64,000 bases of DNA, taken from the IMG/VR virus record IMGVR_UViG_3300034092_002634, positions 18,653 through 82,652 of that record; one strand, 5' to 3'. The notes beneath the pieces were generated by a model. The model ran no database searches. It saw only the letters and a list, made by a program, of their open reading frames with translations, and was not told the DNA's origin. A program made the position numbers and the translations under genes. Shown piece by piece: positions 1-64,000 of this stretch (positions are counted from its first letter, which is position 1; every line of letters starts with the position of its first letter). This DNA is from a virus.

Positions 1-1320
1 GATTATTGAGATTATACTGGGCCATTTCATTGTAAGAGACTAGTGCTTCTTCAGGACCCATTGGCAAAGCCGAAAGCGCCGCAAGCTGCGTCGGATTTAA
101 TACCTTCGCCGCTTTAGGTTTAATAACTTCGTTAATAGCCCGCTCGCTTGCATTTACAAGACTCTGACGCAGCGCGTCACGTGCTGCTGAATCGGTCTCA
201 TCTCTCAGTCTTGCGGATACCTCATTTTTTGTAGATTCCAGAACATTAAAAGAAGCCTGGTCCGCAAACGAAACTTTTCTATATTTGTTAGCTCCTGCAC
301 GCGGATCTGCAGTTGGTTTTGGTCCGTAAGGACTTTCAGCATTACGTGTTGCACCAGCTGCACCAACTCGTTGCTCAGCCTGATTAAGCTCGGTCAAAGC
401 GTCTATAAGCTCGTGGACTTGCTGTATTTCTCTTTTAGTTCTCTCGATTGCTTCTTCACGACCCGGAGCATCTTCTCGCTCGCTCTCGATCATAAACAAT
501 CTACCGTTTAATTCGCTAAGTTTGCTCTGCGCCGCCTGACTATAGTTAACTAATGAGTCTTCTGGAGATGTTGATAAGGCGTCGACAGTATTTACAAAAC
601 CATAGCCAAGTAGCTTTGTTGCTTTCGGTTTAATAATATCTGCAATTGCTTTTTTGCTCGCACCGGTTAGTGTTTCTTTTAATCTTGCCCTGGCTTCTGG
701 ATCTTGCTCAGTTCTCAGCTGCTCGCTTATTGAATTTTTTGTAGCGTCGAGTACGGCTAATGAAGCACGATCTTCTGGAGACAACTTTCGATAACCGCTA
801 TTATTCGTAGGATATGCTGGTTTTTTTACTTCAGTAGGATCAACAATTGCTCTAGTTGAAGTTGCACTACCTACACGCTGCTCTGCTTGATTAAGTTCTG
901 TAAGCGCATTGATAAGTTCCTCAACTAACGATATTTGCTTTTGTATTCGCTGAATTTCTTCATCTCTTCCGTCAGTTCCTTCTGGAATTGCCTGTTGAGC
1001 TTCAAGTTGTGTAGTGAGGTCTTGATGTGCCTGTGCCACCGCGTCATTGTAATATGTCAACGATTCTTTAGAATCTGTTGTTTCATCCCCGTAGTAAAAA
1101 CGTTCGTTGACGTAAGGTTCCATACCTTCGCTATCAATTGCTTTTACCTTAGGCTCAATAATGGCGCGAATTGCTTGCCTGCTGACCTCATTGAGGTTAC
1201 CGCGCAACCGTTCTCGTGTTGCTGGGTCAGTTTCTGTTTGAAGTTGCCCAGCTATCTGGTTTTTTGCTGCGTCAAGTTGATTTAATATAGATCTGTCAGC
1301 AACTGACACCCGTCGATAGC
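1..1320 (-). repeat. Three ~170-aa tandem protein repeats in giant ORF (third truncated by window)
   Basis: YR[RK][VL]S.[AE]D...L...KN....L..E.D...R..L...L......AI...I.PK recurs at ~1317, ~793 and ~283; ELI[ND]ALTELNQAEQRVG recurs at ~870-920 and ~365-412. Confidence 0.8.
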
Positions 1321-4300
1321 CACCGCCACCACCGCCCGTACCTACACTAGTGACATCGCCGTTTACGTTCATACCATCTTTATTTGATATGTACACTAAC
1401 GATTTTTGCATTTTCTCTGCAGCGCCTGCACTGAAGTTGGCATCTATAGTAACGTTACCACCATGAATGTTTATCTCTACCGCACCGGCATGCAACGTGT
1501 CGATAGTAGCCGAAGCTATTGTAGTAATACCGCCGCCAGGACCACCACGCTCGCCAGAGTCCGCGTCGTCTGAGAAAGTAACTGGTGGTTCTCTTGGGGG
1601 TTCTTTTGAGCCGCCGTCCGAAGTACTTGCAGTTACCGATGGTGCAGATCCGGGAGTTTTCACTTTTGTCGGTCTTTCAGTTGCTAATGATATATCTTCA
1701 ATTGCATCGCCCACTGTTTCTTTACTTATGGCAGGACCAACTGTAACAGGCGACAAATCTGCAGTTGCAACTACATCCTCAATTGTTTTACCTTTAATGT
1801 CAGCAACACGTGCATCTTTTGCGCGAAAGTCACGAAACGACATACCTCCGCCTACTTTTTCTTCCAGCAGTCTTTTCATTCCGCCAAAATCTCCACCTAC
1901 TGCGGCATCTGCATTGGGTTCTAAGTATTCTGTATTTATTTTTTTAACAAACTCTCCTAATTCCTCAGGGTTAAGTTCTTCTATTTTTTTCCCTTTGAGA
2001 TCTCCTGCAAACATACTGTTCATTCGATCGAATAAACTAGATTTCTCAGATGCACTCATATCGTACCAGTCTTGTTCAGCAGCGACTGTTCTATCGGCGT
2101 CCCTCAATATTGTTTTATCGCCGCGTCTTGCGATACGACGTGTAAATTCCTGCATGTCTGCCAATGGTCGGTAGAAAGAATGCGCGGCCGCCACTCGACT
2201 AGTCGCTTTCTTTCGTTCTTCCGCATCCGCAATGTCTTCTAACTTAGGCGTAGCAACAAGCTGACCAACAGTAGAATCCACTGCAATTCCGTGTTTTGCT
2301 AAGTATGCTTCTGTTACTTTTGCACGTTCCTCTGGATCTGAAACTTGCGGAAATATTCTTTGCACTGCTCGCGTGTCGACTGCAGCATCGTGAGCGTCAA
2401 CTAACGGATCTCCAGTAACTGCTTCGTATGTTGCACCCAACGTATGTGATCCGGGATACATATCACGGCTCATCAACAAAGTGTCTTCTGTCTTTGCCTT
2501 TACTGCATCCGGAACGGCCATGGTACCGCCGTACACTGTTGGTAAGTCAAATTTTTGAATATTATGCCCTGCTACAGTAGTAGCACCTTCTATCTGCAGT
2601 TGTAAATTTTTACGTATTTGACCTTGAGACATTATCTGACGACCTGACATTGCGGTATCAACTAACTTGTCGATGACTCCAGAACTAACGTCATTACCGC
2701 TTGCTCTACCCTCAACTAACGGAAGTTTGCCCTCTCGTTTAAGAGCTAACGCTCTAATTAGTTTTCTCTTCTCGTCATCGGGAATTGTGGGATCCGCTGC
2801 TATTCTGTTTATTTCTTCAGCACTCGAATCTAACGGAACTGCGTACATATCGGTAACCGCCCCGTCGTTAACACCCGTAGCCGCTTGAAAGATTAGTCGA
2901 TCTTCCGGTTTTTTTGCAATATTTGTTTCTAAGTCAAAAAACAATCGCTTTGCCTCAGCAGCTGTCGAGGTCGTTGGTTCGTCCGGTTCAGGAACAACTA
3001 TACGTTCCCTTGCTCCTTTAATTGCCCCTAACAATCCCTTTGCTTCATCATATTCTGTTGTACCCGATCTAAATTTAAGAACAGATTCGATATCTTGGTC
3101 AGCCAGCATCGCCATAATAGGCTGCAAGGCCGGATCTCTAGAAAGTATGTCCATTTGCACTGGATTTGTTAAATCCGCATCTTTTAGTTTTGCCAATTGT
3201 ATTGGTTTTAAACTAGCCATTGCTTGTGATATTGCCGAAACACGGGCACTCTGCACGTCATCTTTTGCCCAATCGGGAGGAGTTAAACCGGCAACTACGT
3301 TTGCAATTTGCATCACGCCTTTGTTGTCCCCGAAATTAGTCGTCAACCGCTTCATTGCATAATTGTGTAATTTTTTTCTTGCTTCGCTTAATTGTCTTTT
3401 TTGTTCGGCTGTGAGGTCGGTTCTGCCAGCTAAAGCCCTTACCTGTGCTCGAGCATACTTTAACTGATTCTCAGTGTAAGGTTGTTCAACGTCTGCAACT
3501 ACATCAGCCGGGGCTCTTCTAGGTCTTCTCGGTGCTCTATCAGTAGAGCCTTTAATTTCAGGTATTCCCCCTTCAAAGCTTGAAATAGTTTTGTCCAATG
3601 CTACCGCTGTTTCTGCAGATCCAGCTGGAGCGCTATCTACTTCGGCTCTTGCGGAAGATGCTAAGAGCTCGTCCATTACCTCGCGCGCACTAAACGCAGG
3701 CTCTACTCCAAATTCTGTTTCATACGCTCTGACTGCTGCACGAGACGATCTGAATAAACGAGCGGCGAGTTGTAGAGGAGAAGCTGAAGATTCGGCTGCC
3801 GCAACTGCGGGAGCTGTCAAAGCAGCACGAGATGCGTCATGCTGAATTACTAAATTTTCTTGTTTTTGAATTTCATCGACAATTGTTTTAAGTTCCGGAT
3901 GAGTTTTCAAAAGTTCGTCTTTGCGATCTCCACTTGGAGTCCTATAGTATTCTTTTATTGCCGCAGATATCGGTCCCTCTGTGTTATACAACCTGCTGGC
4001 ATAGTTCTGTGCTTCTCTTGATTTTCTTTTCAATTCATCATCGATTGCTTGATCTTCTGGCGATAATGTAGCTCGAGGCATTTTGACAGCAGCGAGATCG
4101 GCATCGGACATTTTACTGATTTCGTCCATTAACTCGGCGGTTGGCTTGACTGCTTCTGCTTGATCTACGATATCTCTAACATTCAAATTAGAAACAAATC
4201 CTGATTCACCAGTGTCATCAACAGTCATTTTTGTCCGCACTAGCGGACGCAAAGAAGTTCGGTCAATTACCTGCTTATCTTCGTAACTTACCGGAATGCC

Positions 4301-7300
4301 TGTATTGTCAACAACAAAACGAATGTCGCTATCTTCCGTGTCTAAACCCTGGGCCTGTCTTTGCATTAACTCTATAACCTGTTGTGATTGTGCTACAGCT
4401 TGTTCGGCTTCTGCTATTTTTGCATCTACGTCTGCTTTTCTTTTTTGAATTTCTTCAGTAGGTACTTTGATGTCGGCGCTAACTTTTACGGTTTCATCTG
4501 CGACTCTTTTTGATTCTTCAGTAACTGCTGTAACATCCACACTTGGTGTTGAAGCTGCGGCTGCTTCTTGTTTGAGCGCTTCTGATCTTGCTTTTAAAGC
4601 TTCTAATTGCTGTTTTTGTTGTTCTAGTTGACTTTGAAGTTCTTGTGCTCTACGCTCAGTCTCGCTGTATTTTGCTTCTTCTCTAAGTGTTGGTTCTACC
4701 TGCAACGATAAAGATTCGCTACCTAGGTGTTTTGCAGTGTTGGGAATAACTGGGTCAAGAACAAGTGCAGTAGCCGCAGCATTAAACAAGTTTAAATGAA
4801 CCGGTGTGTTAGGATTGTGCTCGGCTCTGTATCTTATTGCGTCGTAACCCATGGCTACGGCTAACTCATCCGGTTTCGGTGCAGCAACAAACTCTTCGTG
4901 AAGGGCTTGAAGACGAGTCTGTACCTCTTCAGGAACATCTGTTCTTCTACTTACTGGGTAGCTTTTGACGCCGAGGTTAATGTTACTGCTTCCGCCACCA
5001 TATGGTAACATTAGCATGTCAGCTTCATTTAATATGTCAGATTGCAATCTTGCAGTGGGATCTACTTTTTCTCTGTACAACTCCTCCATAACATCTTCTA
5101 CACCGCCACGCATAGCCGAAGCTGTGTCTTTGGGCAAGGGAGTCAATCCTAGGGCTATTCGCCGTTCGTCAACACGTTGCTGAGCTTTTTGAATCATTTC
5201 TGAATCAGCATCTAAAAGAGAGGCCGTTGACAGTAAAGCGGATACATTCACACTAGATCTTATTTCCCCTTCTACGCTTTTCGATCTGTATCCGTGCGCG
5301 ACTTCTCTACTTGTATCTGGTGATTGTTCCTCATCAGTTTCACTGCCTGTTCTGGTTGACGTGTGATAAAGACCCTCGCCATAGCGGCTTCCGCCACCCA
5401 TAGCCATCGGAAACTCTGACGGAAACACAGCCAGTGGGTCTCCTTCCCTTTCAACGGCTTCGTAGGCTAGCGGAGTTTCGCCTTGTTTCGCTGCCACTTG
5501 ATCTTCGTCTTCCCCACGATAAATGAGTATAGGCTGACCGTCTTTATCGAGCAGTAGTTGATCTTTGTTTGCTAGTAGCCCCGCCAAAGTAGGTACTGTA
5601 ATAGCAGGACCAGTCATCCCTTGTGTTCTTCTAGCAGATTCAAATCCAATCGTCTCTCGCAGAGTATTTTTGTTTCCGGCTAAACCCACATCAAGAATTT
5701 CTTCAGGAAGTTTATGTAATTCTTCATTTCTGCCTACCCTCAACTCGTCAACAGACAGTACAGGTCGATCCGCAGAAGGTGCTCGATCTTCCAGAATCAT
5801 ACGAGCGATCTCGGTTGAAGCAGCATTTAGCACACTGGTAGTTACAGATTCAGATGAATCTGTAGGAGACACGGTTACTCCTAAATCTTGAAGAATTGCC
5901 TTATCTTCTTCAGCTAGCTTGTCTATTTCCTCGATTTTTTGAAGTCTTGCAGCAACATCTTCATTTTTTGCACGTATTCCTTGGTTAACTCTTCGCGCAC
6001 GCTGTATATCCCACGATGGCTGGTGCATTTCGGGAGGATTGGACTCATCCTCAATTGCAAAATCCTCAAGCATCGCCCGCTTAAGTTTTAAACGATCTCT
6101 TTTTTTACTTTCTTCTGATTTTTCCTTAGAAGCTGGATCAGACGCAAGTAAATTGGCGCGCTCTATCAGCGCTTGAGCTGCTTCAGGGTTTTCGGCTGCG
6201 TTGTTGAGTATAGCCGTAAGATCTTCCGGATTCCAAGAATCTCTATCTTTTTCGTCTTCCGGTGCCATAGATATGGCAGCACCTATAATATTTCCAAAGT
6301 CTAACCCAACGAATGGTGAATCTGTTGAAATTTCGCCATTTTCCATGTCCAGACCAAGTCTAGCAAACGCATCTAGAAGCGGCGGCATTCCGCTTTCTTG
6401 AGTGCCTTCTTTAATACCGCGATTTGCTCTTTTTTTGAGCGGTTCAAAACTCTCTATTTCTGCTTGTCTTTTTTCTTCTTCGGGTTTTAGTAAACTATCT
6501 AATTTTTCTATTTCAGAGTCTAATTGTGCTATGTATTCTTCTGAGGGCACGCTATCAAAAAGTTCTTCTACAAGTTCGTCAAAAACAGATTCTTGTTCTG
6601 CTCGGGACCCAGGTGCCTCATATGAGTATGCAAAGTTTGGCCGCTGGTATTCTTGTATAGTTACAGGGCCGGTAACAGATTGCTTCTCAATTTGTCTTTT
6701 TTTAGATCTTATTGTAACTTCTTGAAGTGTTTTTAGTTTTTCAGTACGTTGTATTTCCTGCTCAAGCGCTGCTACTTTTTCCTCCCCTGCAGCTATTTCC
6801 TGATCTACTATTGTTTGTGCATCTTCTCCGGTTATTGCTGCTTTTTTCTTTGCTTCTAGCTCAGTCAACTCAGCAGTCAATTCGATCATTTTTTGCGTTT
6901 GTTCGTTGCTAATTGGAGTTTCTTCTTGATCGTTTGTAATTTCCCCTGACGCTACCATTGCCTGCAGTGCTACTAAAGCTTCTCGACCAGCAGCCACGTC
7001 TCTTTGAGTACTCATTCTACTAGCGTCTATCTGACCAATTGCAGCGGAAAGCGGCAGTATTTGAACTCCTTGAGTTTCAAAATGAGTTGCCGCAGGTGAT
7101 ACGCTTTGAACTCTACGCATGTAAAACGCATCAGTTGTTGTTGGAGAAATTGCAACAGGCACGTCAGCTTTAGGGTCGAACACCACTCCGAGTTCTTCTT
7201 GCGCCTCTCTTTCAGCGGCTTGCCATTGTGTTTGACCAGGATCAACAGTACCCATTACCGGAATGGCTACTCCTCTCCCTTTGTACGATTTTGTAGACTG

Positions 7301-10300
7301 CCCGACAACAACCATTGGCTCGGATTGACCTGGTACAAAGAAATAAGGTACTGCTCCTGCAGAAGCTCGATTACTTGCAGAAGTATCGGGTACATTATCT
7401 GGTGTAATTGCCGAAACCTCCGGCATTACCTCAGGACCGACAGAAAGACCTAAAGTTTCGGCTACTGCAGCGTTTACAACTCTTGATGCATCACTGCCAG
7501 GAACTTCTGGAGAAATATCAATTCTACCCGTTTTTGCAAATCTTTCACTTATCTGCTCTGGATAATCTGCGGTCAGCGGTAAAGTGCTGCGTCTTGACAT
7601 GTACGTAAGCTCACCGTGTGATACATCTGGGTGAACATACGTTCGTCCTGCTACTTGACCTTGGCCCGTTACTCCTCTTTCTGCTGCTTCTCTTGCAAGT
7701 TTAGTTGCGGGAGATTCTAATGCTGCTATCTCTCCTTGTACTCTTGCTATTTCTTCGTCTATTGTTTCTGGTGTTGAAATTACTGATACTGGAGTTTCTG
7801 GTGTTGCAGTTTCCGATGCGGTAGTCAATATTCCCCGTTTTACAAGTTCTCCCTCAATTGCCTGAATATTAGCTTCTGTAACTACTTTAGCTTTTCTTGC
7901 ACTTATTGGCCGAGTTTGCTCAGCTGCTTCATACTCTTTTTGAGCTCGATGCGCCTCGTCTCTTGCTTTGAAAACTTTTTGCATTTCCGGTGTTTGTTGC
8001 AATCTTTGTAACGTGGCTTTATTTTCTTCAGCTTCCTCGTAACTTAGGGAATTTCTTTTTAAGCGTGCCTGTAATGCTGCATCGTATTCATCGACAATAT
8101 CTTTATGTGTTAGTTCAATCAGATTTAAAAGCGATTTTTTTCGCTCAAATTTATCTTTAGCTCTTTCTATATCTTCTTGACGTTCTTTTTCTAATCTTTC
8201 ATCTATGTCTGGCTCGTCAGTCATCGCTTGCTTTATCTGACTTAGTTTACGTTTTTCTTGTGCTAAAGACGCCTCTAAATGCTCGGTAGATTGAGTTTCG
8301 CTAAATGATTCTTTAACAAGTCCGCCAGTCTTTACTACAGGACCTATTTGCTCGCTTCCCGTAATACCTATAAAACTTCGGTCGTCTTGCAAAGTACCCA
8401 ACTCCCCCTCGTCAAGAAGCAGTCTTTCACCTAAGCCAACAAAACCTTCGGTATCGACCTCTGGATCTAGTTTACTAAATTGTCCGCTATGACTGTATGC
8501 ATCGGACGCTAAGAAAACACGTGCCGGAGTTTTTGATTCAACTGCCAAAACCCTGCCTTCATGCATAATTCCGCTTTCAGTAGCCCCAATTGCCGCAGTC
8601 GAAGGTCCTGTATATCCACCTTTATCTTCGCCCAGCGTTTCTTTAGAAATACCTAGGTCAGCTGATTCTATTAAAGCGTCTCCGGCAGTAACAAATTCAT
8701 GCTTGTAGCCTTCTGAACTTCTTGTTCTGCGGTAAGCCGCGAACGTAGCACCAGCAATTTGTCCGGAATCTTTTTTATCTTGCCTACTATGTAAATATTT
8801 TATAAGTTCGCCAACAGTTGGGCTTGTTCCGGCTTCTTCAAATGGTTTTAAAAATTCTATAAATTGGTTTCTTGATTCATCCGTTTTCTGCAAACCTGCG
8901 CGGTTTAACATAAGTCTAGCAGTCGAATCTTTGTCATCTGCTGCAAAAAGTTGTAAAAGGTCGTTTACTTCGGTTTGTGCTGATCTATTATTGACTCTTG
9001 CTAGAATTGATTCGGTTGTAAACGGCTCGTCTGCGGGTAAATTAGCAGCTTCCTGTACCAGCATTTCTGCTAAATGTGTAGAAAACCAAGCTTTACTGAC
9101 TCCATCAGCCACTGCTGCAGTAAGTGTACCTGTTTCCGCATTTTGACGGATGGCTAGTCTATCTTGATTTCCTTTTGCTTCTTGTTCTTCCTTAGAAGCT
9201 AAAAACGCGACAAAGGCCGGAGATTCTATAAGTTGATCTTCTCCAGTAGTCGAGTGTACAAAAACTGACTCATCCTCGGCTGTAACATCTTCGGTAATAT
9301 TTTTTCTTTCTGTAAGATTTATTCTAGGGATTTTTAAAGGTACGGCGTTTTCGTCTATTGCTATTTCTTCATCTATTGTATCAGCATAAGATAAAACATC
9401 AATCGCTTTTTCTGAACCCGCACCTTCTGACCTCATGTCACTAATGTCTTTTTTAACTGCTGCAATTTCCCCGTCAACGTCTGATTCTTTAATTACAGCT
9501 TCAACTGCCTTAGCGGGACCATCTCCAGGTAATTCTGCTTCTAACGCTGCTCGTTCTTCTCTTAGTTTTTGCAGATTATCTAGCTTAGCTTTATGAGCCA
9601 TCAAGTTAGTAAGGCGTTGCTCTTGAGTACCAGTTCCGTATCCTTGAGATTCGTCAATCTGGTATCGGCCAGTTTGATTAAAAATTTCCTGCATGATGCC
9701 TAAATCGTAAATTGCACCACTTCTCGTCGCGGGGTCAATATTGTCCATTTGGGCAATTGTGGAAAGATATTCAAATTTTTGAGAAATAGGATCTGGTTCC
9801 GATGCTTTGTAAGTAGCAAGTTTTTGCTTAAGGATCTTTAGTTGATTGTTTTTTTGATCTATAACCGGAAGTATTTTATCTGCTTCGTGAGGTGCTAAAG
9901 CTATTCTGCTTCGCATTTCTTCTATTTCTGCAGTTAATTGCTCAAACTCACGCATTGCTTCTTGAATTTTTATTTCATTTTCTACGTTGCGGCCATACGC
10001 ACCACCGACAACTTGACCAGACTCTTGGTTTGCAACTTCTGCACCCTTGCCCAACAAGCTGTAAGACGCTCCTTGATCAGGAACGGCTGCAGCTACATCC
10101 GGACCCGTACCAACTAGTCGGTCCTGTCTTCCTAAAACTCGGGCTGCAAACTGAGGCATACCTTCGCCTGACTGCACGTTGTCAGTTAATAAATTGCTGA
10201 ACAACGAAAGCGATCGGTTAACCGCTGCAGATACATCGGTTGTGTTTATGTTAGCAGGATCAAACATCGCTAAAGCGCGAAATTCATCTTGAAACCCTGC

Positions 10301-13264
10301 TGGAGCAACCCCGGCTGTTTCGTAATCCGAAATCATTTGAGTGACTTCATCAACTCCCATGCCGGCAGCGCCACCTCGTCGCCTAATTGAAGCAACTATT
10401 TGATTTTTTATTGCTGGGGCTGCCAAAGTCAACACGCGTTTAATTAATTCTTTGGGATCCATCGACGTGTCTAACTCAGCAAGTTGCTTAAGTGATTCAG
10501 AATCTATCGCTTGCAGATGCGGAAGTTTAGCTTGCACCTCTTGAAATAGACTCTGCTCTTCTGCGTCAAGGTCGGTTGAAGTTGCTAACTTAGCATACTC
10601 AATTAAGGGAATACCGCCAGAGCCGTAACTACCCATTTCTGCGGATGCTTGAACAATTGATTGCAAACCTTTCTTTGTTCTGTAGCCACCACCAAGCGAT
10701 TGATCAAGCTCTTCTCCCTCAAGCATTTTACCGCTGGCGTCTGTCGCACGTGCTGCATGATACATACCAGTAATGACATTACCCGCAGAAGCAGACTGTC
10801 GAGATAAACCAAAAGCATCACTTATAATTTCGATAAACTCTCGATTTTGCTGACCTGACGATACTGTGCCGGCTGAGTCTAACTGCTGCGTAATTGGCGT
10901 AGTTTGATAGCGGTCTAGTGCCATAGACTGACCGGACGTCATATACTCTACTAACGACTGTACGGGACTAGTTCCATAAGAGGGCCTTGCTGGAATTGTG
11001 AGTCCCGATTGTGCAAGTCCCGCAGAAACTTCCTGAGCCTTGCTCATAATCGGCGCTACCGCATCAGGTGTTGCAGGAATGGATCCAATAGACTGTTTAA
11101 ATAAAACAGTTAGTGCTTGATCTCGCGTTAACGCCGGAGCTGTGTTACTGCCCGGAAGTGCTATCTGTCCACGTCTTTGCGCTAACTTTTTTTCCTCTTC
11201 TGGATTTTCAGATTCAGCCAGAATCTCATCCAGTAACTGTATCTCTTTGCCAAGCTTTGCCGACTCAGTTCTGTAGCGATTAGCCATTGCTGGAGCCGCA
11301 GTTACCATACTGAGATCCGCCTGATCTCTCTGATAAACAAGTCTTTCGCGCAAACGTTTTGCGTGAGTTACTGCCAACGTAACTTCCTGTTCTTGTTCCG
11401 GAGCAACTGTCTGCTCTACAAAACGACTAGCGGACTGATCTGAAACAGCCCCTGTCGAAGTATATTGATTTATTAAATCGCCCGCAAACAAAGCAACAAA
11501 CTTTCGTACTGGATCTCCAGTAACTATCGCCCCTCTAGGTCCCCGAGTTCCAGCCATTCTACCAAAAGCTGTTGTGTGTTCTGACAAAATTGAACTAGAT
11601 TGAATCGCCTCCACAACCATTTTTGCAAGAGATTCAGGCAAGTCTACAGTCTGCCCTGCGATCGAAGCGGGCCTTATGTTTCCTTCTTCTATGTCCTGCA
11701 TAACGGTTGAAAAGAGCGCGTCAACCGCCTTTTGTACTTCGGCGTCCATGCCCCCACCGAAAACGGCGCTTGAGCTTCCGGCTACTACTTGGGAACCGGC
11801 ACGAACGTCTACGCCTTGCGCTTCCGAACTGTAACGACGCGTAGGATTTAGTGAAGCTTTAAGTGATTGAATATACTTTGAAATGTTAGCACCAATTCTG
11901 GTTACCTGTCCCGGAAATACTCGGCTACTCCGTAAAGCGTCTACTACTTGAGGACTACCGTCTTCTCCGGCATTTTGTATGCTAAAGTCAGTTCCCAAAA
12001 ATAACGCAGAAGAATCTACTTCTTCTGCAGTACCTGGATCGACTGTTCGGCTTCTTGGTATTACCGGTCGAGTCGTTGCTTCTGCAACTACCGTTTTCAA
12101 TCTTTTCAGCAACTGATCAAAAGCCGCCGGACGTAAAAACTCAAAACCTTCAGTACTTAAAGCTGTTTCTCCTACTCTTCCTGCTGCACCATTCTCAAGT
12201 CTAGTTACCAACATTTCAACGGCTCTGGTTAGAGCGGACTCAATTTCAGAACTGCTAGCTACTGGAGACATTGCCGCATTAAGTATAGGGTCGTCTAATT
12301 TTACTGCCCGCAATGCTTCAATAATTGGGGCAATAATTGATTCTTGTGCCGTTTGTCGCTGTGTGTTGCTTACTGTGCCAGAAGATTGATTTATCTTTTT
12401 GAATGCTTGCTTAATTTGCTGATTTATTCTATTTTTGTCCGCAGGAACAGTTGCCTCTTCTCGGTCTTTTACAAGTTTTTGAAGTTCGGCGACAATCGGG
12501 GCAATTTCCGGACGAGTTTCGGCTGGATTTTCGTGACGCAGTTGAGTATTCACATATTTAACAATTGCCGAAACGGAGGCGTTTTCGGGAGGCCTTGCTC
12601 CGCCCGATTGAGCTACGCTGACTCGTCCTCCTCGATTCGGTGTAACAGCATAACTTGTAGCGGAACGAGTATCCGGTGTAGTAAGTGCCCATTTCATGTC
12701 TGCGTACTCAGGATCCGCAACTGGTGAACTTGATTGAGAGCTTCTTACCGAAGTTCTCATCTTAGCTTGTGTTCTTCTAACCATATCCCTAAGAGTATCT
12801 TCTCGTTCATCTATTTGCTGATCTAGTTGTGCGAGCAAAAGTTCAAAGTTAATGCTTCTGTCTGTATGTCTTTTTACAACCGCTGGCCTGTTCTCACCAC
12901 GAATCTCCTGTACTCTTGCTCTTCTCTCTTCGTCTAGTTTGTCTTGTACTTCCTTACGCCTACGTGCTGCATCCGAAACTACAGGTGTTGAACGAACACC
13001 GCCCGAGACAGGACTTTCGTCAGCTGATGATTTTACTGAAAGTGAGCTTACAACTTTAATCTCATTTTCTAACTCGTTGATAACTTTGCTAGCTATTTTA
13101 GCATCTGCTGTAATTTCTTTTAAATATCCGGCTAAACCACCTTCGTGTGCGTTTGCTTTGCTTTGTATAACCTTCTCAAAAACAATAGCGGCTTCCTCAC
13201 TAGTACTTTTTAAAAGCGTTAGTGTTTCAATTAACTCTACTAATTGTTGTATTTTAACTGACAT
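1..13264 (-). CDS. Giant (>=4421 aa, runs off window) tape-measure-position polyvalent virion protein
   Basis: ATG at 13264 with AGGTGG RBS. Hand translation (MSVKIQQLVELIETL...) found no stop down to position 2. Missing from the ORF track because it has no stop in the window. Follows tail tube and tail-assembly chaperones; Ala/Glu-rich helical segments with embedded enzyme motifs. Confidence 0.88.
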   Translation of the reverse strand, partial: MSVKIQQLVELIETLTLLKSTSEEAAIVFEKVIQSKANAHEGGLAGYLKEITADAKIASKVINELENEIKVVSSLSVKSSADESPVSGGVRSTPVVSDAARRRKEVQDKLDEERRARVQEIRGENRPAVVKRHTDRSINFELLLAQLDQQIDEREDTLRDMVRRTQAKMRTSVRSSQSSSPVADPEYADMKWALTTPDTRSATSYAVTPNRGGRVSVAQSGGARPPENASVSAIVKYVNTQLRHENPAETRPEIAPIVAELQKLVKDREEATVPADKNRINQQIKQAFKKINQSSGTVSNTQRQTAQESIIAPIIEALRAVKLDDPILNAAMSPVASSSEIESALTRAVEMLVTRLENGAAGRVGETALSTEGFEFLRPAAFDQLLKRLKTVVAEATTRPVIPRSRTVDPGTAEEVDSSALFLGTDFSIQNAGEDGSPQVVDALRSSRVFPGQVTRIGANISKYIQSLKASLNPTRRYSSEAQGVDVRAGSQVVAGSSSAVFGGGMDAEVQKAVDALFSTVMQDIEEGNIRPASIAGQTVDLPESLAKMVVEAIQSSSILSEHTTAFGRMAGTRGPRGAIVTGDPVRKFVALFAGDLINQYTSTGAVSDQSASRFVEQTVAPEQEQEVTLAVTHAKRLRERLVYQRDQADLSMVTAAPAMANRYRTESAKLGKEIQLLDEILAESENPEEEKKLAQRRGQIALPGSNTAPALTRDQALTVLFKQSIGSIPATPDAVAPIMSKAQEVSAGLAQSGLTIPARPSYGTSPVQSLVEYMTSGQSMALDRYQTTPITQQLDSAGTVSSGQQNREFIEIISDAFGLSRQSASAGNVITGMYHAARATDASGKMLEGEELDQSLGGGYRTKKGLQSIVQASAEMGSYGSGGIPLIEYAKLATSTDLDAEEQSLFQEVQAKLPHLQAIDSESLKQLAELDTSMDPKELIKRVLTLAAPAIKNQIVASIRRRGGAAGMGVDEVTQMISDYETAGVAPAGFQDEFRALAMFDPANINTTDVSAAVNRSLSLFSNLLTDNVQSGEGMPQFAARVLGRQDRLVGTGPDVAAAVPDQGASYSLLGKGAEVANQESGQVVGGAYGRNVENEIKIQEAMREFEQLTAEIEEMRSRIALAPHEADKILPVIDQKNNQLKILKQKLATYKASEPDPISQKFEYLSTIAQMDNIDPATRSGAIYDLGIMQEIFNQTGRYQIDESQGYGTGTQEQRLTNLMAHKAKLDNLQKLREERAALEAELPGDGPAKAVEAVIKESDVDGEIAAVKKDISDMRSEGAGSEKAIDVLSYADTIDEEIAIDENAVPLKIPRINLTERKNITEDVTAEDESVFVHSTTGEDQLIESPAFVAFLASKEEQEAKGNQDRLAIRQNAETGTLTAAVADGVSKAWFSTHLAEMLVQEAANLPADEPFTTESILARVNNRSAQTEVNDLLQLFAADDKDSTARLMLNRAGLQKTDESRNQFIEFLKPFEEAGTSPTVGELIKYLHSRQDKKDSGQIAGATFAAYRRTRSSEGYKHEFVTAGDALIESADLGISKETLGEDKGGYTGPSTAAIGATESGIMHEGRVLAVESKTPARVFLASDAYSHSGQFSKLDPEVDTEGFVGLGERLLLDEGELGTLQDDRSFIGITGSEQIGPVVKTGGLVKESFSETQSTEHLEASLAQEKRKLSQIKQAMTDEPDIDERLEKERQEDIERAKDKFERKKSLLNLIELTHKDIVDEYDAALQARLKRNSLSYEEAEENKATLQRLQQTPEMQKVFKARDEAHRAQKEYEAAEQTRPISARKAKVVTEANIQAIEGELVKRGILTTASETATPETPVSVISTPETIDEEIARVQGEIAALESPATKLAREAAERGVTGQGQVAGRTYVHPDVSHGELTYMSRRSTLPLTADYPEQISERFAKTGRIDISPEVPGSDASRVVNAAVAETLGLSVGPEVMPEVSAITPDNVPDTSASNRASAGAVPYFFVPGQSEPMVVVGQSTKSYKGRGVAIPVMGTVDPGQTQWQAAEREAQEELGVVFDPKADVPVAISPTTTDAFYMRRVQSVSPAATHFETQGVQILPLSAAIGQIDASRMSTQRDVAAGREALVALQAMVASGEITNDQEETPISNEQTQKMIELTAELTELEAKKKAAITGEDAQTIVDQEIAAGEEKVAALEQEIQRTEKLKTLQEVTIRSKKRQIEKQSVTGPVTIQEYQRPNFAYSYEAPGSRAEQESVFDELVEELFDSVPSEEYIAQLDSEIEKLDSLLKPEEEKRQAEIESFEPLKKRANRGIKEGTQESGMPPLLDAFARLGLDMENGEISTDSPFVGLDFGNIIGAAISMAPEDEKDRDSWNPEDLTAILNNAAENPEAAQALIERANLLASDPASKEKSEESKKRDRLKLKRAMLEDFAIEDESNPPEMHQPSWDIQRARRVNQGIRAKNEDVAARLQKIEEIDKLAEEDKAILQDLGVTVSPTDSSESVTTSVLNAASTEIARMILEDRAPSADRPVLSVDELRVGRNEELHKLPEEILDVGLAGNKNTLRETIGFESARRTQGMTGPAITVPTLAGLLANKDQLLLDKDGQPILIYRGEDEDQVAAKQGETPLAYEAVEREGDPLAVFPSEFPMAMGGGSRYGEGLYHTSTRTGSETDEEQSPDTSREVAHGYRSKSVEGEIRSSVNVSALLSTASLLDADSEMIQKAQQRVDERRIALGLTPLPKDTASAMRGGVEDVMEELYREKVDPTARLQSDILNEADMLMLPYGGGSSNINLGVKSYPVSRRTDVPEEVQTRLQALHEEFVAAPKPDELAVAMGYDAIRYRAEHNPNTPVHLNLFNAAATALVLDPVIPNTAKHLGSESLSLQVEPTLREEAKYSETERRAQELQSQLEQQKQQLEALKARSEALKQEAAAASTPSVDVTAVTEESKRVADETVKVSADIKVPTEEIQKRKADVDAKIAEAEQAVAQSQQVIELMQRQAQGLDTEDSDIRFVVDNTGIPVSYEDKQVIDRTSLRPLVRTKMTVDDTGESGFVSNLNVRDIVDQAEAVKPTAELMDEISKMSDADLAAVKMPRATLSPEDQAIDDELKRKSREAQNYASRLYNTEGPISAAIKEYYRTPSGDRKDELLKTHPELKTIVDEIQKQENLVIQHDASRAALTAPAVAAAESSASPLQLAARLFRSSRAAVRAYETEFGVEPAFSAREVMDELLASSARAEVDSAPAGSAETAVALDKTISSFEGGIPEIKGSTDRAPRRPRRAPADVVADVEQPYTENQLKYARAQVRALAGRTDLTAEQKRQLSEARKKLHNYAMKRLTTNFGDNKGVMQIANVVAGLTPPDWAKDDVQSARVSAISQAMASLKPIQLAKLKDADLTNPVQMDILSRDPALQPIMAMLADQDIESVLKFRSGTTEYDEAKGLLGAIKGARERIVVPEPDEPTTSTAAEAKRLFFDLETNIAKKPEDRLIFQAATGVNDGAVTDMYAVPLDSSAEEINRIAADPTIPDDEKRKLIRALALKREGKLPLVEGRASGNDVSSGVIDKLVDTAMSGRQIMSQGQIRKNLQLQIEGATTVAGHNIQKFDLPTVYGGTMAVPDAVKAKTEDTLLMSRDMYPGSHTLGATYEAVTGDPLVDAHDAAVDTRAVQRIFPQVSDPEERAKVTEAYLAKHGIAVDSTVGQLVATPKLEDIADAEERKKATSRVAAAHSFYRPLADMQEFTRRIARRGDKTILRDADRTVAAEQDWYDMSASEKSSLFDRMNSMFAGDLKGKKIEELNPEELGEFVKKINTEYLEPNADAAVGGDFGGMKRLLEEKVGGGMSFRDFRAKDARVADIKGKTIEDVVATADLSPVTVGPAISKETVGDAIEDISLATERPTKVKTPGSAPSVTASTSDGGSKEPPREPPVTFSDDADSGERGGPGGGITTIASATIDTLHAGAVEINIHGGNVTIDANFSAGAAEKMQKSLVYISNKDGMNVNGDVTSVGTGGGGGGYRRVSVADRSILNQLDAAKNQIAGQLQTETDPATRERLRGNLNEVSRQAIRAIIEPKVKAIDSEGMEPYVNERFYYGDETTDSKESLTYYNDAVAQAHQDLTTQLEAQQAIPEGTDGRDEEIQRIQKQISLVEELINALTELNQAEQRVGSATSTRAIVDPTEVKKPAYPTNNSGYRKLSPEDRASLAVLDATKNSISEQLRTEQDPEARARLKETLTGASKKAIADIIKPKATKLLGYGFVNTVDALSTSPEDSLVNYSQAAQSKLSELNGRLFMIESEREDAPGREEAIERTKREIQQVHELIDALTELNQAEQRVGAAGATRNAESPYGPKPTADPRAGANKYRKVSFADQASFNVLESTKNEVSARLRDETDSAARDALRQSLVNASERAINEVIKPKAAKVLNPTQLAALSALPMGPEEALVSYNEMAQYNLNN
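2340..2950 (-). other. DEDDh (DnaQ-like) 3'-5' exonuclease domain within giant ORF
   Basis: ExoI LFFDLET, ExoII AGHNIQKFD, EDTL, ExoIII AHDAAVD, all in frame. Confidence 0.85.
4760..5560 (-). other. ADP-ribosyltransferase-like (ART-PolyVal/MuF-type) domain within giant ORF
   Basis: DKDGQPILIYRG ... GSRYGEGLYHTS ... VAHGY ... AMGYDAIRY ... HLNLFN; the terminal catalytic Glu is not evident. Confidence 0.6.
7000..7370 (-). other. Nudix hydrolase domain within giant ORF
   Basis: Nudix box GTVDPGQTQWQAAEREAQEELGV at 7184-7252 (GX5[E>Q]X7REUXEEXGU), preceded by the SAGAVPY strand. Confidence 0.8.
8360..9200 (-). other. PP2C/PPM-type Ser/Thr phosphatase domain within giant ORF
   Basis: In-frame motifs in the correct order: GNQD, AVADGVS, GATFAA, TAGDA, FLASDA, QDDRSFIGI. 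Confidence 0.8.
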
Positions 13265-13274
13265 TTAGCACCAC

Positions 13275-13649
13275 CTACATAAATAATTTGAACGTCTCCG
13301 CCTCCTCCTTCAAGTCTTTTTCTTCCTGTTTCTTTATTTGTTGAAGTTTGCGGCGGACGCTAGCTTCTAAAGATTTTTGTTTAATGGCAATAATAGCAGC
13401 CATGTCACCGTAACTTAGCTTACCAAGTTTCTTAGCGTTGAGTGCTGTGTACTGCGTCGAATTGAGAAAGTGATCAATCCACATTGCGAGCTCGTCTTTT
13501 GTTGACGTGGCTGTCGCAAGCAGTTGACCCGCCGCGTTATTCTTGGACGGGCTCCTGTACAGTGGCGTCCTTTTCAAGTGTCTCGAGGTATTTTTCGAAA
13601 GCATCTTTTGATATTTTTCCAAGAGTCCAAATATTTTCCGCGAGTTCAC
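13275..13649 (-). CDS. Tail assembly chaperone, second (T-like) segment
   Basis: Overlaps the 3' end of the chaperone gene and abuts the giant ORF; alternative independent ATG at 13484. Confidence 0.55.
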   Translation of the reverse strand: MNSRKIFGLLEKYQKMLSKNTSRHLKRTPLYRSPSKNNAAGQLLATATSTKDELAMWIDHFLNSTQYTALNAKKLGKLSYGDMAAIIAIKQKSLEASVRRKLQQIKKQEEKDLKEEAETFKLFM

Positions 13650-13938
13650 GTACTACCTCCCCATTCGCGTCAAGCAACTTCTTGGCCTGCGCTGAGTTCA
13701 TTTTTGGTCTGATTAGCCCTTCGACAATAGTATTAATAGTGAATTCGGAGTTGTCCATTTCTCCATTTTTCTGCGACAGTTGATTAATCTTTTCCATCTG
13801 TGCGAAGCTTAGTGCGCGAATGCGTAATCTTTTTTTCAGCCCCTTAATAGTCAAGTCAACCTCTAACATCGAATCATCCGTCAATAAATCATCTACGTTA
13901 TCGTAGTATTCTCCGGATCCGAATGCGTAATCTAACAT
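13537..13938 (-). CDS. Tail assembly chaperone (G-like)
   Basis: Between tail tube and tape-measure-position gene; RIRALS...GLIRPKM pattern typical of chaperones; AGGAG RBS. Confidence 0.7.
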   Translation of the reverse strand: MLDYAFGSGEYYDNVDDLLTDDSMLEVDLTIKGLKKRLRIRALSFAQMEKINQLSQKNGEMDNSEFTINTIVEGLIRPKMNSAQAKKLLDANGEVVRELAENIWTLGKISKDAFEKYLETLEKDATVQEPVQE

Positions 13939-13957
13939 CTTGTTTTCTCCTTAAATT

Positions 13958-14003
13958 TAAAAAAAAGTGACCCCCTCTAATAGTAATCTATCAGAGGGGG
14001 TGC
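13958..14003 (-). terminator. Rho-independent terminator after tail tube gene
   Basis: CCCCCTCT/AGAGGGGG stem followed on the minus strand by a T run (A run at 13959-13966). Confidence 0.7.
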
Positions 14004-14018
14004 ATTAACTACTTAATA

Positions 14019-14456
14019 CTAAGCAGGGTAATCGCCGTTGACTGCCGTGGTGACCGAGAAACCGCCGTTGTCCATGAAGTCAAACGAAACAGTAACCTGG
14101 TCGTTTGCAGCATTGGTCAACTGGTAACCGGTGATGATTGCCGAAGGAATGGTCATGGTGTAGCCACCCTTGGAAACCAACGAAACACCGATGTATTCAC
14201 CGGAGTTCGAGATGTTGATCAAGCGGGTGTGCGTGTCCTGTTGTGCGATTGGCAACGTGACTTGGAATGAACCATTGACACGCTTCGTGGTGGTGAAGGT
14301 GTACATCTTGCCGTTGTCGTTCAAGAAAGGACCAGCATCGACCTGCTGGGTCTGGAGGCTGGCCTGCCACTGCGATACAAACTTAACATTGTCGTAACCA
14401 GTGTCAGCTGCGTTACGAATCTTCAAATACCCTTCAATACCTTTTACGATACTCAT
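14019..14456 (-). CDS. Major tail (tube) protein
   Basis: 145 aa, beta-strand pattern, highly expressed-type codon bias, siphoviral synteny. Confidence 0.7.
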   Translation of the reverse strand: MSIVKGIEGYLKIRNAADTGYDNVKFVSQWQASLQTQQVDAGPFLNDNGKMYTFTTTKRVNGSFQVTLPIAQQDTHTRLINISNSGEYIGVSLVSKGGYTMTIPSAIITGYQLTNAANDQVTVSFDFMDNGGFSVTTAVNGDYPA

Positions 14457-14595
14457 TAACGTAATTCTCCTAAATTAAATTTGATTGGGTGCGGTTATAA
14501 ATCCGGCTTACTTTTAATAAGCCGAACAGAAGAGCGGAGAAAATAAGCGTGCTACATCCTCCGCGACTTTTTAATATAAAGCCAAGAACTGATAC

Positions 14596-15024
14596 TTACC
14601 TCGGGGTTATAAAAGTTTCAACACCAATAGCCGATGTATAAATAGCTGTGCTATTTAATCGCTCTACCGGATAAGAGTACACTTTATACGGGTAAAACTG
14701 AACGTCGTACGGTATCGAAATATTTGCAATACCTGAAACAACGAAAGGAACAGTGAAGTTGTTGGCCAGTTGAGCAAGGGAGTCTGATGCTCCGGCTAAT
14801 GTACTGTCGACGGAACGCATCGTTATAATGCCTTTCCAGGCAGACATGTTAAGCATGCTGTAACTGTAACCAAGACTGCTATCACTTTGATATATTAAAT
14901 AGGGATAGGGCGCTTCTGGCGGAGCAGCATTGAAAAATACGCGACCGCTGTACTGTCCAGATATCTGCACTAATGCCCTGGATACTATGCGCCAAATGTT
15001 TGGGTAGAGTGCGTTTATAATCAT
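14596..15024 (-). CDS. Tail terminator/completion protein
   Basis: GRVFFNAAPPEAPYPYLIY motif typical of DUF3168/gp17-like proteins; synteny. Confidence 0.7.
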   Translation of the reverse strand: MIINALYPNIWRIVSRALVQISGQYSGRVFFNAAPPEAPYPYLIYQSDSSLGYSYSMLNMSAWKGIITMRSVDSTLAGASDSLAQLANNFTVPFVVSGIANISIPYDVQFYPYKVYSYPVERLNSTAIYTSAIGVETFITPR

Positions 15025-15653
15025 GCGGTACCTTTACCAGATAATACACTATCTATTAATGTAGTTATATATTTGTCAATTTCCGGATCTAGCTCTTTCA
15101 TAAACTTGTCAAAATACAATGTTTGTACGCGATCTACTAACTCAGAAAGCATGTCTTCTATCTCAGGCATCGACGCGTCTCTTACTGCGCTATCTACGGC
15201 TTTTTCGACAATAACGTCTAGGCCGGGTCCATCGATTTTTCCATTTTTGATTAAAAGCACAATTTCGTTTGCTAGCTTGTACAGCTGCATAATTGAGTCG
15301 TCTAGCAGAGCTGTTTTTAAAGGATTCTCAAGTGTTTCTAAACTAAGAGAATCTTCTAAAGGATTTTTGAGGTTTTCTAAACTAAGCACAGGCTGACCTG
15401 TGTTTTGTTTTATTTCTTTATCTGTATCTTTAAATGAATTAAGTCTATCTCTAAATTTTTTATTATTTGTTACATCGGACTGCCGCAAGGTTCGACCGTA
15501 CATTTTTGCTTCTTCTTCAGGACTAATGTCCGCCAAAGTATCTAAGTACTCTTCGACATTCCTCTTTACAAGACTGTTAATAACTTGACCAATCTGGGAA
15601 TTGAGGTTATCTAACGTAGTAACAAATGACTTAATCCGATCGATTACGTCCAT
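15021..15653 (-). CDS. Putative neck/virion morphogenesis protein
   Basis: Translationally coupled ORF in the head-tail connector block. Confidence 0.4.
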   Translation of the reverse strand: MDVIDRIKSFVTTLDNLNSQIGQVINSLVKRNVEEYLDTLADISPEEEAKMYGRTLRQSDVTNNKKFRDRLNSFKDTDKEIKQNTGQPVLSLENLKNPLEDSLSLETLENPLKTALLDDSIMQLYKLANEIVLLIKNGKIDGPGLDVIVEKAVDSAVRDASMPEIEDMLSELVDRVQTLYFDKFMKELDPEIDKYITTLIDSVLSGKGTA

Positions 15654-16024
15654 TACTTCTGCTTCTCAATAGAAACAATAAAGGCACCCATTAAGGAGTG
15701 CTTTTCGGGGACACTTGTTACGTCGTATACCACAGAGTTAAAAACAATCTTATCTCTCGTATTAATTACAGTCGTGTACGGTAGTTGAATACGCAGTGCA
15801 GACTGACTAATTAAAATTTGAAGATTATCCTGAGAGTTTTGAGAAGCATTTATTTTTCCGGATTTATTGATAATGCGGCAGGGTGTGGCTGCAGAGTCTG
15901 TAAAGGACTCTGCATACTCACCGTCAATTGTGTTGAACCCGTTAAAAACTTTAATAATACAGGTATCAACCAGAAACAATTCTGACTGCTCCCGTATATA
16001 TAAAGCGTTACTAATCAACGACAT
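15653..16024 (-). CDS. Head-tail adaptor/head closure protein
   Basis: Likely start MSLISN; LPYTTVINTRDKIVFNSVVYDV pattern; synteny. Confidence 0.6.
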   Translation of the reverse strand: MSLISNALYIREQSELFLVDTCIIKVFNGFNTIDGEYAESFTDSAATPCRIINKSGKINASQNSQDNLQILISQSALRIQLPYTTVINTRDKIVFNSVVYDVTSVPEKHSLMGAFIVSIEKQK

Positions 16025-16523
16025 CCTGCACCGCCTTAATTCGAGCCTCAATGGCCTGAACTTTCTTTACCGATTTATTTTCGGAGACGGCATAATCTTT
16101 AATTCTTTCCAGAGTGGAAACAGAGTCGAACTTTTCCAGACGCGATGTAAACTCAACCATGGACCGCAAATCTACAATTTCTGCGACTTCCGAGTCAGAT
16201 ATAAAGTTTCTCGTGTCAATGGGGAGCTGCGACTCATGGTAATCTTTTAACAGCCCTTTTGCAAAAAGACCTTTGTTTAGGCGCCGAAACATCTTGTCTT
16301 CTATTTCTGAATAGATTTCAATTACCTCGTCTTCGTACACAAAAGCTTTTCTACTGTTTGACGATAAATCGAAATTCTCTTCGTCGGTACTCAGTAACCA
16401 CCCAACGTTGACTTTTGTGTCGGTGGGATCAACACGAAGACCGGCAAGCATGTTGATTGGCACCTTTGCGTATTTTTTATACGCCTCTTCCGCAACTGTT
16501 GGGTAAATGTTGTTCATTGCCAT
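16011..16523 (-). CDS. Hypothetical protein downstream of capsid
   Basis: ORF with AAGGA RBS before MAMNNIYP. Confidence 0.6.
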   Translation of the reverse strand: MAMNNIYPTVAEEAYKKYAKVPINMLAGLRVDPTDTKVNVGWLLSTDEENFDLSSNSRKAFVYEDEVIEIYSEIEDKMFRRLNKGLFAKGLLKDYHESQLPIDTRNFISDSEVAEIVDLRSMVEFTSRLEKFDSVSTLERIKDYAVSENKSVKKVQAIEARIKAVQDVVD

Positions 16524-16534
16524 AGTTAATTCCT

Positions 16535-17488
16535 TTAAGAAGTAATCTTGATTACACCGATGTTTTGTGGCATGTCGACAACCAAACCGTAAGACATCCA
16601 AGCGTGAAGCGTGTAGTCTGCTGGTTGAATGTTCATGTCGACACTTTCTTGATATTCAGTACCGCCGTACAACAAGACCTCTCCTGCGTTGTTACCAACG
16701 AGAATAATCTTGTCTTCTGGAATGAGTGCTGCCCGTGGATTTGGGAGGTCGTTCTTGAACACCTGTGGAAGTTCAATCAACGGTACGCCCATGTAGTACG
16801 AAACACGATTTGTGTTGAGGTATTCGAGCAACTTCTCGTTAACCGGGTACGCAATTGTGTTCGATGTGCCACTGTAAATGTACTCGCGGAAAGCAGCAAA
16901 CTTATAAATAGGAAGCAATGCTTTACGAGTCCCAATGATAGCTTTGACACCGCCTGCGGTGTACATGACATTCTCCATCAACGTATCCAATGCCGTGTAG
17001 GTCAAGGCAGCGGTTTCGACGTAGTGTGAAGGCGTGTTGGCTGTGGTCCATACCGAGGACAGCAAGTTGAACACACGGTTCACCAAATTGTCGGTAAGGT
17101 CGAACGCAAGCTGCTGACGCATCATTTCGACCGTGATCATGTTGCCCTGCTGCACGTTCCAAAGACTCTCACGCACACCGCCGATCAAGCGATCGAACAC
17201 ATATGAATGATAATCCTGGACAGTGGTTGGCTGACTGACTAAATGACTGGTGCCTGGTACCATCGACTGAACCGAGTACTTACCACGACGAAGACGTCGG
17301 ATAATCGGGTCGCCGATGTTAGCTTGGCGGGTGGGCATAAATGTATTGAAAAGATCCAGTGTCAAGTGATTTGGCTCAACCATCTGTACAATCAATTCTG
17401 CGAATGCGGACTTACCTGAAAGAGTAGTCCCGGCCGTTTTTGCCGTCTCAGCCAGGGCTTTCTGAAATTTCTCTGTTTCGTTCATCAT
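16535..17488 (-). CDS. Major capsid protein (HK97 fold)
   Basis: 317 aa, follows protease/decoration genes; YYMGVPLIELP and C-terminal YGLVV..PQNIGVI pattern. Confidence 0.8.
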   Translation of the reverse strand: MMNETEKFQKALAETAKTAGTTLSGKSAFAELIVQMVEPNHLTLDLFNTFMPTRQANIGDPIIRRLRRGKYSVQSMVPGTSHLVSQPTTVQDYHSYVFDRLIGGVRESLWNVQQGNMITVEMMRQQLAFDLTDNLVNRVFNLLSSVWTTANTPSHYVETAALTYTALDTLMENVMYTAGGVKAIIGTRKALLPIYKFAAFREYIYSGTSNTIAYPVNEKLLEYLNTNRVSYYMGVPLIELPQVFKNDLPNPRAALIPEDKIILVGNNAGEVLLYGGTEYQESVDMNIQPADYTLHAWMSYGLVVDMPQNIGVIKITS

Positions 17489-17498
17489 CTACTCCTAA

Positions 17499-18029
17499 TT
17501 AATGCATAATAATGTACAACATCTCAGTGTCAGGCTGATAACGCTCGACAGTGGCGATGGTGTGACTATTAGTGGTGGTGTAAGTAAGCAAGCCGGATGC
17601 GCCGACGGCAACGCGAGCGCCTGGGACCTTGATATCGGCCGAATTGACAAAACAACCCGAAGTGACGCCGATCTTACCGCGATGCATTGCAACGAGTTCG
17701 CCGGACACAATGAGTGGTTCTTTCCACATGGAACGCTTTACCAAGTATTGCTTTTTGTGGAAGACTGGATCTCCGTAGAGACCACCGTCATTCAAATTGT
17801 AGTTTTTCGTTCCTGGAACAGTGTACCAATCCTCATAAGTTGGGGACGGAAAATTGTCGGGTGGGAAGAATGCGATGAAAACGCCGTGCTGAGTCTCCGC
17901 TGCTGCGTACGAAACAGTAGGCAAATCTTCACGCACACCAGAAGCGCCAACAACAACGGCGCGCCCTTCAACGATTGTTGAAGATGCAACACCCTGCCGG
18001 CTGTGTAACGTGGTTACAATAACTGCCAT
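17499..18029 (-). CDS. Head decoration/cement protein
   Basis: Small beta-rich protein between protease and capsid. Confidence 0.55.
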   Translation of the reverse strand: MAVIVTTLHSRQGVASSTIVEGRAVVVGASGVREDLPTVSYAAAETQHGVFIAFFPPDNFPSPTYEDWYTVPGTKNYNLNDGGLYGDPVFHKKQYLVKRSMWKEPLIVSGELVAMHRGKIGVTSGCFVNSADIKVPGARVAVGASGLLTYTTTNSHTIATVERYQPDTEMLYIIMH

Positions 18030-18103
18030 TTTTAGTTACCTCATTTAAAATTTAGACTAATTCCGTAGTCTTCGGTCTATTCGTCTTACAAAGAAGAAAA
18101 AGG

Positions 18104-19672
18104 CTAGGCCTTGTTACCCTTCTTTAGAAAGTCTGCCAAAGCTTTGGCACTGACTGATTCAGTTCCAGAGCTCTGGGGTTCTGGAATTGAAATAGGTTCC
18201 TTAACGCTTGAATTTGATTTCACAGGAGCTGCTTTACGAAGATCCCCGATAATCTTACTCAACACGTCGTCAGTCAAAGACAAGTAGAATTCCAGTTTCT
18301 GCTCAATCTCACTCTGACTAAACACCGATGAAAGCTCGGCAATTACTTCGTTTTTCCGGGCTTCGGCTTTGGCATGCTGCTCGGCTTCTTCGAAGGCTTG
18401 GATTTTGGTCCGTAAGTCATTTGCTTCCTTCTCCTTCTCAGCCAAGGAGGCTGTAAGTTCTTCAATCTGTTTTTTCAGTTCTTCCATTTCTTCCTTCTCT
18501 TCTGCTACTGAAAGTAGCGGAGTTCTATTTCCATAGGCGGGATTGTCTACGATACAGGTGCCTGCAAAGACTACGTCTTTTAGCCACCTAATACCATCAA
18601 TCTCCTCAGCGGAGGAGTAGTACACTTCCCAGGAGGTTCCAATAAACTCACTATCATCTGCGCGCGATTTAAGCAGTTCGTATACTGCTGGGTACTGATC
18701 CTTCCAAATGAAAGCCCGTCCCATAATTACGTCACGCCCTTGATACGTGTCTACAAAAGCCTCTGTGATGGCTCCTACAGGATGTGCTCCTGTATGACCA
18801 CCGTAGCCATTTTCCGATACCGAAATCTTTATCGGAGTAAGCTTAGAAGTGCGAATTACGTTGTCAATTTCAGATCTGCTAATACCCTCACTGTTTGAGT
18901 TGGGTTCAAAGTCTGTCAGGACAACTTCGATTTCTTTTATGAATGGGTGGTTAATATCCGAGCTTCGCGCAAGGCGTAAACCACCTTTCACAGATGCCGA
19001 ACTTTTTTTGTCAGCTGCGTTCATTTGTTTTACAAGACGAGCAAACCACCCTCTGCCAGATGCTCCACCCCAAAGCAACCAGGAAACCCAAGCTGGGGAA
19101 TCCTTAGGTGCGTTCGCGAACCGAGCATTTCGACCGTAAAACCTGTTACCCATGCGGGCTCTTTCAGGACTTACAGAGTCACCGGACACGTACTTCCGTG
19201 CCCACGCAACTGTTGCAGGCTCTAAACCATTCCCGCTCAACCCTTTCTCGTGTAGAGCTAGGCCACGTTTTGCGGCTGAGCGTACACCAGCAGGAGGAGA
19301 AAAGTTAATATTAGCATAGCGGCCAGCAGAGTAGGATTCACTCGGATCTTCCTCTTCTTTATTATTTGAGTCGGGAACCGGTATAAAATCGGGAATGTTT
19401 AAATCTTCGTTTTCAATAACCCAGAACTTACAGATTGCGTCAGGTTCGATAACTCCTTCTACAACCGCACAGCTATTGCTGTCTTTTGCAAAGAAGGCAC
19501 AATTGAAACACACAAGGCCCTCGGCTTTAAATGGGTTACTTTCTGCCGGAGTATAATGCGATCCCTCGCTATCTGTACCCCATCCAAATTTTCCGTATTC
19601 GTCAGTTATTTGAATTAGCTCCTCAACAAGATCCTCTTGTCGCGGAGAAAGGTATTCTGCTGTTTCTTCCAT
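18104..19672 (-). CDS. Prohead protease/scaffold with N-terminal HiPIP-like Cys domain
   Basis: HPVG...GTSWEV...GTCIVDNPAY protease motifs; C-terminal coiled-coil scaffold; N-terminal CFNC-x8-C-x10-CKFW. Confidence 0.7.
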   Translation of the reverse strand: MEETAEYLSPRQEDLVEELIQITDEYGKFGWGTDSEGSHYTPAESNPFKAEGLVCFNCAFFAKDSNSCAVVEGVIEPDAICKFWVIENEDLNIPDFIPVPDSNNKEEEDPSESYSAGRYANINFSPPAGVRSAAKRGLALHEKGLSGNGLEPATVAWARKYVSGDSVSPERARMGNRFYGRNARFANAPKDSPAWVSWLLWGGASGRGWFARLVKQMNAADKKSSASVKGGLRLARSSDINHPFIKEIEVVLTDFEPNSNSEGISRSEIDNVIRTSKLTPIKISVSENGYGGHTGAHPVGAITEAFVDTYQGRDVIMGRAFIWKDQYPAVYELLKSRADDSEFIGTSWEVYYSSAEEIDGIRWLKDVVFAGTCIVDNPAYGNRTPLLSVAEEKEEMEELKKQIEELTASLAEKEKEANDLRTKIQAFEEAEQHAKAEARKNEVIAELSSVFSQSEIEQKLEFYLSLTDDVLSKIIGDLRKAAPVKSNSSVKEPISIPEPQSSGTESVSAKALADFLKKGNKA

Positions 19673-20437
19673 TTACGTACCTCTCACTAAGTGAACTTCA
19701 AATGTTCCTGCAGCAGTTTCTGAAGGACTGAAAGAAATAATAATCCCGTTTACCGCACTCGCTAACAGCGGAATGCTGGTAATAATTCCTGTCGCTGGTA
19801 CAGATTCGGGAATAAAGCCGTAACGCACATTAGGGCTTAAAGACTTACTAAGAACACTCATATCGGCTGTGAGCGAGCCCAAATCGGCAAAAACGGTAAC
19901 TACACCCGCGGATGCTGACTTAATAGAGAACGATAGCTTTCTCCAGCCAGAACGTATCATCGGCACATAAATAAATCGACCGTTCATATACGAAGTGTCA
20001 AAGAATGTTCCGTAAGGGTCAATAACCTCTAACGATTCAGGTGAAAAAGAGTCAAGACATACAAAAATGTCGTCGTACCCATCTGCAATTGTCGAGATCA
20101 GTTCGTTAACTCTGCCGTCTCCGGCAGTTTTCAACCCACCCTTAGCAGTTACTCTAAGAACAGAAATCTCGTTGTCAACTAACTCAGCATTTGAATTGTT
20201 GAGCGTCTCGCTATAAAAAGTACCCGCACTCGGGAATAGAGTGTCGTTAGCGTTAAACGCTTGTGTGAATGAACCAGTTAAGTTCATTGATACGGGAATA
20301 GGATATTCCTCACTCCCTAAAGAAACACCGCTGGGACTAGTTATTACAAACTGCTGATAATGCGTTGTTGCTTCGTCGTTCAGTATTTCAACTGTACCCA
20401 ATGTAGTCGGTGTTGTTGACGGAATATTAATAGGCAT
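19673..20437 (-). CDS. Hypothetical (possibly structural) protein
   Basis: ORF with GGAGGG RBS before MPINIP. Confidence 0.55.
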   Translation of the reverse strand: MPINIPSTTPTTLGTVEILNDEATTHYQQFVITSPSGVSLGSEEYPIPVSMNLTGSFTQAFNANDTLFPSAGTFYSETLNNSNAELVDNEISVLRVTAKGGLKTAGDGRVNELISTIADGYDDIFVCLDSFSPESLEVIDPYGTFFDTSYMNGRFIYVPMIRSGWRKLSFSIKSASAGVVTVFADLGSLTADMSVLSKSLSPNVRYGFIPESVPATGIITSIPLLASAVNGIIISFSPSETAAGTFEVHLVRGT

Positions 20438-20470
20438 GTAACCCTCCAAAAGTATCCTCTAACAGTATAC

Positions 20471-20878
20471 TTATTTTTCTGTCAGTTTTATTTTGTTAAT
20501 GATCATTCGGACGCTCTCTCTTGAGACTGTTAACCCCGTCATATTACAAATTTTAGTCAGTTTCCGCACAGATAAATTTTTCTCGTAAATGCTTTTAATA
20601 AAAGATTCAATTATGTCTGTAGTTTTGGGTCTGCCTCTTGGTCTGGAAGATCCCCAAAATCTTTCAGGCTCTTTCGATAAATAATCAACTTCATAATTTG
20701 TTGATTCAATTTTTGTTATACGCCGTTGACGGCGCTCCATTGCAACTAATTCTAAAAACCATTCTGACGAAGAGTAAGGCCCATATAAAGAGCGGCAACT
20801 CAAACAGAGAAAATCTCCACTCTTTCTCCGATCATCACAGAATAAACAACGAACATACCTCATAAAATCACCTGACAA
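20471..20878 (-). CDS. Putative transcription regulator (Zn finger, AT-hook, HTH-like)
   Basis: CxxC...CxxC, RPRGRPK, C-terminal LSVRKL...VSRESVR helix-turn-helix-like segment. Confidence 0.5.
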   Translation of the reverse strand: MSGDFMRYVRCLFCDDRRKSGDFLCLSCRSLYGPYSSSEWFLELVAMERRQRRITKIESTNYEVDYLSKEPERFWGSSRPRGRPKTTDIIESFIKSIYEKNLSVRKLTKICNMTGLTVSRESVRMIINKIKLTEK

Positions 20879-21062
20879 GTAAATTTGGGTATAATTACCC
20901 CGTTAGTATCTTACCACGAAAACAAGATGTCTCTGCTTTCTTAGTCTCTAACGGAATTCTAATACAAAGGAGTTGACAGGATTGTTATAATCCCTACAGA
21001 AGAAAAAAAAAGAATCGCATATAACATATGTTTACATATTAGATATTAAGTCTAATATGTTT

Positions 21063-21091
21063 TTGTATTTTGAAGAAAAATATGATATATT
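21063..21091 (+). promoter_or_regulatory. Sigma70-type promoter for mazG-nrdJ-terminase operon
   Basis: TTGTAT-N17-TATATT with extended TG, in an AT-rich divergent gap; RBS AGGAGG follows. Confidence 0.55.
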
Positions 21092-21124
21092 GTTCATGTG
21101 TTTAATATTATCTAGGAGGGGTAG

Positions 21125-21463
21125 ATGGAAAAGGAATTGACTTGGTCTGAGTATCAAGAGTTTGTGGTGTCTACTAAGCGGTATTCCGAAAACTATCGAT
21201 TGTTATACCCAGTTCTTGGTCTTGCTTCTGAGGCAGGTGAAGTTGCTGGTAAGTTAAAGAAGATTCTCCGCGATAACAACGGAGAAATTTCTGAAGAGCA
21301 GGCTGGAAAATTATTTGACGAACTTTCCGATGTACTTTGGTACGTCACCTGCTGCCTAGATGATCTTGGATTGAGTCTTGAGGCATTGGCGCACTACAAT
21401 GTCGCAAAACTAACATCCCGTGTAGATCGCGGAGTTATCCAAGGTGATGGCGATAATCGATGA
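21125..21463 (+). CDS. mazG: MazG-like nucleotide pyrophosphohydrolase
   Basis: LGLASEAGEVAGKLKK...DELSDVLWY...N..KL..R..RG.I.G.GDNR. Confidence 0.9.
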   Translation: MEKELTWSEYQEFVVSTKRYSENYRLLYPVLGLASEAGEVAGKLKKILRDNNGEISEEQAGKLFDELSDVLWYVTCCLDDLGLSLEALAHYNVAKLTSRVDRGVIQGDGDNR

Positions 21464-21741
21464 GGTTCCGCATTGTTGACTGGGCTGAGTCAGAGGGAAT
21501 TTTTTCTGTTAGGTTTGTAGTGTCATCTAACAAAGACGATCGACTTGAGTCCTATGTTGTGAGCATCCCGTTTAACGGAGAAGACCCTCAGTTGTTTATG
21601 AATAAGCTACGTAACAATATGGTTAGTTACGTAGCTTATCTCGATAATATGAAGTCAGTTAAGAGTGTTATGACTGACTTTGCGTTTACAGACCCGACCG
21701 TTCATTATTATGAGAATATAGGAGTAAGTGATGTTACTTAG
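21460..21741 (+). CDS. Hypothetical protein
   Basis: Coupled ORF between mazG and nrdJ. Confidence 0.55.
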   Translation: MRFRIVDWAESEGIFSVRFVVSSNKDDRLESYVVSIPFNGEDPQLFMNKLRNNMVSYVAYLDNMKSVKSVMTDFAFTDPTVHYYENIGVSDVT

Positions 21742-23881
21742 CAAATCGTTCCTAAACAAATTTGAAGACAATCCACAATGGCCGAGCTTGCTCGGTCAAT
21801 TTGTCTACCTGCGTACTTATAGCCGCTACCTGCCAAACAAAAAACGCAGAGAAACTTGGAAAGAGACTGTTACTCGTGTTGTCGAGTACAGCATGGGCTT
21901 GGATACTATAACTGATCGAGTAAAGCAGGAAGCAGAAGCGCGCAAACTTTTTGAATCAATGTACAATCTTTCAGTATTCCCGGCCGGCCGCACTTTGTGG
22001 ACTGGCGGAACTGAAGCCGCTAAAAAATACCCGCTGTCAAATTTTAACTGCTCGTTTATGATTGTAGACGACGTGCAAGCTTTTCTTGACGCGTTTTACT
22101 TAATGATGCTGGGAACAGGCGTAGGTTTTCGTGTACTTCCTCAAGATGTAGTTCAGTTTCCGCCAATTATTACTGGTGTGGCTATTGAGCATAAAGAATA
22201 CACCGCTAAACGCAAAGCAGATCGTGAAGAGAACTCACGCTACGCCATTGACAGCGACGTAATGTATCTTTCGGTAGGTGACAGCAAGGAAGGCTGGGTG
22301 TGGGGCTTAGAAGCCTTGTTTGAAGCTTTCTTTAAGGGTTACAAAAAGATTGTTGTCGATTACGACAGCGTTCGTCCTGCTGGCGAGCAACTTAAGACTT
22401 TTGGCGGTCGCGCTAGCGGTCATGTAGCATTGCGGGATATGTATGAGAAGATTGTCAAAGTGCTTAACGAGGGCACTGACCGCCTTTCGACGCTGCAGGC
22501 TATGGATGTAATGAATTTAATTGGCGAGGCAGTTGTTGTCGGCGGTGTTCGACGGTCTTCCGAAATTACGCTGTTTGACATTAATGATACTGCTGTTCTC
22601 GATGCAAAAGTCGACCTCTGGTCCGATCCCGCCAAAGAAGACAAGCGGTTTCGCTCAATGAGTAACAATTCTGTTTACTTCACTGAGAAACCAACCAAAG
22701 AGCAGCTTACACAGCTTTTCAGCCGCATCTTGAACAATGGTGAGCCGGGTTTCATTAATGCCGAAGCTGCTTCAAAACGCCGTCCTTGGTACGCTGGTAC
22801 AAATCCTTGCGCTGAAATTCTTTTGGCCGACAACGGTGTTTGTAATTTAAGCGAGATCAACGTTCGCAACTTCGTCAAGAATGACGAGTACGGCGGGTAT
22901 CTTGATATGATTGAGCTCGAAGGAGCAGTCGTTCAAGCTACGCGCCTTGGAGTCCGCATGGCTACACTTGAGCTTGAGCTGCCTCACTGGAATAAAGTGC
23001 AGCAACGAGATCGATTAACAGGAGTTAGTTTAACCGGTTATGTTGAGGCGTTTGACGCCCTTGGTGTCTCAACTACTGAAGAAGACTTGAACGCTATTCG
23101 CGTTATCGACCGAGATGGTGGAGGCCGTCCACGTTTGCGGTTTTACACATTGCGCGATGTCTTGGCAATTATCGGTTCAGTTGCTCAAGAAACAGCTTTA
23201 GGATACTCTGCCGAACTTCGTATCCCAGCCCCACTTCTGGTAACCACTGTAAAGCCGTCTGGTACAATTGCACAGCTTCCTACGGTATCGAGCGGTGCAC
23301 ACGCCTCCTACGCCCCCCTGTACGTCCGACGCGTGCGTATCTCGTCGAAAGACCCGCTGGCTCAGGCTATGCGCGAGTCAGGGTATCCGATCTTCCCAGA
23401 AGCCACCTCATGCATGCCTGAAGTTTTTGCATCTATGAGCGACGCAGACAAAGAAGAGACACTCAAGAATGCGCTGACTTGGGTTGTCGAATTCCCAATT
23501 AAAACGTCAGCAAAGAAGGCGTCTGCGGAGGAAAGTGCTGTCGAGCAACTTAACCGATACTTTATTTTGCAAAAATACTGGACGGACCACAACACGTCGA
23601 TTACGGTGACGTTCAGCCCTGAAGAGGTTGACGACATTATTGAGTTGCTGCTCCGCAAGTGGGAGAATTATATTGGCGTTTCATTCCTTCCGAAGTTTAC
23701 AACTGCTTACCCACTTATGCCTTATCAAGCGATTGACGAGGAAGAGTATCAGCGGCGGCTTGCAGAAGTCTCGGGCGTGACAGGGAAATCTATTATTGAA
23801 CTTCTCGAAAAACACGAGAACGTAGAGGTAGACGACGATCTAGGTACCGACTGTGAAGGCGGCGCATGCCCCATACGCTGA
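21728..23881 (+). CDS. nrdJ: Class II (B12-dependent) ribonucleotide reductase
   Basis: FPAGRTLW, NFNC, TNPCAEI, TTVKPSGT, C-terminal CEGGACP. Confidence 0.95.
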   Translation: MMLLSKSFLNKFEDNPQWPSLLGQFVYLRTYSRYLPNKKRRETWKETVTRVVEYSMGLDTITDRVKQEAEARKLFESMYNLSVFPAGRTLWTGGTEAAKKYPLSNFNCSFMIVDDVQAFLDAFYLMMLGTGVGFRVLPQDVVQFPPIITGVAIEHKEYTAKRKADREENSRYAIDSDVMYLSVGDSKEGWVWGLEALFEAFFKGYKKIVVDYDSVRPAGEQLKTFGGRASGHVALRDMYEKIVKVLNEGTDRLSTLQAMDVMNLIGEAVVVGGVRRSSEITLFDINDTAVLDAKVDLWSDPAKEDKRFRSMSNNSVYFTEKPTKEQLTQLFSRILNNGEPGFINAEAASKRRPWYAGTNPCAEILLADNGVCNLSEINVRNFVKNDEYGGYLDMIELEGAVVQATRLGVRMATLELELPHWNKVQQRDRLTGVSLTGYVEAFDALGVSTTEEDLNAIRVIDRDGGGRPRLRFYTLRDVLAIIGSVAQETALGYSAELRIPAPLLVTTVKPSGTIAQLPTVSSGAHASYAPLYVRRVRISSKDPLAQAMRESGYPIFPEATSCMPEVFASMSDADKEETLKNALTWVVEFPIKTSAKKASAEESAVEQLNRYFILQKYWTDHNTSITVTFSPEEVDDIIELLLRKWENYIGVSFLPKFTTAYPLMPYQAIDEEEYQRRLAEVSGVTGKSIIELLEKHENVEVDDDLGTDCEGGACPIR

Positions 23882-23903
23882 CAAATTATTAGATACATTG
23901 ATG

Positions 23904-23936
23904 AGAGATAGTCTGCACTTTAGCGGACTATCTCTC
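23904..23936 (+). terminator. Stem-loop after nrdJ
   Basis: GAGAGATAGTC/GACTATCTCTC inverted repeat; no clear U tract. Confidence 0.45.
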
Positions 23937-23952
23937 GCAAATTGGAGGAAGA

Positions 23953-24603
23953 ATGGCAAGAAATCGAAGGTTTGATGAGATTTTGAAGGATTATTCCGAC
24001 AAGTATGACCTTGCTACGCTTTCATCTCCAAATGACAAAGCTAATTTGGAGATGCTTATTAACAATCAAATTATTGTTGAAAGCGTTCAGGCCAAACTTC
24101 AAGAACTTACGCAGGATGATCCTGTTGACAACATCGATATGATTCAGCGACTCAGCTCTTCCCTTAAGGACATTATTGAGCGTAATCTTCAATTAGAACG
24201 CGCACTAGCTCTGGACCGCAAAACAAGAAACCAGAACTCTTCAGAATCAGTCGCTGAATACATTGTCCATCTTAAGCAAACAGCACAGGAGTTTTTAGAG
24301 AAACGTCTTGTTCGTATGTATTGCCCTAACTGTAAGATCTTGCTGGCTCGTTTTTCAATTATGCACGATCACAGCGCGTTTGCTCTAAAAGTAAACTGCA
24401 ATCAGTGTAACAAGTCGGTAAGTGCAGAACGTGAGGAAAAAGACATCTTTTTTGACATTAAAGATTCGGGCTGGAGAAAGAAACATAAGTACTCAGTTAA
24501 AAGTGCTAAATCTTCTGGATCGAGCAGCTCGGACATAGAAGATGACATTGTTCTTGAAGACGAGGACCAGGAGGAAAATTTAAATGCTGAAAGCGAAGAT
24601 TGA
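23953..24603 (+). CDS. Putative terminase small subunit
   Basis: Immediately upstream of TerL; helical with a CxxC..CxxC Zn ribbon. Confidence 0.5.
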   Translation: MARNRRFDEILKDYSDKYDLATLSSPNDKANLEMLINNQIIVESVQAKLQELTQDDPVDNIDMIQRLSSSLKDIIERNLQLERALALDRKTRNQNSSESVAEYIVHLKQTAQEFLEKRLVRMYCPNCKILLARFSIMHDHSAFALKVNCNQCNKSVSAEREEKDIFFDIKDSGWRKKHKYSVKSAKSSGSSSSDIEDDIVLEDEDQEENLNAESED

Positions 24604-27178
24604 CGACGCAGAGTTGGCGTTAATTGAGGTTTTGGAGGATCCTGTGTGGTTGAACGAATTCCTTCGCTCTACAAATAACGGCGATATGAACCGTTCAAAC
24701 TGGCCTTCCGAGGAATTCACTTTTCGCCCTTATCAAAAAGAAATCTTGACCGACCAGACACGACACGTAGTAATCACTGGTGGCCGAGCAATCGGAAAAT
24801 GCCAACCAGCCTCCGCTAAGGTTTTTACAAACGAGGGGTATAAAACAATTACGGATCTTCTTAAGAAGCCATCTTTTGTTACCTATGGTTATTCCGTGAA
24901 CGGTGATTTTACACAACGGCGTGCTTTTGTGCGTAAAGACAGGTGGAAGAAGTGCTACTCAATTACTACTAAATCAGGACATATGCTTAAGGCAACGGAC
25001 GTTCATCCTGTAATGACTCCAAAAGGATTTATCTTAATGGCGGATCTTCAAGTCGGTGATTTAGTTGCGGTTATGAATAAATTGCCAACTGATCACTGCG
25101 TCAGTAACACACTGAGTTGGGCGGAACTTCGCATACTTGGTTATTTAGCAGCAGGTAGTATTTACTTCAAGCCCGCAGGAGGCATTGTCCCTCGTTACAA
25201 GAGAATAGATGCCGAGATTAAAGAGATAGCAAACTCACTGTACCTCAACTATCGTAAAGACAGCGAAGGTCGCGTTTATATAGAGCGCATGAAGGCTGGC
25301 GGAGTCCGTCACTATCTGAATCAGCTCAAGATTGAACTTGGGGCTTACGGCAAAGACTATAGACGAGTTTTTAAACTTGACTGGCTAAAGACGCAGCGCA
25401 CTGAAAACATAAAAACGTTTCTCGAGGCTGCTTACGCTCAGCACGGTGAGCTGACTCTCGATCGCGTGGCTATTAAACTGCACAACTGGAAATACGTGCA
25501 GGACTGGCAAGAACTTCTGCTTTACTTCGGCGTAAAAACGCGATCGTACAAGGTTGCTGATCACGCAGACGAGCATCACATATTTGACATAGACGACTCA
25601 CAATGGATTGTTGAATCGTACGACAAAAACGCCGCTCACGTTTTTTGGAACCAGTTCAAAGTTCCCGGAGTTTCGGCATCCATAAAGGATCCCGCTTTGG
25701 TATCGAGTGACTGGTACTGTTGGGAGCCCATTAGTAGTAAGCAGCGCCACGGAATGCAGCTGACATACTCTGTTCATGTTTACCACGACGAAACATACAT
25801 CAGTGAGAATGTTGTTGTGCACAATTCTGTAATTTTAGAAGATCTAATAACTTATCAGGTTCTAAACTCTGCAATCGAGTTTCCAAAAACTCCAGAACAG
25901 CTTATGGTTACGCCTAACAGCAACCAATTGAATCCTATTCTAGACAAAGTTATTTTAAAGTTTACAATTTCCCCGCTGCTTAAGGACTTTTTGAACAATA
26001 ACGTAAACCGATCTAAAGGTACGTTAGACTTTCAAATGGGTACTCGAAGACATCGGTTAAATGCGCGTATTGCAGGCAGTCGCGGTGAAAATAACTTGGT
26101 TGGTCTTCACATTCCCAAAATTATGGGAGACGAGTTTCAGCTGTTTCCCATGCCTGCATTTGATCAAATGCAGCCAACGCTAAATACCTGGGAACCGAAA
26201 GTGGAAGAACGATACTTCGGTGTTCCTAACGGAATGAGAAATACGGCTTTGTATGTCTTAGACGTAAAAACACCAAAGTTTAAGAAGTACCGTATTCCCG
26301 CACCAAATAACCCTTACTTTACAAAAGAGGACTGGGACGATGCTTTGTCTAAATACGGTGGTGAATCTGCAGATATCTTTCAGCAGTTAATTCTGGGTAA
26401 GCACGGATCTCCCTCGTTCCAGGTTATTTCTCGTGATCAAATGAAAATACTGCCGTTTGATTTCTACACGTATCGATACAGTTCCAACGAAAAAGATAAA
26501 GGTAGAACATATCAAGAGGCTTTGCCAGTCGTCAAGATACCCAAGTGCGACAGCGTTATTTTCGCAATAGACACCGGCTTTAGCGATCCGACAATTATAC
26601 AAGTAATTGGATTGATTGATAATGTTTGGCATTCGCTGGTTCGTTACAGAATACAGCGTATTGACTATCCGGAACAAGAAAAAATTATAGACTACCTCGC
26701 GCGCGGGTACAACGCAAGCAGAATCGCCATCGACGTAGGAGCTGGCGGCGGAGGGGCAGGAATTGTACAGAGTCTTAAAACTCGTCCCGAATTCGCCTCA
26801 AGTAATTACGCAGCCAGAATAGAAGCAATTCAGTTCAACGAAAAGGTGGGCGTAGGCTCTATCTCCGACGAACAGGAAATAACTGAGTCGTTTAAAGCTT
26901 GGGCAACCACTGAGTTAATTCGTCAAATTACCAACGGGAATCTTGTATTTTCCGAGGTAGACGCTGAGGGTATTTCACAGTTAGAGCGCGTAGCTCGACA
27001 ACGCAGAGCTTCAGGACACATGCACTACTACGTCGTATCCCCACGCGGACACGGTGAGAGTAATGATGACCACATCTACGCAAGCTATCTTTGTTTTATT
27101 GGCGCACTTCGTCTTCCGGTGGTTGCTCCTAAAAGCAACACATTGGCACGATCAGCAGCCTATCACACAGTGAGGTGA
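24584..27178 (+). CDS. terL: Terminase large subunit (intein-containing)
   Basis: RPYQ Q motif, Walker A GGRAIGK|S, Walker B IMGDE, nuclease AIDTGFSD...DDH. Confidence 0.9.
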   Translation: MLKAKIDDAELALIEVLEDPVWLNEFLRSTNNGDMNRSNWPSEEFTFRPYQKEILTDQTRHVVITGGRAIGKCQPASAKVFTNEGYKTITDLLKKPSFVTYGYSVNGDFTQRRAFVRKDRWKKCYSITTKSGHMLKATDVHPVMTPKGFILMADLQVGDLVAVMNKLPTDHCVSNTLSWAELRILGYLAAGSIYFKPAGGIVPRYKRIDAEIKEIANSLYLNYRKDSEGRVYIERMKAGGVRHYLNQLKIELGAYGKDYRRVFKLDWLKTQRTENIKTFLEAAYAQHGELTLDRVAIKLHNWKYVQDWQELLLYFGVKTRSYKVADHADEHHIFDIDDSQWIVESYDKNAAHVFWNQFKVPGVSASIKDPALVSSDWYCWEPISSKQRHGMQLTYSVHVYHDETYISENVVVHNSVILEDLITYQVLNSAIEFPKTPEQLMVTPNSNQLNPILDKVILKFTISPLLKDFLNNNVNRSKGTLDFQMGTRRHRLNARIAGSRGENNLVGLHIPKIMGDEFQLFPMPAFDQMQPTLNTWEPKVEERYFGVPNGMRNTALYVLDVKTPKFKKYRIPAPNNPYFTKEDWDDALSKYGGESADIFQQLILGKHGSPSFQVISRDQMKILPFDFYTYRYSSNEKDKGRTYQEALPVVKIPKCDSVIFAIDTGFSDPTIIQVIGLIDNVWHSLVRYRIQRIDYPEQEKIIDYLARGYNASRIAIDVGAGGGGAGIVQSLKTRPEFASSNYAARIEAIQFNEKVGVGSISDEQEITESFKAWATTELIRQITNGNLVFSEVDAEGISQLERVARQRRASGHMHYYVVSPRGHGESNDDHIYASYLCFIGALRLPVVAPKSNTLARSAAYHTVR
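24800..25825 (+). mobile_element. Intein (342 aa) with degenerate LAGLIDADG-like region
   Basis: Starts CQPASAKV, block B ATDVHPVMT, ends VVVHN followed by S+1; removal restores GGRAIGKS. Confidence 0.92.
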
Positions 27179-28611
27179 TTATGAATAAATCCTTTTCAAG
27201 TAAAGCCGTGGCGGGTTTTTCGCCAAATCCAATTTTTACTTACAATTTAAATGTAGTAGGTTACTACGATCCACTTAATCAACCGTTCGATAATACGAAG
27301 CGGTATACGTATCACGAAATGATTGTTTTTTGTCGGTACTTTTATGAGCGAGACACAATCGCACGTACGGTTATTAACCGACTAGTCAATCTAGGCGTCA
27401 CTAAACTTCGAAATAAGAAAACAAGTGATGACGTTAACGCCCTATTTTTTGATGCAGTAGCCGAAAAAATACAACCTTTTCTGAAGCTAATGGCGACTGA
27501 GTATTTTGTACACGGTTTAGTTGTCCCAGGGATTACTTACAAAACAATTATGATGAATAAACTTAATCCAGCACTCGGTCGAAAAAGAGTAGAAGTACCG
27601 GACGAGATGTGGGTGCGGAACGTAGCAAATATTAAACTGCGTAAGCGGCCAACCGGTATGCAACGTGGGATTTACTTACAAATACCTGAAGAGGAAGCTA
27701 CCTTTATCCAGCATAAGGGAAAGCGCTTAGACGGTACAGACGACACGGAAGCATACAAAGAGTTACTTCGACAATCACCTGAATATGTACGCGCTGTGCA
27801 GAACGGCCAGCGTATATTCCCGCTTACCGATAGTAGAGCTATTTACGGAGATTTGACTTCGTACACAGACTATCCAGTACCTTATCTTCAAAATGCGCTT
27901 TCGGCCATGCAGCACAAAGAATACTTGAAAATAATGGACCGCACGATTGTCTCCAGATCTATTGAGCTTCTGCGGCAGGTTAAGATAGGCAGCGACGAGT
28001 ATCCGGCTACCGACGATGACATCGAGGCCACTCAAAAGGCAATCGCGCAGGCATCGGCATCGGGAGATCGAGTTTTTAATTTATTTACCAATCACACGGT
28101 AGATATCCAATGGGTGCTACCGCCACTTGACGCGTTGCTTAATGAATCTAAGTATGCGGAACCAAACGCAGACATTTTTCTCGCTATGGGTTTTCCCCGT
28201 ATTCTTACAGTCGGCGAATCTCTGCGTAGTAACTCTTCAGATAGCCGAATAGCTACCTTAGGTCCGATGTCAACACTTACGGAAGTTCGCGAACGCATTC
28301 TGAGTTGGATTGAGTGGTTCTACGAAGATCTTGCCGAAAGAAATAACATGGCAACCTGGCCCAAACCTTACTTCAGTCCAATTCAATTTCAGGACATGAC
28401 CGCTCTAACCCAATTTGCTATTCAAGCTCAGCAGATTGGCGCTATTAGCAAGGATACAATCTCCCAACTTTACGGGACGACTTACGAGGAAGAGCAGCAA
28501 AAAATAAGTTTTGAGGTACAAGCTGATGACACAAATCAACAAGAACCCGGAACACCAGAAGAACCTGGTAATGTCCCCGGGACAAGGGTACAGCCTCCGG
28601 AAGAGCAATGA
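27175..28611 (+). CDS. Portal protein
   Basis: 478 aa directly after TerL; portal-like pattern. Confidence 0.75.
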   Translation: MIMNKSFSSKAVAGFSPNPIFTYNLNVVGYYDPLNQPFDNTKRYTYHEMIVFCRYFYERDTIARTVINRLVNLGVTKLRNKKTSDDVNALFFDAVAEKIQPFLKLMATEYFVHGLVVPGITYKTIMMNKLNPALGRKRVEVPDEMWVRNVANIKLRKRPTGMQRGIYLQIPEEEATFIQHKGKRLDGTDDTEAYKELLRQSPEYVRAVQNGQRIFPLTDSRAIYGDLTSYTDYPVPYLQNALSAMQHKEYLKIMDRTIVSRSIELLRQVKIGSDEYPATDDDIEATQKAIAQASASGDRVFNLFTNHTVDIQWVLPPLDALLNESKYAEPNADIFLAMGFPRILTVGESLRSNSSDSRIATLGPMSTLTEVRERILSWIEWFYEDLAERNNMATWPKPYFSPIQFQDMTALTQFAIQAQQIGAISKDTISQLYGTTYEEEQQKISFEVQADDTNQQEPGTPEEPGNVPGTRVQPPEEQ

Positions 28612-29239
28612 TCCCTACAAATCGTTTGTTGTGCACACCACGAACGGTGCACCGAATTCACGCAGCCTGGCTGAGCTTTCCTTTCTTGTCAAATCCCCTA
28701 ACGTGTCTGCTCATTACTTAGTTGGAAAAGACGGCACCATTTATCAAATACTGGCGCCAGAAAACTATGTAGCATGGCATGCAGGTGAGGTTAGTAAGGA
28801 CGCATACAGTAATTTTAGTTCAATAGGTGTGGAAGTGCATTTTACTCCTAAAGAAATTAGTTGGAACGGGTTTATGTACGCGGGGTTAACACGTTTAGCA
28901 CGCGTTTATTCCAATCTCGAGATGGTGACACATCGATTTATTGCTCGCCCGGCCGGTAGAAAAATTGATCCTTCCGGATTTACAGACGCACAGTTTAAGC
29001 AGTGGTCATCTAACTTAAACAAGGAATATCGATTAGCCAAACTGACTGTTAACTGCAATGTACGAAGCCGGGCAGAATTTGGTAACAATATTATTGGAGT
29101 TTATCCGAAAGGCTCGGTTGTTGTTGTAGACAAGAATCCAACTGAAGGGGCAAGTTACAATAACAACAATTTGTGGTATAATGCTAACTGGGCTGGATAC
29201 ATACACGCATCTCTAATTGAATTAGGAGAAACTGTATGA
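28526..29239 (+). CDS. Endolysin: N-acetylmuramoyl-L-alanine amidase (Amidase_2) with SH3b-like C-terminus
   Basis: VVHTT, SAHYLV, AWHAG, SIGVE, THR, KIDP; C-terminal NVRS...GYIHASL. Confidence 0.88.
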   Translation: MTQINKNPEHQKNLVMSPGQGYSLRKSNDPYKSFVVHTTNGAPNSRSLAELSFLVKSPNVSAHYLVGKDGTIYQILAPENYVAWHAGEVSKDAYSNFSSIGVEVHFTPKEISWNGFMYAGLTRLARVYSNLEMVTHRFIARPAGRKIDPSGFTDAQFKQWSSNLNKEYRLAKLTVNCNVRSRAEFGNNIIGVYPKGSVVVVDKNPTEGASYNNNNLWYNANWAGYIHASLIELGETV

Positions 29240-29562
29240 GCGAAGAAAGCACAATGCCTGCAATTGTTAGCGCACTTGTAACGCTGCTTCTCGCCTGGGT
29301 TGGCTTTAAGAAAAGCAGTCAGGACGCAAACACAAAGTTTCAAGAAAGCTTACTCTCTCGTATAGAGTCGCTTGAAAATGATAACGAGTCTCTTCGGAAA
29401 AAGAACGAAGAACTACTTAGCGACAATCTGCAAGAGCGCCAAAAACAAATGGAACTTGAGCAGAAGATACAGCAGATGGAGCACGAAAAATTACGAATGC
29501 TCGATCGTATTCAAGACTTGGAGATGAAAGTTAAGAATCTTATTGACTCGCGAACGAGTTAA
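29236..29562 (+). CDS. Membrane-anchored coiled-coil lysis-associated protein
   Basis: N-terminal TM helix plus coiled coil, next to endolysin. Confidence 0.5.
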   Translation: MSEESTMPAIVSALVTLLLAWVGFKKSSQDANTKFQESLLSRIESLENDNESLRKKNEELLSDNLQERQKQMELEQKIQQMEHEKLRMLDRIQDLEMKVKNLIDSRTS

Positions 29563-29615
29563 TTAGTTCAATTTTCACTTAAGTATATTTTATTCGGTTA
29601 TAGGAGAACATCTTT

Positions 29616-30053
29616 ATGGAATCTCAATCAATGGAAAACCTGTACACAGTTCTTATCGGTATTGTCATCCCTGTGTTTGTTTCGCGGCTTAAGAAGACAT
29701 CCTGGTCCAGTCAGTTTAAGTTTTTGGTGGCTTTTCTGTTTTCAATTGCAGCTTCTGCGGTTGTACCAATGGCTCAGCTTTTGGCAGTCGGTACATTTGA
29801 CTTCGGTAACTTGCTTACGTCGCTCACTGTGATTTTTACAACTTCTCAGGTTGTGTATCAAGGTGTATTTAAGATGCTGCATGCCGAGGAGATTGTTAAT
29901 CCGCAGGCGGCACTTCTTTCACTGATTAAGGAAGAGGTTTCAATGTACATTGACACCCTTGATGAGCGCGACGTTAAAAATGTGCTTAATCCGGCTACTT
30001 CGGCTTCGCTGGAGATTGACATTAAGCAAGTCGACGATTCAGAAGACGCGTAA
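29616..30053 (+). CDS. Holin-like membrane protein
   Basis: Three hydrophobic segments, in lysis cassette. Confidence 0.6.
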   Translation: MESQSMENLYTVLIGIVIPVFVSRLKKTSWSSQFKFLVAFLFSIAASAVVPMAQLLAVGTFDFGNLLTSLTVIFTTSQVVYQGVFKMLHAEEIVNPQAALLSLIKEEVSMYIDTLDERDVKNVLNPATSASLEIDIKQVDDSEDA

Positions 30054-30149
30054 ACACGACAGACAACGACAAAGTGATCTGAGGCACGTTCCGCATAGCT
30101 AGTTGCTTTGCTTTTACCGCTGTGATATACTCCGTTAATAGGAGGTGAC

Positions 30150-30341
30150 ATGGACTACTCAAAAGCGTGGTTGGTGACGAAGCGAGATGGAACACAGTGT
30201 GTGATGAGGACTTTCTCCCCATCAGCGACTCTGTATAATGCGGATGGTTCTCTGGCAAAAGAAGTATCTGAGGAAGAAGCAAAAGCACCAAAAGCAAAAA
30301 AGCGAGGGCGGCCCAGGAAGGACAAGGATAATGGTGCTTAA
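30150..30341 (+). CDS. Small AT-hook protein
   Basis: GGAGG RBS; KKRGRPRK. Confidence 0.55.
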   Translation: MDYSKAWLVTKRDGTQCVMRTFSPSATLYNADGSLAKEVSEEEAKAPKAKKRGRPRKDKDNGA

Positions 30342-30762
30342 ACTACTAACAATAATTACACTGGCCTGCAGCATGGAATGCTCAACAATTGAGGTAACCC
30401 CGCAGGCGGCCGCGATAGCCGCCTGCGAGTCAGGAAACACAAAAACTCTGGGCAGCGTGTCGTGGAGAGCTTCAAACTTTAACGACAACGGCACAGTCGA
30501 CACCGGTGCGTTTCAATTCAACTCCTACTGGATGTGGAATTTGGAAAAACCGTGGATGCTGAAAAAAGCGTTCGGTGAGCAATGGGAAGATGTGATCTGG
30601 GAATACAGGTCTGCCGGATCGGCCCCTGAGCATATTCAGTATGAAATGTTCAGATCTGTCTGGAACGACGGTAAAGGGTGGAAGCATTGGAAGGCATCGC
30701 AGAAGTGTTGGTCACAGTGGATGTACATAAATTCGGACGGTATTGCAACATGGAGGGATTGA
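30331..30762 (+). CDS. Secreted lytic transglycosylase/Rpf-like protein
   Basis: Signal-like N-terminus, IAACESG catalytic Glu, GAFQFN, GWKHW. Confidence 0.7.
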   Translation: MVLKLLTIITLACSMECSTIEVTPQAAAIAACESGNTKTLGSVSWRASNFNDNGTVDTGAFQFNSYWMWNLEKPWMLKKAFGEQWEDVIWEYRSAGSAPEHIQYEMFRSVWNDGKGWKHWKASQKCWSQWMYINSDGIATWRD

Positions 30763-31533
30763 GTGAAGATACGGTACTGCATACTTACTCTTAATCAGTT
30801 TGAATGGGTAGTGGACCAACACTTACCCAGTCTGGATCCGTCACTAATTGACGGCGTGCACATTCACATTAGTGAGGTAGGTGCACTGACGTACAACAAC
30901 GCGGAGATTGCCGATCCCTTCGATGTTCCCGAGTTGATTACACAGATGAACAGGTTCTCGGAATGTAAAGTCTCTGTGTCTTTAAACAACTTGGGAGTTG
31001 CTAATGGATGGAATCATTTTATCAAAGAAGCAGCACGCGACGGTTTTGACGCAGTTGTTGTCGCTAACGATGACATTATTCTTTATCCCGGCGTACTTGA
31101 TCGATTTGTAGAGCAGATGAGAGAGCACGACTTTGTGTGCTTTTCCGGTCAGAACGCGTTTTCTTTCTACGGTATGCACACACGTCTTTTTGAAAAGGTG
31201 GGGGAGTTTGATGAGAACTTTTGGCCAGCTTATTTTGAAGACAACGACTATCACTATCGAATGAAGTTAATGGGTTTGCCTACTGCTTACGTAGAAGATC
31301 CTTCCTACTTTCATCGTGTAAGCGCCACGCTTACGGCTTTTGATTTTCAGCGGAAGATGATGCATCATCACAACTTCCGAAAGAACACAGAGTACTTTGT
31401 AAGAAAATGGGGAGGAATGCCGCATGAAGAAACCTACACAATCCCCTTTGGTTATCAAGACGCTGATAACTCTGAAAGCGAATTTGCTCAAGCAGCCTTT
31501 GACCGATTTAAATCGTCTTCTGCTGAAGATTGA
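30763..31533 (+). CDS. Glycosyltransferase family 2
   Basis: NLGVANGWN, NDDI, GEFDENFWPAYFEDNDY. Confidence 0.85.
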   Translation: MKIRYCILTLNQFEWVVDQHLPSLDPSLIDGVHIHISEVGALTYNNAEIADPFDVPELITQMNRFSECKVSVSLNNLGVANGWNHFIKEAARDGFDAVVVANDDIILYPGVLDRFVEQMREHDFVCFSGQNAFSFYGMHTRLFEKVGEFDENFWPAYFEDNDYHYRMKLMGLPTAYVEDPSYFHRVSATLTAFDFQRKMMHHHNFRKNTEYFVRKWGGMPHEETYTIPFGYQDADNSESEFAQAAFDRFKSSSAED

Positions 31534-31706
31534 AAGATCGCTAGGAAGTGTTGGATTCACCACAGTTTCCGATAATACGCTTATTTGGCAAATTTATGCG
31601 GATAACTATGATAAAAACCTGTGGGATACAGTTTCTTTAGGAAACGACGTCGAAGTTTATGTACAGCAGATCGATCGAGTTTGGTAAATTAGCTAAGGAG
31701 ACTACT

Positions 31707-31964
31707 ATGAGTAACGTCTACTACGAAGAAATTCCGGGAACTCCTTTTGGTGTTTTGGTACTACCTGATATTTCCGGTGGTTACCGCTGGTTTATTGCTC
31801 AGGGGGATGTAGATTTGTCAGACAATGAGTTTATTATGGAATGTCAGGAAACCTACAGCACCCCGTATGAGGCAGTTGAGGCAGCGCTTAAAGAAGCAGC
31901 TGCGGGATACGCTCGGTGGTCCGGAATCTTTGAGACTAAGCTTAAAGAATGGGTCTCTAACTAA
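31707..31964 (+). CDS. Hypothetical protein
   Basis: AAGGAG RBS before MSNVYY. Confidence 0.55.
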   Translation: MSNVYYEEIPGTPFGVLVLPDISGGYRWFIAQGDVDLSDNEFIMECQETYSTPYEAVEAALKEAAAGYARWSGIFETKLKEWVSN

Positions 31965-31974
31965 TAGGTAAGGG

Positions 31975-32011
31975 AAGAGGGTGTAGCTGCATAAGCTACA
32001 CCCTCTTTTTT
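31975..32011. terminator. Terminator between convergent genes
   Basis: AGAGGGTGTAGCT/AGCTACACCCTCT stem followed by a T run. Confidence 0.8.
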
Positions 32012-32354
32012 AGTTTGGATGTTCGGCAGTAACTAAATAAACATCCTCAGCAAGCACTGCTTTAAGCTTTTTCTGAATGCTCTCGCGGTTGCCCCAATAC
32101 TTTAAAGCAATCCTTGCGGATTCTTCGTCGTACAAAATAACTTTAAATACGTTCAGCGGGTCGTTAAATAAAACGTATTCAGCGAGTACCGGCAAAATGT
32201 CAATCTTCCAATGTTGAGGCAGTCCTGGTGCCGTAAAACTAGCGGTCCAGCCAGGAAACGCCCAGTTCTGCGAATCGGCTTTCGACAGCTTGTCAGTCAA
32301 AAAAAGTGTACGTTCGAGCGGTATGATCAAAGTAGACTCAAAATAATCAGTCAT
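32010..32354 (-). CDS. Hypothetical protein
   Basis: ORF with GGGGG RBS. Confidence 0.55.
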   Translation of the reverse strand: MTDYFESTLIIPLERTLFLTDKLSKADSQNWAFPGWTASFTAPGLPQHWKIDILPVLAEYVLFNDPLNVFKVILYDEESARIALKYWGNRESIQKKLKAVLAEDVYLVTAEHPN

Positions 32355-32401
32355 ATTTCCCCCCTTTCCGGTAACTCCGGTATTCTTTAGTATAGCACGA
32401 C

Positions 32402-32430
32402 TTGATTTTATTGTAGGATTGACGTATTAT
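32402..32430 (+). promoter_or_regulatory. Sigma70-type promoter
   Basis: TTGATT-N17-TATTAT upstream of the 32472 ORF. Confidence 0.5.
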
Positions 32431-32471
32431 CTTATTGGTTAACTTGCGCGTTTTGCACAAAGGAGTAAGTA

Positions 32472-33937
32472 ATGCAGTTTGATCAGAATCTGCCAAACCC
32501 ATGGCCCGACGATTTGTACTGGTTTGACCTGTACGATCGGTTCCCTTTACTCGTCAGGTACAGAAGTTTTTACTCGACTGACTTTCAAAGTAGAGAGGAC
32601 AACGTGCAAGTATGGTATTACGGTAAGTATGCCAGTATGGATGCAACTCCGGAAAATCATATTGACGTAGTGAATCGACTTCTGGTACACTTGGAAGCGA
32701 GTGAATTCTTACAGTGAGGTGTTTTATGGAAGAGAATGTATTGCCACAGGGCGAAGTACGGATTGAATATCCGTTTCCATCCTGCCCGTTGGGATTCGCG
32801 CTATTTACTCACGCGGTAAACAGCTATGAATTGTGTCTTGTTGAAGTCATAACCACGCAGATCTTGCTACGAATTGGCACTTTCGAAACGATAGCCGAGG
32901 TGCAAGAAGAATACAGGAACTTTGTCGACACGTTTGCAGTTTCTATGCGCCAGATTGATTGGAACGATTAAGGCGATTACGCTGAAAGGAACAGGAATGA
33001 CGTACTATTCTTCAGTTCGGGAAAAAGGAGTGTGGGTAGCATGGGGTTTCTACGATCAAGCACCTTCCAGCATCTTCACGTTTCTTGAGGAGACCGTCCG
33101 CACCTCGACAGTGTTTCGCATGTCTGGTGTTGTCAAAGTGTGGTGTGTGGGTCACAAGCACAGGCAGCATTTGGCGTTGGTGCTCTGCTCGAATCCTGAG
33201 GTTGCTCGCGACTACAAATATTGCGTATTCTGGTGGAACGAGGAGAATCGTTCAAGCATTGACGGTATGGTTTTGCCTGAGTGCGAGAACAACGCGCAAG
33301 CCTTTTACCGAATCGGTATGTGCGAGCACAGAGAACCGATTACACAAGTGTACGAAGGCACATCGGTTGGCGAACATGTTGTAGTTTGGTACCGCTGGAC
33401 ATCCGAGAAGGAGCTTGCAAGCTATGAATGAATTTACATTAGAATGGGTACAGGTGAGTCCTATTGACTCACCTCTCCTTTTTGGATCGACACAACTTGA
33501 GCGGTACAAGCTTATGTACGGTTTTATGCCTCGAAACATTGAGTTGGTTTTCTGGCATCATGATGGCGAGATTCAGAATTTTATTGTTCCACTTGAGGAC
33601 AAGGAAGACTCTTACACAATCGAGCTCAGTGTTACACGGTTTGACGATTATAACCTGCTTATTAGCCGCACTGACACCAAGGATCTGGCATCTGCTCGGG
33701 CCTGTGTCGACTTCTACAAGAAACTCTGCACGCGAGGACTAGACGATGAATTTGAATAGATATGATACAATAAAAGAGCCACACAGTGGCCGCTCGAAAA
33801 TTTTTGAATGGTATAGGAGTTTACGTATGGAGCATCTTGTTGGACTGATTATGAGTGGCGTTTTTATTGTTCTTGTTGTTTCTAGCGCGTGGTACATGCT
33901 CACACTCTCCGAGCGCGGAGAGTCTGTTGATGAGTAA
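32472..33937 (+). CDS. Run of five small hypothetical ORFs (32472-32717, 32714-32971, ~32997-33431, ~33424-33759, 33746-33937)
   Basis: Overlapping/coupled ORFs with RBSs; no recognisable motifs. Confidence 0.5.
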
Positions 33938-35324
33938 TGAAGATATTCCAGCATTTTTAGGTATTATGCCACGGTGGGTTGTCTATCAACTTCACACAGC
34001 GGATCACCAGATTGACGACTTGTTCGAGGTTGTTTTGGACTTGGGACGTGTTCCCGAGGCACGCTACCGAAACGCAACAATTCTTTTAGGCGACCGGGAG
34101 GTCACTGACTGGGATCTTGAAGAGTCGGTTAAAATGCTGAAGTTCGGTGAAGACAACCGTGCAGGCCTTCCCCGCATGCTTCACCGCATTTCAGCTATTC
34201 GCAGCCGCTCTGGCAAGATTGTGGGTCTTACGTGTCGATTTGGGCGAGCTATTACCGGTACGATCTCCCTGATTGAGGACTTGGTGGCATCTGGCAAGAG
34301 CGTGCTCATTCTTGGCCGCCCCGGTGTTGGTAAGACAACCATGCTTCGCGAGACCGCCCGTGTGTTGGCCGACGAGATGAAGAAGCGTGTCATTATTGTC
34401 GACACGTCGAACGAAATCGCAGGTGATGGGGATATTGCACATGATGGCATTGGTCGCGCTCGCCGTATGCAGGTGCAGCGCCCAAGCGAACAGCACGCAG
34501 TCATGATTGAGGCAGTGGAAAACCACATGCCTGAGGTTATCATCATTGATGAGATTGGCACTGAACTGGAAGCGCTGGCCTCGCGTACCATTGCTGAACG
34601 CGGTGTTCAACTCATCGGTACGGCTCACGGTCAGTTACTCGAGAACCTCATGGCCAATCCGACGTTGTCGGATCTGGTGGGTGGTATCCAAAGCGTCACT
34701 CTTGGGGACGAGGAAGCTCGTCGTCGGGGCACGCAGAAGACCGTTCTCGAGCGTAAGCAACCACCGACGTTCGATGTCCTTATCGAGATCCGTAGCTGGG
34801 ATGAAGTCCTTGTCTATGACAACGTGGGTGAGGCAGTCGATTCCTTGCTTGCTGGCGAGGCTCCAGAGGGCGAGCAGCGCACAAGGGGTACCGATGGTAC
34901 CATTACGGTAGAACGCGTCGTCTCAGAGGCAGCTGAGGGCCTAGCTGGGCAATCTGCGCAAAGCGTTCGTCGAGCACACAACAAGGCGCCTACCGCGAAA
35001 GGTCAGCGTCAGCGGGGAGACGGTCTTTCCGAGGTTACCAGCTTTCCCAAGATCAAGACTGTACCGGTGACGCAGCGCATCTACGCGTTTGGCTTGAACC
35101 GGAACAAGTTGGAGAAGGCGATTCAAGTGACTGGCGTACCTGCTACAATTGTGCACGACATCGAGGAGGCCACGATGATCTTTACGCTGAAGAGCTATTA
35201 TCGTCAGGGCTCGACTCGGCTTCGCGGGGCACGGCAAAAGAACATTCCGGTGCACGCGTTGCGTTCTCCGAGTGTGAATCAGATTGAACAGTCTCTGCGT
35301 AAGGTATTTCAGATAGAGTACTAA
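33930..35324 (+). CDS. Ycf45/SpoIIIAA-like AAA ATPase lacking the R3H domain
   Basis: EVVLDLGRVPEAR, GRPGVGKTT, VDTSNEIAGDGD, EAVENHMPEVIIIDEIG, GTAHG. Confidence 0.9.
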   Translation: MSNEDIPAFLGIMPRWVVYQLHTADHQIDDLFEVVLDLGRVPEARYRNATILLGDREVTDWDLEESVKMLKFGEDNRAGLPRMLHRISAIRSRSGKIVGLTCRFGRAITGTISLIEDLVASGKSVLILGRPGVGKTTMLRETARVLADEMKKRVIIVDTSNEIAGDGDIAHDGIGRARRMQVQRPSEQHAVMIEAVENHMPEVIIIDEIGTELEALASRTIAERGVQLIGTAHGQLLENLMANPTLSDLVGGIQSVTLGDEEARRRGTQKTVLERKQPPTFDVLIEIRSWDEVLVYDNVGEAVDSLLAGEAPEGEQRTRGTDGTITVERVVSEAAEGLAGQSAQSVRRAHNKAPTAKGQRQRGDGLSEVTSFPKIKTVPVTQRIYAFGLNRNKLEKAIQVTGVPATIVHDIEEATMIFTLKSYYRQGSTRLRGARQKNIPVHALRSPSVNQIEQSLRKVFQIEY

Positions 35325-35335
35325 GGAGAATAGCT

Positions 35336-35653
35336 ATGTATGTAAACAAAGTAGCGGAATCAGTCGAACTGTTTGAACGGGTGCAGCATGCGGTCCAGAA
35401 TCCGCGTTCGACGACGATTGTGATGTCGAAGCCGGTGTACATGTCTACCTTGGTGTACCCACTGTACAATTATGCAACTGTGCACGTGGGTACACTCCTT
35501 CAGATTTACATACATAGCATTCGCCGGGCTGAGAAGGTGTATTTTGGCCTGATCAGTTTTGAGGATGTTGACCTCTTGCTGTTCAAGGCACTGAAGGTAT
35601 ACAATCGCGCAGAACTTGTGGAGCGTGAAACTCGTTCTACGCTCCACAAATAG
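35336..35653 (+). CDS. Hypothetical protein
   Basis: AAGGAG RBS. Confidence 0.5.
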   Translation: MYVNKVAESVELFERVQHAVQNPRSTTIVMSKPVYMSTLVYPLYNYATVHVGTLLQIYIHSIRRAEKVYFGLISFEDVDLLLFKALKVYNRAELVERETRSTLHK

Positions 35654-35697
35654 CGTAGAGTAAATCTCACGCTCCGCAAATAATAGGAGACTGTAAA

Positions 35698-36327
35698 ATG
35701 GCAACACTTAACGCGAACTTACCTTACGTAGACGCCTACATCCGTAAGGAATACACGGGGCATACGGAGCACCTCAGTGGGTACATCTTTGGGGTAAAGT
35801 CGTGGCTTAACCGCCCGATGCACTTCCACTTCCTGTCGTCGATCGGGGCGATTTTTTGGAACATGCCAATTTCCGCGTTTGTGCACGACTTGGAATTTGA
35901 TAAACTGTCGGACGTCGAGCAGACACGGCTATCGTTGCTGCAGACATGGGATTGCCAGTCAAACCACATCGCCGTGACGGTGTTTGCATTCTTGCAGAAT
36001 CGTCGTGTCGATGTGCACTGCCGGGACGATGTTTGGCGAAGTGGTATATATCAGTTCACCATTGACGACTATGATGGTGATCTTAACGAGACGCCTCTCG
36101 GGTATGCCAATCACCAGGATAGTAAGTGCTACCAGTTTATTCGCCTGGATGATGGCAACTTTGGCATTCATCCGAACAACTTGTTACGCTGGCACAACCC
36201 TGACTTCATCGTACCGTATGATAAGAACAACAAGCCTCGGCTTCACGTCTACAGCGAGGAGATGTCGAGTGAGGACATCGATCGCACCTATGGCAACAGT
36301 CCGTATTACTTCTACAGCGCCGAGTAA
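35698..36327 (+). CDS. Conserved hypothetical phage protein
   Basis: AGGAG RBS; LNANLP..AYIRKE, MPISAF, WDC, YQFTID, PNN pattern. Confidence 0.6.
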   Translation: MATLNANLPYVDAYIRKEYTGHTEHLSGYIFGVKSWLNRPMHFHFLSSIGAIFWNMPISAFVHDLEFDKLSDVEQTRLSLLQTWDCQSNHIAVTVFAFLQNRRVDVHCRDDVWRSGIYQFTIDDYDGDLNETPLGYANHQDSKCYQFIRLDDGNFGIHPNNLLRWHNPDFIVPYDKNNKPRLHVYSEEMSSEDIDRTYGNSPYYFYSAE

Positions 36328-36336
36328 GGAGAAAGT

Positions 36337-36690
36337 ATGAACACGAACGCACGAACAGAATTCTTGGAGCACGTTGGCAACCGCATCGTGGTCGCCGCCC
36401 GCATGGCACCGACTGACTATGGTATAGAAAGCGACCGCATCGATTTGCAGGAGAAAGTCTATCTTAAGTTTGGTCTTTACCTCCCCGGTGTCGAGGGGCA
36501 AACCGAGTACGAGGAGTTTCTCAGCAAGCTGGAATTCCTCTATTACAACGGGTACGGCCTGCAGTACATGGACGGTGTGATTTGGTACGAGGATGGCAGT
36601 TGGTCGGACCGCGACGAGTACGATGGCGCTGAGTGGTGGGTGCACCGTTCGCGGCCACGCATCCCCGATGAGTGTATGAAGGATCTGTGA
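36337..36690 (+). CDS. Hypothetical phage protein
   Basis: AAGGAG RBS; GVIWYEDGSWSDRDEYDGAEWW. Confidence 0.6.
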   Translation: MNTNARTEFLEHVGNRIVVAARMAPTDYGIESDRIDLQEKVYLKFGLYLPGVEGQTEYEEFLSKLEFLYYNGYGLQYMDGVIWYEDGSWSDRDEYDGAEWWVHRSRPRIPDECMKDL

Positions 36691-36970
36691 TGAGTAAGAT
36701 CGCTATGGCTCTCTTGTGTGCTGTTCTCCTGTCGCTGGCGTTGCGTTTGCTTTATTATGTATTTGACTGGAGGTGGTATTAATGATATGGATAATCTCAT
36801 TATTGCTGTGTTCTTCGGTGTATTACTGGCGTTCGTAGGGCTGATGTGTTACTTCGCACTCGGATGGTCTTGGTTTTAACGAGATCGAGGCTTGCATTTT
36901 GTTTTGAGTTGGTGTAGACTACGTATGTGCTACTAAGCATGTGTTGTTTCCCAGACGACACCACCTGGGA

Positions 36971-37024
36971 CCCCCTCACGTTACGGCAGAACACGTGAGG
37001 GGTTCTTTTTTTTTTATTTTTTTT
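36971..37024 (+). terminator. Strong terminator before early array
   Basis: CCCCTCACGT/ACGTGAGGGG stem followed by a long T tract. Confidence 0.75.
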
Positions 37025-37223
37025 CTGGCGTCTGCTGGCACTCTGGGGCTTTCTAGGGAGCATTGAACATTATGTTCAGTTGTCGAAACGGGTTGATGCT
37101 TTTTGAAATTTTTCAGTATGACAAAGGTATGGAAGGTGTAGGTATGTATAGGGTTTTTGACTACCTACCATCTACTGCTTGTGTAAGTAGTAGTAATCAA
37201 CTGTCTTTGAAAGGACAAACATC

Positions 37224-37388
37224 ATGTCGAGCATCATCATCATCACCGTCGTCGTCATCGTCGTCACCATCGTCGTTATCATCGCTATCCCTCAGTTGAT
37301 CATGAAGGGTGCAAAGACGTCTCATGAGCTGTGGGTTGAGCGCAACAACGAGGCAATCGCTCAGAACAATGCAGCGCGCCGCAAGTAA
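37224..37388 (+). CDS. Small membrane protein (54 aa; not in ORF track)
   Basis: GAAAGGA RBS; MSSIIIITVVVIVVTIVVIIAIPQLIMK...RRK*. Confidence 0.65.
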   Translation: MSSIIIITVVVIVVTIVVIIAIPQLIMKGAKTSHELWVERNNEAIAQNNAARRK

Positions 37389-37390
37389 CC

Positions 37391-37456
37391 ACAGCGAAAC
37401 AATCTACTCAGTAATGAGTAGGTTGTATGCAGTTTATAACTGCACTGACGAGCTGT
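37391..37456 (+). ncRNA. Hammerhead ribozyme, type II
   Basis: ACAGC GAAA CAATCTACTCA gtaa TGAGTAGGTTG TA TGCAGTT tat AACTGCA CTGACGA GCTGT: complete core and three stems; GUA cleavage after 37427. Confidence 0.92.
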
Positions 37457-37498
37457 TCGTTAGTAATCAGTATTGTCTCTTTGAAAGGACAAACAACC

Positions 37499-37981
37499 AT
37501 GTTCGCAGTCATCATCACCGTCTTCGCAGTCATCGTCGCCATCCGCATCATCAGCAGCATCACCGTCGAGATCACCACCCACCAGTACGATGTCGAGTGT
37601 GAGTGTGTCAAGTGTCAGCAGACCAGCAAGGAGATTCGCAACATGAGTAAGTTGAACGTCAAGTCCATCGAGGAATACGCAGCCATCTACGCTCAATGGG
37701 TATCAGTCGACACCTCAGTCGAAGAGTACTCGGCAGCTGCAGTTGACGTCATCATCACCACAACCGGCACTTGGAAGATGACTTACGTCGTCAACAAGTC
37801 GGTTAAGTTCACTGGCCGCACGTCATACACCGGCAAGACTTCGGGTTGGTTGTTCGAAAACGTCAACACCGGTGCAAGCGACATGTACCTCCAGATCAGT
37901 GGTAAGTCCTCCGCATGGGAAGCTCGCAACTGGTTCGGTAACGGTAACTTCGCTGTCAACACCAAGGTCGCTGTCAAGTAA
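37499..37981 (+). CDS. Hypothetical protein (TM helix plus YDVECECxxC motif)
   Basis: GAAAGGA RBS before MFAVIITV. Confidence 0.6.
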   Translation: MFAVIITVFAVIVAIRIISSITVEITTHQYDVECECVKCQQTSKEIRNMSKLNVKSIEEYAAIYAQWVSVDTSVEEYSAAAVDVIITTTGTWKMTYVVNKSVKFTGRTSYTGKTSGWLFENVNTGASDMYLQISGKSSAWEARNWFGNGNFAVNTKVAVK

Positions 37982-38063
37982 CTAACCAACTAGCAACGCT
38001 CACCTGCTACAGGATGTGAGAATTATCAACATTGCCCAATAAGGGCTAGAGAGAGTGACTACA

Positions 38064-38378
38064 ATGGAGAACATGCTCAACATCACCGCAATCGCCGCCA
38101 ACGACTGGAACGTCTGGACCTGTGCTCACTGTGAGTCGTGCAACTTCGGTGACACGAAGGTCTGCATCGTGTGTGACATGGGCCGCTGGACCAGCTGTGA
38201 CATCGAGTGCGAGCACAACCGGCCAGCACCTGCTTCGGTAGCGGTATACGTCAACTTGGATGAGGTTGTCCAGGTGCCGTTGCCATACACCAACATCCAT
38301 CAGGTGCCTGCTAATTACAAGGAACTGATGGACATGGAGCGCGAAGGTGCTCTGCAGTTGGAAATGCGCTTGTCGTAG
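38064..38378 (+). CDS. RanBP2-like Zn-finger small protein
   Basis: WTCAHCESCNFGDTKVCIVC. Confidence 0.55.
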   Translation: MENMLNITAIAANDWNVWTCAHCESCNFGDTKVCIVCDMGRWTSCDIECEHNRPAPASVAVYVNLDEVVQVPLPYTNIHQVPANYKELMDMEREGALQLEMRLS

Positions 38379-38478
38379 TCTTGTTCACCTGCAACGCTCA
38401 CCTGCAGTAATGGATGTGAGATGTCCGTATGTCCGTATGTGTGTTTATTATTATGTTCTTTGAAAGGACAAAACTACC

Positions 38479-38844
38479 ATGAAGTCAGTCATCAACGCAG
38501 TCATCGGCATGTTCGTGTTGGTCGTCAGCCACTTGGTCATCTACTTCGTTCGCAACCTGAAGATGGGCTTCATCTTCGGCGTCGTCATGCTCACCTTGCT
38601 TGGCTTGGGCATCAGCGGCGAATTGCCTTCTATCGACATTGTCACCGCTAAGTGGGTAGGCATTCTGACCGTTGGGTACGCAGCTGTCGTTGCTGTATTC
38701 GGTGTGTTCGTAACCGCTTACGAGATTCGTAAGTACATGGCCAAGGAAGCAAAGGGCCAAGACACCTGGATTGAGCGGATTAACCTTCTTAAGGTTGTCT
38801 ACAATGTTCCAGGATACAGCTTCCGCAACAACATCACCAAGTAG
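38479..38844 (+). CDS. Small membrane protein
   Basis: Three hydrophobic helices; RBS. Confidence 0.6.
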   Translation: MKSVINAVIGMFVLVVSHLVIYFVRNLKMGFIFGVVMLTLLGLGISGELPSIDIVTAKWVGILTVGYAAVVAVFGVFVTAYEIRKYMAKEAKGQDTWIERINLLKVVYNVPGYSFRNNITK

Positions 38845-38955
38845 TCAACACCGGAGTGGGCGGCAACCGGTCAACTTGCCCACCATTGGAGAAGTGATGC
38901 ATCTCCAGCATAGATCAGCATCCTTGCTGCGTTTGCAGCTAGAGGGGTATTACCA

Positions 38956-41423
38956 ATGGGTAAGTACTATCGGTCCTCGGTGGTTGTTCGTTGGTTGGTG
39001 CACAGTCTGAGCGATTGTGCTATGAGACTGATGCCAATTGGTTTGTCTGATGTCGAGGACGGTAGTCTTCGGTGGAAAGCAGCCAACTGGCTGATGCGCA
39101 AGACTAGCGACTGGGCTGTCGCGCTTAAGAAGGTCTAGTCCACCGTGGAGTAAGCGGATAACCACGTTAAAAACTTGCTTACCATTGGAGAAGTAATGCA
39201 ACTCCAGCATAGCACTGCATTCTCGGATGACAATCATCTGAGCTATAGCTGCCATTGCAGCTAGAAAGGTACGCCTTACCATGGGTAAGAAGTACAACAC
39301 GTCCGCAGTCACCGTTCGTCCGATTGCCACCGGGGAGCTTGCCTTCCTGGTCGAGGCATGGGAGGGCATCAAGCCTTCCCGCAAAGCCGCGGTGACGGTG
39401 CGGATTGCTCGGGAGACCGAGCGTCCGGCCAACTGGCGGCCAAAGACCGACAAGATCGGTCGCCGTCCTCGGATTGAGGCGGTGGTGGCTGAGCGAGAAG
39501 TGGAGGAAGGGCCGCACGAGTGCGACTTCTCGATCAGCCGGTGGGAGGATGTCATCTACCACCATAGCGGGTGGATTGACGTAACTATCGCACGGTGTGA
39601 GTGCGGTAGTTACAACATCACTCCGGAAGACCCGGAGATCCACATCTCCGAAGACGACCACGCTCACCAAGTGTGGATTATTAAAAAGTATAGGTGTAAT
39701 CCTGTGGCGTACGTTTCCGAGTCGTACGAGGGCAGTTCGCCCTTCAAGAAGCTCGACCGGTAGTCACACGTGGAGTCAACGGATAACCACGTTAAAAACT
39801 TGTTGACCATTGTATATACATAATTCTGTGTATATACTAGCTCTCGAAAGGAGCACGGCTATGGAATTCCTTGAGGTATTAGTTCGCGGTAAGACGGTCA
39901 AAGATGTCAGCGTCGAGCAGATCGCGCGCAACATCTACGAAGTCACGGTGGGCCATGGCGGCGGGGAAGAGGGCCCCGACGGTGAATGGCGTGGCTACGT
40001 AATCGGTCGTAGCCAAATTATCATCGCCAGTAGCATGTACGATGCGTGCTACAAGGCGCATCACTTAGCCAAGATAATTGGCTAAGTGTGTTGCAGAGTG
40101 GGCGGTAACTGCATAACTTGCCCACCATTGCATACAGTATAATTCGGTATTGTATGCTAGCTCTCGAAAGGAGCATATCATGCATAAGTATGATGTAGAG
40201 TGTGAGTGTGTAGTGTGTGTGGCGTGGACCGACCGGATCGGGCATAAGTTGGAAACTGTGGCAACATACGTTGACAACAGTGGACACGATTACGACATTG
40301 AGTGCGAATGCACTGAGTGTCAGAAGATCACGGTGGCCGAGCGCGAAATCCAGATGTATGTCCTGGGGGAACCAATCTCTGTCCCGGTTACGATCAATCC
40401 AGAGGTTCAGGAATTCGCTGACAAGAAGTTGTCGGATAGTATTCGGTTCGATCAGCACTAATCAGCACTAGAGCTCTCGGCAAAGCTCGTTAAACACCGA
40501 GTAGAAGGGAATGTCTATGTATGACATTCTGGTTGTGACGGTGTTGGCATTCGTGATGATGGCCGTGTTATTGAAAGGTGGTCGGTAATGAGTCCTGCAG
40601 AACAACTATACGTCGAGAAGTTGTGTCGCCAGTACTATCAGGCGCTCTATGGCGTAGATTACGTCGTAGAGTTCGGGCATATCTTGCTGTTTCCGCATAA
40701 GCATGCGGAGGCTGTGGTCAAGCTCGAGAAACTCATGGAGAATGTCGGTTACCAGGTAGTTCGCCTGGTAGAAATTCGGAAAGGGTAAACTAGTGCACAA
40801 GATCACCCTGTTAGACGTTCGGCATAGTGCTGCCGAAAAGCTGGCCAAAGAGAAACTGCGGGTAGAAGTACCCGCAGAATACAACGGGGATTGGTTCCCC
40901 GCTGTCATGTACGTACCTGCGTATCCCCGTCAGGAGGATCACAGCGTGGATGCTTACACGTTCAAATGTGTGAGCGTCAACGCTAGCCTGAAACGTCTTA
41001 GACGGCTCTACACGGCCCTTGGTGGACGCGCAATGCCTCCGTGGTCCGGTATATTGGTTGACGGCGTCGAGGTCAACGGGAACGTCAAGGACGGCGAGTA
41101 GTCCACCTGGAGTGAGGGGTAACCAGTATAACTTCCTCATGTACTAATTTAGCTCTTGAAAGGAGCGTGTCATGCACAAGTATGACGTTGAGTGCGAGTG
41201 TGTCGAGTGTCAGAAATCCTGGAGGGTGGAGCACATCTGGGAGACCGTCAACTCCCAGGCGGAAGCAGACTGGACTTTCTCGGGTGACACCGAGGACGAG
41301 GTCGTCGCCGCTGCGTACAAGCGCAAAGAGACTCTTCGCCCCACTGAAGAAGAGTGGATGGCTGTGGAGGACAAGTTCTTTCTCTACAAAAAGGGGAAGT
41401 TCTTGGGAGAGTTTTCCCTTTAG
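38956..41423 (+). CDS. Small early genes: 38956-39138, 39281-39763, 39861-40085, 40180-40461, ~40517-40588, 40588-40788, 40793-41101, 41172-41423
   Basis: Each has an RBS or translational coupling; separated by repeated structured elements. Confidence 0.55.
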
Positions 41424-41497
41424 TAGTCCACGTGGTAGTCGGATAACCACGTTAAACACCGACATCATTTTATGTGCAAAAGCACAAGGAGAATCCA

Positions 41498-41974
41498 ATG
41501 CCTAATTGGTGCAGTAACGTTGTTCAACTCAGCAAAGACGGGTACGACTTTACGAGCATGGAAAAACGCATCCCTACCGAGGGACTCTATGCGCAATTCC
41601 TTCCCGCACCCGAGGGACTTGACGACCACCAACTGACGGATTGGTGCTACGAGAATTGGGGCGTTAAGTGGGACACCCAGAACGCAGATGCCGGCGTCGA
41701 TGGCGACCGCATTCAACTGTGTTTTGATAGCCCATGGAGCGCACCACGGCAGTGGCTCGCCTATATGGTGAGCATCGGGTTCGATGTCCGAGGTGCATTC
41801 TGGGAGCCAGGCATGGCCATGGGCGGTGTCTACACTACCTTGCACGATGGAGCACTAGTTGCTCCAGCATTGGAGTGGACGCAGGACAACCTCGTCGAAC
41901 GGGGTAGCGAAATGTACGAATATCTCATCAGTTACGGACTGATCTCAGAAGATGATGAAATGATCAACGACTAG
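41498..41974 (+). CDS. DUF1281/YubB ferredoxin-like family protein
   Basis: MPNWCSN, WCYENWGVKWD, FDSPWSAP, EPGM. Confidence 0.8.
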   Translation: MPNWCSNVVQLSKDGYDFTSMEKRIPTEGLYAQFLPAPEGLDDHQLTDWCYENWGVKWDTQNADAGVDGDRIQLCFDSPWSAPRQWLAYMVSIGFDVRGAFWEPGMAMGGVYTTLHDGALVAPALEWTQDNLVERGSEMYEYLISYGLISEDDEMIND

Positions 41975-42043
41975 CTCGCACGAGGTAACCGGCAAACCTC
42001 GTTAAACACCGGTATCTTTTTATGCTCACGAAAGGAGCACGGT

Positions 42044-44323
42044 ATGTTGTATTGCATGATGGCGGTGTCTCGATGGCTTACTGGTGACCCGGACTTCGGG
42101 TACGATGGGGAGATGATCCCCAAGGTCACCGCGGTGATCTACATCCGTGAACAGCCCTTTGAGGACTGGGAGCGGGAGGAAGGCAGGAATATCTGGAAAA
42201 TCAAGCTCGGTGAGTCTACTGTTGTGTCAATGCATAGGTGGACAACTGATCTCTCTCCAGTGGAGATCAGTACCAAGCATGACTGCGAAGTCATTGACTG
42301 GTCCAAGCGGTAAGTGGAGATCTCGGAGTGAGGGGATAACCGATGTAACTTCCTCAATAGTTATATTAGCTCTTGAAAGGAGCAACGCTATGCAAGTACT
42401 GCAAGCACGGGGAATTATCCTGGAAAATCTGGAAGCGCTTCGCGAGTTCAAGCCCGAGGACTTGCGGCTGGTTGCGTTATACAACGCAGCAGCAGGGCAG
42501 TCCTGGGCCGAGTTCAACCTTATCCGCACAACGTGTGCGGACTGGGACGAGCTCACCTACAACAACTTTGAGGAGGAAGACCTCAAGAATTTGTGGGACG
42601 AACTCTCTGAGCATTTCAGCAAAATCTGGGAAGGAACCAAGTAATGCGAGTACGTGGCAAGCAGCCGCATGTCTATCGTGAGTCAGAAACGGCTACGATA
42701 GCGCGGTACACCAACTTGCTCCCTCCTGTGTACGAGGCAAGTGCACAGGAGTGGAAGGTGTTTGGCCGTCAGGATACCATTGTCCGTGTTGGTACGCGGG
42801 CGACTATGCTGACGTATCTCAAGGGTAGGCGCGATCAGTATACTCGTATGCACGGATACGAGGATTTGACTGACCCCTGCCTCAGGCTGAGGTGGGATAC
42901 TAGTCTGCGGTGCTTTCACGTGACAGAGCCGCAGTTGGACCTACCCGTGTTCTCAGGTACTAAGTACATGTGTACGTGGTATCTGGTTGGCCGGTCGGAC
43001 GAGTTCCAAGGCCTGTAGTGTGTTGACAACGCTCACCTGTGTCGGATGTGAGAAAGTAATTATAGCCCTGAGGGGCAAGAAGGAGAGTGTGACTATGGGT
43101 AAGGTTATCACCGCAGCGGTCTTCATCAGCATGTTCAACAGCTCATTCCGGGACAGGCTCGAGTGGATGAGTGAGGAAGTTCGCGACCTCACGGTGGACG
43201 CGCTCACCCGGGAAGGCTACGACGAGGACGATTTGCGTCGGATGTCGGATGCCTTTGCCAAGCTGGAGGAAAAGTCCAGCGACTTGATCGAGACAGACTA
43301 CGCCAACGATCTGCTGAACGTGGACGAAGAGAGTCTCGATGAGGGTTACTACTCGGATGGTGAAGACGAGTAGTAGGTAGCGGACTGGCAACTCTCGCCT
43401 GCGTCGGATGCGAGGAAGTAATGTATAGCCCTGAGGGGCAAGAAGGAGAGTGTGACTATGGGGACTCAGCATTGCGTCTTGATCCAGGACCGTTTCGACA
43501 ACGAGGCCAAGTTCAACTTGGTCATCACCCACGACGTACCCTTCCACCCGGAAGCGGTCTTGTGGATTGCTCAGCTGTACACGGCAAAGCGTTGGGGGTC
43601 ACAGCCCGACGTGTACCGCACTGCCGAGCTCGATGTCAGCGTCGACTGGAACGACATCGTGTACGTTCCGGCGCTAAATGTCCTGGACTTCGAGTCCTCG
43701 GACTACTGGCCAACACAGAAGCAGCTGAGGTTGGCTCGGATGGCGTTGGATTCGTACCGTATGTTTTATGACGAGTTGGCAAGGCAGGAGAAGATTATCT
43801 CCGGCTATGTCCGTCAGGAGATGCACAAGCAGTACGGTGAGGACACCGTCGCTATGCGTCTTCCCACCTTCCACAGCCGTGCTTCGGCATTGGACATCCT
43901 AGTTCATCTGGCACGGTAAGTCCACACGAGGTAGCCGGCGAACCTCGTTAAACACCGGTATAGTATTATAAGTGCAAGAGCACAAAGGAGAGCAAGATGC
44001 GTTACTCAATCAAGTTCGTGGCGAGTGCGAAGAAGTCCGTTCCCTTCGGCCTGGGTATGAGCAAGAAGTTCCACGACGCTGTGTGGAAGGGTGGGTGTAA
44101 GCGCCAGTGGCACGACATTGGTATCAAGGCCACGGAGTACTGCCTGCGGACACGTTCGTGCATGATCGACGTCGAGGCCTCGGACGCTGCTGAGTTGTCG
44201 TTTAAGCAGGAGGTGTGCCAGAGCCTGGTCGACTACATCTGGCAGGCAAGCAACAAGCCCTTTACAAGCGTAGAGGTGTTCGAGACGTGGAGTCACAAGG
44301 TTATCTACAAGGCTGATCTCTAG
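42044..44323 (+). CDS. Small early genes: 42044-42313, 42390-42644, 42644-43018, 43095-43373, 43458-43919, 43997-44323
   Basis: AAGGAG RBSs; separated by repeated structured elements. Confidence 0.55.
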
Positions 44324-44398
44324 GAATGTCTGGCAACTCCCACCTGCGACGGATGTGGGCAAGCAAAGCAATGTGCAAGTGCACAAAGGAGCAACAGC

Positions 44399-45259
44399 AT
44401 GTCTGATGTCAAAGTCCCTGCAGCAGAGCGTATTGGGTCCGCGATGGTTGAGAAGCTGATCGAGTCACTCGAAGCGGGAGTGGCAAACGGTCAATGGAAG
44501 CAGCCGTGGACAACGTCAAAGCAGATCAATGCGGTCACCGGGGCTAGCTACTCCGGTGCCAATGCGATCAACTTGATGTTGATTGGCGCGGAATGCCCTT
44601 ACTGGGCTACCTTCAATCAGTGGTCGACAGCCGGTTACCGTATTCCACAGGGTACGGAATCCAGCGGTTTTGTCCACACCCCTCCGAGACGGAACAAGAA
44701 GACGGAGAGCGGCGAAGAGATCACCATATTCGTCCCATCAAAGACGTTTGTGGTGTTCAACGGTTCACAAGTCGTTGACGCCGATGGCAACCCGTTCACG
44801 TGGGAATCTTCGCCACCTGTTCCGGTTCTTCCAGAGATCGAGGCCTTCTTCGCCAAGCACAATCCAACGATTGTGCATGACGATCCCAGTAGTGCATATT
44901 ATCATCCGTCGAAAGACTTGATCAATATGCCGCCGATCAACTCGTTTGTTGACAATGTTTCATACTATGGAACGTTAGCGCACGAGATGATTCACTGGAC
45001 TGCACACAAGGACCGGCTGGATCGCGATCTGTCTCAGTATGGCCGTGATCGTAAAGTACGCGCATTCGAAGAACTCATAGCTGAGTTCGGCGCGGCCATT
45101 ATCGGTAGTGAACTTGGTCTAACTACTGAGGTGAGAGATGACCATCTGCAGTATCTAGCTTCTTGGCTATCCTCCCTTAAGGAGGATAAGACGGTACTGC
45201 GGCGGGCGGTTACCGAAGCAGGTAAGGCTTCAGCCTACGTCAGCAGAGATGCTGAGTAG
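44399..45259 (+). CDS. ardC: ArdC-family antirestriction protein (ssDNA-binding plus zincin-like domain)
   Basis: WKQPW, N..TG..YSG.N, WATFNQW, VFN, AYY.PS.D.I.MP, HEMIHWT, EELIAE, YLASWL. Confidence 0.9.
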   Translation: MSDVKVPAAERIGSAMVEKLIESLEAGVANGQWKQPWTTSKQINAVTGASYSGANAINLMLIGAECPYWATFNQWSTAGYRIPQGTESSGFVHTPPRRNKKTESGEEITIFVPSKTFVVFNGSQVVDADGNPFTWESSPPVPVLPEIEAFFAKHNPTIVHDDPSSAYYHPSKDLINMPPINSFVDNVSYYGTLAHEMIHWTAHKDRLDRDLSQYGRDRKVRAFEELIAEFGAAIIGSELGLTTEVRDDHLQYLASWLSSLKEDKTVLRRAVTEAGKASAYVSRDAE

Positions 45260-45304
45260 TTTACATATACCGGTTAGCTCTCACAGAAAGGGGGTGATTA
45301 CCAC

Positions 45305-45607
45305 TTGCCACCATTCGGATTCATGGTGTTAGTTTTCTTCCATCTCCGGTACAAGACTGGAGGTGGTCGGTTCGCCTGGAGTCTGTACTCACTGCGCGCG
45401 TCGCTCAAGTATCAGGACGGTTCGATCTACGGTCGAATACTTTACGACGGGTCGCGTCCGTTGCTAGAGACCTGGGAGAACGGCGTGCGTATCTGGGTAA
45501 GTCCTGACTACGATGCGTATATGGCTGAGTCTCAGCGACGTATCGATCAGGCTGCCAAAGAGTACCGCGTCACGGAGACTTTCGGTCCTGGCGATTCCAT
45601 GCCCTAG
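45305..45607 (+). CDS. Hypothetical protein
   Basis: ORF with GGGGG RBS. Confidence 0.45.
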   Translation: MPPFGFMVLVFFHLRYKTGGGRFAWSLYSLRASLKYQDGSIYGRILYDGSRPLLETWENGVRIWVSPDYDAYMAESQRRIDQAAKEYRVTETFGPGDSMP

Positions 45608-45624
45608 TGTCTGATTATTAATCA

Positions 45625-47588
45625 GCGGTAGGGTACTGTGCCCTACCGCATATGGGAGATGCAACTACTATGCGTAAGCAAGCACAAAAGACCGCAGTGA
45701 CCGTAGTCGAGAACACTGGCAACACCAAGCTGGTTGGTACGTCCGCGATGTACAACTGGATCACCACCTACACCGAGGTGGGGCCGACCTGTCCTACGAC
45801 GTGTTGGTTCCACCCCGAGTCTCTGTATGCCGACGATCTCAAGAAGCTCAAACTCAAGGCCTGCTACACCAAGCGTGGGCATGTGTCCTTCAGTGTTGCG
45901 GCTTCCAAGTTCGCTGGTGCAGATACGTCTGACGGTGCGTTGACTCCTGTGCGTGAGCGCTTCGATCGCATCTTCTTGATGCACGAGGCCGGACGCAAGA
46001 CAGTCGACGGCATTCGCTTCCAGACGGGTGGCGATATTCTCCATCCAGTTACGGGTCAGCCGTGGGTGGAGTTCATCGACCTGATCCTGTACGTTATCGA
46101 GCGTGCATTACCTCTGGGGATACCAGTCATCGGCTTCACCGCTACGTGGCGGTATCCCGAGGTGCAGGTGCTACGTCGCAAGTTCCATGCTTCTGTTCAG
46201 ACGTTTGCTGATGCTCGGCAGGCGACTGAGATGGGTTGGACCGTGGCGTATGCAGTGGGCGAGCAGGACGTACTACAGGCTGTCAGTGAGCTCAGGAGTC
46301 TCGGTCAACGTGCTGTATACTGTCCTGAACAGGCAGGTAAGGCAAAGAGCTGCAGTGACTGTGGTCTGTGTGCAGTGGCCGATAGCAGTAGACTCGACAG
46401 AGTTCTTTGGGAAGAGAACTACATGCTGTATCGGAAGCGTTTTGTGTTGACCGACATCCCAGTGTCGATCGTACTCAAGAACCACTAGTCGGTAAGTCTA
46501 TGACCCGGGGACAATTCGGTTCCCGGGTCTATTACAAAGGAGTGTGTAGGGTTATGGAAAAGCGCGCATTGATCCGGTGGAATGACGGTGAAGATCTCCA
46601 GGTGTTGATTGGCATCGGTAAGTGGGATGGTAAGTCGAACGACGACCACATCTTCTACTGGATGGAAGAGTTGACTGACTACCAGGTTGGGTACCGCAAC
46701 GGTGATGGGTGGACCATCATCCAGATCGAGAAGGAGACTGCGTTGAGTACTAAGTGGACATTGAATCGGCCTGAGCTGGCAGACAACGACGAGGAGGTAG
46801 TGGTGGGTCTCGACTACAACAACGAGCGGTCAGACTTCAATCTGGCGCGCGTACAGTTTGTCGAGCTGTACAACGGTATCCCTGAGCCATACTTCCACAT
46901 CAGCTTCGACGAGGCTATGTGCTACAGTGTGTCTGCCAAAGAGTTGTTGTCCGACACCTACAAGACCATCTACGTACCAGGTGCTTGGGGTGCGACTCTC
47001 TGCTGGATTCCGATCCACCGAGCGTAGTTGTTGTGGTCCATGCGGGATAGTAATGTGCTATCCCGCTTACCTATAGGAGGATGCAATGAGCATCAAGATT
47101 ACTGTGACTGAAAAAGTGCTGAAGGACTCGTTGATCTCGGCCGTGTCGGATCTCTATCATGTCGACAACTGCGAAGAGTTCGGCGAGTGGATGTTCGTGC
47201 GGTACTTCGGTAACCGCGCTGACCTCGAGAACGATCTGTCCGAGCAGCTGGGTCACTCTAGCTACAACATCGGCATCTCGCTTCTCAACCTGGCACCAGA
47301 CTCAGATGAGTTGCGGCGTGACTACTTCCGCCACAATCACCGCAACAACTTGCTCACACTCGAGCAGGCGGTGCATATGATTCAGTTCGGTCACGAGATC
47401 TGGGTCTGCAACTACAATGCAGATCAGGAGATTGATCTGTTCACGACCGTCACTATCTCGGACTTCGACGAGGACCGTGACGAGTCATTGACCGAGTGGC
47501 TCAAGGACATGCAGGCCTGGGCTAAGCAGGACTGGGCTAAGTAGTCTACACAGTGGGGTCCCTGCGGAGTAGTAAAGTGCTACTCCGC
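45625..47588 (+). repeat. Three 9-bp hairpins with TA(A/C)(T/A)GTG loop
   Basis: 45625-45649, 47042-47066, 47564-47588; stems differ in sequence but pair fully. Confidence 0.7.
45670..46488 (+). CDS. Cys-rich GP88-like phage protein
   Basis: GNTKL, TCPTTC..ACY, RFQTGGD, CPEQ....SCSDCGLC. Confidence 0.6.
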   Translation: MRKQAQKTAVTVVENTGNTKLVGTSAMYNWITTYTEVGPTCPTTCWFHPESLYADDLKKLKLKACYTKRGHVSFSVAASKFAGADTSDGALTPVRERFDRIFLMHEAGRKTVDGIRFQTGGDILHPVTGQPWVEFIDLILYVIERALPLGIPVIGFTATWRYPEVQVLRRKFHASVQTFADARQATEMGWTVAYAVGEQDVLQAVSELRSLGQRAVYCPEQAGKAKSCSDCGLCAVADSSRLDRVLWEENYMLYRKRFVLTDIPVSIVLKNH

Positions 47589-48183
47589 TTTCTTATAAGG
47601 AGCGCGAGAGTTATGCATCACACCTACGTGGCAATTGAGCTTTCATCGGAAGACATGGAGCAGGCTCTAATTCAGATCAGGGACGTCGTCGAGCATGATC
47701 CTGAGGAATGTGACGTCAACGATACGGAGATCGAGTTGGCTCCTAAGCTGGCTTCTCTCTGTATCCTGTTCCTGCATGAGTTCGCAGAGGCACAGGCGCA
47801 AGGTAAGGTCAACCTCGATTCAATCTGGCTACCGAATTACGAGCTTCGGCTCTTGGTGGCTACGGCCGCGAAGTTATTAATGGCAGCATCTGAAGAGAAA
47901 GAGGGTGAGTAACATGGCTAAGTTCACTGTAATTGAGTACATGGACCCAGCAGGCGACGTCGACAGCATTGAAGTTGACTTGGCGTGGCCACTTGCAGAC
48001 GTTCAGCTGCTACTGGCGTACCAGACACGGCGTCACGAGACACAGTGGAAGGAGCACTTCGGTCCTACTGACTACTTCAATCGTCAGTACCCGCGGATGA
48101 TGGCCGTGATTGCGGATGCTAAGCGTCGTTTCGGTAACGGTACCCCTATCGATGAGCTGACTATCATCGACTGGCAGGAATAG
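46554..48183 (+). CDS. Small early genes: 46554-47027, 47086-47544, 47613-47912, ~47914-48183
   Basis: RBSs; separated by hairpin repeats. Confidence 0.55.
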
Positions 48184-48185
48184 TC

Positions 48186-48253
48186 ACGGCGAAACGGTCC
48201 ACTCACACGCGTGGGTGGGCCGTATGCAGATCACATCTGCACTGATGAGCCGT
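48186..48253 (+). ncRNA. Hammerhead ribozyme, type II
   Basis: ACGGC GAAA CGGTCCACTCAC acgc GTGGGTGGGCCG TA TGCAGAT cac ATCTGCA CTGATGA GCCGT; cleavage after 48224. Confidence 0.93.
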
Positions 48254-48825
48254 CAGGTTCTCTCAGTAGTACAGCAGCGAGGGAATTGATGCATCTTGTC
48301 TGCTGTATTTTTTATGGCAGAGGCCATAGCTACAACAAGTGGGGGCTATTTTTATGTGGGAGCCCTCTTTTTATGCCGGCGCTCGTTGATGATGACGGAC
48401 ATGATTGCAATCGCAAGGGAGGGGTGCCGAGGGGAACCAAGCGCTAGGGGGTGCCGAGGGGGATGCCGCTTTGTGCGCTTTTTCACATAAGCGTTTGTAC
48501 ACATTTTCACAAGCTCACGACGATTTCTGCGATCTTGCACAGCTTTTTGGCCAAAGCAACATAATTGAAACTAATGTTGCTTTGGAAATGCACGCACTTT
48601 GCACAGACTTTGGCCAGATCGTAAAGTTTCCTTCATTTTTTAAATAAAATTGTGAACATATTCACAATCTTACCCTACTTTGTGCACGTTTTCACAGGCC
48701 AGCATGGCTTTCTGCTGCCATTTGTGCTACTTTTCTGCACTTTTAAAACCGAAAATTGATCCCAAGGAAGTGCTGCGACAATGTTATTCATGGCTTGTGC
48801 AGGGATGCGTGTGTCTATAGACATA

Positions 48826-48871
48826 AAACAAAAATGACTGGGTAGTCATCATAGAGATGGCCCCCAGTCAT
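48826..48871 (-). terminator. Terminator of minus-strand operon
   Basis: ATGACTGGG/CCCAGTCAT stem followed on the minus strand by TTTTGTTTT. Confidence 0.6.
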
Positions 48872-48873
48872 AA

Positions 48874-48904
48874 TGTGGACAAATTGTGGATAGATTGTGG
48901 ATAA
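48874..48904. promoter_or_regulatory. Three phased DnaA-box-like 9-mers
   Basis: TGTGGACAA, TGTGGATAG, TGTGGATAA at 11-bp period. Confidence 0.55.
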
Positions 48905-48906
48905 CT

Positions 48907-49296
48907 CTATGAGACTTTAGCCTGATGCAGCGTCATGTGCAGGGATGCTTCTTGATACTCAAAGACATTCTCGTCTAGGTTTTTGAGAAACTCTGATCGT
49001 ACATAGATGCTGTCACCTTTATTGTTGAGCTTTACCTTATGAACGAATGCATACTCATTATAGAATTCATTGAAGAATGGTGTTGGATAGTGAGTAATGT
49101 ATTCTGTTAGGGCGGCGATCTCTTTAAAGCTGGTGAGCTCCCTCAGCATACATACGAACTCATATCCTCTTATTGTTTCTTCTGATTGTTTTAAGAAAGA
49201 GAGTGGTATTGATACCCGGGGATTATTATTGTATGACTGCTCGGTCATCTCTTCCTCGGTCCACAAGGTTGTCTGATTCATAGGTGACTGTTTCAT
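48907..49296 (-). CDS. Hypothetical protein
   Basis: Coupled ORF. Confidence 0.5.
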   Translation of the reverse strand: MKQSPMNQTTLWTEEEMTEQSYNNNPRVSIPLSFLKQSEETIRGYEFVCMLRELTSFKEIAALTEYITHYPTPFFNEFYNEYAFVHKVKLNNKGDSIYVRSEFLKNLDENVFEYQEASLHMTLHQAKVS

Positions 49297-49913
49297 TTCT
49301 GTCCTTCTTTCTTGATCATGCCATTACAGTGAGCGGCGAGTTTATCTGCATATCCCTTACCTGGTACAGCCCATGTTCCTTCTAATCCTGCCAGTGTTGG
49401 TGCACATCCTATGATACGAGCGGGGACACTTCTGCGGGCTGTGTGTAGGCTGAAGTAGTACCACTGATTGTCGTCCATCTGCTTAGGTGAAAGAGCATAG
49501 CCCAGTAAGCGGGCCATGTGTGCAGGAACGCTGTTGAATACCCACGATTCGAAAGGCAAACCTTTCTTCCAGATCTTCTCAGTAGCATCATAAGCCCATT
49601 CGTTAATACCTGCATTTGGTGGTAAGTGCGGGGCTGTTTGTCCTGTTACACCGATACCTGCGGGATTTCTTCTTGGCCGTGCACACCACCAGCTGGTAAG
49701 ATACCCCGTTTCATGGATCATCTGAGCTATGGCCACAGTAGGATTTACTCCAGATTTCCGTCCTTGCTCATAATATGCAGGAATGATTGCATCCTTAATG
49801 TCTGCATCTGTGTACTTGCAATTCTTTTTTCCTTTTAGATACTCGAATGCTGCCTCTTGTGTGCAGCTGGGATCTCCCATAATAGAAGAGTCCCGAGTTA
49901 TTACCCCTGTCAT
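49293..49913 (-). CDS. Glucosaminidase (GH73-like) cell-wall hydrolase
   Basis: AIAQMIHETGY, NPAGIG, L.GTWA...YADK. Confidence 0.8.
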   Translation of the reverse strand: MTGVITRDSSIMGDPSCTQEAAFEYLKGKKNCKYTDADIKDAIIPAYYEQGRKSGVNPTVAIAQMIHETGYLTSWWCARPRRNPAGIGVTGQTAPHLPPNAGINEWAYDATEKIWKKGLPFESWVFNSVPAHMARLLGYALSPKQMDDNQWYYFSLHTARRSVPARIIGCAPTLAGLEGTWAVPGKGYADKLAAHCNGMIKKEGQK

Positions 49914-51872
49914 GTTGTTACCTCATCATCATAATAAAGATCCGCACCCATAAGAAACCAAATACCGGGAATCCCTTCTGCATCATTATGTAGGTTTATC
50001 ATCTCGATAGTACCATCGACAAGATAATCTAACATCATTGACCCAAAATTGTCGTCCGTAATACCTAGTGTAACTCCCGTCGGTATGTACGGAGACAATT
50101 CCTTCATCATGGCCTGGCGCCAAGCTTCCCCATATAGGCTACTCCCCAGCACTTTCAACTTGATCATTTTGTTTCCTAATATGATTCACTAACTGAGTAC
50201 CTCCCGAAAAGTACTCTGAATCCTTACCGGCGGTCCTTTCTAATTCTAACAGATTTGCGATGTCTTCGAGCAGTAAAGTCGGATCTTGTCTTTTAAGTTC
50301 GCGATAGTACTCAATGTAGTGCAAGGTCCAGGTCACCGCGGTTTTAATCTCGGTGAGCGACTGCTCTCGGATGTCTTTCTCTTGCTCAGAGTACTCATCC
50401 TCAAGCACGCTTTTACGCATTGAAGCACACACTTGAGTAATAATCTTGGCTAATTCGCCGAGACTGGTTTGATCAATCTCTAGTGGCATTGCTATCTCCT
50501 AAGAAAGACCAACGCTTTTCTGTAGTAATCGACTTCGACTCGGGTGATATGTAGACGTTAATCATGGCGAGCATCTTGTAGAATGTCTCAGCGTCCGCTG
50601 GAACCTCAATAAGATCTTCGCTGTCCTCTTCATCTCCCTCCGTATCTGCGGAGCTAGCCTCATTCGCAATGATGCCACCGACGTACTCGTAATCATCCGG
50701 AATACTGTCTCCCTCAAGAGCGAATAGTACCGACCGGCGATGGACCTTCTTGTAGTTCGTGCTGTAATGGAGCAAAAGATACACGTGATTGCTGTATTGC
50801 TGACACTCAACAGTACATCCCTCTGGAAGTGTTATCTCAGCTTGAGTAGGAAAAGACTCGTCGTTCAAGTTAGCCAGTGGCTGAATTGAGAACTGCTTAG
50901 GCATCTAATCCCTCCTGAAGTTGCTTCATAATAGCGGAAACGGTTTCCTTGGGCACAAAGCCGATTACGTCTGAGGTTTTCAGCGCCTTGCCGTTCTCGT
51001 CCTTTAGCGGTAAATTGTAGAGTATCCGCTTGAAGTCGCCGTCAAAGACAGCAACTTCGTAAGTATCCTTCTCGGTACTGCCGTACGTCTGCTCCCCCTG
51101 AACTACAGAGATTGCATAGTCGTTGCTCATTTTCATCTGAGCCATCTGCACAGAATCCCACCGAGGGTGATCTGCAAAACGCAAATGATCGAAGTTAAAC
51201 ATAGAAGACTCCTTACTTAACGCGCTTAATAAAGTTGGTCAGGTCGTTGATCCAGCCCTGAATGTTAGGATCTTTCGAATTGCCGTCGTTCATTCCCATA
51301 CGAATCAGATAGAACGCATCCCACAGCTTGGACCAGACAATCTCGGCGATCTTTGCTTCATTGACGGGCTGAGATCCTCCAGATTTTTCGAGTGCAGTGA
51401 CTCGCTCCTTCAATTTGGCCACTTCAGTAAGAACGGCACCGATCTTTCCCTCTGCGTTTGCTGCGGATTGTCGAGCGGCCGCTACTTGATCTTGGGCTGT
51501 CTTGAGTTGCTGACGAATTCCGGCTAATTGTGAGTCGTTGATGTTTACGATTGTCCCAGAAACAGTGTCTGTTTCGTGAATGTAGCCTTCGATAAGCGTT
51601 CGTTTTTGTCTACCCAGGGGCTTGTCTGCTGTGTTCCAGTAGAACCAAAGCTTACGATGAACTACCATAAGCGTACCGTGGCAGCCTGGCTTGGTAATAA
51701 TTAGTTCTGCGGGTTTTCCCTTAGAAACGCGCCAAACGTTAATACCAAAAGAACCACCGGCCGCACTCATAGACGTGTTGTACTCGGCTCCTGTTTTGTC
51801 CCCGATTGCAAATGTAGGAGTAGCCGTATAGGATCCTCCGGGGGATTTTAAGTCTTCTGTCTTGTCTGTCAT
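49910..51872 (-). CDS. Hypothetical ORFs 49910-50167, 50139-50489, 50473-50904, 50897-51202, 51213-51872
   Basis: Coupled ORFs with RBSs. Confidence 0.55.
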
Positions 51873-51912
51873 CTGGTTTTCTCCTTATTCTTTACTACCC
51901 TTCAAGGGGTTT

Positions 51913-51998
51913 TGGTGCCAAAGACGGGAGTCGAACCCGTACGAGGAAACCCTCAGCAGTTTTTAAGACTGCAGCGTCTGCCATTCCGCCACTCTGGC
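51913..51998 (-). tRNA. tRNA-Leu(TAA)
   Basis: GCCAGAG acceptor, GCAGT-CTTAAAA-ACTGC anticodon arm, long variable arm, GGTTCGAC, CCA end. Confidence 0.95.
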
Positions 51999-52036
51999 TT
52001 GTTTTTTACTACCCCTCCTCGTGGAGGATGTGTAAT

Positions 52037-52112
52037 TGGTGGGCCAAGCAGGATTCGAACCTGCAACCAAATCGTTATGAGCGATCTGCTCTGACCTTTG
52101 AGCTATTGGCCC
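52037..52112 (-). tRNA. tRNA-CAT, probably Ile2 (lysidine, reads ATA)
   Basis: GGGCCAA acceptor, CTCATAA loop, GGTTCGAA, CCA; Ile2 versus Met is inferred from the acceptor stem. Confidence 0.85.
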
Positions 52113-52284
52113 TGATTGTCTTGATCGTCTCAACAGCCTCAATTACTTGCTTTGCTGCTTCGAGTGCCTCGTCAAAACCCTCAATGTCTGTCTCAGTTAA
52201 ATTACCATCATACAGCAAGTGATCCGCATACTGACGCATGACTGTACTTGCCTGACTGCCTAGATGCTCTCTCATGTCGCTCAT
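52075..52284 (-). CDS. Hypothetical protein whose 3' end overlaps the tRNA-CAT
   Basis: GAGG RBS; stop lies in the anticodon loop. Confidence 0.5.
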   Translation of the reverse strand: MSDMREHLGSQASTVMRQYADHLLYDGNLTETDIEGFDEALEAAKQVIEAVETIKTIRANSSKVRADRS

Positions 52285-52342
52285 AACTTACCTCGTAAAT
52301 ACCAGCGGAGCATTTACCCCGCTGGTATCTATTATACACGAC

Positions 52343-52900
52343 TTAGTACATTCGATCTTCTGGAGTACGCAGGTAGTTGTAATAGCCGAGATACTCGTCT
52401 AACCGAAGCACATCTCCGTACTTCGCGGCGTACTCGGCCATGATACCGTCTGCTACGTAATCCATTGAGTAGCGAAGAGTCTTCATTAATCTCCCCCTCA
52501 CCATGTAACATGACGTATCAATGTTTCCAACTTGCGGATAAAATGGCGGAGTAAGACGAATACTGTTGTTTCTCCAAACCTGCCCCCAAGTAACCATGTT
52601 TATCTGAGTGTAATTAATACTAGATACGCGTGCATACCAGTCGGGATGAATAATGTTGTCGTCGTCCAAAATGTACACCCAGTCCAAATCATCGAATTCT
52701 ATAGAATCAAGCGCAAAATTTCTATTAGGATTTCCAGCAAAGCCTGTGTATGGTGAATATAATGTAGTTGCCCCTTCTACTAACGTCGCGTCTTTAACAG
52801 AGGCGTCGTACACAACTACCCAATGACACTCTTTAGGAATACTTTCAGCAAGATATGGTAAATTTTCGGGTCGAGTACACGGTGTAATTATGTGGATCAT
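52343..52900 (-). CDS. GT-A fold glycosyltransferase
   Basis: IITPCTRPENL, RNFAL, YILDDDN, NIDT, ADG. Confidence 0.8.
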   Translation of the reverse strand: MIHIITPCTRPENLPYLAESIPKECHWVVVYDASVKDATLVEGATTLYSPYTGFAGNPNRNFALDSIEFDDLDWVYILDDDNIIHPDWYARVSSINYTQINMVTWGQVWRNNSIRLTPPFYPQVGNIDTSCYMVRGRLMKTLRYSMDYVADGIMAEYAAKYGDVLRLDEYLGYYNYLRTPEDRMY

Positions 52901-53559
52901 TTTTCGTTCCTCACCATAACCAAGAGCTTATCGTTGTCCCAGCCAGGTGAATACTTGTTAGCATGCTCGGCATTGATAAACGTAATGCTGTGGTAGTATT
53001 GAGTAATGTCGGCGAGCTCTCTGGCATAATCGTCTTCTGATCTACTTCTAAAGATGTCTTCTATGACAAAAAAACCGCCAGGCTTTACAAAACGATGTGC
53101 AACTTTTGCAATTCTAATCTGATCTTCAAACGAGTGTGTCGAATCGTCAATAAGAATGTCAAACTGCACACCTGATGTTTCAAGACCGTCTACAATAGAT
53201 TGTTCGTGATGCACATTCATAGGTATATACACAGTATCGGTTAGTCTGTCTTTGAGAGCGGCCGTAATCTTCTCAGGATAAAATTCCCAACCCCACAGTT
53301 TTGCTTTAGTAAAATAGTTTCTCCAGCAAATCATAGATTGATTATACTCAATCCCAATCTCCCCGAAGTTAATCTCCTTATGACGCAGGGAAGCAAACAG
53401 TAAGTCGTACACTGCCGTGTAGGGATGACGATGTCCGCTACTTGACCCTATGTTGTAAGGAGACTTGTCTGTCGGGAACCTGATACCTAGGTCACACAGT
53501 GCGGTTTTTGCATTTGTGGAATCAATTACCAATTGATTAAATTTTGTTACGTCCATCAA
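52897..53559 (-). CDS. Class I SAM-dependent methyltransferase
   Basis: TDK...HPY...EIGI, FDILIDDSTH, KPGGFFVIED. Confidence 0.8.
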   Translation of the reverse strand: MMDVTKFNQLVIDSTNAKTALCDLGIRFPTDKSPYNIGSSSGHRHPYTAVYDLLFASLRHKEINFGEIGIEYNQSMICWRNYFTKAKLWGWEFYPEKITAALKDRLTDTVYIPMNVHHEQSIVDGLETSGVQFDILIDDSTHSFEDQIRIAKVAHRFVKPGGFFVIEDIFRSRSEDDYARELADITQYYHSITFINAEHANKYSPGWDNDKLLVMVRNEK

Positions 53560-53588
53560 CGTTCTCCCTTATTCCACTGAGTAGTGGT

Positions 53589-53664
53589 TGGTACCGGCGG
53601 AGGGTCTCGAACCCCCGACAACCTGCTTAGAAGGCAGGTGCTCTATCCGCTGAGCTACGCCGGC
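53589..53664 (-). tRNA. tRNA-Arg(TCT)
   Basis: GCCGGCG acceptor, CCTGC-CTTCTAA-GCAGG, GGTTCGAG, CCA. Confidence 0.95.
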
Positions 53665-53706
53665 AAGCGTGTACCAGTGGGGATTAACCACTGGTACCAG
53701 TTAACC

Positions 53707-53955
53707 TTATTGATCTGATTCCATGCGCTGAATTGCAGCTGCTTCCTCTAGTTCTTCCGGCGACGTCATAGACAACACCATGTGAAATATACCCGATGAG
53801 CAGTTAGGACACATGGAAAGCGGCAGCATGCCAATCCAACCCATCAAGCCCCAATCCTCATCCTCGTACTCGGTGCTACAAATAGTGCAGTCTTTACCCA
53901 CAGGACTCAGCGGATCTTCGGCTGAATCGTAACTCAATTCGTTTAGTTCACTCAT
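53707..53955 (-). CDS. Small Zn-finger protein
   Basis: CTIC...CPNC. Confidence 0.5.
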   Translation of the reverse strand: MSELNELSYDSAEDPLSPVGKDCTICSTEYEDEDWGLMGWIGMLPLSMCPNCSSGIFHMVLSMTSPEELEEAAAIQRMESDQ

Positions 53956-53956
53956 T

Positions 53957-54391
53957 TTATATACCCCACTTTCCTCGTCGTAAAATAATCATAATAATTG
54001 CGTAGCTAGCCAGGTCCATAAGAGTATCGTCGACTGACTCGTTCTTTGGTTCTTTTGGCTGCGACCATTTTCCAGTACCGATATCCCAGCCCATCAAGTT
54101 CATAAGACGGGCTGTCTTATCCCACAAGCGAACAGCTACTCCCTGCTCGCCAGCCCCTTTAATGTTCCAAGAGGAGTAGTCAGCGGTCTTTTTTTTGTGC
54201 ATCTGAAACAAATCATCGAGAATCGTTTTAAATTCTTTCGATTGCTCTGACATCAGATGCTCATTCTTGGGCATGTATCCCGTAGACTTCAGTAACGGTG
54301 TAAAGTCAGGCCCTTCCTTTTCGGATTGAAGCAAAGCGCTCAGTTTTGTCTGAGCTTCTATTGCTTTTTGAAATAATTCTTCGTCGTACAT
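53957..54391 (-). CDS. Nmad1/DUF1599 nucleotide-modification-associated protein
   Basis: KKTADY, VRLWDKTARL, ESVDDTLMDLASYAII. Confidence 0.8.
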   Translation of the reverse strand: MYDEELFQKAIEAQTKLSALLQSEKEGPDFTPLLKSTGYMPKNEHLMSEQSKEFKTILDDLFQMHKKKTADYSSWNIKGAGEQGVAVRLWDKTARLMNLMGWDIGTGKWSQPKEPKNESVDDTLMDLASYAIIMIILRRGKWGI

Positions 54392-54392
54392 G

Positions 54393-55070
54393 CTAATCCT
54401 CCCATAAAGTAATGTGTTGCAGCGATGTGATTGCCTGCTGAATTTCTCCCCAAGCTTGACGTGCTATCAAACGATGTTCTTCTTGGGTATCATTGGTTAC
54501 ACGGACTTGACAGTAATGCATCCAAGAGCGAAGGGTGCCACTCACATACATACGAGAGAGAGTTAATCCCTCTGGCAGTACACTGCGGGCGACCTCTTTA
54601 GCAACACCGTTCTGAATGGCCCAATCGTAAACGCGTGTAGTCTCCGATTGCAGATAAAGAAGTTTAGCTTCCCACGCATCGTGCAGATCCTGATCGTCAG
54701 TATGAATGCTACTTTGACGATTATTCGCATCCTGTAACCGAACTTCCCTACTTACCATCCCCAAGCTTTCAACAGGATTTGCGTATCGTTGACTGAATTC
54801 CTGAAAGGAAAAACTGCGATGGCGAAGTATCTGACGTGCAATGTCTCTTGTCGTATTGATTTCCATTACGATTGTGATCATCTCGAAAGGAGACCAGTGA
54901 CGATGCTTCATCAAGTACTGCAGTAACTTATCAGCAGTAAGATGATTGTTCTGATTCTGAGGATTTGAAACGCGAGCAACATACGCCACAAATTCCGAGA
55001 CACTGACGTCACCAAGCTTCCCTGTAGGTTGCGTAACTGCTATAATTTCAGCTGATCCGTGAGACGGCAT
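54393..55070 (-). CDS. thyX: Flavin-dependent thymidylate synthase
   Basis: HWSPFEM, RQILRHRSFSFQEFSQRY, AKEVARSVLP. Confidence 0.95.
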   Translation of the reverse strand: MPSHGSAEIIAVTQPTGKLGDVSVSEFVAYVARVSNPQNQNNHLTADKLLQYLMKHRHWSPFEMITIVMEINTTRDIARQILRHRSFSFQEFSQRYANPVESLGMVSREVRLQDANNRQSSIHTDDQDLHDAWEAKLLYLQSETTRVYDWAIQNGVAKEVARSVLPEGLTLSRMYVSGTLRSWMHYCQVRVTNDTQEEHRLIARQAWGEIQQAITSLQHITLWED

Positions 55071-55071
55071 C

Positions 55072-55275
55072 TTACTTACCTCCTAGAAATAACATAGGCT
55101 CGAGATCAAAGAACTGAGCAAGTGCGATGCCCTCTGCAACCGACGGCTTACGCTCTCCTTTAATGATTTCCTCTAGCCGTACAAGTGCAATACCTGCGAA
55201 ATCGGCTAGCTCTTCCTTTGTTGCTTTGGCTTGCTTCAGCTCTGCAAGTATTAGCTTAGGAATGTTTCCGTTCAT
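55072..55275 (-). CDS. XRE-type HTH protein
   Basis: TKEELA...IIKGERKPS..LAQFF. Confidence 0.7.
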   Translation of the reverse strand: MNGNIPKLILAELKQAKATKEELADFAGIALVRLEEIIKGERKPSVAEGIALAQFFDLEPMLFLGGK

Positions 55276-55456
55276 GGTCCACCTGCCCGTAATGATGTCG
55301 CTTCAGTATCTCAAACTCTTCAAGTTTGCGTTGCTCTTCCTCGTACCGTTCTCGACTGGTAATCAAAGTTCTCAGCTGTGGGGCGTGTATACTGTACGAA
55401 ATATCCTCACAGGTACAGTCGCTTACATACTCACCGCAGAATGCACAAGCATCCAT
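55256..55456 (-). CDS. Hypothetical protein
   Basis: Coupled Cys-containing ORF. Confidence 0.45.
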   Translation of the reverse strand: MDACAFCGEYVSDCTCEDISYSIHAPQLRTLITSRERYEEEQRKLEEFEILKRHHYGQVDHERKHS

Positions 55457-56469
55457 TACTTACCTCCACGTAGATACTTAAGATAGTCACAAGCTATCTC
55501 TAAGTCAGAATTATACCACATTTTACCGTTCGGCATAAAAATGATAGCACCACATCCATTGCCGGCTGTTTCTGCGTAGCCGATCTCTTTCGAGAACGAG
55601 TCAATGCGCTTGTAGGCACCAGTCAACAAGGCTAGGCGTTCCTGACTGTGACGGTAAAAAGGGCGAAACAGAGTGCCGATGTGCGTATGCCCGCCTACAC
55701 CAATGTCAAACGGCATAGTTAAACGATCGAAGCCGACCTCGATACCGTGGGTTGGGTTAAAGATACTGCTATACTTCCACTTATGGCGAATCAGTGTCTC
55801 CCAGGATCCGTTACCGCAGGTAACTGTTGTGCGTACTTCAAAAGGATCGTACAGCACGTGAGTATCCCCTAAAAATGTAGGAATGATATCGATGCCTGAC
55901 AATTTATTCGTCCAGTTATCGTGGTTACCGCTGACAACAAGCAGCAACTTTTCCTGAATCATCTCGAGCCAGCGTCGAAACATAGTTAGTTCATTCTGAA
56001 AACTAACCGCTTGGTTTCGCTGCAGGCCTTGTAACTTAGTTGTAATCCAGTTGTCGATGCCATCCCCGTGAAAAGCAGCGTACATGCCCGGTGTTGAAGA
56101 GATAAGCTTAGTGTCCTTAAGCACAGCATTATAGTCGGTGCCAGCATTGCCAAGATGCAGGTCCGAAAGGAACGCAATGCCCGTTGGCTGATCACCTAAG
56201 TGAATTGACTGCTTTTTCTTCTGCTGATGCACTTCACGCACTTCTTGGTATACAGAAGCGGCGGCTGTCCATAAGCGATCTGCATAGTCCACATCATAAC
56301 GATTCGAGTCTACCCCTCGGATGGTTGGCGTTTGATCGGACCCGCGAGCCTCTAGCGCCTTAATAGCCTCTTGCTCTGTAGCGAAACGACCACCGTGTAT
56401 CATCTTCTGCTGTTCCTTGTCCCACCAACGGATACCGTAGCGACCGTTACTGTAATAAATCCCCTTCAT
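55456..56469 (-). CDS. Calcineurin-like metallophosphoesterase with N-terminal AP2-like segment
   Basis: SDLHLG, GDGIDN, GNHD, GHTH. Confidence 0.85.
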   Translation of the reverse strand: MKGIYYSNGRYGIRWWDKEQQKMIHGGRFATEQEAIKALEARGSDQTPTIRGVDSNRYDVDYADRLWTAAASVYQEVREVHQQKKKQSIHLGDQPTGIAFLSDLHLGNAGTDYNAVLKDTKLISSTPGMYAAFHGDGIDNWITTKLQGLQRNQAVSFQNELTMFRRWLEMIQEKLLLVVSGNHDNWTNKLSGIDIIPTFLGDTHVLYDPFEVRTTVTCGNGSWETLIRHKWKYSSIFNPTHGIEVGFDRLTMPFDIGVGGHTHIGTLFRPFYRHSQERLALLTGAYKRIDSFSKEIGYAETAGNGCGAIIFMPNGKMWYNSDLEIACDYLKYLRGGK

Positions 56470-56480
56470 AAAACCTCCTG

Positions 56481-56864
56481 CTAAACGTCTAAATCTTGTT
56501 CTGGTAATTCCGTAAATGTATCGTAGTACGCATTAAACACATTCCGAGCTGTAGTGTGTAGTTGCGGCGGAACTTCGCGAAGTACACTTCCGTCGTCTAT
56601 TTGAAGTTTCCGCCCGAGTAACTCAAAAGCAAACTTTAGGGCATCCTTTGCAACCCCTGCGTGTAAATTGTGGCGCTGTGCTATCTCGTGAAGTGCATAG
56701 CCTGATCCCCAGTCTTCCAGCATCTGCATAGTTAGCGGGTGGTTATCCCGTAAGAAGTGGCTGTTAGCCTTAACCACCATTTCCAAATTGATTCGATCCT
56801 CGTCATTCAGTCGGTTTGCAAACCAGTCTCTGAATAACTCACGTAATAAAAGACGACTCTTCAT
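56481..56864 (-). CDS. Sigma-region-4-like HTH protein
   Basis: GYALHEIAQRHNL. Confidence 0.45.
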   Translation of the reverse strand: MKSRLLLRELFRDWFANRLNDEDRINLEMVVKANSHFLRDNHPLTMQMLEDWGSGYALHEIAQRHNLHAGVAKDALKFAFELLGRKLQIDDGSVLREVPPQLHTTARNVFNAYYDTFTELPEQDLDV

Positions 56865-57591
56865 AATTTATAGGCGGCCAGCACAGTTCGACATGAGCAC
56901 AGATCCGATTACAAAAATATCCTTGATCAATCTTTGTAAACTCTGTATCGTTAAGTATGTGCACGAGCGACTCCTCCAATTTCTGTATTTTTGTATCGTA
57001 GTCCACCATTACAGCAGCCTCGACCAGATCGAGTGTCCGCAGATGATGCCAATAGACTGCCTTTGGTTTTACTCCAAATAGTTGTTCGTAAGCCCACACA
57101 TAAATCAGCAGTTGCGGATTGTTTGCGAGTTCGGGGCCAGTTGGTTTTTTACTACCACTCTTGTGATCGATAATGCAACCATCCTCGGTGATCATGTCGA
57201 TAAAACCGCGCATGAGTACTAGCGGATTTTCTGCTGGGAATGGAAGTCTAAATCCATATTCAATACGAGCGGGAACAAACTGATCCCAATTCAGTCCACG
57301 CAGGATTGTTTGACCTAATTGTGAAGCCTTACCGATAAGGTTAGAGGCCACTAATCCCTTCTCGCTGCCTACTGCCGAGGCAATTGCCTCGTTAAAGTAG
57401 TTTGAAAACACCGGCAGAAAGTTTGTTTTGCCTGCATAGTACTCCTCGATCGCGTGATGCAGTGCTGAGCCCATGACCGTGTACACATGCTTGTTTCCCT
57501 CGAGGCCTTCGATGTACTGCATTTTGTACAAGCGCGGGCAAGTCTTGTAGAGGTTGAAGCGAGAAGCTGAAAAATCGGGCAAAGTACTCAT
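56839..57591 (-). CDS. PD-(D/E)XK RecB/Cas4-like exonuclease
   Basis: SASR...CPR, GSALH, GFIDM..IIDHKSG, QLLIY, C-terminal Cys cluster. Confidence 0.85.
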   Translation of the reverse strand: MSTLPDFSASRFNLYKTCPRLYKMQYIEGLEGNKHVYTVMGSALHHAIEEYYAGKTNFLPVFSNYFNEAIASAVGSEKGLVASNLIGKASQLGQTILRGLNWDQFVPARIEYGFRLPFPAENPLVLMRGFIDMITEDGCIIDHKSGSKKPTGPELANNPQLLIYVWAYEQLFGVKPKAVYWHHLRTLDLVEAAVMVDYDTKIQKLEESLVHILNDTEFTKIDQGYFCNRICAHVELCWPPINYEESSFIT

Positions 57592-57935
57592 TATTCGTTA
57601 CCTGTAGGTGCGTCAAAACGCATCTTAATTGTGTAAGCAGCACTTGCAAACATAGACTTGTGATACTCCAGCGACTTAACATAAGCTTCGTGTTCTGCAA
57701 ACTGTGCTTTGAGCTCGGCCAGCTCATCAAGCAGCGAAGAGGTCTCCTGAATTTTACGGGATCTAGCTACGTTGCTTCGTGGCTTGTCCTCTTCTACAGC
57801 AATCTGCTGCTCAATGCGCTCAATATCCCGCTCTTTTAGAATGATCATCTGCTTTAGCCTTCCGTATCCCTTGTAAGCCTGAGTCACTTCATAGTAGTCG
57901 GGTGAATTCTGTACCCACATTTCTAAATCACTCAC
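57591..57935 (-). CDS. Coiled-coil protein, possibly UvsY-like mediator
   Basis: Helical ORF adjacent to recA. Confidence 0.35.
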   Translation of the reverse strand: MSDLEMWVQNSPDYYEVTQAYKGYGRLKQMIILKERDIERIEQQIAVEEDKPRSNVARSRKIQETSSLLDELAELKAQFAEHEAYVKSLEYHKSMFASAAYTIKMRFDAPTGNE

Positions 57936-58887
57936 CGAGTTGCTCCTCTAGGCACTTATTGATTTTCTCTGTCAAAGAGTCTAAATCAAAAGTAAGTACA
58001 CAATTGTCCATTCCCTGAGCCTTCTGGCCCTGATACTCGTACCATGCTCCAGACTTCTGAATTATATCATATTCCAGAGCTAACGACATAATGTCGTACG
58101 AGGGCGCCAAGCCTTTACCTTTTAGCATTATGTATTCACACTTCTGCCCCTCAGCGGCTTGCTTATTCTTAGATATCGTTGCCTGTATGTGAGACTTTTC
58201 TTCTTCGTTCTTTATCTTGACTAGGTCAAGGATAATGCGGCTAAAGTAGCGCAAAGATCGAGGACCGAACGGCTTCTTCTCTGAACGAGCCATGGGTGAG
58301 ATATTTGCACGGTACTGATTAATAAAGATAAACAATGCGTCTGCATTGTCTACCGGACCAATAAGGCGGATAATCCATCGAGACAGAAGGTTAGCGGCAC
58401 CTGCCATACGTGCTGGATCGTCCACTTCCTTCTCAAATTCATCCTTTGTCACAATAGCAGGAACCGAATCGAATACTACAATTTGAATACCCTGATTAAG
58501 AAAGTATTCAATTTGCGGTAAGCATTGCTCGGCATAGTCTGGGCGGTATACCAACAGCTTCGACACGTCAACACCGATAGTTTTGGCGTAGTCGGTGTCG
58601 AATGTACGTTCGAGATCGACAAATAAAGCGTTGACGAGTCGAGTAGTTTTGCCTATAGTAAGACTGACATCCTTAATACCGAGCTTCTGCGCTTGAGATA
58701 CGTAATCCAGCGCCAAAGTAGTTTTGCCGTGGCCCGGTTCAGCCAGCAGTTGCATGATGGTTCCGCCGCGAACTCCCTTTGAACTACCCATAGCTCTGTT
58801 GAGTGAGCGGATAGAGGAGGGAAAGTATTGATGAGATCGTGGGGTATCACCAAAATCCATGCCGTCTAGGTTTAGTTTCTTAGCCAC
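57928..58887 (-). CDS. recA: RecA/UvsX recombinase
   Basis: AEPGHGKTT, DLE, VFDSV, FINQYR, KSGAWY. Confidence 0.9.
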   Translation of the reverse strand: MAKKLNLDGMDFGDTPRSHQYFPSSIRSLNRAMGSSKGVRGGTIMQLLAEPGHGKTTLALDYVSQAQKLGIKDVSLTIGKTTRLVNALFVDLERTFDTDYAKTIGVDVSKLLVYRPDYAEQCLPQIEYFLNQGIQIVVFDSVPAIVTKDEFEKEVDDPARMAGAANLLSRWIIRLIGPVDNADALFIFINQYRANISPMARSEKKPFGPRSLRYFSRIILDLVKIKNEEEKSHIQATISKNKQAAEGQKCEYIMLKGKGLAPSYDIMSLALEYDIIQKSGAWYEYQGQKAQGMDNCVLTFDLDSLTEKINKCLEEQLGE

Positions 58888-58897
58888 AAGTCGCTCC

Positions 58898-60844
58898 TTA
58901 CTTATCGTATTTCATTGTAATCGCTGGATCTACCTCGACCGTGCTCCCCAGATTGGGAAGTACTTCTCTTGCAGACTCTTCCATCGCCTGCTTTAGAATA
59001 ATCCTCGCTTCCTCTGCGTAGTCTTTGGTACTCTCCAAGATAATCTCGTCGTGCACCGTAGAGACAATGACCGCTCGCTTCATATCCAAACGCTCGAAGG
59101 TCTTGATTAAGGCCAACTTCACCATTGTAGCAGACAGCGCCTGAATAGGAAAATTCGCTGCCTCTCGTTCAGCAGCCTCCTTCTTCCACTTCATTGTAAA
59201 GTCATCCCTGTTCCAGAATCTTTTACGGCCGAAGCTATCTGCTACCCAGCCGTTTACAACGGCCGACCTAGAACTCTTCTTAAGCCACTTAGTGGCCTCC
59301 GGAAACATCGCCTTCCACTGCTCTATTATCAAGTCTCCCTGCTTGGGTGAGTATTTAGCGCCCACGGGAGCCAGTTTAATAGTCATCTGCTTAGCCAGAT
59401 TATCCCCGCCGACTGAATAAGCGATCGAGTAATTAACCATCTTAGCGGCCTCTCTCCATACTTTATAAGGATGTTCCTTCTTGTTATCCGTAGTTATGTC
59501 CTCTACCTTCAGCACATGCTTTGCAACGTACGTGTGCAAGTCATCCAGGTTGGCAATCAAACCCTCGTCACCACTGGCATCAGCAATGATTACCAATTCA
59601 ATAGTTGAGTAGTCTGCTATAATCATTCGGCGGCTTTCGTTCTTCACTGCGAATGCGTGTCGAATACTCTGCCCAATTCCCAAGTCCTTCATCTTTTGAT
59701 CCGAAGGCAGGTTCTGTAGGTTAGGACGTGAACTACTAAACCGCCCGGTAGCCGCTCCGACTTGGTTAAAGGTGCAGTGAATGCGTCCCGTAACTGGGTT
59801 CTCCATCTCCTGCAAGCCCCGAACGTAAGTGGACTGAAGCTTGCGAGCACCTACAAGAAATGCATAGGAATTCAAACGGTAGTTATCGTACCTACCGTAA
59901 GACTCAATCGAACCGACAAGATCCCCATCGAACTGAGCAGTGTCCACTACGTGATCTTTGGCAGTCTTACGGTTCTTAAAGTCCCACTCGGTGACCGTCT
60001 GAGCGTTTAGATTCTCTAGGTCCATCTCGAGAGAGTGGAAGTACTTCAACATTTGTTGGTTAGAGGCGGTGTTAATTGCTGAGTACCCGTCCCTCGTAAA
60101 CACAATCTCTTCGGCTACCCCCGCATCGATCACCATGCGTTGCAACATCTTCTCAGCGTTGTCTATAAGCGTTTCAAACGTGGGCTCCATCTGCTTTAAG
60201 TGGCTGGCATTAAACGGCATACCGAAGTACTCCATCATGGCGACAACCTTTGTAAGCTTAGATTCAAGCCTATACACATTCTGCATGCTGTGCTGCTTTA
60301 TCTCGGCAATCTGCTGCAGAAAGATATCCTTAAGAACAATTACATCCTTGGCTGCGTACTCAATCTGCTCACTGCTAATACCCGCAAAGGACTCGGATAC
60401 AAACTGAGTCCGAATCGTTTTGTCTAGCGTGACATTCAGACGACGCTGCGAGATGCTTGCTAGGTCGTTGCGTACACCTACAATACCAGCACAAAGCAAC
60501 GCCTCGGTAACACGAGTATCGTGTATAGGGTCGACGACAAACCTACCAGCCTGATAGAAAACCTTTATGTCGAAGCTCGCATTCTGAAACACTTTAATAA
60601 TCGTTGGGTCGGTAAGCAATGCTGCAAAACAAGCAACATGCTCCACAGGTATAAGGGTAAAATCGTATACAAACACTTCCTCAAACGTAGCAATTTGCAC
60701 GAGAAGCAGCATCGACATTCTGGGATCAAGCCCTGTGGTCTCTGTGTCCACTAGCAAGCGCCGTGGATTTCTATTGAGCTGCTCTTCAATAGTAATTAAA
60801 GACTGCTCGAGATCCTGCAACGACTTCACAACGTTAACCTTCAT
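58898..60844 (-). CDS. polA: Family A DNA polymerase with 3'-5' exonuclease
   Basis: DTETTGL, TGRFSS..PNLQN, ADYSTIE, AKMVNYSIAY, NFPIQ, VHDEI. Confidence 0.93.
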   Translation of the reverse strand: MKVNVVKSLQDLEQSLITIEEQLNRNPRRLLVDTETTGLDPRMSMLLLVQIATFEEVFVYDFTLIPVEHVACFAALLTDPTIIKVFQNASFDIKVFYQAGRFVVDPIHDTRVTEALLCAGIVGVRNDLASISQRRLNVTLDKTIRTQFVSESFAGISSEQIEYAAKDVIVLKDIFLQQIAEIKQHSMQNVYRLESKLTKVVAMMEYFGMPFNASHLKQMEPTFETLIDNAEKMLQRMVIDAGVAEEIVFTRDGYSAINTASNQQMLKYFHSLEMDLENLNAQTVTEWDFKNRKTAKDHVVDTAQFDGDLVGSIESYGRYDNYRLNSYAFLVGARKLQSTYVRGLQEMENPVTGRIHCTFNQVGAATGRFSSSRPNLQNLPSDQKMKDLGIGQSIRHAFAVKNESRRMIIADYSTIELVIIADASGDEGLIANLDDLHTYVAKHVLKVEDITTDNKKEHPYKVWREAAKMVNYSIAYSVGGDNLAKQMTIKLAPVGAKYSPKQGDLIIEQWKAMFPEATKWLKKSSRSAVVNGWVADSFGRKRFWNRDDFTMKWKKEAAEREAANFPIQALSATMVKLALIKTFERLDMKRAVIVSTVHDEIILESTKDYAEEARIILKQAMEESAREVLPNLGSTVEVDPAITMKYDK

Positions 60845-61148
60845 GGCGAATCTCCAAGGAGTAATCGGCGAACATAAACGCAACACCGTTCCGTATAGCT
60901 ACTAGAGTATAATCCTCCTGCACTACGACTAATGCCCCCGCCTCACAAACGAGGCGAAGGCACTTGGGTGTGTACGATTTACCGTCCGAGTTCTTTCGTT
61001 TCTCGGGAGGATTAGCCATCCCCGTCAGCTTTTGAGACTCGGCTGTCAGCAGGGTTGTGACAAACGATAGGTTGTCAAACTTCACCGTAACCTGCTTGCC
61101 GTACATTGGCGATAGTAGTACCTGTTCTGGAAACTCTTTTGTCTTCAT
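60834..61148 (-). CDS. Hypothetical protein
   Basis: Coupled ORF. Confidence 0.5.
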   Translation of the reverse strand: MKTKEFPEQVLLSPMYGKQVTVKFDNLSFVTTLLTAESQKLTGMANPPEKRKNSDGKSYTPKCLRLVCEAGALVVVQEDYTLVAIRNGVAFMFADYSLEIRHEG

Positions 61149-61750
61149 ACCTCGTCTATTAGCTCCTTAAATCGCTCAAGCGTCATGAGGTAATATAGCA
61201 CGAAGTCTATGGTGACACAAGCAATACCAGATCCTTCTTTACAGACAAGCGAACGAGCTTGAGGCATCGCAAATGTTTTTGTTTTGAGATTGTCAAAACT
61301 TAGCTCAGCCGTAGCCTCTAAGGCTATCTTTACGACCTTTCGCATATCTGCGGACCTGATCAGTACAAAGTCTTCAGGCCTGCCGTGATACCTATAGACG
61401 AGCATTCCAAACACTGCATTCATTTGCTGAGCTTCTCGATGAATCTTCTGCAACCATGCCTTACTAATTGTTATTGACGGGCCGTGCCTGTCAAATAGCT
61501 CCGTTAACTTACACTCTATTAAGTATCTACCTGGTCGGTTAGCAAAGAGAACTGTAACATCCCCTTTGCTATTTCCGGCACCAGACTGGGGAGTTCGATC
61601 TCCACCTAAATACTTAGCTATGCGGCGTTCCATGGTCTTAGCTCTCTGACGATTAAGGCGGTTGCGTTGCCGCCGTTCTTCTTTAAGCTGCTCTGCGGTT
61701 TGTGGACTAGTAATCGGCTTGCTGACTACTGAACTTTTGCGTACTCCCAT
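61145..61750 (-). CDS. Holliday junction resolvase-like PD-(D/E)XK nuclease
   Basis: ERRIAKYLGG..SGA...GDV...IECK. Confidence 0.7.
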   Translation of the reverse strand: MGVRKSSVVSKPITSPQTAEQLKEERRQRNRLNRQRAKTMERRIAKYLGGDRTPQSGAGNSKGDVTVLFANRPGRYLIECKLTELFDRHGPSITISKAWLQKIHREAQQMNAVFGMLVYRYHGRPEDFVLIRSADMRKVVKIALEATAELSFDNLKTKTFAMPQARSLVCKEGSGIACVTIDFVLYYLMTLERFKELIDEV

Positions 61751-62912
61751 TAAATATCACCGTGCTCACTCCGAGCTTCCCATTACGATTTTTATGAAAC
61801 TTCAAACTAATAGCGCGATTTCCGGCATCGTCAGGGACGTCATCAATAGGCGCCATTTCAATGACTGCGTCTGCTACCTGAGCTACCTCACCCGAGTCGC
61901 GGACAGCGTCTAAACCTTCCCTACCCTTGGTCATTTGGCTGAGCAGTACAATTGCAATGTTAGCTTCCTTGGCTGCTTCCTTCAATGTCTGAGCCACCTC
62001 ACCAAGGTCGTTGTTACGATTCGATGTAGGCGAATGACGAACAATCTGTAGATAGTCCAAAAACACTACCTTACAGCCAACTCGTGCGGAGTCGCGTATC
62101 TCTTTGCGTATCGTCGACAAACCAATTGTAGGGTCGTCGATAACAGACATAGGTAAGGACTGAAGATACATTACGGCCTGCTCAATCTTATCAGCCTGCT
62201 CTTTGTTTACACGACCGAACTGAAGATTACTGGCATCCATCTTTAACAGGTAAGCAACCCAGCGGCTAATCAACTGCTCCTTGCTCATTTCTAAAGAAAA
62301 GAAAAGAGATCGGGTACTGTACTGCCGCGCCATTTCTAGCATCGACTGACCAATAAGAGCAGTCTTGCCAGTTCCCGGCTTGGCCATGATAATGTTCAGC
62401 GTCTTCGGCAACCACTCCCCACCGAGCATCGTGTCCAAAAACTTAATACCTGTGTGTGTAAACTTGTACGTACCATCTATCTTTTGATTAAGATCTCCAA
62501 GCATACGTTGAGCGCCTGGCACAAGAGTAGTGTCGTGCGACTGCAGTATCGGTGCAAAGTTCAATGCACCTTCAATCTTCTCTTCGTTAGGGTAGTACTG
62601 GCGGGATTCAAAGTCAAGCGCCTTAGCTGCCTCAAATAGCTGCCGACGTCTGCCTATAAAGCCTAGCTCGTCGATCACTGCCTGCTGATTTACATTTACC
62701 TGAACAAGCATTTGTGCCGGAACATCTCCAGCCAAAGCCATGCGCATAACCTCGTACGAACACTCACCGTAGCGAACGTAAGCGTCCTTCATAGCAAGAA
62801 GTATGTCTTTGCGTTCATCAGAGAACAGTGCAGGAGTAATGATGTGCAGACTTTCTGGGTTGGCCATTAAAGATGATAGAAGTCTCCACTCAGCGTCCTT
62901 GTCGTAGTACAT
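61707..62912 (-). CDS. dnaB: DnaB-like replicative helicase
   Basis: AKPGTGKT, FSLEM, LDYLQ, LLSQ, RDSG..QVAD, KNRNG. Confidence 0.93.
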   Translation of the reverse strand: MYYDKDAEWRLLSSLMANPESLHIITPALFSDERKDILLAMKDAYVRYGECSYEVMRMALAGDVPAQMLVQVNVNQQAVIDELGFIGRRRQLFEAAKALDFESRQYYPNEEKIEGALNFAPILQSHDTTLVPGAQRMLGDLNQKIDGTYKFTHTGIKFLDTMLGGEWLPKTLNIIMAKPGTGKTALIGQSMLEMARQYSTRSLFFSLEMSKEQLISRWVAYLLKMDASNLQFGRVNKEQADKIEQAVMYLQSLPMSVIDDPTIGLSTIRKEIRDSARVGCKVVFLDYLQIVRHSPTSNRNNDLGEVAQTLKEAAKEANIAIVLLSQMTKGREGLDAVRDSGEVAQVADAVIEMAPIDDVPDDAGNRAISLKFHKNRNGKLGVSTVIFNGSTQKFSSQQADY

Positions 62913-63825
62913 ATGGCCTCCGTAATAATTGAGCCCATTCATTGTAAGGAAGGGCCTTGCTTAAGATTAGTGTAAACTCGGCAGGACCCTTTGTCAACAA
63001 GTAGGTATCCAAGTCCATCTTGTTTTGTTTGCCCAGAGGAAGCGTAGCAATTCGTAAGTTTGGGAGTCGTTGAGCCAGCTTATCAACTGCCTGATACACG
63101 GACTCTCTTACAGAGGATTGTGCTTGTGAGTCAAACACGACAGTCTGAGTTCCCTTGGCCATAGAGCGCAGTCTCCAGCGCCATACCGCAATACCCGGAA
63201 GTCCTACTGCCTTAAAGCCAAACTGACTAGCTACAATGGTCTTTATTTCTCCCTCGGTGATCAGATGGTCGTACTTGAGATCTTCTGCGTTGTAAGGCCA
63301 CTCACCAGCGCCTCTAGAAGATGTTGTACCAAACGGTCCCTTGTACTTTGGCTCAGCATTAATCATAGATCTTCCGCGGATGTCTACGACGCCTGAAGTC
63401 AGCGGGTCGAGGTAAGGGAAGGTTAGCCTGTCTGCGAGCGTTGGCGTGCCTCCTGAGGTCATCAAACCAGACTTTAGAAACATATCAGAGCGCCCGCGAT
63501 CAAACGCCTGAGTACTTGGGCAATACCCAATCCGCAACCGTTGAATAGACTCGTCTGTAATTCCACGCTCGCGAGCATATGCTCGTGCCTGTGGCGTAAG
63601 GCAAGCATGATAATAGTTTGCTATCTCAGTATATACTTCCCGTATCTCTAAAAGATCGGCGGGCTCTCCTTGAAATGGCAGACCGCGCTCTGAATCGTAT
63701 TGCTCAGCCTTTTCAGGAGATGAGCGATACTCACAGTTAAAGCAGTAAGCCATCCCGTTATCGGGAGTTACGTAGAGGTTATCCCCTCCGCAGCTGGGAC
63801 ATTCAGACTTGTAGCCCCTTCCCAT
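62890..63825 (-). CDS. DNA primase (Zn ribbon plus TOPRIM)
   Basis: CPSC...CFNC, ERGI, PKY, ITEGEIK, FDS, DLD. Confidence 0.85.
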   Translation of the reverse strand: MGRGYKSECPSCGGDNLYVTPDNGMAYCFNCEYRSSPEKAEQYDSERGLPFQGEPADLLEIREVYTEIANYYHACLTPQARAYARERGITDESIQRLRIGYCPSTQAFDRGRSDMFLKSGLMTSGGTPTLADRLTFPYLDPLTSGVVDIRGRSMINAEPKYKGPFGTTSSRGAGEWPYNAEDLKYDHLITEGEIKTIVASQFGFKAVGLPGIAVWRWRLRSMAKGTQTVVFDSQAQSSVRESVYQAVDKLAQRLPNLRIATLPLGKQNKMDLDTYLLTKGPAEFTLILSKALPYNEWAQLLRRPYVLRQGR

Positions 63826-63837
63826 AGCGCCTCCAAA

Positions 63838-63870
63838 TAAAAAAGTGGGCGGTGTGGTTAGCACCGCCCG
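63838..63870 (-). terminator. Terminator upstream of primase
   Basis: GGGCGGTG/CACCGCCC stem plus minus-strand T run. Confidence 0.65.
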
Positions 63871-63883
63871 AGACAAGAGAGAA

Positions 63884-64000
63884 CTAGTCGTCAAATAATG
63901 TGTCAGCAGCCGGCACAGCGGGAGTGCGTTCAGGTGTTGCGTTCATCTGCTTAGCAACAACCTGTGCAACTGTTTGTTCAGAGCGCTCAATTAGATGAAC
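63884..64000 (-). CDS. 3' end of gene, possibly ssDNA-binding protein
   Basis: Ends ...PAVPAADTLFDD*, an acidic/aromatic SSB-like tail. Confidence 0.35.
   Translation of the reverse strand, partial: VHLIERSEQTVAQVVAKQMNATPERTPAVPAADTLFDD

Follow-up and report, generated by a model that had tools for sequence, protein, structure and literature searches.

Gene position provides strong evidence that a 6,477-aa open reading frame (ORF) of an uncultured phage from lake water (82.6 kb genome) occupies the tape-measure slot of the tail module, and this ORF carries predicted phosphatase, Nudix, exonuclease and thermonuclease domains together with a probable ADP-ribosyltransferase. We consider it probable that the giant protein is a freshwater siphovirus-type tape measure that has been built out into an enzyme carrier. 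The window, i.e. the whole stretch of 64,000 nucleotides that was analysed and to which nucleotide positions refer unless stated otherwise, corresponds to bases 18653-82652 of a virus record of 82,652 bp, which CheckV rates as complete. The giant ORF starts at position 13264 on the minus strand and stays open as far as the left window edge, where it has reached 4,421 aa; an earlier note on this DNA had given its length as at least 4421 aa. Followed past the window, the frame runs to a stop at record base 12483 (G000:C1:12483), which yields the total of 6,477 aa, and no in-frame stop splits it. With 19,434 bp the gene takes up 23.5% of the genome, which implies strong selection for it. Cysteine is absent from the giant protein (0 of 6,477 residues) and from all of its relatives, and this absence fits a chain that has to cross a narrow channel and the periplasm unfolded.

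On the minus strand the capsid gene is followed by five small genes (196, 132, 210, 142 and 145 aa), an XkdN-like tail assembly chaperone, an ORF that overlaps the chaperone in the +1 frame, the giant gene and the tail genes (Table 1), while terminase and portal lie on the opposite strand from the giant gene. The genes after the giant ORF encode proteins of 138, 580, 843, 802 and 704 aa, the last of which matches unannotated PHROGs only, and then comes a chaperone for tail-fibre assembly (PF16778, E 2.8e-16). None of the genes in this order has the size of a sheath gene. The separate downstream tape-measure gene that, according to the earlier note, would have spoken against its reading was not found; the giant ORF is followed instead by conserved tail genes and by the tail fibre with its chaperone. 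The note had placed the giant gene directly after tail tube and chaperone genes, and here the chaperone stands, on XkdN matches that are weak (below the curated thresholds) and on conserved order, the protein being 79% identical in distant relatives at an unchanged position. The tail tube part did not hold up in the same way: the 145-aa candidate is assigned by its position only and has no match in family and PDB profile searches. Tape-measure family profiles (PhageMin_Tail, TMP_2/3, TP901 and lambda types, PHROG families) from Pfam, PHROGs and NCBIfam match neither half of the giant protein; searching the genome specifically with PF10145 yielded nothing either, and the PhageMin_Tail domain that had been suggested for the part beyond the window was not detected there. 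Because no such profile matches, the identification as a tape measure rests on position. The protein does have tape-measure-like traits: its tandem repeats vary in copy number among relatives, and a hydrophobic segment lies nearer the C-terminus.

Table 1. Features in and around the giant gene. Residue numbers (aa) refer to the 6,477-aa protein; positions are those of the window except where the L002 record is named.
Feature	Position	Strand	Basis or remark
HK97-fold major capsid protein, 317 aa	16535..17488	-	NF042927, E 3.5e-10
Candidate major tail (tube) protein, 145 aa	14019..14456	-	Position alone; 75% identical in L014, same position
Tail assembly chaperone, XkdN-like, 133 aa	13537..13938	-	PF08890 E 0.0018; phrog_389 E 2.6e-4
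Candidate +1 shift site	in chaperone gene	-	GGAAAAAT
ORF overlapping chaperone 3' end, +1 frame, candidate frameshift extension (G/GT-like)	13275..13649	-	CTTGGAAAAAT invariant
N-terminal 4,421 aa of the 6,477-aa giant ORF	2..13264	-	Remainder at L002:12483-18653 (-); L002 = G000:C1
Conserved N-terminal module, aa 1-1290	9395..13264	-	Conservation among relatives
PP2C/PPM phosphatase domain, aa ~1360-1645	8330..9187	-	Motifs NQD 1366, DG 1387, GD 1528, SD 1587, DD 1627
Nudix hydrolase domain, aa ~1960-2110	6935..7387	-	PF00293
ART-PolyVal-like domain, probable, aa ~2505-2860	4685..5752	-	ESM-Atlas neighbours
DEDDh (DnaQ/TREX-like) 3'-5' exonuclease domain, aa ~3435-3650	2315..2962	-	Three Exo motifs and profile
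Gly-rich segment preceding repeats, aa ~3860-3982	1319..1687	-	Sequence
Tandem ~170-aa repeats, three copies, aa 3983-4497	2..1318	-	Third copy crosses window edge
SNase (thermonuclease) domain, aa ~5205-5335	L002:15912-16304, beyond window	-	PF00565

The ORF that overlaps the 3' end of the chaperone gene extends 88 codons beyond it. The -1 frame closes quickly, and therefore a +1 shift would be the sole route to a fused chaperone product. Judging from the sequence, the lysyl-tRNA on the CTTGGAAAAAT run could re-pair one base forward, which makes this run a candidate slip site. The extension has 47-49% protein identity in L014, L017 and L026, and the chaperone pair, the +1 overlap and the invariant run are all retained in these three loci as well as in L003.

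According to the earlier note, four enzyme domains (PP2C, Nudix, ART-like and DEDDh) were embedded between linkers in the giant protein. Linkers are indeed present, and PP2C, Nudix and DEDDh were recovered near the positions claimed, whereas the ART, for which no profile match was obtained, is probable only. The PP2C segment reaches 20.2 bits with PF13672 over aa 1360-1591, which is below the gathering threshold of 24, and a PDB profile search with it gave no meaningful match. Its motifs (Table 1) are invariant in 4 homologues. An AF2 model built from four homologous segments, with a core pLDDT of 63-95, superimposes on PPM phosphatases (VIA Z 11.3, 170 aa, r.m.s.d. 3.6 Å), and all of the best 50 rows are PPM phosphatases; in Foldseek the best rows are PPM too, with weak E values of 2e-3 or worse. 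Modelling by segment, which had been proposed as a check, thus worked for this domain and not for the ART-like one. Together these model-based results support a PP2C phosphatase domain.

For the Nudix domain the PF00293 match (25.1 bits, aa 1981-2034) exceeds the gathering threshold of 21.1 and covers profile positions 15-62 of 134 only, and the orthologue in L012 gives the same match. The Nudix box at aa 2005-2027 reads G2005-x5-Q-x7-REAQEELGV, in which Q replaces the first E and A stands for U, while REAQEE is intact. A Nudix hydrolase domain is therefore supported at the level of sequence. A word-based search returned no short homologues of the PP2C-Nudix segment.

The DEDDh domain is supported by its motifs, which appear in the expected order as FFDLET at 3442 (Exo I, DxE), GHNIQKFD at 3566 (Exo II, D) and HDAAVD at 3625 (Exo III, Hx4D), and by a profile made from the giant family and three short homologues. 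This profile matches the PDB entries 9mrd, 9mrc and 9l8b with E values of 1.2e-10 to 1e-9 over a range that spans all three motifs, and TREX1 appears lower in the same match list. A Pfam RNase_T search of the genome gave no match, probably because of an insertion of ~110 aa between Exo I and Exo II. In an exhaustive comparison of aa 2550-3660 with 1.84 billion representatives, 9 proteins only were found, all of them members of the giant family or short DEDDh proteins.

An ADP-ribosyltransferase of the ART-PolyVal type is probable, as suggested by the language-model neighbours of the segment in the ESM-Atlas: they are ART-PolyVal with a score of 0.89, and for the 40%-identical orthologue in L012 the score is 0.93, with 28 of 30 matches being ART-PolyVal. 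Five homologues share the conserved stretches PIxxxR-x-D-x-DQ, YGxGxY and GYDxxR[YF]. No match was obtained in Pfam, PF18760 included, or in PDB profile searches, and the AF2 model (pLDDT 41.6 from a 2-row alignment) is too poor for use. The active site of polyvalent ARTs consists of H in strand 1, Y in strand 2 and D in strand 5 (PMC5512222). Candidates for Y (in YGxGxY) and D (in GYDxxR) are conserved, and the strand-1 candidate is a conserved R where the family has H. Beyond the window, sequence comparison supports an SNase as the fifth enzyme domain: PF00565 scores 17.3 bits in the giant protein (threshold 21), and at the homologous position 31.2 in L014 and 40.3 in L026. The SNase residues VDADT and RTGVIDAQE are intact.

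What surrounds the enzymes? The N-terminal module (aa 1-1290) is 94% identical in L003, 47-50% in L011 and L012 and about 25% in distant relatives, and has no match to any PDB chain. We considered an RNA polymerase of the P23-45 type in this region and rejected it; the polymerase motif DxDxD is absent from the giant protein, and none is conserved among 10 relatives. Three copies of the ~170-aa repeat are present here, and relatives have 3, 1 or 0. Contigs of co-occurring variants part ways at the Gly-rich segment that precedes the repeats (loose ends at 1336 and 1913). A hydrophobic Gly/Ala-rich stretch, aa 5389-5426, follows the SNase. The 6,477 aa contain no HExxH or HxxEH motif and no Pfam peptidase family that would indicate a processing peptidase, and no muralytic domain was detected in them.

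Homologous giants define a clade of 68-80-kb phages that share the gene order and have ORFs of 3,991-6,477 aa. A scan of viral_contigs with the alignment of the conserved aa 3100-3860 gave only L003 and L004, the core alignment gave 13 further loci, and a metagenome scan gave only L011 and L012; segment alignments were built from DNA-referenced segments. In 13 IMG/VR loci (18-80-kb contigs, four of them 68-80 kb) the giant gene keeps the same flanks, with identities of 79% for the chaperone, 75% for the 145-aa gene and 51-61% for the 580-aa gene, and the order is also the same in L003. The frames between these flanks are 3,991, 4,476 and 4,666 aa long if complete and >4,900 aa if cut by the end of the locus. 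Proteins of 1,700-2,700 aa that appear to consist of the core only were considered as an ancestral short tape measure and rejected as such, being fragments or partial gene calls; P0014, for example, matches the final 2,327 aa of the 4,476-aa frame at 99.8% identity.

The closer giants share aa 1-1290 and 2900-6477, and the stretch between them (aa 1290-2900) is a variable cassette zone. L003 has the PP2C without Nudix and ART, L011 has the PP2C elsewhere in the chain and part of a second copy, all four domains (PP2C, Nudix, ART-like, DEDDh) occur in L012, and P0007 and P0008 combine Nudix, ART and DEDDh. Distant relatives retain only part of the N-terminal module, the core and in some cases the DEDDh domain, and the C-terminal core of ~2,000 aa, which includes the SNase and the Gly/Ala segment, is conserved throughout the clade. 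Each segment has a dN/dS ratio between 0.07 and 0.44 (DEDDh 0.12, SNase 0.09, Nudix 0.14, PP2C 0.30), which indicates that all segments of the giant protein are under purifying selection. Relative to L003, dS varies along the giant gene from 0.09 to 1.04 in a mosaic fashion, and recombination within the gene is therefore indicated. Neither the giant gene nor its core, ART and PP2C segments found a match among 50,697 isolated phage genomes (megablast, tblastn), and the same is true of the terminase among isolated phage genomes. No relative was found in GTDB genomes, which therefore provide no host or prophage clue.

Tape measures with an embedded cell-wall hydrolase occur in phage T5 (pb2) and in mycobacteriophage TM4, where a hydrophobic segment lies near the C-terminus and the enzymes act on the peptidoglycan of the envelope. 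The giant ORF differs from these in that four of its five domains have substrates of a cytoplasmic type. A published parallel is gp96 of Thermus phage P23-45, a tape measure of 5,002 aa. At its N-terminus it has a virion RNA polymerase, which is active and has been proposed to enter together with the tape measure when infection begins (PMC10770324). Like the giant ORF, gp96 (and its counterparts in P74-26, G20c and TSP4) is of giant size and takes the tape-measure slot of a siphovirus; an enzyme that acts in the cytoplasm is located N-terminally, and a membrane-type segment and ruler lie nearer the C-terminus. The genomes are also similar in size, that of P23-45 being roughly 80 kb. On the other hand, there is no detectable sequence similarity between the two proteins; several unrelated enzymes are found here as opposed to one polymerase there, an SNase takes the place of the metallopeptidase of gp96, and enzyme content varies among the relatives of the giant ORF. 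The statement in the earlier note that no tape measure with this combination was known therefore stands for the exact set of domains and not for the principle, for which gp96 is a precedent (PMC10770324).

Polyvalent proteins are multi-enzyme virion proteins that are predicted to be injected with the DNA; most of them are linked to MuF, portal or N4-polymerase modules, and a zincin-like peptidase is usually present (PMC5512222). In the survey by Iyer et al. 2017 there is no mention of tape measures or of PP2C, and Nudix is listed as a neighbour only (PMC5512222). The giant protein resembles them in having disparate enzyme domains on one polypeptide encoded among virion genes, in the differences between the domains of its relatives, in the probable ART of the polyvalent type, and in the predicted delivery with the DNA. 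It combines at least two disparate predicted activities (PP2C, Nudix, DEDDh, SNase), the number by which polyvalent proteins are recognised, and its gene lies in the tail module. The zincin-like peptidase, which is frequent and not obligatory in polyvalent proteins, was not found. Contractile injection systems of actinobacteria (Sle1 type) also have a tape-measure-like scaffold with exchangeable ejected domains (PMC13277306, PMC11126660); compared by description, however, their effectors are short cargo of phage-tail-like particles in bacteria and do not serve an infectious phage as its ruler. Among isolated phages, only the group of Bacillus phage Basilisk (Sejongvirinae) has a capsid protein with detectable similarity (gp36, 23-25% identity, annotated as "hypothetical protein"). 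Its genome of ~82 kb has a corresponding arrangement of capsid, small genes, chaperone pair, tape measure (gp45-gp47), a ~120-aa gene and large tail proteins. The Basilisk tape measure, however, is a third as long (2,185 aa) and has no enzyme domain annotated in its record, and the other structural proteins, the tape measure included, have no detectable similarity to those of the giant-ORF phage.

How might such a protein work? PP2C, Nudix, the probable ART and DEDDh are strung between charged linkers in the N-terminal ~4,000 aa, and the chaperone pair may assist the assembly of the giant protein into the tail. Upon infection the protein would leave through the tail tube with its C-terminus first, so that the core and the membrane segment would exit first and help to form a channel, with the N-terminal enzymes trailing the core just ahead of the DNA. 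The enzymes would then be at work ahead of all phage gene expression: the phosphatase could counter kinase-based defence or signalling, the Nudix hydrolase and the exonuclease could attack nucleic acids or signals derived from nucleotides, and the ART could modify host proteins. We infer in this way the presence of the giant protein in the virion, its ruler function, its ejection and its targets. By analogy with P23-45 gp96 and the polyvalent proteins, the enzymes are probably delivered into the host. A broader proposal, which is possible and which we put forward tentatively, is that throughout a clade of ~70-83-kb freshwater siphoviruses the tape measure serves as an injection cartridge. A cysteine-free chain of up to 6,477 aa would pass the tail in unfolded form, preceding the DNA, and its enzymes (phosphatase, Nudix, ART, exonuclease) would refold in the cytoplasm and disarm defences based on kinases, NAD and nucleotide signals before phage gene expression; the enzymes would differ between relatives in keeping with the defences of their respective hosts.

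Several properties of the protein are difficult to reconcile with a full-length ruler that is also a carrier. Tape measures scale at about 1.5 Å per residue, and if all 6,477 aa acted as ruler the tail would therefore be near 1 µm long and the tails of relatives would differ by hundreds of nm; such variation among phages with nearly identical tail genes is a difficulty for the full-length ruler. For the carrier, it is a difficulty that domains of 150-300 aa, once folded, are too large for the ~4-nm lumen of the tube, and also that a processing peptidase is absent, unlike in most polyvalent proteins. The chief rival explanation, which we regard as unlikely, is that only the C-terminal ~2,000-2,500 aa (repeats and core) are the tape measure and that the N-terminal ~4,000 aa are cleaved off, or sit in the neck or capsid, and form an internal ejection protein of their own. 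In that case the gene would encode a polyvalent protein fused to a tape measure and not a single ruler. The core is indeed the part that is conserved over the widest range of relatives, the repeats immediately precede it, ORFs range between 3,991 and 6,477 aa next to tail genes that hardly change, and how P23-45 packages its polymerase part is an open point too. However, no peptidase motif or domain that could separate the two parts was found, there is no conserved internal start or stop, the apparent core-only proteins such as P0014 are fragments or partial calls, and the N-terminal module is also conserved across the clade.

It is also conceivable, though we judge it improbable, that the embedded domains are not delivered effectors and instead act outside the cytoplasm or during assembly (e.g. 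against extracellular DNA), or are inactive spacer folds. In favour of this, SNases usually work outside the cytoplasm and depend on Ca, Q replaces the first E of the Nudix box, the ART-like domain is without the H of its family, and PP2C and DEDDh stay below Pfam thresholds. Against this, PP2C, DEDDh and SNase have intact motifs for metal binding and catalysis, as does Nudix with its REAxEE core, and these motifs are invariant among homologues; the enzyme segments have dN/dS ratios of 0.09-0.30, and the substrates of phosphatase, Nudix and ART are cytoplasmic. Finally, could the giant ORF be an assembly chimera, or separate genes mistakenly read through? The record is derived from a metagenome only, and some databases contain shorter gene calls for the relatives. 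Yet the identical 6,477-aa protein is found on 5 contigs from several archives and sources, and the central 4.7 kb of the gene is present in lake-water and freshwater runs from 2016-2024. Contigs of three lake-water runs not flagged as source cover 13.4 kb of it at an identity of at least 99% and without indels, and one possible source run carries this stretch as a single contig. Homologous ORFs of 3,991-6,357 aa occupy the same slot in L003, L011, L012, L014, L017 and L026, and the adjoining genes terminate at ordinary stops. Because these contigs and runs reproduce the frame, the ORF is not an assembly artefact, and we consider a chimera or read-through extremely improbable. A contig of run X9 that seemingly skips 2563-10719 was distrusted because one of its sides rests on just 21 bases. 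No RNA dataset is listed among the sequencing runs that contain sequence of the giant gene.

Could tape measures be more than rulers and channel formers? If the enzymes of the giant protein are delivered, as we think probable, the tape measure would be a vehicle of general use for effectors that are made beforehand. The one case published so far, the polymerase of P23-45, would be extended to counter-defence chemistry, and tape measures would be linked to the strategy of the polyvalent proteins. It would also pose a physical puzzle, namely how a chain of ~700 kDa with five globular domains fits in the tail tube and passes through it. The absence of cysteine and the cassette differences between close relatives provide testable handles on these ideas.

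The giant protein encoded in the tape-measure position of the tail operon is devoid of cysteine over its whole length of 6,477 residues, for which tens would be expected at the ordinary frequency of this amino acid. Cysteine is also absent from every relative of 3,991-6,357 aa (loci L014-L026 and proteins P0004-P0009). Conservation in the whole family is highest in a stretch of about 100 residues, NAYGVD...AAFDPAQGMEGASIAIKEFLSGNVSSLSRRFEINRSALSKIN..., which lies within aa 4871-5362, is almost unchanged in all relatives and matched no described family. The 6,357-aa ORF of the related locus L011 carries, upstream of its full PP2C domain, an additional partial PP2C-like stretch (aa 1706-1777) that shares 35% identity with aa 1368-1442 of the giant protein of our phage.

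Positions of features (window positions unless marked L002, which gives record coordinates of the same genome)
Feature	Position	Strand	Match or remark
Contig breakaway points	1336 and 1913		Gly-rich segment and repeat start of giant gene
Chaperone extension overlap	13537-13649	-	
Minus-strand region set against terminase and portal	16535-20878	-	capsid and tail genes are on this strand
522-aa gene	18104-19672	-	upstream of capsid gene; C-terminal part coiled-coil
Terminase and portal	24584-28611	+	phrog_38, phrog_2739
Region with the most conserved stretch	L002:15831-17306	-	aa 4871-5362
GT4-type glycosyltransferase	L002:1038-2255	-	phrog_2170, E 3e-41

The candidate extension of the XkdN-like tail assembly chaperone lies in the +1 frame, as opposed to the usual -1 frame, which here meets a stop within about 14 codons. 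The sequence CTTGGAAAAAT is identical in five phages, while the third positions around it vary. Terminase and portal are encoded on the opposite strand to capsid and tail proteins, which splits the head module into divergently oriented parts; ribonucleotide reductase adjoins the terminase and portal genes. For the 522-aa gene, whose PHROG matches are exclusively unannotated, a scaffold, a protease and a minor head protein are candidate roles. The structural operon is closed by the glycosyltransferase gene, directly after the tail-fibre chaperone.

Contigs of two independent lake runs (X7 and X9) diverge from the window at identical points in the giant gene, and co-occurring strains probably differ at these two positions. 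A comparison with the homologous ORF of the relative L003 reveals a mosaic of dS along this single gene, with values of 0.14 at the N-terminus, 0.66 in the PP2C domain, 0.09 over aa 4000-5190 and 1.04 at the C-terminus. This mosaic points to recent recombination within the giant gene.

Follow-up and report, generated by a model that had tools for sequence, protein, structure and literature searches.

A tiny knotted RNA behind many early genes of uncultured lake phages, tentatively read as punctuation between cistrons

The window analysed here, a stretch of 64,000 nucleotides from a phage genome of 82,652 bp, contains an array of structured elements placed directly behind stop codons, in which two type II hammerhead-like elements bracket 15 pseudoknots of two families, motifs A and B. 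Motif A carries GUUAAAC and shares the post-stop slot with motif B, the subject of this report. A degenerate pattern for motif B finds exactly five matches in the window, all on the + strand and at the places given in an earlier note on this DNA (none in 100 dinucleotide shuffles), and zero further matches across the whole 82,652-bp genome. The hammerheads, said there to occupy the same slot, do follow stops at 2-3 nt and have intact cores. At the hammerhead junctions the next gene is of a particular kind, encoding small hydrophobic proteins. The phage also encodes three tRNAs (Leu-UAA, Met and Arg-UCU). The elements discussed below are:

37392..37461, + strand: type II hammerhead-like element that opens the array, 3 nt after UAA 37386-37388 (Hammerhead_II 18.8 bits, E 0.065, under the gathering score of 37; GAAA, CUGACGA and GUA cores intact)
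37991..38020, + strand: motif B copy 1 (51.8 bits), S1 beginning 9 nt past UAA 37979-37981; S1a 37991-37995 UAGCA, L1 37996-37998 ACG, S2a 37999-38003 CUCAC, L2 C38004, S1b 38005-38009 UGCUA, L3 38010-38015 CAGGAU, S2b 38016-38020 GUGAG
38383..38420, + strand: motif B copy 2 (57 bits) including the conserved 5' leader GUUCAC (38383-38388), the motif itself covering 38389-38420 and S1 beginning 10 nt past UAG 38376-38378; S1a 38389-38393 CUGCA, L1 ACG, S2a CUCAC, L2 C, S1b UGCAG, L3 UAAUGGAU, S2b GUGAG
43026..43052, + strand: motif B copy 3, short-S1 subtype, after UAG 43016-43018; S1 ACA/UGU (3 bp), L1 ACG, S2 CUCAC/GUGAG, L3 GUCGGAU
43388..43414, + strand: motif B copy 4, short-S1 subtype, after the double stop UAGUAG 43371-43376; S1 GCA/UGC, L1 ACU, S2 CUCGC/GCGAG, L3 GUCGGAU
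44333..44359, + strand: motif B copy 5, short-S1 subtype, after UAG 44321-44323 and 39 nt upstream of an ArdC-like gene (44399-45259); S1 GCA/UGC, L1 ACU, S2 CCCAC/GUGGG, L3 GACGGAU
48187..48258, + strand: type II hammerhead-like element that closes the array, 3 nt after UAG 48181-48183 (Hammerhead_II 28.9 bits, E 1.5e-4, under the gathering score; core intact)

Motif B is a classical H-type pseudoknot of 27-32 nt, with its strands in the order S1a-S2a-S1b-S2b. The helices measure 3-5 bp (S1) and 5 bp (S2), and the loops 3 nt (L1, A-N-K), one nucleotide (L2, the junction C) and 6-8 nt (L3, N2-4 followed by RGAU); the loop of S1 is thus made up of A-N-K, S2a and the C. The lengths of L1 and L2 are fixed, and that of L3 varies over 2 nt. 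The commonest subtype carries an extra conserved 5' leader, GUYCAC, and the short-S1 subtype combines helices of 3 and 5 bp; each helix alone contributes -3 to -5 kcal/mol. Among 69 distinct copies, 95.3% of 688 pair cells are paired, compared with 20-45% when the partners are slid as a control, and none of 500 shuffles matches the observed pairing score. S2 is paired in 100% of its cells, with three covarying pairs that show 14, 5 and 4 double changes, and S1 in 90.7%, with three covarying pairs that show 24, 17 and 6. As the covariance model used in the search included S1 only and not S2, the covariation in S2 was not imposed by the alignment. Both of the interleaved helices therefore covary, which bears out the earlier description of conserved unpaired bases inside a compact covarying fold. 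S2 occurs as CUCAC/GUGAG, CCCAC/GUGGG, CUCGC/GCGAG, CCCGC/GCGGG, CCUAC/GUAGG, CUUAC/GUAAG and UCCAC/GUGGA, and S1 in forms that include CUGCA/UGCAG, CCGCA/UGCGG, CCUCA/UGAGG, CUAGCA/UGCUA and CCACA/UGUGG; a few G-U pairs are found in the helices. In the closest relative, the orthologue of copy 3 (L009a) has GCA/UGC and CUCGC/GCGAG, and both helices thus differ from copy 3 through compensatory changes. We conclude that motif B is a genuine cis-acting RNA element and part of a long polycistronic early phage mRNA.

The pairings listed for the five copies in the earlier note are all present, and the one that is not kept among relatives is the outer GAC/GTC against GTC/GAC swap of copies 4 and 5, since two orthologues (L009b and L147) have GTC...GTC; the true S1 of this subtype is 3 bp long, GCA/UGC or ACA/UGU. 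Twelve invariant positions are grouped at the helix junction, and these include (A3 column numbering) C12-G24, A13-U23, A14, C21-G36, C22 and G33 A34 U35; an unpaired C just 5' of S1 is near-invariant. The single unpaired C was rightly called invariant, and the same had been said of an unpaired AC and of GGAT. For the former, the A is invariant and the next base varies (C in 57 copies, U in 9 and G in 3); for the latter, GAU is invariant and the first base is G in 65 copies and A in 4, hence RGAU. A pairing of the invariant C22 with the invariant G33, which would bulge out A34 and U35, may create an 11-bp coaxial stack. Two further helices were considered. One, between the leader UYCAC and S2b GUGAG, is 76% pairable with almost no compensatory change and breaks where S2 varies, which leaves the complementarity unexplained; the other, between the leader and the GGA of L3, is not supported by the AGAU variants.

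A covariance-model search identified 97 copies of motif B (69 distinct) on about 30 contigs of related uncultured freshwater phages, with 5-8 copies per genome, and all 97 lie on the strand of the genes. Motif B belongs to one lineage of uncultured lake phages, where it stands behind many early genes. In the relatives' arrays it is interleaved, at single-gene spacing, with type II hammerheads (HH) and coremin-like pseudoknots; at 13 or more loci with motif B, hammerheads occur in this slot as well, in orders such as HH-B-HH-B-B-B (L010) and B-HH-B-HH-B-B (L093). One relative, whose PolA is 77% identical, has no pseudoknots in the surviving part of its early region and uses a terminator hairpin, a T-run and a conserved TTTTTCTTTTTGTTAT block there instead, so different punctuation devices occupy such slots. 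Motif B is absent from three PolA-related contigs (G010-G012), an absence that is uninformative because these are partial (60-89% complete), with G010 broken within the early region. The nearest cultured PolA, from Pseudanabaena phages, is 29% identical, and megablast against phage records gave no match in cultured phages. A pattern scan of 185,579 species genomes returned single chance matches in coding-like DNA, with no arrays and no prophage copies, and hence no host, prophage or CRISPR lead; mimicry of a CRISPR repeat or of a solitary repeat unit was dropped, as no repeat arrays matching motif B occur in these genomes. Additional single matches of a widened pattern in viral contigs all failed the pairing test.

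In 75 of 80 contexts the stop codon, UAG or UAA, is followed by S1 after 5-12 nt, and the gap is never below 5 nt. Downstream, the spacing to the following start codon is variable: most values lie between 29 and 88 nt, and some exceed 200 nt, with other modules intervening. Motif B is therefore tied to the upstream stop and not to the downstream ribosome-binding site. Its neighbours are genes of 55 or more unrelated families, and motif B is therefore a general boundary element. For 10 flanking-gene families, representatives taken from relatives matched nothing in Pfam, and among the 34 proteins of the window Pfam revealed no recognisable RNA-binding or RNA-repair enzyme. Several other explanations of the position were rejected: sigma-70-like promoter sites occur 9 times versus 9.3 expected and never at motif B; the three phage tRNAs offer no suppressor tRNA or alternative code; and the resemblance of CUCACCUGC to the 16S 3' end and of GGAUGUGAG to an extended Shine-Dalgarno (SD) sequence is not conserved when S2 covaries, so mimicry of either was dropped. 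An AUG-UGA/UAG/UAA 'start-stop' in RGAUG plus S2b has no usable SD spacing and is missing from the GUGGG and GCGAG variants, and we regard it as coincidence.

The Rfam comparison that the earlier note had proposed returned no known family for motif B. With Rfam 15, no family overlaps it on its strand at gathering thresholds across the whole window, at E<=10 across 8.5 kb or at E<=10 in windows of about 400 nt over copies 1-4; at E<=0.05, the arrays of five relatives gave tRNAs only, a threshold that lacked the sensitivity to detect even the hammerheads that a regex later revealed. Small frameshift pseudoknots have a 5-bp S1, a 2-3-nt L1, one junction nucleotide and a 6-8-nt L3 that runs along S1. 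The luteovirid-type -1 frameshift pseudoknots (such as that of BWYV, about 28 nt) and the MuLV read-through knot share this compact H-type fold with motif B, which, in contrast, has no slippery site and no extended frame, has an S2 of 5 bp instead of 3 and an L3 that ends in RGAU and is not A-rich, and occurs in 5-8 copies per genome after unrelated genes of dsDNA phages. The preQ1-I aptamer (RF00522) is likewise an H-type fold, of about 30-34 nt, with an invariant C in the junction strand and conserved loop bases; motif B, however, has no RF00522 match, no A-rich L3 and no SD sequence in S2, and it is multi-copy in a phage without queuosine or 7-deazaguanine gene context. Coremin/xrRNA_C is, like motif B, a very small sequence-constrained viral fold of UTRs and intergenic regions; in plant and other RNA viruses it acts mechanically, stalling Xrn1 and scanning ribosomes and stimulating frameshifting (PMC10520033, PMC10321173). 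Its first hairpin, of 4 bp, has a YGAD or YGNNAD loop and is separated from a second hairpin by a GUUAAAC-type spacer (PMC10520033); in the window it is motif A that resembles coremin. Motif B has neither the YGAD/YGNNAD hairpin nor GUUAAAC and needs no second hairpin; its loops and junction differ, and its host is bacterial. The clustered hammerheads of phages and prophages (Perreault et al. 2011, PMC3088659) occupy the same slot, in post-stop RNA between operon genes, but motif B has no CUGANGA/GAAA core, three-way junction, NUH site or Rfam hammerhead score. Pistol (RF02679; PMC4604425), also a small pseudoknotted RNA and frequent near phage genes, comprises P1, P2 and P3, forms its pseudoknot by pairing the loop of P1 with the junction of P2 and P3, and cleaves at a G-U junction; motif B, with two helices, has no P2 or P3 and no RF02679 match.

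The reading that we favour, with rather less than even confidence, is that motif B is a structural punctuation or roadblock element on a polycistronic early mRNA, and its most likely role is to mark and insulate gene boundaries along the long message; it may also cut itself. With S1 starting no closer than 5 nt to the stop, its position is about +12 relative to the P site and slightly past the ribosomal helicase, so a terminating ribosome would leave the pseudoknot folded. The folded knot would then form a compact mechanical barrier between cistrons, halting 3'-5' or 5'-3' exonucleases at the gene boundary and perhaps post-termination sliding ribosomes too, and would make the stability and the translation of each small early gene independent of its neighbours. 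We infer both the barrier function and its direction as the most likely. Such a barrier would reach the same end as the hammerheads of neighbouring slots, which cut. Clustered hammerheads flank single genes in prophages and have been proposed to process long phage transcripts (PMC3088659), and very small sequence-constrained viral pseudoknots offer a precedent for stalling (PMC10520033, PMC10321173). Several points speak against a barrier: the helices are short and weak; ordinary frameshift pseudoknots fail to stall Xrn1 (PMC10321173); the anchoring to stops could merely mirror the order of modules in tightly packed spacers; and the twelve invariant junction positions seem more than a plain roadblock needs. 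Moreover, the preference of hammerheads for junctions preceding genes of small hydrophobic proteins means that hammerheads and motif B are not simply interchangeable.

A less probable alternative is that motif B represents a new, very small self-cleaving class that takes on the task of the hammerheads by severing the polycistronic early transcript. The cut would fall at the pseudoknot or beside it, perhaps inside the junction or on the conserved pyrimidine immediately 5' of S1. The earlier note had taken the conserved unpaired bases to suggest a catalytic or binding core; conserved loop bases alone are no proof of either, because coremin-type mechanical pseudoknots are equally sequence-constrained (PMC10520033), but the hammerheads in the same arrays keep the catalytic reading alive. 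Motif B shares its slot, strand and arrays with type II hammerheads, an association of the same kind as that through which pistol, hatchet and twister-sister were discovered (PMC4604425), and the clustering of invariant unpaired A14, C22 and G33 A34 U35 at the junction, the near-invariant C ahead of S1, the fixed lengths of L1 and L2 and the lack of an Rfam family would all suit a ribozyme. On the other hand, motif B has only two short helices in 27-32 nt, every known natural self-cleaving class is larger, a known catalytic core is absent and the length of L3 varies. Most of the structured motifs that the original screens turned up beside ribozymes reportedly showed no cleavage. In addition, the hammerheads bracket the window array with the pseudoknots inside, and their junctions go with a specific type of downstream gene, which suggests different roles for the two elements. 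That lake phages cut their early transcripts into single-gene mRNAs with hammerheads together with the smallest natural self-cleaving ribozyme, a new class built as a two-helix pseudoknot of about 30 nt, strikes us as rather unlikely.

It is likewise unlikely, in our estimate, that the junction is a specific binding pocket. Its partner would be either a small purine-like ligand, paired with the lone junction C in the manner of the preQ1-I riboswitch, or an RNA-binding protein or nuclease, of the phage or of the host, by which early mRNAs are marked for stabilisation or shut-off. Motif B does share the topology of preQ1-I, an H-type fold of about 30 nt with an invariant C in the linker between S2a and S1b, flanked by invariant bases of L1 and L3; several copies on one class of transcript would fit a regulon-wide protein operator, and the GGAUG core presumably resembles GGA-type protein sites. 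A ligand, however, is difficult to reconcile with the lack of any Rfam riboswitch match, an L3 that is not A-rich and 5-8 copies per genome between unrelated ORFan genes, and no expression platform is visible, as the downstream SD sequence or start lies at least 29 nt away and is never overlapped and no terminator follows the knot. Against a protein, no RNA-binding or repair protein is recognisable among the window proteins and the 10 flanking-family representatives, and AGAU, found in 4 of 69 copies, breaks the GGA core; C22, moreover, may merely pair with G33.

We consider it very improbable that motif B is chiefly a DNA-level or selfish repeat whose RNA fold is incidental, serving as a cassette boundary for recombinational shuffling of early genes much as PeSL repeats do in T4-type phages. 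Near-alike copies do stand beside diverse ORFan genes within and between genomes in a hyperplastic region, and the orthologous site L009a carries the pseudoknot of another paralogue, that of window copy 4, which suggests conversion between copies. Homology-driven recombination does not, however, require the compensatory changes that preserve two interleaved helices across 69 distinct sequences, a cruciform is unable to form such helices, and the few G-U pairs together with an orientation that follows the genes without exception indicate RNA rather than DNA; a recombination role could exist alongside an RNA function. In -1 PRF and MuLV read-through signals, a pseudoknot lies at a comparable distance 3' of the pausing codon. 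That motif B, a compact H-type knot 5-12 nt 3' of a codon where the ribosome pauses and thus placed much as expected of a recoding signal (5-9 nt 3' of the site), stimulates read-through or frameshifting at the upstream stop is hardly credible and largely refuted, as reading on past the stop yields short extensions whichever frame is used (medians of 15 codons in frame 0, 18 in -1 and 12 in +1) with none favoured, the share of extensions of at least 40 codons is alike in all frames, double or in-frame second stops are common, no slippery site is conserved and the upstream genes are unrelated.

Whichever of these functions applies, motif B is an uncatalogued tiny knotted RNA whose fold is firmly supported by evolution. 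Apart from terminators, RNase sites and a handful of hammerhead clusters, the means by which dsDNA phages control single genes on long early transcripts are poorly understood, and motif B adds to this short list a very small, well-supported fold with a conserved junction core, reused many times per genome in a slot that ribozymes also occupy. Should it cleave, it would constitute a new minimal ribozyme class; should it act as the barrier that we favour, it would be the bacterial-virus counterpart of the exonuclease- and ribosome-stalling knots of eukaryotic viruses and, at 30 nt, a convenient insulator for building synthetic operons.

The window derives from an apparently complete genome of 82,652 bp belonging to an uncultured phage, which encodes a family A DNA polymerase (PolA), DnaB helicase, class II ribonucleotide reductase, an intein-bearing large terminase, ThyX, RecA and an ArdC-like protein. 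Judged by PolA, its closest cultured relatives are Pseudanabaena phages, with an identity of only 29%. The intein-like insertion of the terminase (window 24584-27178) matches Intein_splicing below Pfam's cutoff; also present are a 489-aa protein in which an AAA ATPase is fused to a phosphotyrosine-phosphatase-like domain (window 33855-35324) and a Cas4/PD-(D/E)XK nuclease adjoining RecA (window 56839-57591). Small co-directional genes without known families form an early array at ~37.3-48.3 kb. Motif B, a small H-type pseudoknot RNA, is captured by the pattern CAACKCYCRCCTG-N(4-12)-GGATGYGRG, which has exactly five matches in the window, all on the + strand, and none in 100 shuffles; coordinates and letters reported for these copies in the earlier note agree with the sequence, and a scan of the rest of the genome with a near-identical pattern gave no additional match. 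The same pattern retrieved relatives with several copies from IMG/VR, in which a covariance model, trained on 18 copies with S1 as its only structure input, recovered additional, more diverged copies. After a metagenome scan, the model's total stood at 97 copies (69 distinct) on ~30 contigs.

Across the 69 distinct sequences, 95.3% of cells are paired in the arrangement S1a-L1-S2a-L2-S1b-L3-S2b, as compared with 20-45% when partners are slid, and the observed pairing score was equalled in 0 of 500 shuffles. S2 is paired in 100% of cells and shows double changes at three positions (U-A to C-G in 14, C-G to U-A in 5 and A-U to G-C in 4); its complementarity is not imposed by the alignment, because S2 was absent from the model's structure. 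In S1, 90.7% of cells are paired and three positions covary (24, 17 and 6 cells). The fold of motif B is thus real. Two compensatory double changes, ACA/UGU versus GCA/UGC in S1 and CUCAC/GUGAG versus CUCGC/GCGAG in S2, separate window copy 3 from the copy at the orthologous site of the closest relative; since this orthologous copy is identical to window copy 4, conversion between motif copies may be the source of the difference.

All 69 sequences agree at twelve positions: both junction-proximal pairs of S1 (C-G and A-U), the first base of L1 (A), the junction-proximal C-G pair of S2 together with the G of its distal pair (G40 of the alignment), the single L2 base C, and the G-A-U closing L3. 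Of the unpaired bases earlier described as invariant, the single C holds, while the second base of the AC varies among C, U and G, and A may replace the first G of GGAU. Two subtypes are distinguished: one has an S1 of 5 bp and a conserved 5' leader, GUYCAC, and the other, to which window copies 3-5 belong, has an S1 of only 3 bp (GCA/UGC or ACA/UGU) and an L3 made of GUC/GAC plus GGAU. Orthologues do not preserve the outer S1 'swap' previously noted in window copies 4 and 5. C occupies the position immediately 5' of S1 in 80 of 86 contexts, and A follows S2b in 68 of 86. The unpaired leader adjoins S1 at window 38383-38388 and at the equivalent site in most long-S1 copies of relatives; it could pair with S2b, as an alternative to S2a, in 76% of cells, with compensatory changes absent, and its role might be to offer a competing fold or to provide the setting of a cleavage site. 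Nested folding gives a hint of a pair between C22, the invariant base of L2, and the invariant G33, which would leave A34-U35 bulged and make an 11-bp coaxial stack; the invariance of both positions places this pair beyond the reach of covariation. The A-U-G that spans the L3/S2b border is the same in all copies, and in 59 of the 69 variants (GUGAG, GUAGG, GUAAG) it runs straight into UGA, UAG or UAA. This 'start-stop' mini-ORF is probably coincidental, because usable Shine-Dalgarno spacing is absent and the GUGGG and GCGAG variants lack the stop.

The Rfam search proposed at the outset returned no known family: using Rfam 15, motif B had no match at the gathering score, at E<=10 (8.5 kb) or in two ~400-nt windows. 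Motif B lacks the cores of the hammerhead, the three stems of pistol (PMC4604425), the hairpin-loop and GUUAAAC spacer of coremin (PMC10520033), and the A-rich loop and Shine-Dalgarno overlap of preQ1-I. A published catalogue lists over 10,000 candidate structures of phage RNA, and its text contains no description of motif B (PMC10690425). Prokaryotic genomes, scanned at one per species, gave chance matches only, and the family therefore seems limited to one lineage of uncultured freshwater phages, those bearing motif B having PolA proteins 57-85% identical to that of the window phage.

Every copy lies on the gene strand. Where an upstream frame of at least 40 codons is present (80 distinct contexts), S1 starts 5-12 nt past the stop in 75 cases, with a minimum of 5 nt and modes of 9, 5, 6 and 8, whereas the spacing up to the following start codon is variable (mostly 29-88 nt) and accommodates further modules, namely a long hairpin (in relatives) or a hairpin containing a Shine-Dalgarno sequence. 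Motif B is thus anchored to the gene end upstream of it rather than to the ribosome-binding site downstream. It is also indifferent to gene identity: clustering of the proteins on either side yields at least 55 unrelated groups, and Pfam gave no match for representatives of the ten largest. UAG is the stop preceding motif B in 60 contexts, UAA in 20 and UGA in none; the array as a whole (window 37000-48300) has 10 UAG, 4 UAA and no UGA, and the rest of the genome 29 UAA, 22 UGA and 13 UAG, so that the UAG bias is array-wide and no knot-specific feature. Double stops, and stops in two frames, are frequent directly upstream of motif B. Recoding is ruled out, since frames continued beyond the stop give short extensions in every frame. 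In relatives (L006:4700-4730, L010:6505-6535, L008:5280-5310 and other loci), motif B is often followed after ~10 nt by a ~24-nt hairpin or palindrome, GCGRACUACACAGUGUAGAUYCGC; a DNA operator would be just as good a reading of its near-perfectly palindromic core, CTACACAGTGTAG.

Motif B shares the arrays with other elements.

Elements accompanying motif B in the window
Window 37392-37461: type II hammerhead-like element; Hammerhead_II, 18.8 bits, below gathering, cores intact
Window 48187-48258: type II hammerhead-like element; Hammerhead_II, 28.9 bits, below gathering, cores intact
Window 38850-43959 (e.g. 39139-39190, 39764-39810, 41424-41460, 41975-42010, 43920-43960): motif A, a second pseudoknot family, in the same post-stop slot as motif B

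A strict regular expression found 21 hammerhead-like elements in at least 13 motif B-bearing loci, all 21 being 0-5 nt past a stop and on the same strand as motif B, which bears out the shared post-stop slot proposed earlier. The two are interspersed at single-gene spacing, as in HH-B-HH-B-B-B (locus L010) and B-HH-B-HH-B-B (locus L093), where HH is a hammerhead. Hammerhead-like elements with intact cores and Rfam scores below gathering lie, besides the two in the window, at L006:4095, L010:5889 and 6789, L093, L144, L129, L078, L076 and elsewhere; a stem III of unusual length (10-14 bp) is common among them. Clustered hammerheads around single phage genes have been published, with a proposed role in processing long transcripts (PMC3088659). 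The genes after most hammerhead junctions encode products with a long hydrophobic N-terminal stretch (e.g. window 37499-37981, MFAVIITVFAVIVAI...); hammerhead and motif B are therefore not freely interchangeable. Motif A has an S1 such as ACGUGG/CCACGU, a conserved spacer, (G)UUAAA(A)AC, and an S2 in which part of the S1 hairpin loop pairs with bases directly after the spacer; it is very similar both to the coremin motif GUCCGAAGACGUUAAACUAC and to the 5' half of pistol. Small hairpins with a Shine-Dalgarno sequence in the 3' arm (GCUCUYGAAAGGAGC, GUCCAAGAAAGGAC) stand directly 5' of many start codons in the arrays of the window (39830-39860, 40150-40178, 41145-41165, 42020-42042 and others) and of relatives. 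In a contig whose PolA is 77% identical (L213 (G010) 1-3720), the remaining early region carries at least five repeats of a terminator hairpin, T-run and conserved T-rich block, TTTTTCTTTTTGTTAT(A/G), which look like a terminator-promoter cassette replacing the pseudoknots.

The main rival to a structural role is that motif B is a new minimal self-cleaving ribozyme, as its ribozyme neighbours and invariant junction might suggest; the tiny size of the motif weighs against this, however, and we regard it as unlikely. Its preQ1-I-like topology would suit a pocket for a protein or ligand, but a visible expression platform and a recognisable partner are both absent, making this reading rather improbable. 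A repeat acting purely at the DNA level would leave the interleaved compensatory changes unexplained and is very improbable. We tentatively favour structural punctuation, with motif B as an insulator, because it is tied to the upstream gene's end rather than the next ribosome-binding site, is gene-indifferent and keeps at least 5 nt from the stop. The ribosomal helicase site, as Takyar et al. reportedly found in 2005, is near +11 from the P site, and the 5-nt minimum therefore puts the first pair at +12 or further. The knot would remain folded next to a terminating ribosome, forming a compact barrier at the cistron boundary that would block exonucleases and perhaps also sliding post-termination ribosomes. 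Tiny, strongly sequence-constrained viral pseudoknots block Xrn1 and scanning ribosomes (PMC10520033, PMC10321173), and by this likeness motif B might, tentatively, serve the phages as a barrier of the same kind.

Follow-up and report, generated by a model that had tools for sequence, protein, structure and literature searches.

Motif A is a covarying H-type pseudoknot of 31 to 40 nucleotides, with the strand order S1-S2-S1'-S2', that occurs between consecutive small genes of an uncultured lake phage and represents a well-supported family missing from Rfam. Judging from its sequence and positions, we tentatively propose that it may be a passive knot that shields each downstream cistron from 5'-to-3' decay.

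Architecture and covariation

Scanning the entire 82.6-kb genome for the structure identified ten elements, all on the + strand, within the 64,000-nucleotide stretch of DNA that was analysed (the window), whereas 20 composition-matched shuffles gave 0 to 5 weak matches per strand. These are exactly the ten copies proposed in a preliminary description of this DNA, whose account of the S1 and S2 stem sequences, the two subtypes (six and four copies) and the constant GG, AA and AAC also proved accurate. All ten are intergenic, beginning 4 to 9 nucleotides after the upstream stop codon and lying 20 to 110 nucleotides from the next start codon. In the following list, each range begins with the first nucleotide of S1.

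38850..38883, + strand: copy 1, subtype I; S1 5 bp, L1 A, S2 8 bp (two junction G.U pairs), L2 CAA, L3 CAAC; 50.4 bits
39144..39182, + strand: copy 2, subtype I; S1 5 bp, L2 ATAA, L3 TTAAAAAC; 51.6 bits
39768..39807, + strand: copy 3, subtype I; S1 6 bp, L2 ATAA, L3 TAAAAAC; 45.7 bits
40092..40125, + strand: copy 4, subtype I; S1 5 bp (TGCAG/CTGCA), L2 TAA, L3 TAAC; 48 bits
40471..40501, + strand: copy 5, subtype II; S1 4 bp, L1 T, S2 5 bp, L2 CAAA, L3 GTTAAACA
41107..41140, + strand: copy 6, subtype I; S1 4 bp, S2 8 bp, L2 TAA, L3 TATAAC; 46.3 bits
41430..41463, + strand: copy 7, subtype II; S1 6 bp, L1 TA, S2 5 bp, L2 ATAA, L3 TAAACA
41980..42013, + strand: copy 8, subtype II; S1 6-7 bp, S2 5 bp, L2 CAAA, L3 TAAACA
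42323..42356, + strand: copy 9, subtype I; S1 4 bp, S2 7 bp, L2 ATAA, L3 TGTAAC; 45.5 bits
43926..43959, + strand: copy 10, subtype II; S1 6 bp, L1 TA, S2 5 bp, L2 CGAA, L3 TAAACA

S1 has 4 to 7 base pairs and closes a loop of 10 to 14 nucleotides that pairs with S2'. In the six subtype-I copies of the window, S2 has 7 or 8 base pairs and ends in GG opposite TT, and in the four subtype-II copies it has 5 base pairs and is accompanied by a TAAACA linker. The junction core consists of an A in L1, AA preceding S1', AAC preceding S2' and, nearly always, a G-C pair closing the loop. L1 is 1 nucleotide long where S2 has 7 or 8 base pairs and mostly 2 nucleotides long where S2 has 5, and these lengths agree with pseudoknot geometry.

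The compensatory changes noted in the preliminary description are seen in both S1 and S2, in pair counts as well as against shuffled alignments. Among subtype-I copies in the window, 98.7% of alignment cells are paired and both sides have changed in 7 of 14 pairs; for subtype II, including copies from other contigs, the values are 90% and 5 of 11. We also aligned 22 subtype-I copies from 10 sources with a model that encodes S2 only. In this alignment, 94.2% of cells are paired (42 to 54% in a slid-partner control), both sides have changed in 10 of 13 pairs, including four of the five S1 pairs, which are absent from the alignment model, and any pairing measure is reached by at most 1 of 500 shuffles. 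Sequence-only pattern scans of IMG/VR were bimodal, with both stems paired in true copies but not in chance matches; with a negative-control pattern, none of 22 matches pair.

The core is similarly constant. AAC is present in all 22 subtype-I copies, the loop-closing pair is G-C in 20 of 21 and also in most subtype-II copies, and the two S2 pairs at the junction are G.U in 22 and 20 of the 22 copies. Because these G.U pairs become C.A mismatches on the opposite strand, the fold is strand-specific. The ortholog of copy 10 in the relative L018 carries two changes (A-U to G.U and C-G to U.G), both compatible with pairing. Motif A is thus a real covarying pseudoknot.

Distribution and operon context

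A syntenic relative (G005) carries approximately 18 copies of motif A, a complete 80-kb relative carries at least 10, and single copies are found in at least 10 phage contigs that have no detectable protein similarity and range from 32 to 58% in GC content. Since these phages have no detectable proteins in common, a phage-encoded partner is unlikely. Two specific sub-patterns had no matches in 185,579 prokaryote genomes. Outside the window, motif A follows the upstream stop codon by 2 to 14 nucleotides. Other settings also occur: in G003, a copy lies in a 5' leader approximately 40 nucleotides past a sigma-70 promoter that matches at 11 of 12 positions, with no upstream ORF, and in G004 a copy lies 3 nucleotides ahead of tRNA-Thr in a tRNA array whose other spacers are 3 to 6 nucleotides long.

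Within a spacer, the stop codon and motif A are followed by an A/U-rich single-stranded linker and then by the Shine-Dalgarno sequence, often within a small hairpin. A hairpin begins 4 to 12 nucleotides 3' of S2' in nine of the ten window copies but is absent from most G005 copies, and the sequence 3' of S2' varies between copies. No open frame runs across the motif A spacers.

This arrangement could mean that motif A serves the upstream gene, by blocking PNPase and RNase II/R after a host endonuclease has cut in the A/U-rich linker. REP elements and intercistronic hairpins are known to stabilize 3' ends against 3'-to-5' exonucleases in this way. The spacing to the stop codon is tight (4 to 9 nucleotides in the window and 2 to 14 elsewhere) and that to the next start is variable (20 to 110), most copies precede such a linker, and one G005 copy lies 3' of the last sizeable gene of its array. 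However, the leader copy in G003 and the copy before tRNA-Thr in G004 do not conform to this role, the distance to the downstream GGAGG in the G005 spacers (approximately 18) is nearly constant at 9 to 14 nucleotides, and, because a plain hairpin would suffice as a stabilizer, the conserved core would go unexplained. We consider this explanation unlikely.

The constant placement ahead of the ribosome-binding site in G005 instead fits a site bound by a conserved host factor, such as the ribosome or protein S1, RNA polymerase or an RNase, or by a small ligand, through which translation or elongation of the next gene would be regulated. Specific recognition typically goes with an invariant junction core and variable helices, preQ1-I aptamers have the same three-loop H-type layout, and some S2 strands resemble Shine-Dalgarno or anti-Shine-Dalgarno sequences. 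Most S2 strands do not, however, and motif A never overlaps a Shine-Dalgarno sequence, has no Rfam riboswitch match, occurs in 10 to 20 copies per operon and in one case lies between tRNAs, where there is no translation. Such a binding site therefore seems rather improbable, and a ligand-binding riboswitch in particular is unlikely because of the copy number per operon and the lack of overlap with the ribosome-binding site.

Strain variants break exactly at the edges of motif A. Loose ends map to 38850, 38888 and 38895, and a replacement that covers 39300-39769 stops at the initial nucleotide of copy 3. In a close relative, this array contains a different repeat. Boundaries of gene gain, loss or replacement between close strains also fall at the PeSL elements of T4-type phages, repeated intergenic motifs that flank small accessory genes in the hyperplastic region (PMC2839356, PMC4122927). 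Motif A could accordingly act in DNA, as a recombination module that swaps gene cassettes or as a promoter recognized by an unknown polymerase. PeSL, however, combines an early promoter with a terminator-like hairpin and acts in DNA and transcription, whereas motif A is a pseudoknot with a conserved core. No sigma-70-like site and no hairpin followed by a T-run coincides with any copy, which rules out motif A as a promoter or terminator, and the genome has no gene for a T7-like RNA polymerase. Strong terminators flank the array of the complete relative G006, and one promoter (11 of 12 positions) lies inside it. Moreover, the invariant G.U pairs point to a strand-specific fold, stems that differ between copies would reduce homologous recombination and not favor it, and any repeated element can give rise to shuffling as a side effect. 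A function in DNA is, in our judgement, very improbable.

Interchangeable elements and known RNA classes

The equivalent spacer slot in the operon is also occupied by type II hammerheads, motif B or hairpins, and orthologous spacers of G000 and G005 hold different elements. Two type II hammerheads lie 2 to 3 nucleotides past stop codons, one at 37391-37456, in which direct reading identifies all core nucleotides, and the other at 48187-48258 (RF02276, 28.9 bits, E = 2.8e-5); relatives carry them as well. Type II hammerhead arrays of prophages and phages similarly place one structured RNA in each small-gene spacer, just after the stop codon and ahead of the ribosome-binding site (PMC3088659), although motif A lacks the hammerhead core (CUGANGA, GAAA and UH around three stems). 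New ribozyme classes have been discovered through such association (PMC4604425). Motif A might by this circumstantial reasoning be a new, very small self-cleaving class that cuts the polycistronic RNA at each spacer, as the hammerheads of the operon do.

An Rfam 15 search, the check suggested in the preliminary description, gave no match at the gathering score and none to motif A at E <= 10, in keeping with its statement that the motif was not recognized as a known family. The genome contains no match to the Pistol model (RF02679) at E <= 10 and none to the wcaG RNA model (RF01761); over 38700-44100, RF01761 and the preQ1-I riboswitch model (RF00522) had no match at E <= 10.

Pistol ribozymes contain P2 and P3, with an internal loop that bears the pseudoknot partner and the G-U cleavage site, and have 10 conserved nucleotides. 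The 5' half of pistol, in which a P1 hairpin whose loop forms a pseudoknot of 5 to 7 base pairs is followed by an A-rich linker (PMC7373991), resembles motif A, where the S1 loop pairs with S2'. The env25 pistol (PDB 5K7C) has P1 and most linker letters in common with copy 2, and phage association is a further similarity. Motif A nevertheless lacks P2, P3, the internal loop and the G-U site, and S2' directly follows the linker, so it is not a pistol.

HDV-like ribozymes, including theta, form a nested double pseudoknot with P3, L3 and P1.1 and have a catalytic C in J4/2. The minimal HDV-like theta RNAs, found next to phage tRNAs (PMC10879173), share with motif A the nested order of P1 and P2 and an invariant C in the last joining strand, and one motif A copy is within a tRNA array. 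P3, L3 and P1.1 are absent from motif A, with only the 3 or 4 nucleotides of L2 in place of P3 and L3, and a GG/CC mini-helix is excluded by copies 4 and 5; motif A is not an HDV-like ribozyme.

The preQ1-I riboswitch resembles motif A in strand order, in having three loops and in an A-rich third loop ending in AAC, but the S2 of motif A is far longer than the preQ1 P2, and this assignment was rejected. Frameshift-stimulating pseudoknots (BWYV and other luteoviral knots, MMTV gag-pro) are also compact, have a 1-nucleotide L1 and an unpaired junction A, and contain an A-rich L3 that suits minor-groove triples; motif A lies 4 to 9 nucleotides past the codon in the A site. These knots act at slippery sites, whereas motif A follows stop codons.

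Two further features would suit a catalytic RNA: all invariant nucleotides, including the tandem G.U pairs and an invariant C, are at one junction, and motif A is probably self-sufficient because it works in unrelated phages. On the other hand, it matches no Rfam ribozyme model, is below the size of any natural self-cleaver and has no conserved candidate cleavage dinucleotide, and plain hairpins fill the equivalent slot too. The RNA evidence for motif A comprises three low-depth contigs from one metatranscriptome; one of these RNA-library contigs, from a 7%-diverged strain in which the motif itself is unchanged, runs uninterrupted across copy 10, which counts weakly against cleavage. A self-cleaving function consequently appears unlikely, and it would be a long shot that motif A is the smallest natural ribozyme, acting with the hammerheads to cut the operon transcript into single-gene messages.

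A putative barrier resembling plant-virus xrRNAs

In the barrier model that we prefer, a long operon of small accessory genes punctuated by motif A would be read by host RNA polymerase from sigma-70-type promoters, presumably as one unit, and would end at ordinary terminators, with each knot folding by itself in the transcript. Motif A would then be a directional mechanical barrier that is hard to unwind from its 5' side, with resistance arising from a compact core (the G-C closing pair, the A of L1, AA of L2, AAC of L3 and two G.U or G-C pairs). The knot may stop 5'-to-3' exonucleolytic decay (RNase J type) that starts upstream, and also 5'-end-dependent scanning by RNase E begun there, so that the 5' end of each downstream cistron would stay protected and its ribosome-binding site undisturbed. 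The hammerheads of neighbouring spacers could have an equivalent effect by leaving a 5'-OH. For the copies in the 5' leader of G003 and directly before a tRNA in G004, only downstream protection makes sense, and the spacing of 9 to 14 nucleotides to GGAGG in G005 fits such protection too. The preliminary description suggested three functions, a self-cleaving ribozyme, an RNase J-blocking xrRNA-like element or an RNA that binds a protein or ligand; of these, the xrRNA-like one gains indirect support from the G003 and G004 copies and from the likeness of subtype II to coremin described below. It is doubtful that the G005 copy after the last sizeable gene has a downstream cistron to protect, and the invariant junction core would equally suit a catalytic or ligand pocket.

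The closest known element is the coremin xrRNA (xrRNA-C) of plant viruses. The coremin sequence G-UUAAAC after S1 is identical in all 10 of 10 subtype-II copies. The conserved coremin spacer after G12 is UUAAACUAC, with A16-A20 essential; within G12-U13U14A15A16A17C18, change is tolerated in the 5' part of the spacer, whereas A16, A17 and C18 are indispensable (PMC6546385). Motif A retains the AAC, and a Watson-Crick S2 begins in place of the UA, as in the coremin variants called xrRNA-WCC, which form an H-type knot with a 1-nucleotide L1 (PMC10321173). Both elements have a short stem 1 (3 to 6 base pairs), a loop ending in A-A/D and a linker whose 5' part is tolerant, and both lie a few nucleotides past the last ORF. 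As in coremin hp1 (3 to 5 base pairs), where pairing matters over sequence, S1 (4 to 7 base pairs) shows compensatory changes. A hairpin often comes next, but coremin needs hp2 directly after the spacer, whereas the hairpin near motif A is inconstant.

The coremin loop-closing pair must be C-G or U-A, and G-C abolishes Xrn1 resistance (PMC6546385); motif A departs from this order of 5' pyrimidine and 3' purine. Its loop begins with A-G in subtype I and mostly U-A in subtype II, so that only the final AA fits the coremin lp1 pattern (4 nucleotides, YGAD, or 6 nucleotides, YGNNAD). The motif A loop is 10 to 14 nucleotides long with a Watson-Crick S2 of 5 to 8 base pairs, whereas coremin has 4 to 6 nucleotides (YGAD) and a 3-bp or non-canonical S2; motif A also has an extra L2 of 3 to 4 nucleotides and lacks U19-A20. 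Coremin occurs in beny-, cucumo- and other plant or invertebrate RNA viruses, whereas motif A occurs in DNA phages in arrays of 10 to 20. Known frameshifter pseudoknots of similar build fail to stall Xrn1 (PMC10321173), which counts against the barrier model; in its favor, a viral xrRNA blocks bacterial RNase J1, acting as a general mechanical block (PMC5760640).

Because motif A is tiny, self-folding and apparently works across hosts of very different GC content, its function is directly testable, and it would be an attractive part with which to stabilize or insulate the genes of synthetic operons. A catalytic motif A would constitute a new class of catalytic RNA, and with either a barrier or a ribozyme it is a family missing from Rfam. 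If motif A is a barrier, it would be, within the searchable literature, the first xrRNA-like (exoribonuclease-resistant) RNA family in bacteriophages, linking a strategy of plant viruses to the DNA viruses that infect bacteria. Such a barrier would further account for the presence of one structured RNA in each spacer of phage accessory-gene operons, with hammerheads, knots and hairpins as exchangeable routes to a protected 5' end for each cistron.

Fold and position of motif A

Motif A elements are H-type RNA pseudoknots of 31-40 nt whose strands run in the order S1-L1-S2-L2-S1'-L3-S2', where S1 and S2 are stems and L1 to L3 are loops or linkers. They lie in the spacers of a small-gene operon, with a small ORF's stop codon 4-9 nt before each knot and the next start 20-110 nt after it; all copies are intergenic.

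38850-43959, + strand: motif A, ten copies

Six copies form subtype I (S2 of 7-8 bp with GG/TT wobbles) and four form subtype II (S2 of 5 bp and a TAAACA linker). Direct reading agrees with the preliminary description on the stem sequences, on the division into two subtypes and on the invariant letters. A structure scan of the whole genome required S1, an L1 of 1-2 nt, S2, an L2 of 3-4 nt with AA at its end, S1', an L3 that includes AAC, and S2'. It recovered all ten elements on the + strand, together with three weak extra matches on this strand and seven on the - strand (0-5 in shuffled genomes).

Subtype I is 98.7% paired in the window, with double-sided changes in 7 of 14 pairs, and subtype II taken together with copies from other contigs is 90% paired, with such changes in 5 of 11 pairs, most strongly in S2. 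The preliminary description had also called for a covariance-model search of phage metagenomes. A model trained on the six subtype-I copies, in which S2 only was encoded, retrieved 22 subtype-I copies from ten sources at E<0.05. In the alignment of these copies, pairing in the knot reaches 94.2% and double changes are seen in 10 of 13 pairs, among them 4 of the 5 pairs of S1, a stem absent from the model. At most 1 of 500 shuffles reaches any of these measures, and slid partners are 42-54% paired. These figures bear out the claim of a real pseudoknot with compensatory changes in both stems.

Pattern scans of IMG/VR, in which only loop letters were fixed, give a bimodal picture. Both stems pair in 6 of 49 matches to the subtype-II core and in 11 of 59 matches to a subtype-I core, and the remaining matches pair at chance level. 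A negative-control pattern with one N too many gave 22 matches, none of them pairing, as expected of chance matches. MFE folding, which cannot represent knots, forms S2 for subtype I and S1 for subtype II, and its z-scores are modest.

The two junction-side S2 pairs are G.U in 22/22 and 20/22 subtype-I copies. The opposite strand could not make these pairs, which places the fold in the sense RNA (or in that single DNA strand). Copies with 7-8 pairs in S2 have an L1 of 1 nt and those with 5 mostly an L1 of 2 nt, which matches the requirement of pseudoknot geometry. Invariant letters cluster around the helical junction, and comprise the S1 G-C closing pair, the A of L1, the AA of L2 and the terminal AAC of L3, followed by UU or CC. 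Such letters might form a site for a conserved host factor or ligand, although we regard this as quite unlikely. Two other folds were rejected. A GG-loop-CC mini-hairpin replacing S1 or S2 is ruled out by copies 4 and 5, and the GTCC/CCAC words upstream that could form an extra helix are kept within the window's lineage only, not in other phages.

Distribution among phages and strains

The 82.6-kb IMG/VR virus record that contains the window comes from lake water. This phage is distant from all cultured ones, and its DNA polymerase A has at most 29% identity to that of Pseudanabaena phages. Among cultured phages, megablast with the motif A region found no match, and short-query blastn gave chance matches only, of which one in an Acinetobacter phage is antisense to that phage's genes. 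A T7-like RNA polymerase gene was not found in the genome, a weak result in that the control search matched nowhere either. The + strand accessory-gene block (window 34000-48000) has a GC content of 51-54%, versus 40-48% in the rest of the genome. A giant ORF of >4421 amino acids (2-13264, - strand) runs past the window edge and has a NUDIX domain as its only Pfam match and no PHROG match. The terminase large-subunit gene (24584-27178) appears to bear an intein, with a sub-threshold Pfam Intein_splicing match at residues 80-414.

Motif A is repeated in two relatives. The 41-kb contig G005 is syntenic with the genome of the window, with which it has 38 proteins in common at 30-67% identity, and carries the knot in ~18 spacers, each time 2-8 nt past the stop and 9-14 nt ahead of GGAGG. 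The relative G006, which is complete at 79.9 kb and bears terminal repeats, has at least 10 copies in a ~15.6-kb operon with strong terminators at both bounds and one 11/12 sigma-70-like promoter within. A variant knot at L087:2100-2247 and L174:16237-16332, conserved between G005 and G006, has a pyrimidine-rich S2 5' strand (CTCCC pairs with GGGAG), an L2 of 1 nt and the linker GTTAATATC, followed by CCATTG and a hairpin.

Single copies are present in G001, G002, G003, G004, L121, L122, L130, L132/L156, L138, L145/L146 and L172, which are phage contigs with GC contents of 32%-58% and undetectable protein similarity to window-type phages. The copy in G002 stands ahead of DNA polymerase A. In G004 the copy sits within a tight tRNA array and occupies its sole long spacer, 9 nt past tRNA-Met and 3 nt ahead of tRNA-Thr. 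Given its usual place just past a stop codon, motif A might stabilise the 3' end of the upstream cistron, which we consider unlikely; the copy in G003 has no ORF upstream and lies ~40 nt 3' of an 11/12 promoter whose -10 is extended. Two specific sub-patterns of motif A, each found in at least three phage lineages, have zero matches in 185,579 prokaryote genomes, and the JGI metagenome contigs searched yielded, apart from the phage of the window itself, only one new copy.

In other metagenomes, from lakes and the subsurface, the breakpoints of strain variants coincide exactly with motif edges (38850, 38888 and 38895). In a subsurface strain, 39300-39769 is replaced up to the first base of copy 3, such that the gene at 39281-39763 is exchanged for 429 other letters, and another contig has only the 46 nt of copy 1 (38850-38895) in common with the window. 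Cassette exchange occurs at the motifs, and shuffling at their edges may be a by-product of any repeat. A role as sigma-70 promoter or intrinsic terminator was rejected, as neither coincides with any copy, and it is very unlikely that motif A is a DNA-level recombination or promoter module.

Other elements in the same operon slot

The slot occupied by motif A also holds type II hammerheads, a second spacer element called motif B, or one of several long hairpins whose loops are conserved.

37391-37456: type II hammerhead, 2 nt past a stop codon; core nucleotides complete and three stems, as read directly
48187-48258: type II hammerhead (RF02276), 3 nt past a stop codon, close to the array's far end
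37993-38020, 38391-38420, 43026-43052, 43387-43415, 44332-44359: motif B, five copies
45625-45649, 47042-47066, 47564-47588: 9-bp hairpin family starting GCGG, downstream of the pseudoknot block
39838-39855, 40157-40174, 41150-41166, 42022-42038, 42371-42386: Shine-Dalgarno hairpins

In the first hammerhead, CUGACGA and GAAA are present, stem III is 11 bp long and is followed by the A of the cleavage site, and stems I and II have 5 bp each. It goes unreported by any Rfam model even at E<=10, and the stretch gives a weak freshwater-2 (RF02980) match of 25 bits. The second scores 28.9 bits with RF02276 (E 2.8e-5), short of the gathering score of 37. Equivalent hammerheads are carried by G006 (13097-13193) and by the relative G007, and a further copy in G006, at 14486, has a damaged CUGANGA box.

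Motif B consists of CAAC and then a 5-bp hairpin with the conserved loop CTG..GGAT. Its stem covaries (CTCAC/GTGAG, CTCGC/GCGAG, CCCAC/GTGGG), and it is present in G005 and G006 too. The GCGG hairpins have TAATGTG, TAAAGTG or TACTGTG loops and covarying stems; a fourth long hairpin, at 46502-46529, is of a different kind. These elements are interchangeable with motif A, in that orthologous spacers hold motif B or a hairpin in the window versus motif A in G005. In a relative with a 92% identical ATPase (L026:12607-17035), the array spacers use a different long hairpin unit throughout, composed of an 11-bp hairpin, CACACAG repeats and a T-rich promoter-like stretch.

In most spacers, the knot is followed 3' by an A/U-rich single-stranded stretch and then by the Shine-Dalgarno, often within a small hairpin. 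For many genes the Shine-Dalgarno lies within the 3' arm of a small conserved hairpin of the GCTCT-CGAAA-GGAGC type, and ribosome binding at these genes may therefore require opening of the hairpin.

Relation to known RNAs and possible function

In line with the preliminary description, which recognised no known family, none claims motif A. Rfam 15 has none that matches at gathering score or E<=10, and the motif A family is absent from that database. For pistol, the RF02679 model is silent in the genome, and P2, P3 and the G-U site are absent. P1 and most linker letters of the pistol env25 sequence (PMC7373991) are common to copy 2, but S2' varies among copies, so we read this likeness as architecture plus chance. 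HDV-like or theta ribozymes were rejected because only 3-4 nt are present where P3/L3/P1.1 should be (PMC10879173). The wcaG model (RF01761) is without match, preQ1-I has no match at E<=10, and the type II hammerhead model RF02276 matches another spacer only. Recoding by readthrough or frameshift fusion of neighbouring ORFs is excluded because no frame stays open across the spacers: stops occur in almost all frames of every spacer, and the frame relation is inconsistent. Mimicry of tRNA or RNase P, and a reading of GTTAAACAC as a T-loop, lack a consistent 3' CCA or T-stem.

Coremin, the known element that comes closest, comprises a 3-5 bp hairpin with a YGAD loop, G12, the spacer U13 U14 A15 A16 A17 C18 U19 A20 C21 and a second hairpin; of the spacer positions, A16 to A20 are essential, U13U14 can be changed, and two inserted U are tolerated (PMC6546385). 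Its Watson-Crick variants fold as H-type knots in which L1 measures 1 nt and S2 3 bp, with the A-rich stretch predicted to occupy the minor groove of S1; ribosomes, too, are stalled by coremin (PMC10321173). In motif A, G-UUAAAC follows S1 in 10/10 subtype-II copies, L3 ends in AAC in 22/22 subtype-I copies (its 5' part is variable), and the S1 loop ends in AA. However, motif A has a loop of 10-14 nt in place of YGAD and a G-C closing pair, a pair with which coremin loses Xrn1 resistance; the hairpin 3' of motif A is inconstant too. Motif A thus follows a similar plan but, departing from two tested coremin rules (loop and closing pair), is not a member.

Our favoured reading, proposed tentatively, is that motif A acts as a directional mechanical barrier that would protect each downstream cistron. 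The fold, strand, positions, spread and interchangeability of the element are shown by the data, and the barrier is inferred. Sitting in each spacer at the most 5' place that a terminating ribosome leaves free, the knot would stop 5'-to-3' decay by an RNase J-type exonuclease or by 5'-end-dependent RNase E scanning. Each downstream cistron would thereby gain a protected end. Such a barrier would explain why stable hairpins can substitute for the knot, and why the knot is found in a 5' leader and ahead of a tRNA. It would also explain why hammerheads can replace the knot, since these generate a 5'-OH end that is not accepted by enzymes dependent on a 5'-monophosphate. There is a precedent in a flaviviral xrRNA, which blocks bacterial RNase J1 by a general mechanical block (PMC5760640).

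Motif A might instead be a new small ribozyme that shares its slot with hammerheads, although this is not likely. An RNA-library contig from a 7%-diverged strain spans copy 10 with 16 differences, 0 of them inside the motif. The metatranscriptome evidence comprises one dataset with three short low-depth contigs, for which DNA carry-over is possible, and none of the three ends at the motif. If it proved to be a ribozyme, motif A would be categorically new. The searchable literature holds no link of coremin or xrRNAs to bacteriophages, and motif A represents a structured punctuation of phage operons by a coremin-like knot.

Follow-up and report, generated by a model that had tools for sequence, protein, structure and literature searches.

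Introduction

Natural type II hammerhead ribozymes were described in 2011 by Perreault et al., who found them clustered in prophages, where they flank genes or short gene blocks that include anti-restriction genes (PMC3088659). Hammerheads that flank prophage gene blocks in this manner cleave in vitro and in E. coli, and the same authors proposed that they take part in the processing of long phage transcripts (PMC3088659). Cleavage in vivo has been seen by cyPhyRNA-seq for three type II hammerheads of Desulfovibrio vulgaris that lie near phage-like genes (PMC8782182). Processing of polycistronic RNA and effects exerted from the 3' UTR are among the roles proposed in the field, and the role of bacterial and phage hammerheads has been called 'largely elusive' (PMC6765202); the mammalian CLEC2 hammerhead, which lies in a 3' UTR, lowers expression by removing a polyadenylation signal (PMC6765202, PMC5502269).

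The DNA analysed here, which we call the window, is 64,000 nt long and forms the final part of one 82,652-base virus record, obtained from lake-water metagenomes, that CheckV rates as complete. A 13-kb megablast against cultured phages returned no match and the phage's DNA polymerase is at most 29% identical to that of any cultured phage, so this phage has no annotated relative. Two predicted type II hammerheads, HH1 and HH2, lie on its plus strand, one at either end of a block of small genes, and it is HH2, the one behind the last gene, that we consider in most detail.

Compared with the Rfam family of type II hammerheads (RF02276), HH2 is alike in its catalytic core, its three-way junction, its GUA cleavage triplet and its phage location between or after small genes, but it scores under the family's cut-off, has no pseudoknot between loop I and the 3' tail, carries a stem III about twice the length of the consensus (13 bp versus 6 bp) and has a loop I of only 3 nt. 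As in the prophage clusters of Perreault et al., two same-strand hammerheads surround accessory genes that include one for an anti-restriction protein (ArdC-like here, ardA in Agrobacterium). On the other hand, the two sites here are 10.8 kb apart at the ends of the unit, whereas those in the published clusters surround single genes within about 2 kb; moreover, HH2 has no gene downstream but a terminator directly behind it, and the inner gaps of the block hold structured elements other than ribozymes. The hammerheads of D. vulgaris share their topology and their vicinity to phage-like genes with HH2 and show that predicted sites of this kind can cleave in cells; their loci are chromosomal (prophage-like). 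The CLEC2 hammerhead and ribozymes engineered into bacterial 3' UTRs, like HH2, lie between a stop codon and a 3'-end signal; their cuts remove a protective signal and lower expression, whereas the predicted cut in HH2 would leave a very stable hairpin, so that its effect may have the opposite sign. At structured RNase III sites between the early genes of phage T7, a long transcript is cut into hairpin-ended pieces with 3'-OH and 5'-P ends. Hairpin-ended pieces would be expected here as well, but the cutter, a host enzyme in T7, would be the RNA itself, and the ends would be a cyclic phosphate and a 5'-OH.

HH2 is a clean new example of a phage arrangement known since 2011, not a new kind of element, and it is a somewhat atypical member of type II, with a long stem III, a triloop on stem I and no pseudoknot. 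It is also a useful natural test case: with no gene downstream, an ordinary terminator behind it and a post-cut hairpin stronger than that of the terminator, its position restricts what it can be doing to the formation or alteration of the upstream message's 3' end.

Type II hammerheads were also seen elsewhere. Among the other type II hammerheads that we examined, those in two of the three other phages start between -1 and 2 nt from a stop codon. In an unrelated viral contig (L007), two minus-strand hammerheads of different type, one type II and one type I, lie about 1 kb apart at 4382-4446 and 3320-3373, a further case of types clustered together.

Genomic setting

The preceding plus-strand genes end at a strong intrinsic terminator, so that the block of small genes behind it should form a separate unit. 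This unit runs from the terminator through the first of the small genes, HH1 and about 25 small plus-strand genes to HH2 and the second terminator, with both hammerheads on the same strand between the two terminators and their predicted cuts 10.8 kb apart.

36972-37024, plus strand: strong intrinsic terminator with a 10-bp GC-rich stem and a long T-run; ends the preceding plus-strand genes
37391-37456, plus strand: HH1, predicted type II hammerhead; predicted cut past A37427; 81.6 bits with the custom covariance model R1
44399-45259, plus-strand block: gene for an ArdC-like anti-restriction protein
47564-47598, plus strand: terminator-like hairpin inside the block, with an 11-bp stem (47564-47588) and a T-rich tail; precedes the last two genes
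47914-48183, plus strand: last plus-strand gene, 89 aa, TAG at 48181-48183; no PHROG or Pfam match
48186-48253, plus strand: HH2, predicted type II hammerhead ribozyme, 68 nt; 96.3 bits with R1
48268-48313, plus strand: intrinsic terminator, hairpin at 48268-48306 (-14.0 kcal/mol) followed by six T (48308-48313)

The 89-aa protein encoded by the last gene has only two homologue clusters among 5.8 billion proteins, and one homologue (P0002) is 66% identical to it. Its TAG is separated from HH2 by 2 nt, and the terminator begins 15 nt past HH2. An initial reading of this DNA, made from the letters and their open reading frames (the sequence-only reading), had placed HH2 at the close of an early array. 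The closing position holds, with the last gene immediately upstream and the terminator right behind; the label 'early' would rest on gene content (small genes and the ArdC-like protein). It was likewise correct that no credible gene follows, as the open frames at 48211 and 48286 overlap the ribozyme or the terminator, and the DNA past 48317 diverges with indels in relatives. Beyond the terminator lies a 590-nt non-coding stretch, followed by converging minus-strand genes. At the other end of the unit, no sigma-70-like promoter was found in 37025-37223.

The end of the block differs between strains. One contig from a subsurface metagenome joins 47602 to 47914 and thereby lacks the gene at 47613-47912, which lies behind the hairpin at 47564-47588; this stretch is also unaligned in a related 72-kb phage, G001.

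Sequence and predicted fold of HH2

Read 5' to 3', HH2 opens with one strand of stem II and GAAA, continues with the stem III hairpin, GUA and the stem I hairpin, and closes with CUGAUGA and the other strand of stem II, which is the permuted, type II topology, in which loops close stems I and III and stem II is open.

48186-48190 with 48249-48253, plus strand: stem II, open helix of 5 bp (ACGGC with GCCGT)
48191-48194, plus strand: core GAAA (G12, A13, A14, A15.1), invariant in all copies
48194-48223, plus strand: stem III hairpin of 13 bp (48194-48206 with 48211-48223), -23.5 kcal/mol
48207-48210, plus strand: loop of stem III, ACGC
48224/48225, plus strand: predicted cut between A48224 and U48225, A48224 being A17 of the GUA triplet at 48222-48224; placed by applying the hammerhead consensus
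48225-48241, plus strand: stem I hairpin of 7 bp (48225-48231 with 48235-48241), loop CAC
48242-48248, plus strand: core CUGAUGA, invariant among orthologues; HH1 has C at variable position 7
48254-48267, plus strand: 3' tail of 14 nt, whose pairing to the core would give an alternative hairpin

The core residues C3-U4-G5-A6-N7-G8-A9 and G12-A13-A14 are all present, as CUGAUGA (48242-48248) and GAA (48191-48193), and the three core-adjacent pairs, 10.1-11.1, 1.1-2.1 and 15.1-16.1, are standard (G48249-C48190, U48225-A48241 and A48194-U48223, respectively). The triplet G-U-A is of the N-U-H form, and the stems of 5, 7 and 13 bp contain no mismatch, in agreement with the acceptance rules of Perreault et al., which ask for three helices, for standard core-adjacent pairs and for short stems free of bulges. 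Folded to minimum free energy, the 68 nt are predicted to adopt precisely the hammerhead structure (-36.8 kcal/mol, z = -5.5); HH1 and HH2, each folded alone, both give the hammerhead secondary structure, with z about -5.4.

These results bear out most of what the sequence-only reading had said of the element. A perfect core (CUGAUGA, GAAA, GUA) is indeed found 2 nt past the last TAG with every part at its proposed position, and the cut that had been predicted at 48224 agrees with the consensus-derived site. The 5-bp stem I given there (TGCAG with CTGCA) is present but incomplete, since the full stem has 7 bp and the loop CAC. Comparison with HH1 confirms that stem I resembles that of the first copy and that stems II and III have diverged with their pairing kept. 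We consider it very probable that HH2 is a genuine self-cutting hammerhead RNA.

Two hammerheads in one genome

We scanned all 82,652 bases, on both strands and in three topologies, for the core pattern together with the required pairing. Only two sites were returned, 48186-48253 (25 stem bp) and 37391-37456 (24 stem bp), which upholds the view of HH2 as the second of two hammerheads. When 100 dinucleotide-shuffled genomes were scanned in the same way, the best stem total was 14 bp, and 72 of them contained no match at all.

The Rfam model Hammerhead_II (RF02276) aligns over its full length to 48187-48258 with a score of 28.9 bits (E = 0.026 for 18 kb scanned with 4,227 families) and is the best non-tRNA match in that scan. 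Both this score and the 18.8 bits of HH1 lie under the gathering score of 37 bits, which is a search threshold and not a structural definition. In the alignment HH2 agrees with the consensus at every core position and departs from it elsewhere, with 11 nt inserted in stem III, a shorter loop I and a 3' tail that hardly fits; we read the low score as the result of these departures, going by the alignment as a whole and not by itemised scores. Type II hammerheads that, like this one, lack the pseudoknot and have a long stem III score under the Rfam cut-off and are therefore missed by routine annotation.

A custom covariance model (R1), built from four distinct sequences (HH2, its orthologues in contigs L035 and L036, and HH1), found no further or degenerate hammerhead copies in this genome or in G001. 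A weak R1 match in G001 (L012:11222-11282, 17.5 bits) was rejected as chance, as it has no core and lies inside an open reading frame.

Conservation and covariation

The arrangement of gene, ribozyme and terminator recurs in G001 and in three metagenome contigs (L034, L035 and L036), with the ribozyme 2 nt past the same gene in each of them. G001 and L034 are identical to HH2 over the 68 nt. L035 differs from HH2 by two changes in stem III (U-G to C-G and C-G to U-G), and L036 by two more stem III changes (U-G to U-A and C-G to U-G), a new GCAA loop and a swap at pair 6 of stem I, which is A-U in two of the distinct sequences and U-A in the other two. The terminator hairpin is also kept in L036, through changes on both of its arms.

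Across the four distinct sequences (HH2, L035, L036 and the paralogue HH1), which form a small sample, all 99 of the 99 pair cells are standard, and five pairs are changed on both sides, at least one in each of the three helices. As a control, sliding the partners by 1-3 columns lowers the pairing to 26-47%. Pair 3 of stem II is G-C in HH2 and A-U in HH1. In stem III, all four orthologue substitutions preserve pairing, the distal pairs are all kept in the orthologues, and three pairs are double-changed with respect to HH1. Considering that the sample comprises only these four sequences, and that the flanks of the element are also about 90% or more identical, the weight rests on the compensatory swap in stem I and on the comparison with HH1. 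A perfect core together with pair-preserving and compensatory changes in three diverged variants argue for purifying selection.

Within the phage lineage, hammerheads are sporadic: five other contigs that share a nearby ferredoxin-like gene gave no Hammerhead_II match at E <= 1. A search of prokaryote genomes with the stem I and core pattern returned four unrelated MAGs only, which offered no clue to the host.

Pseudoknot, alternative fold and RNA data

No pseudoknot of at least 4 bp was found when the 7 loop-I nucleotides were compared with 25 nt of either flank in HH2, L034 and L035. In L036, loop I has no match of at least 4 bp to the 3' tail, and what it matches in the 5' flank is short and rich in wobble pairs; in HH1, loop I has only weak 4-bp A/U matches with its flanks. 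Such a pseudoknot between loop I and the 3' tail is present in the majority of type II members, though not in all, and fast cleavage at 0.5 mM Mg2+ depended critically on it in the one that Perreault et al. mutated (PMC3088659). As HH2 has none, its cleavage could be slow.

When HH2 is folded together with a 24-nt tail, the prediction favours a structure in which CUGAUGA and stem II are sequestered, by 6.5 kcal/mol over the hammerhead, so that cleavage would need a short time window during transcription. Both ribozymes have a predicted core-sequestering hairpin, with p about 0.03 and 0.05-0.17 in comparison with shuffled or random tails. As a conserved switch this hairpin was rejected, since its outer helix is destroyed in G001, L035 and L036.

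The sole metatranscriptome in which the phage was found, run X20, yielded short contigs at 41220-41770, 43796-44032, 45359-45552, 47706-47910 and 48617-48812. These cross neither ribozyme, are of a kind that cannot show RNA ends, and may be DNA carry-over.

The partner hammerhead

HH1 starts 2 nt past the TAA of the first small gene in the block. No counterpart was found in any relative examined, with the G001 contig breaking inside the region and the contig L013 diverging past 37012, and no viral relatives were found for the proteins that neighbour it. An Rfam match to freshwater-2 RNA (RF02980) at 37404-37501 was rejected at 25 bits against a gathering score of 49.9; it rests on generic hairpins together with a ribosome-binding site and AUG. 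On both sides of HH1 (37232-37290 and 37509-37574) there is ATC/GTC-rich, low-complexity coding sequence that specifies Ile/Val runs in small membrane proteins. An apparent peak of RNA depth at 37207-37613 is false, as the low-complexity ATC repeat recruits contigs of other organisms at 80% likeness.

Possible roles of HH2

On balance we favour the view that HH2 is an active, cis-cleaving type II hammerhead in the 3' UTR of an ~11-kb accessory-gene operon, and that it gives the message a defined and protected 3' end. This is an overall judgement, lying between the identity of the element, which we hold to be very probable, and its specific function, the precisely defined and protected 3' end, which on our model is about an even call; it also takes in the uncontested sequence, fold, conservation and position. 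Cleavage in vivo and an effect on stability are what we infer from these. The sequence-only reading had already suggested that HH2 may define a 3' end, and ours is the same preference, given that no cistron follows and that the cut would leave a stable stem III hairpin.

The position of the element carries much of this argument. Because no cistron comes after it, HH2 does not serve the 5' end of a downstream gene, and because a terminator comes directly after it, HH2 is not a substitute for a terminator; these two facts together suggest that what it alters is the 3' end of the upstream message. According to the model, once the polymerase has passed 48253 the three-way junction would fold and cut between A48224 and U48225. 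The coding RNA would then end 41 nt past its stop codon, in the 13-bp GC-rich hairpin of stem III, with a new 3' end made of a single unpaired nucleotide bearing a 2',3'-cyclic phosphate, and the ~89 nt left over, made up of the stem I hairpin, what remains of the core and the terminator, would be discarded. An end made by the terminator, by comparison, consists of a hairpin followed by a U-tail with a 3'-OH, and its hairpin is predicted at -14.0 kcal/mol versus -23.5 kcal/mol for that of stem III.

In bacteria, RNA decay by 3' exonucleases depends on a single-stranded toehold, and the action of poly(A) polymerase on a 3'-OH. It is from these requirements, which are those of general bacterial RNases and may not be those of the host, that a protected end would follow: the 3' end made by HH2 would be a poor substrate for both kinds of enzyme, and the 3' end of the message would be set independently of the point at which transcription stops. 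The distal pairs of stem III are expected not to be needed for catalysis, and an overlong stem III whose distal pairs are maintained fits selection for a terminal hairpin. At the same time, it is not obvious why a second end-maker would be needed, as the terminator 15 nt downstream already gives a hairpin end.

HH1 may do the mirror job, severing the first small cistron, along with the primary 5' end, from the remainder of the transcript. Its cut would leave the upstream product capped by a hairpin, and the downstream RNA would start with a 5'-OH on a 7-bp hairpin. One could go further and see the two ribozymes as caps for both ends of the operon, removing the triphosphate leader and the terminator and leaving a ~10.8-kb body, or pieces of it, with 5'-OH and 2',3'-cyclic-phosphate hairpin ends that escape decay, with the elements behind stop codons throughout the block all serving upstream 3' ends. 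Many inner gaps of the block do hold repeated structured elements just past stop codons, and HH2, with no downstream gene, shares this post-stop slot with the pseudoknots and hairpins of the inner gaps, which would suggest interchangeable elements that serve the 3' end of the upstream cistron. We think this extension rather improbable; if it were true, the RNA ends would escape those decay pathways that need a 5'-phosphate or a 3'-OH.

The main rival to a protective 3' end is that cleavage takes the terminator away and targets the message for decay, thereby limiting or timing expression of the accessory genes. Its geometry of stop codon, ribozyme and terminator is that of CLEC2 and of engineered 3'-UTR ribozymes, and ribozymes in bacterial 3' UTRs do change expression, which the CLEC2 hammerhead lowers (PMC6765202, PMC5502269). 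With HH2, however, the hairpin that stays behind is stronger than the terminator hairpin that is lost and has an overhang of just 1 nt, so a loss of protection is not expected, and we regard down-regulation as unlikely. The perfect core and the pair-preserving and compensatory changes in three diverged variants speak against a further view, in which the motif is a passenger left behind by horizontally moved cassettes and is now useless. That HH1 has no counterpart in any relative examined and that hammerheads are sporadic in the lineage, with none in the five contigs sharing the ferredoxin-like gene, is what such a relic would predict, but we hold it to be very unlikely.

The two remaining alternatives give a function to what is cut off or cut out. 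Release of a downstream non-coding RNA, put forward in the sequence-only reading, fares poorly because only about 89 nt separate the cut from the terminator U-run. This 3' fragment (48225-48313), with its 5'-OH, stem I hairpin and terminator, is predicted to form three hairpins, the last of them the terminator, which is the usual shape of a bacterial small RNA, and the sequence CAGGTTC just past stem II (48254-48260) is identical in all four variants. But most of the fragment is ribozyme remnant, it has no Rfam match, and its only clearly single-stranded stretch, the following 7 nt (48261-48267), is its most variable part among close relatives, all of which makes a functional small RNA highly improbable. 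The same reading had proposed that the pair of hammerheads could excise an RNA of ~10.8 kb. The distance is right, as cut to cut (37428-48224) measures 10,797 nt on one strand within a single terminator-bounded unit, and the 5'-OH and 2',3'-cyclic-phosphate ends of the freed body might in principle be joined into a circle by the reverse reaction of the ribozyme or by host RtcB. A hybrid stem II made of the two halves that the body keeps (ACGGC with GCUGU) would pair, one of its pairs being G-U, and the two stems I share 5 identical bp; the stem II sequences differ at one pair, however, so one hybrid had to fit, and the pairing is not evidence. Against excision and joining stand the terminator-like hairpin inside the unit (47564-47588) and the complete phage genome, which encodes no RtcB or Rnl2-type RNA ligase. 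The RNA contigs of X20, whose cover is very thin, contain no such joint, and a search by Perreault et al. for circular or spliced products of clustered phage hammerheads was negative (PMC3088659). We consider this outcome extremely unlikely.

Other elements of the region

Most of the 590-nt convergent non-coding region (48317-48906) is conserved in G001. Within it lie two copies of GGGGTGCCGAGGGG, along with several TTTTCACA-like boxes and a 12-bp hairpin (about 48551-48587), and one RNA-library contig covers 48617-48812; the region might serve as an origin, have a regulatory function or give rise to a non-coding RNA. The converging block behind it holds three minus-strand tRNA genes (51916-51998, 52040-52112 and 53592-53664), which are conserved in G001. 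At the far end of the window, a giant open frame on the minus strand (2-13264) runs off the window; it has more than 4,421 codons and no PHROG match.

Within the block itself, an element of ~40 nt is repeated behind stop codons at 39136-39187, 39761-39812, 40470-40500, 41421-41473, 41979-42023 and 43925-43969. It has the shape of an H-type pseudoknot, with a stem 1 such as ACGAGG/CCTCGT and a loop that pairs past a conserved GTTAAACA linker; both stems covary between copies, and the element has no Rfam match. A pattern search gave 58 matches, three of which passed the fold filter, and these fold-compatible copies belong to G001 (L006) and to L078 and L086, which are unrelated viral contigs; the stretches examined there hold no hammerhead. 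A second repeated intergenic element, found directly past stop codons at 37993-38025, 38391-38425, 43023-43060, 43385-43422 and 44330-44367, consists of a conserved GCAAC and a hairpin whose outer stem covaries (CTCAC/GTGAG, CTCGC/GCGAG and CCCAC/GTGGG).

Two further repeats are modules of translation starts. In the first, the Shine-Dalgarno sequence lies within a small hairpin, GCTCTCGAAAGGAGC (39840-39858, 40160-40178, 41152-41170, 42024-42042 and 42369-42387). The other, TCTTTGAAAGGACAAACA, occurs at 37204-37221, 37478-37495 and 38457-38474, where it precedes three small membrane-protein genes on either side of HH1.
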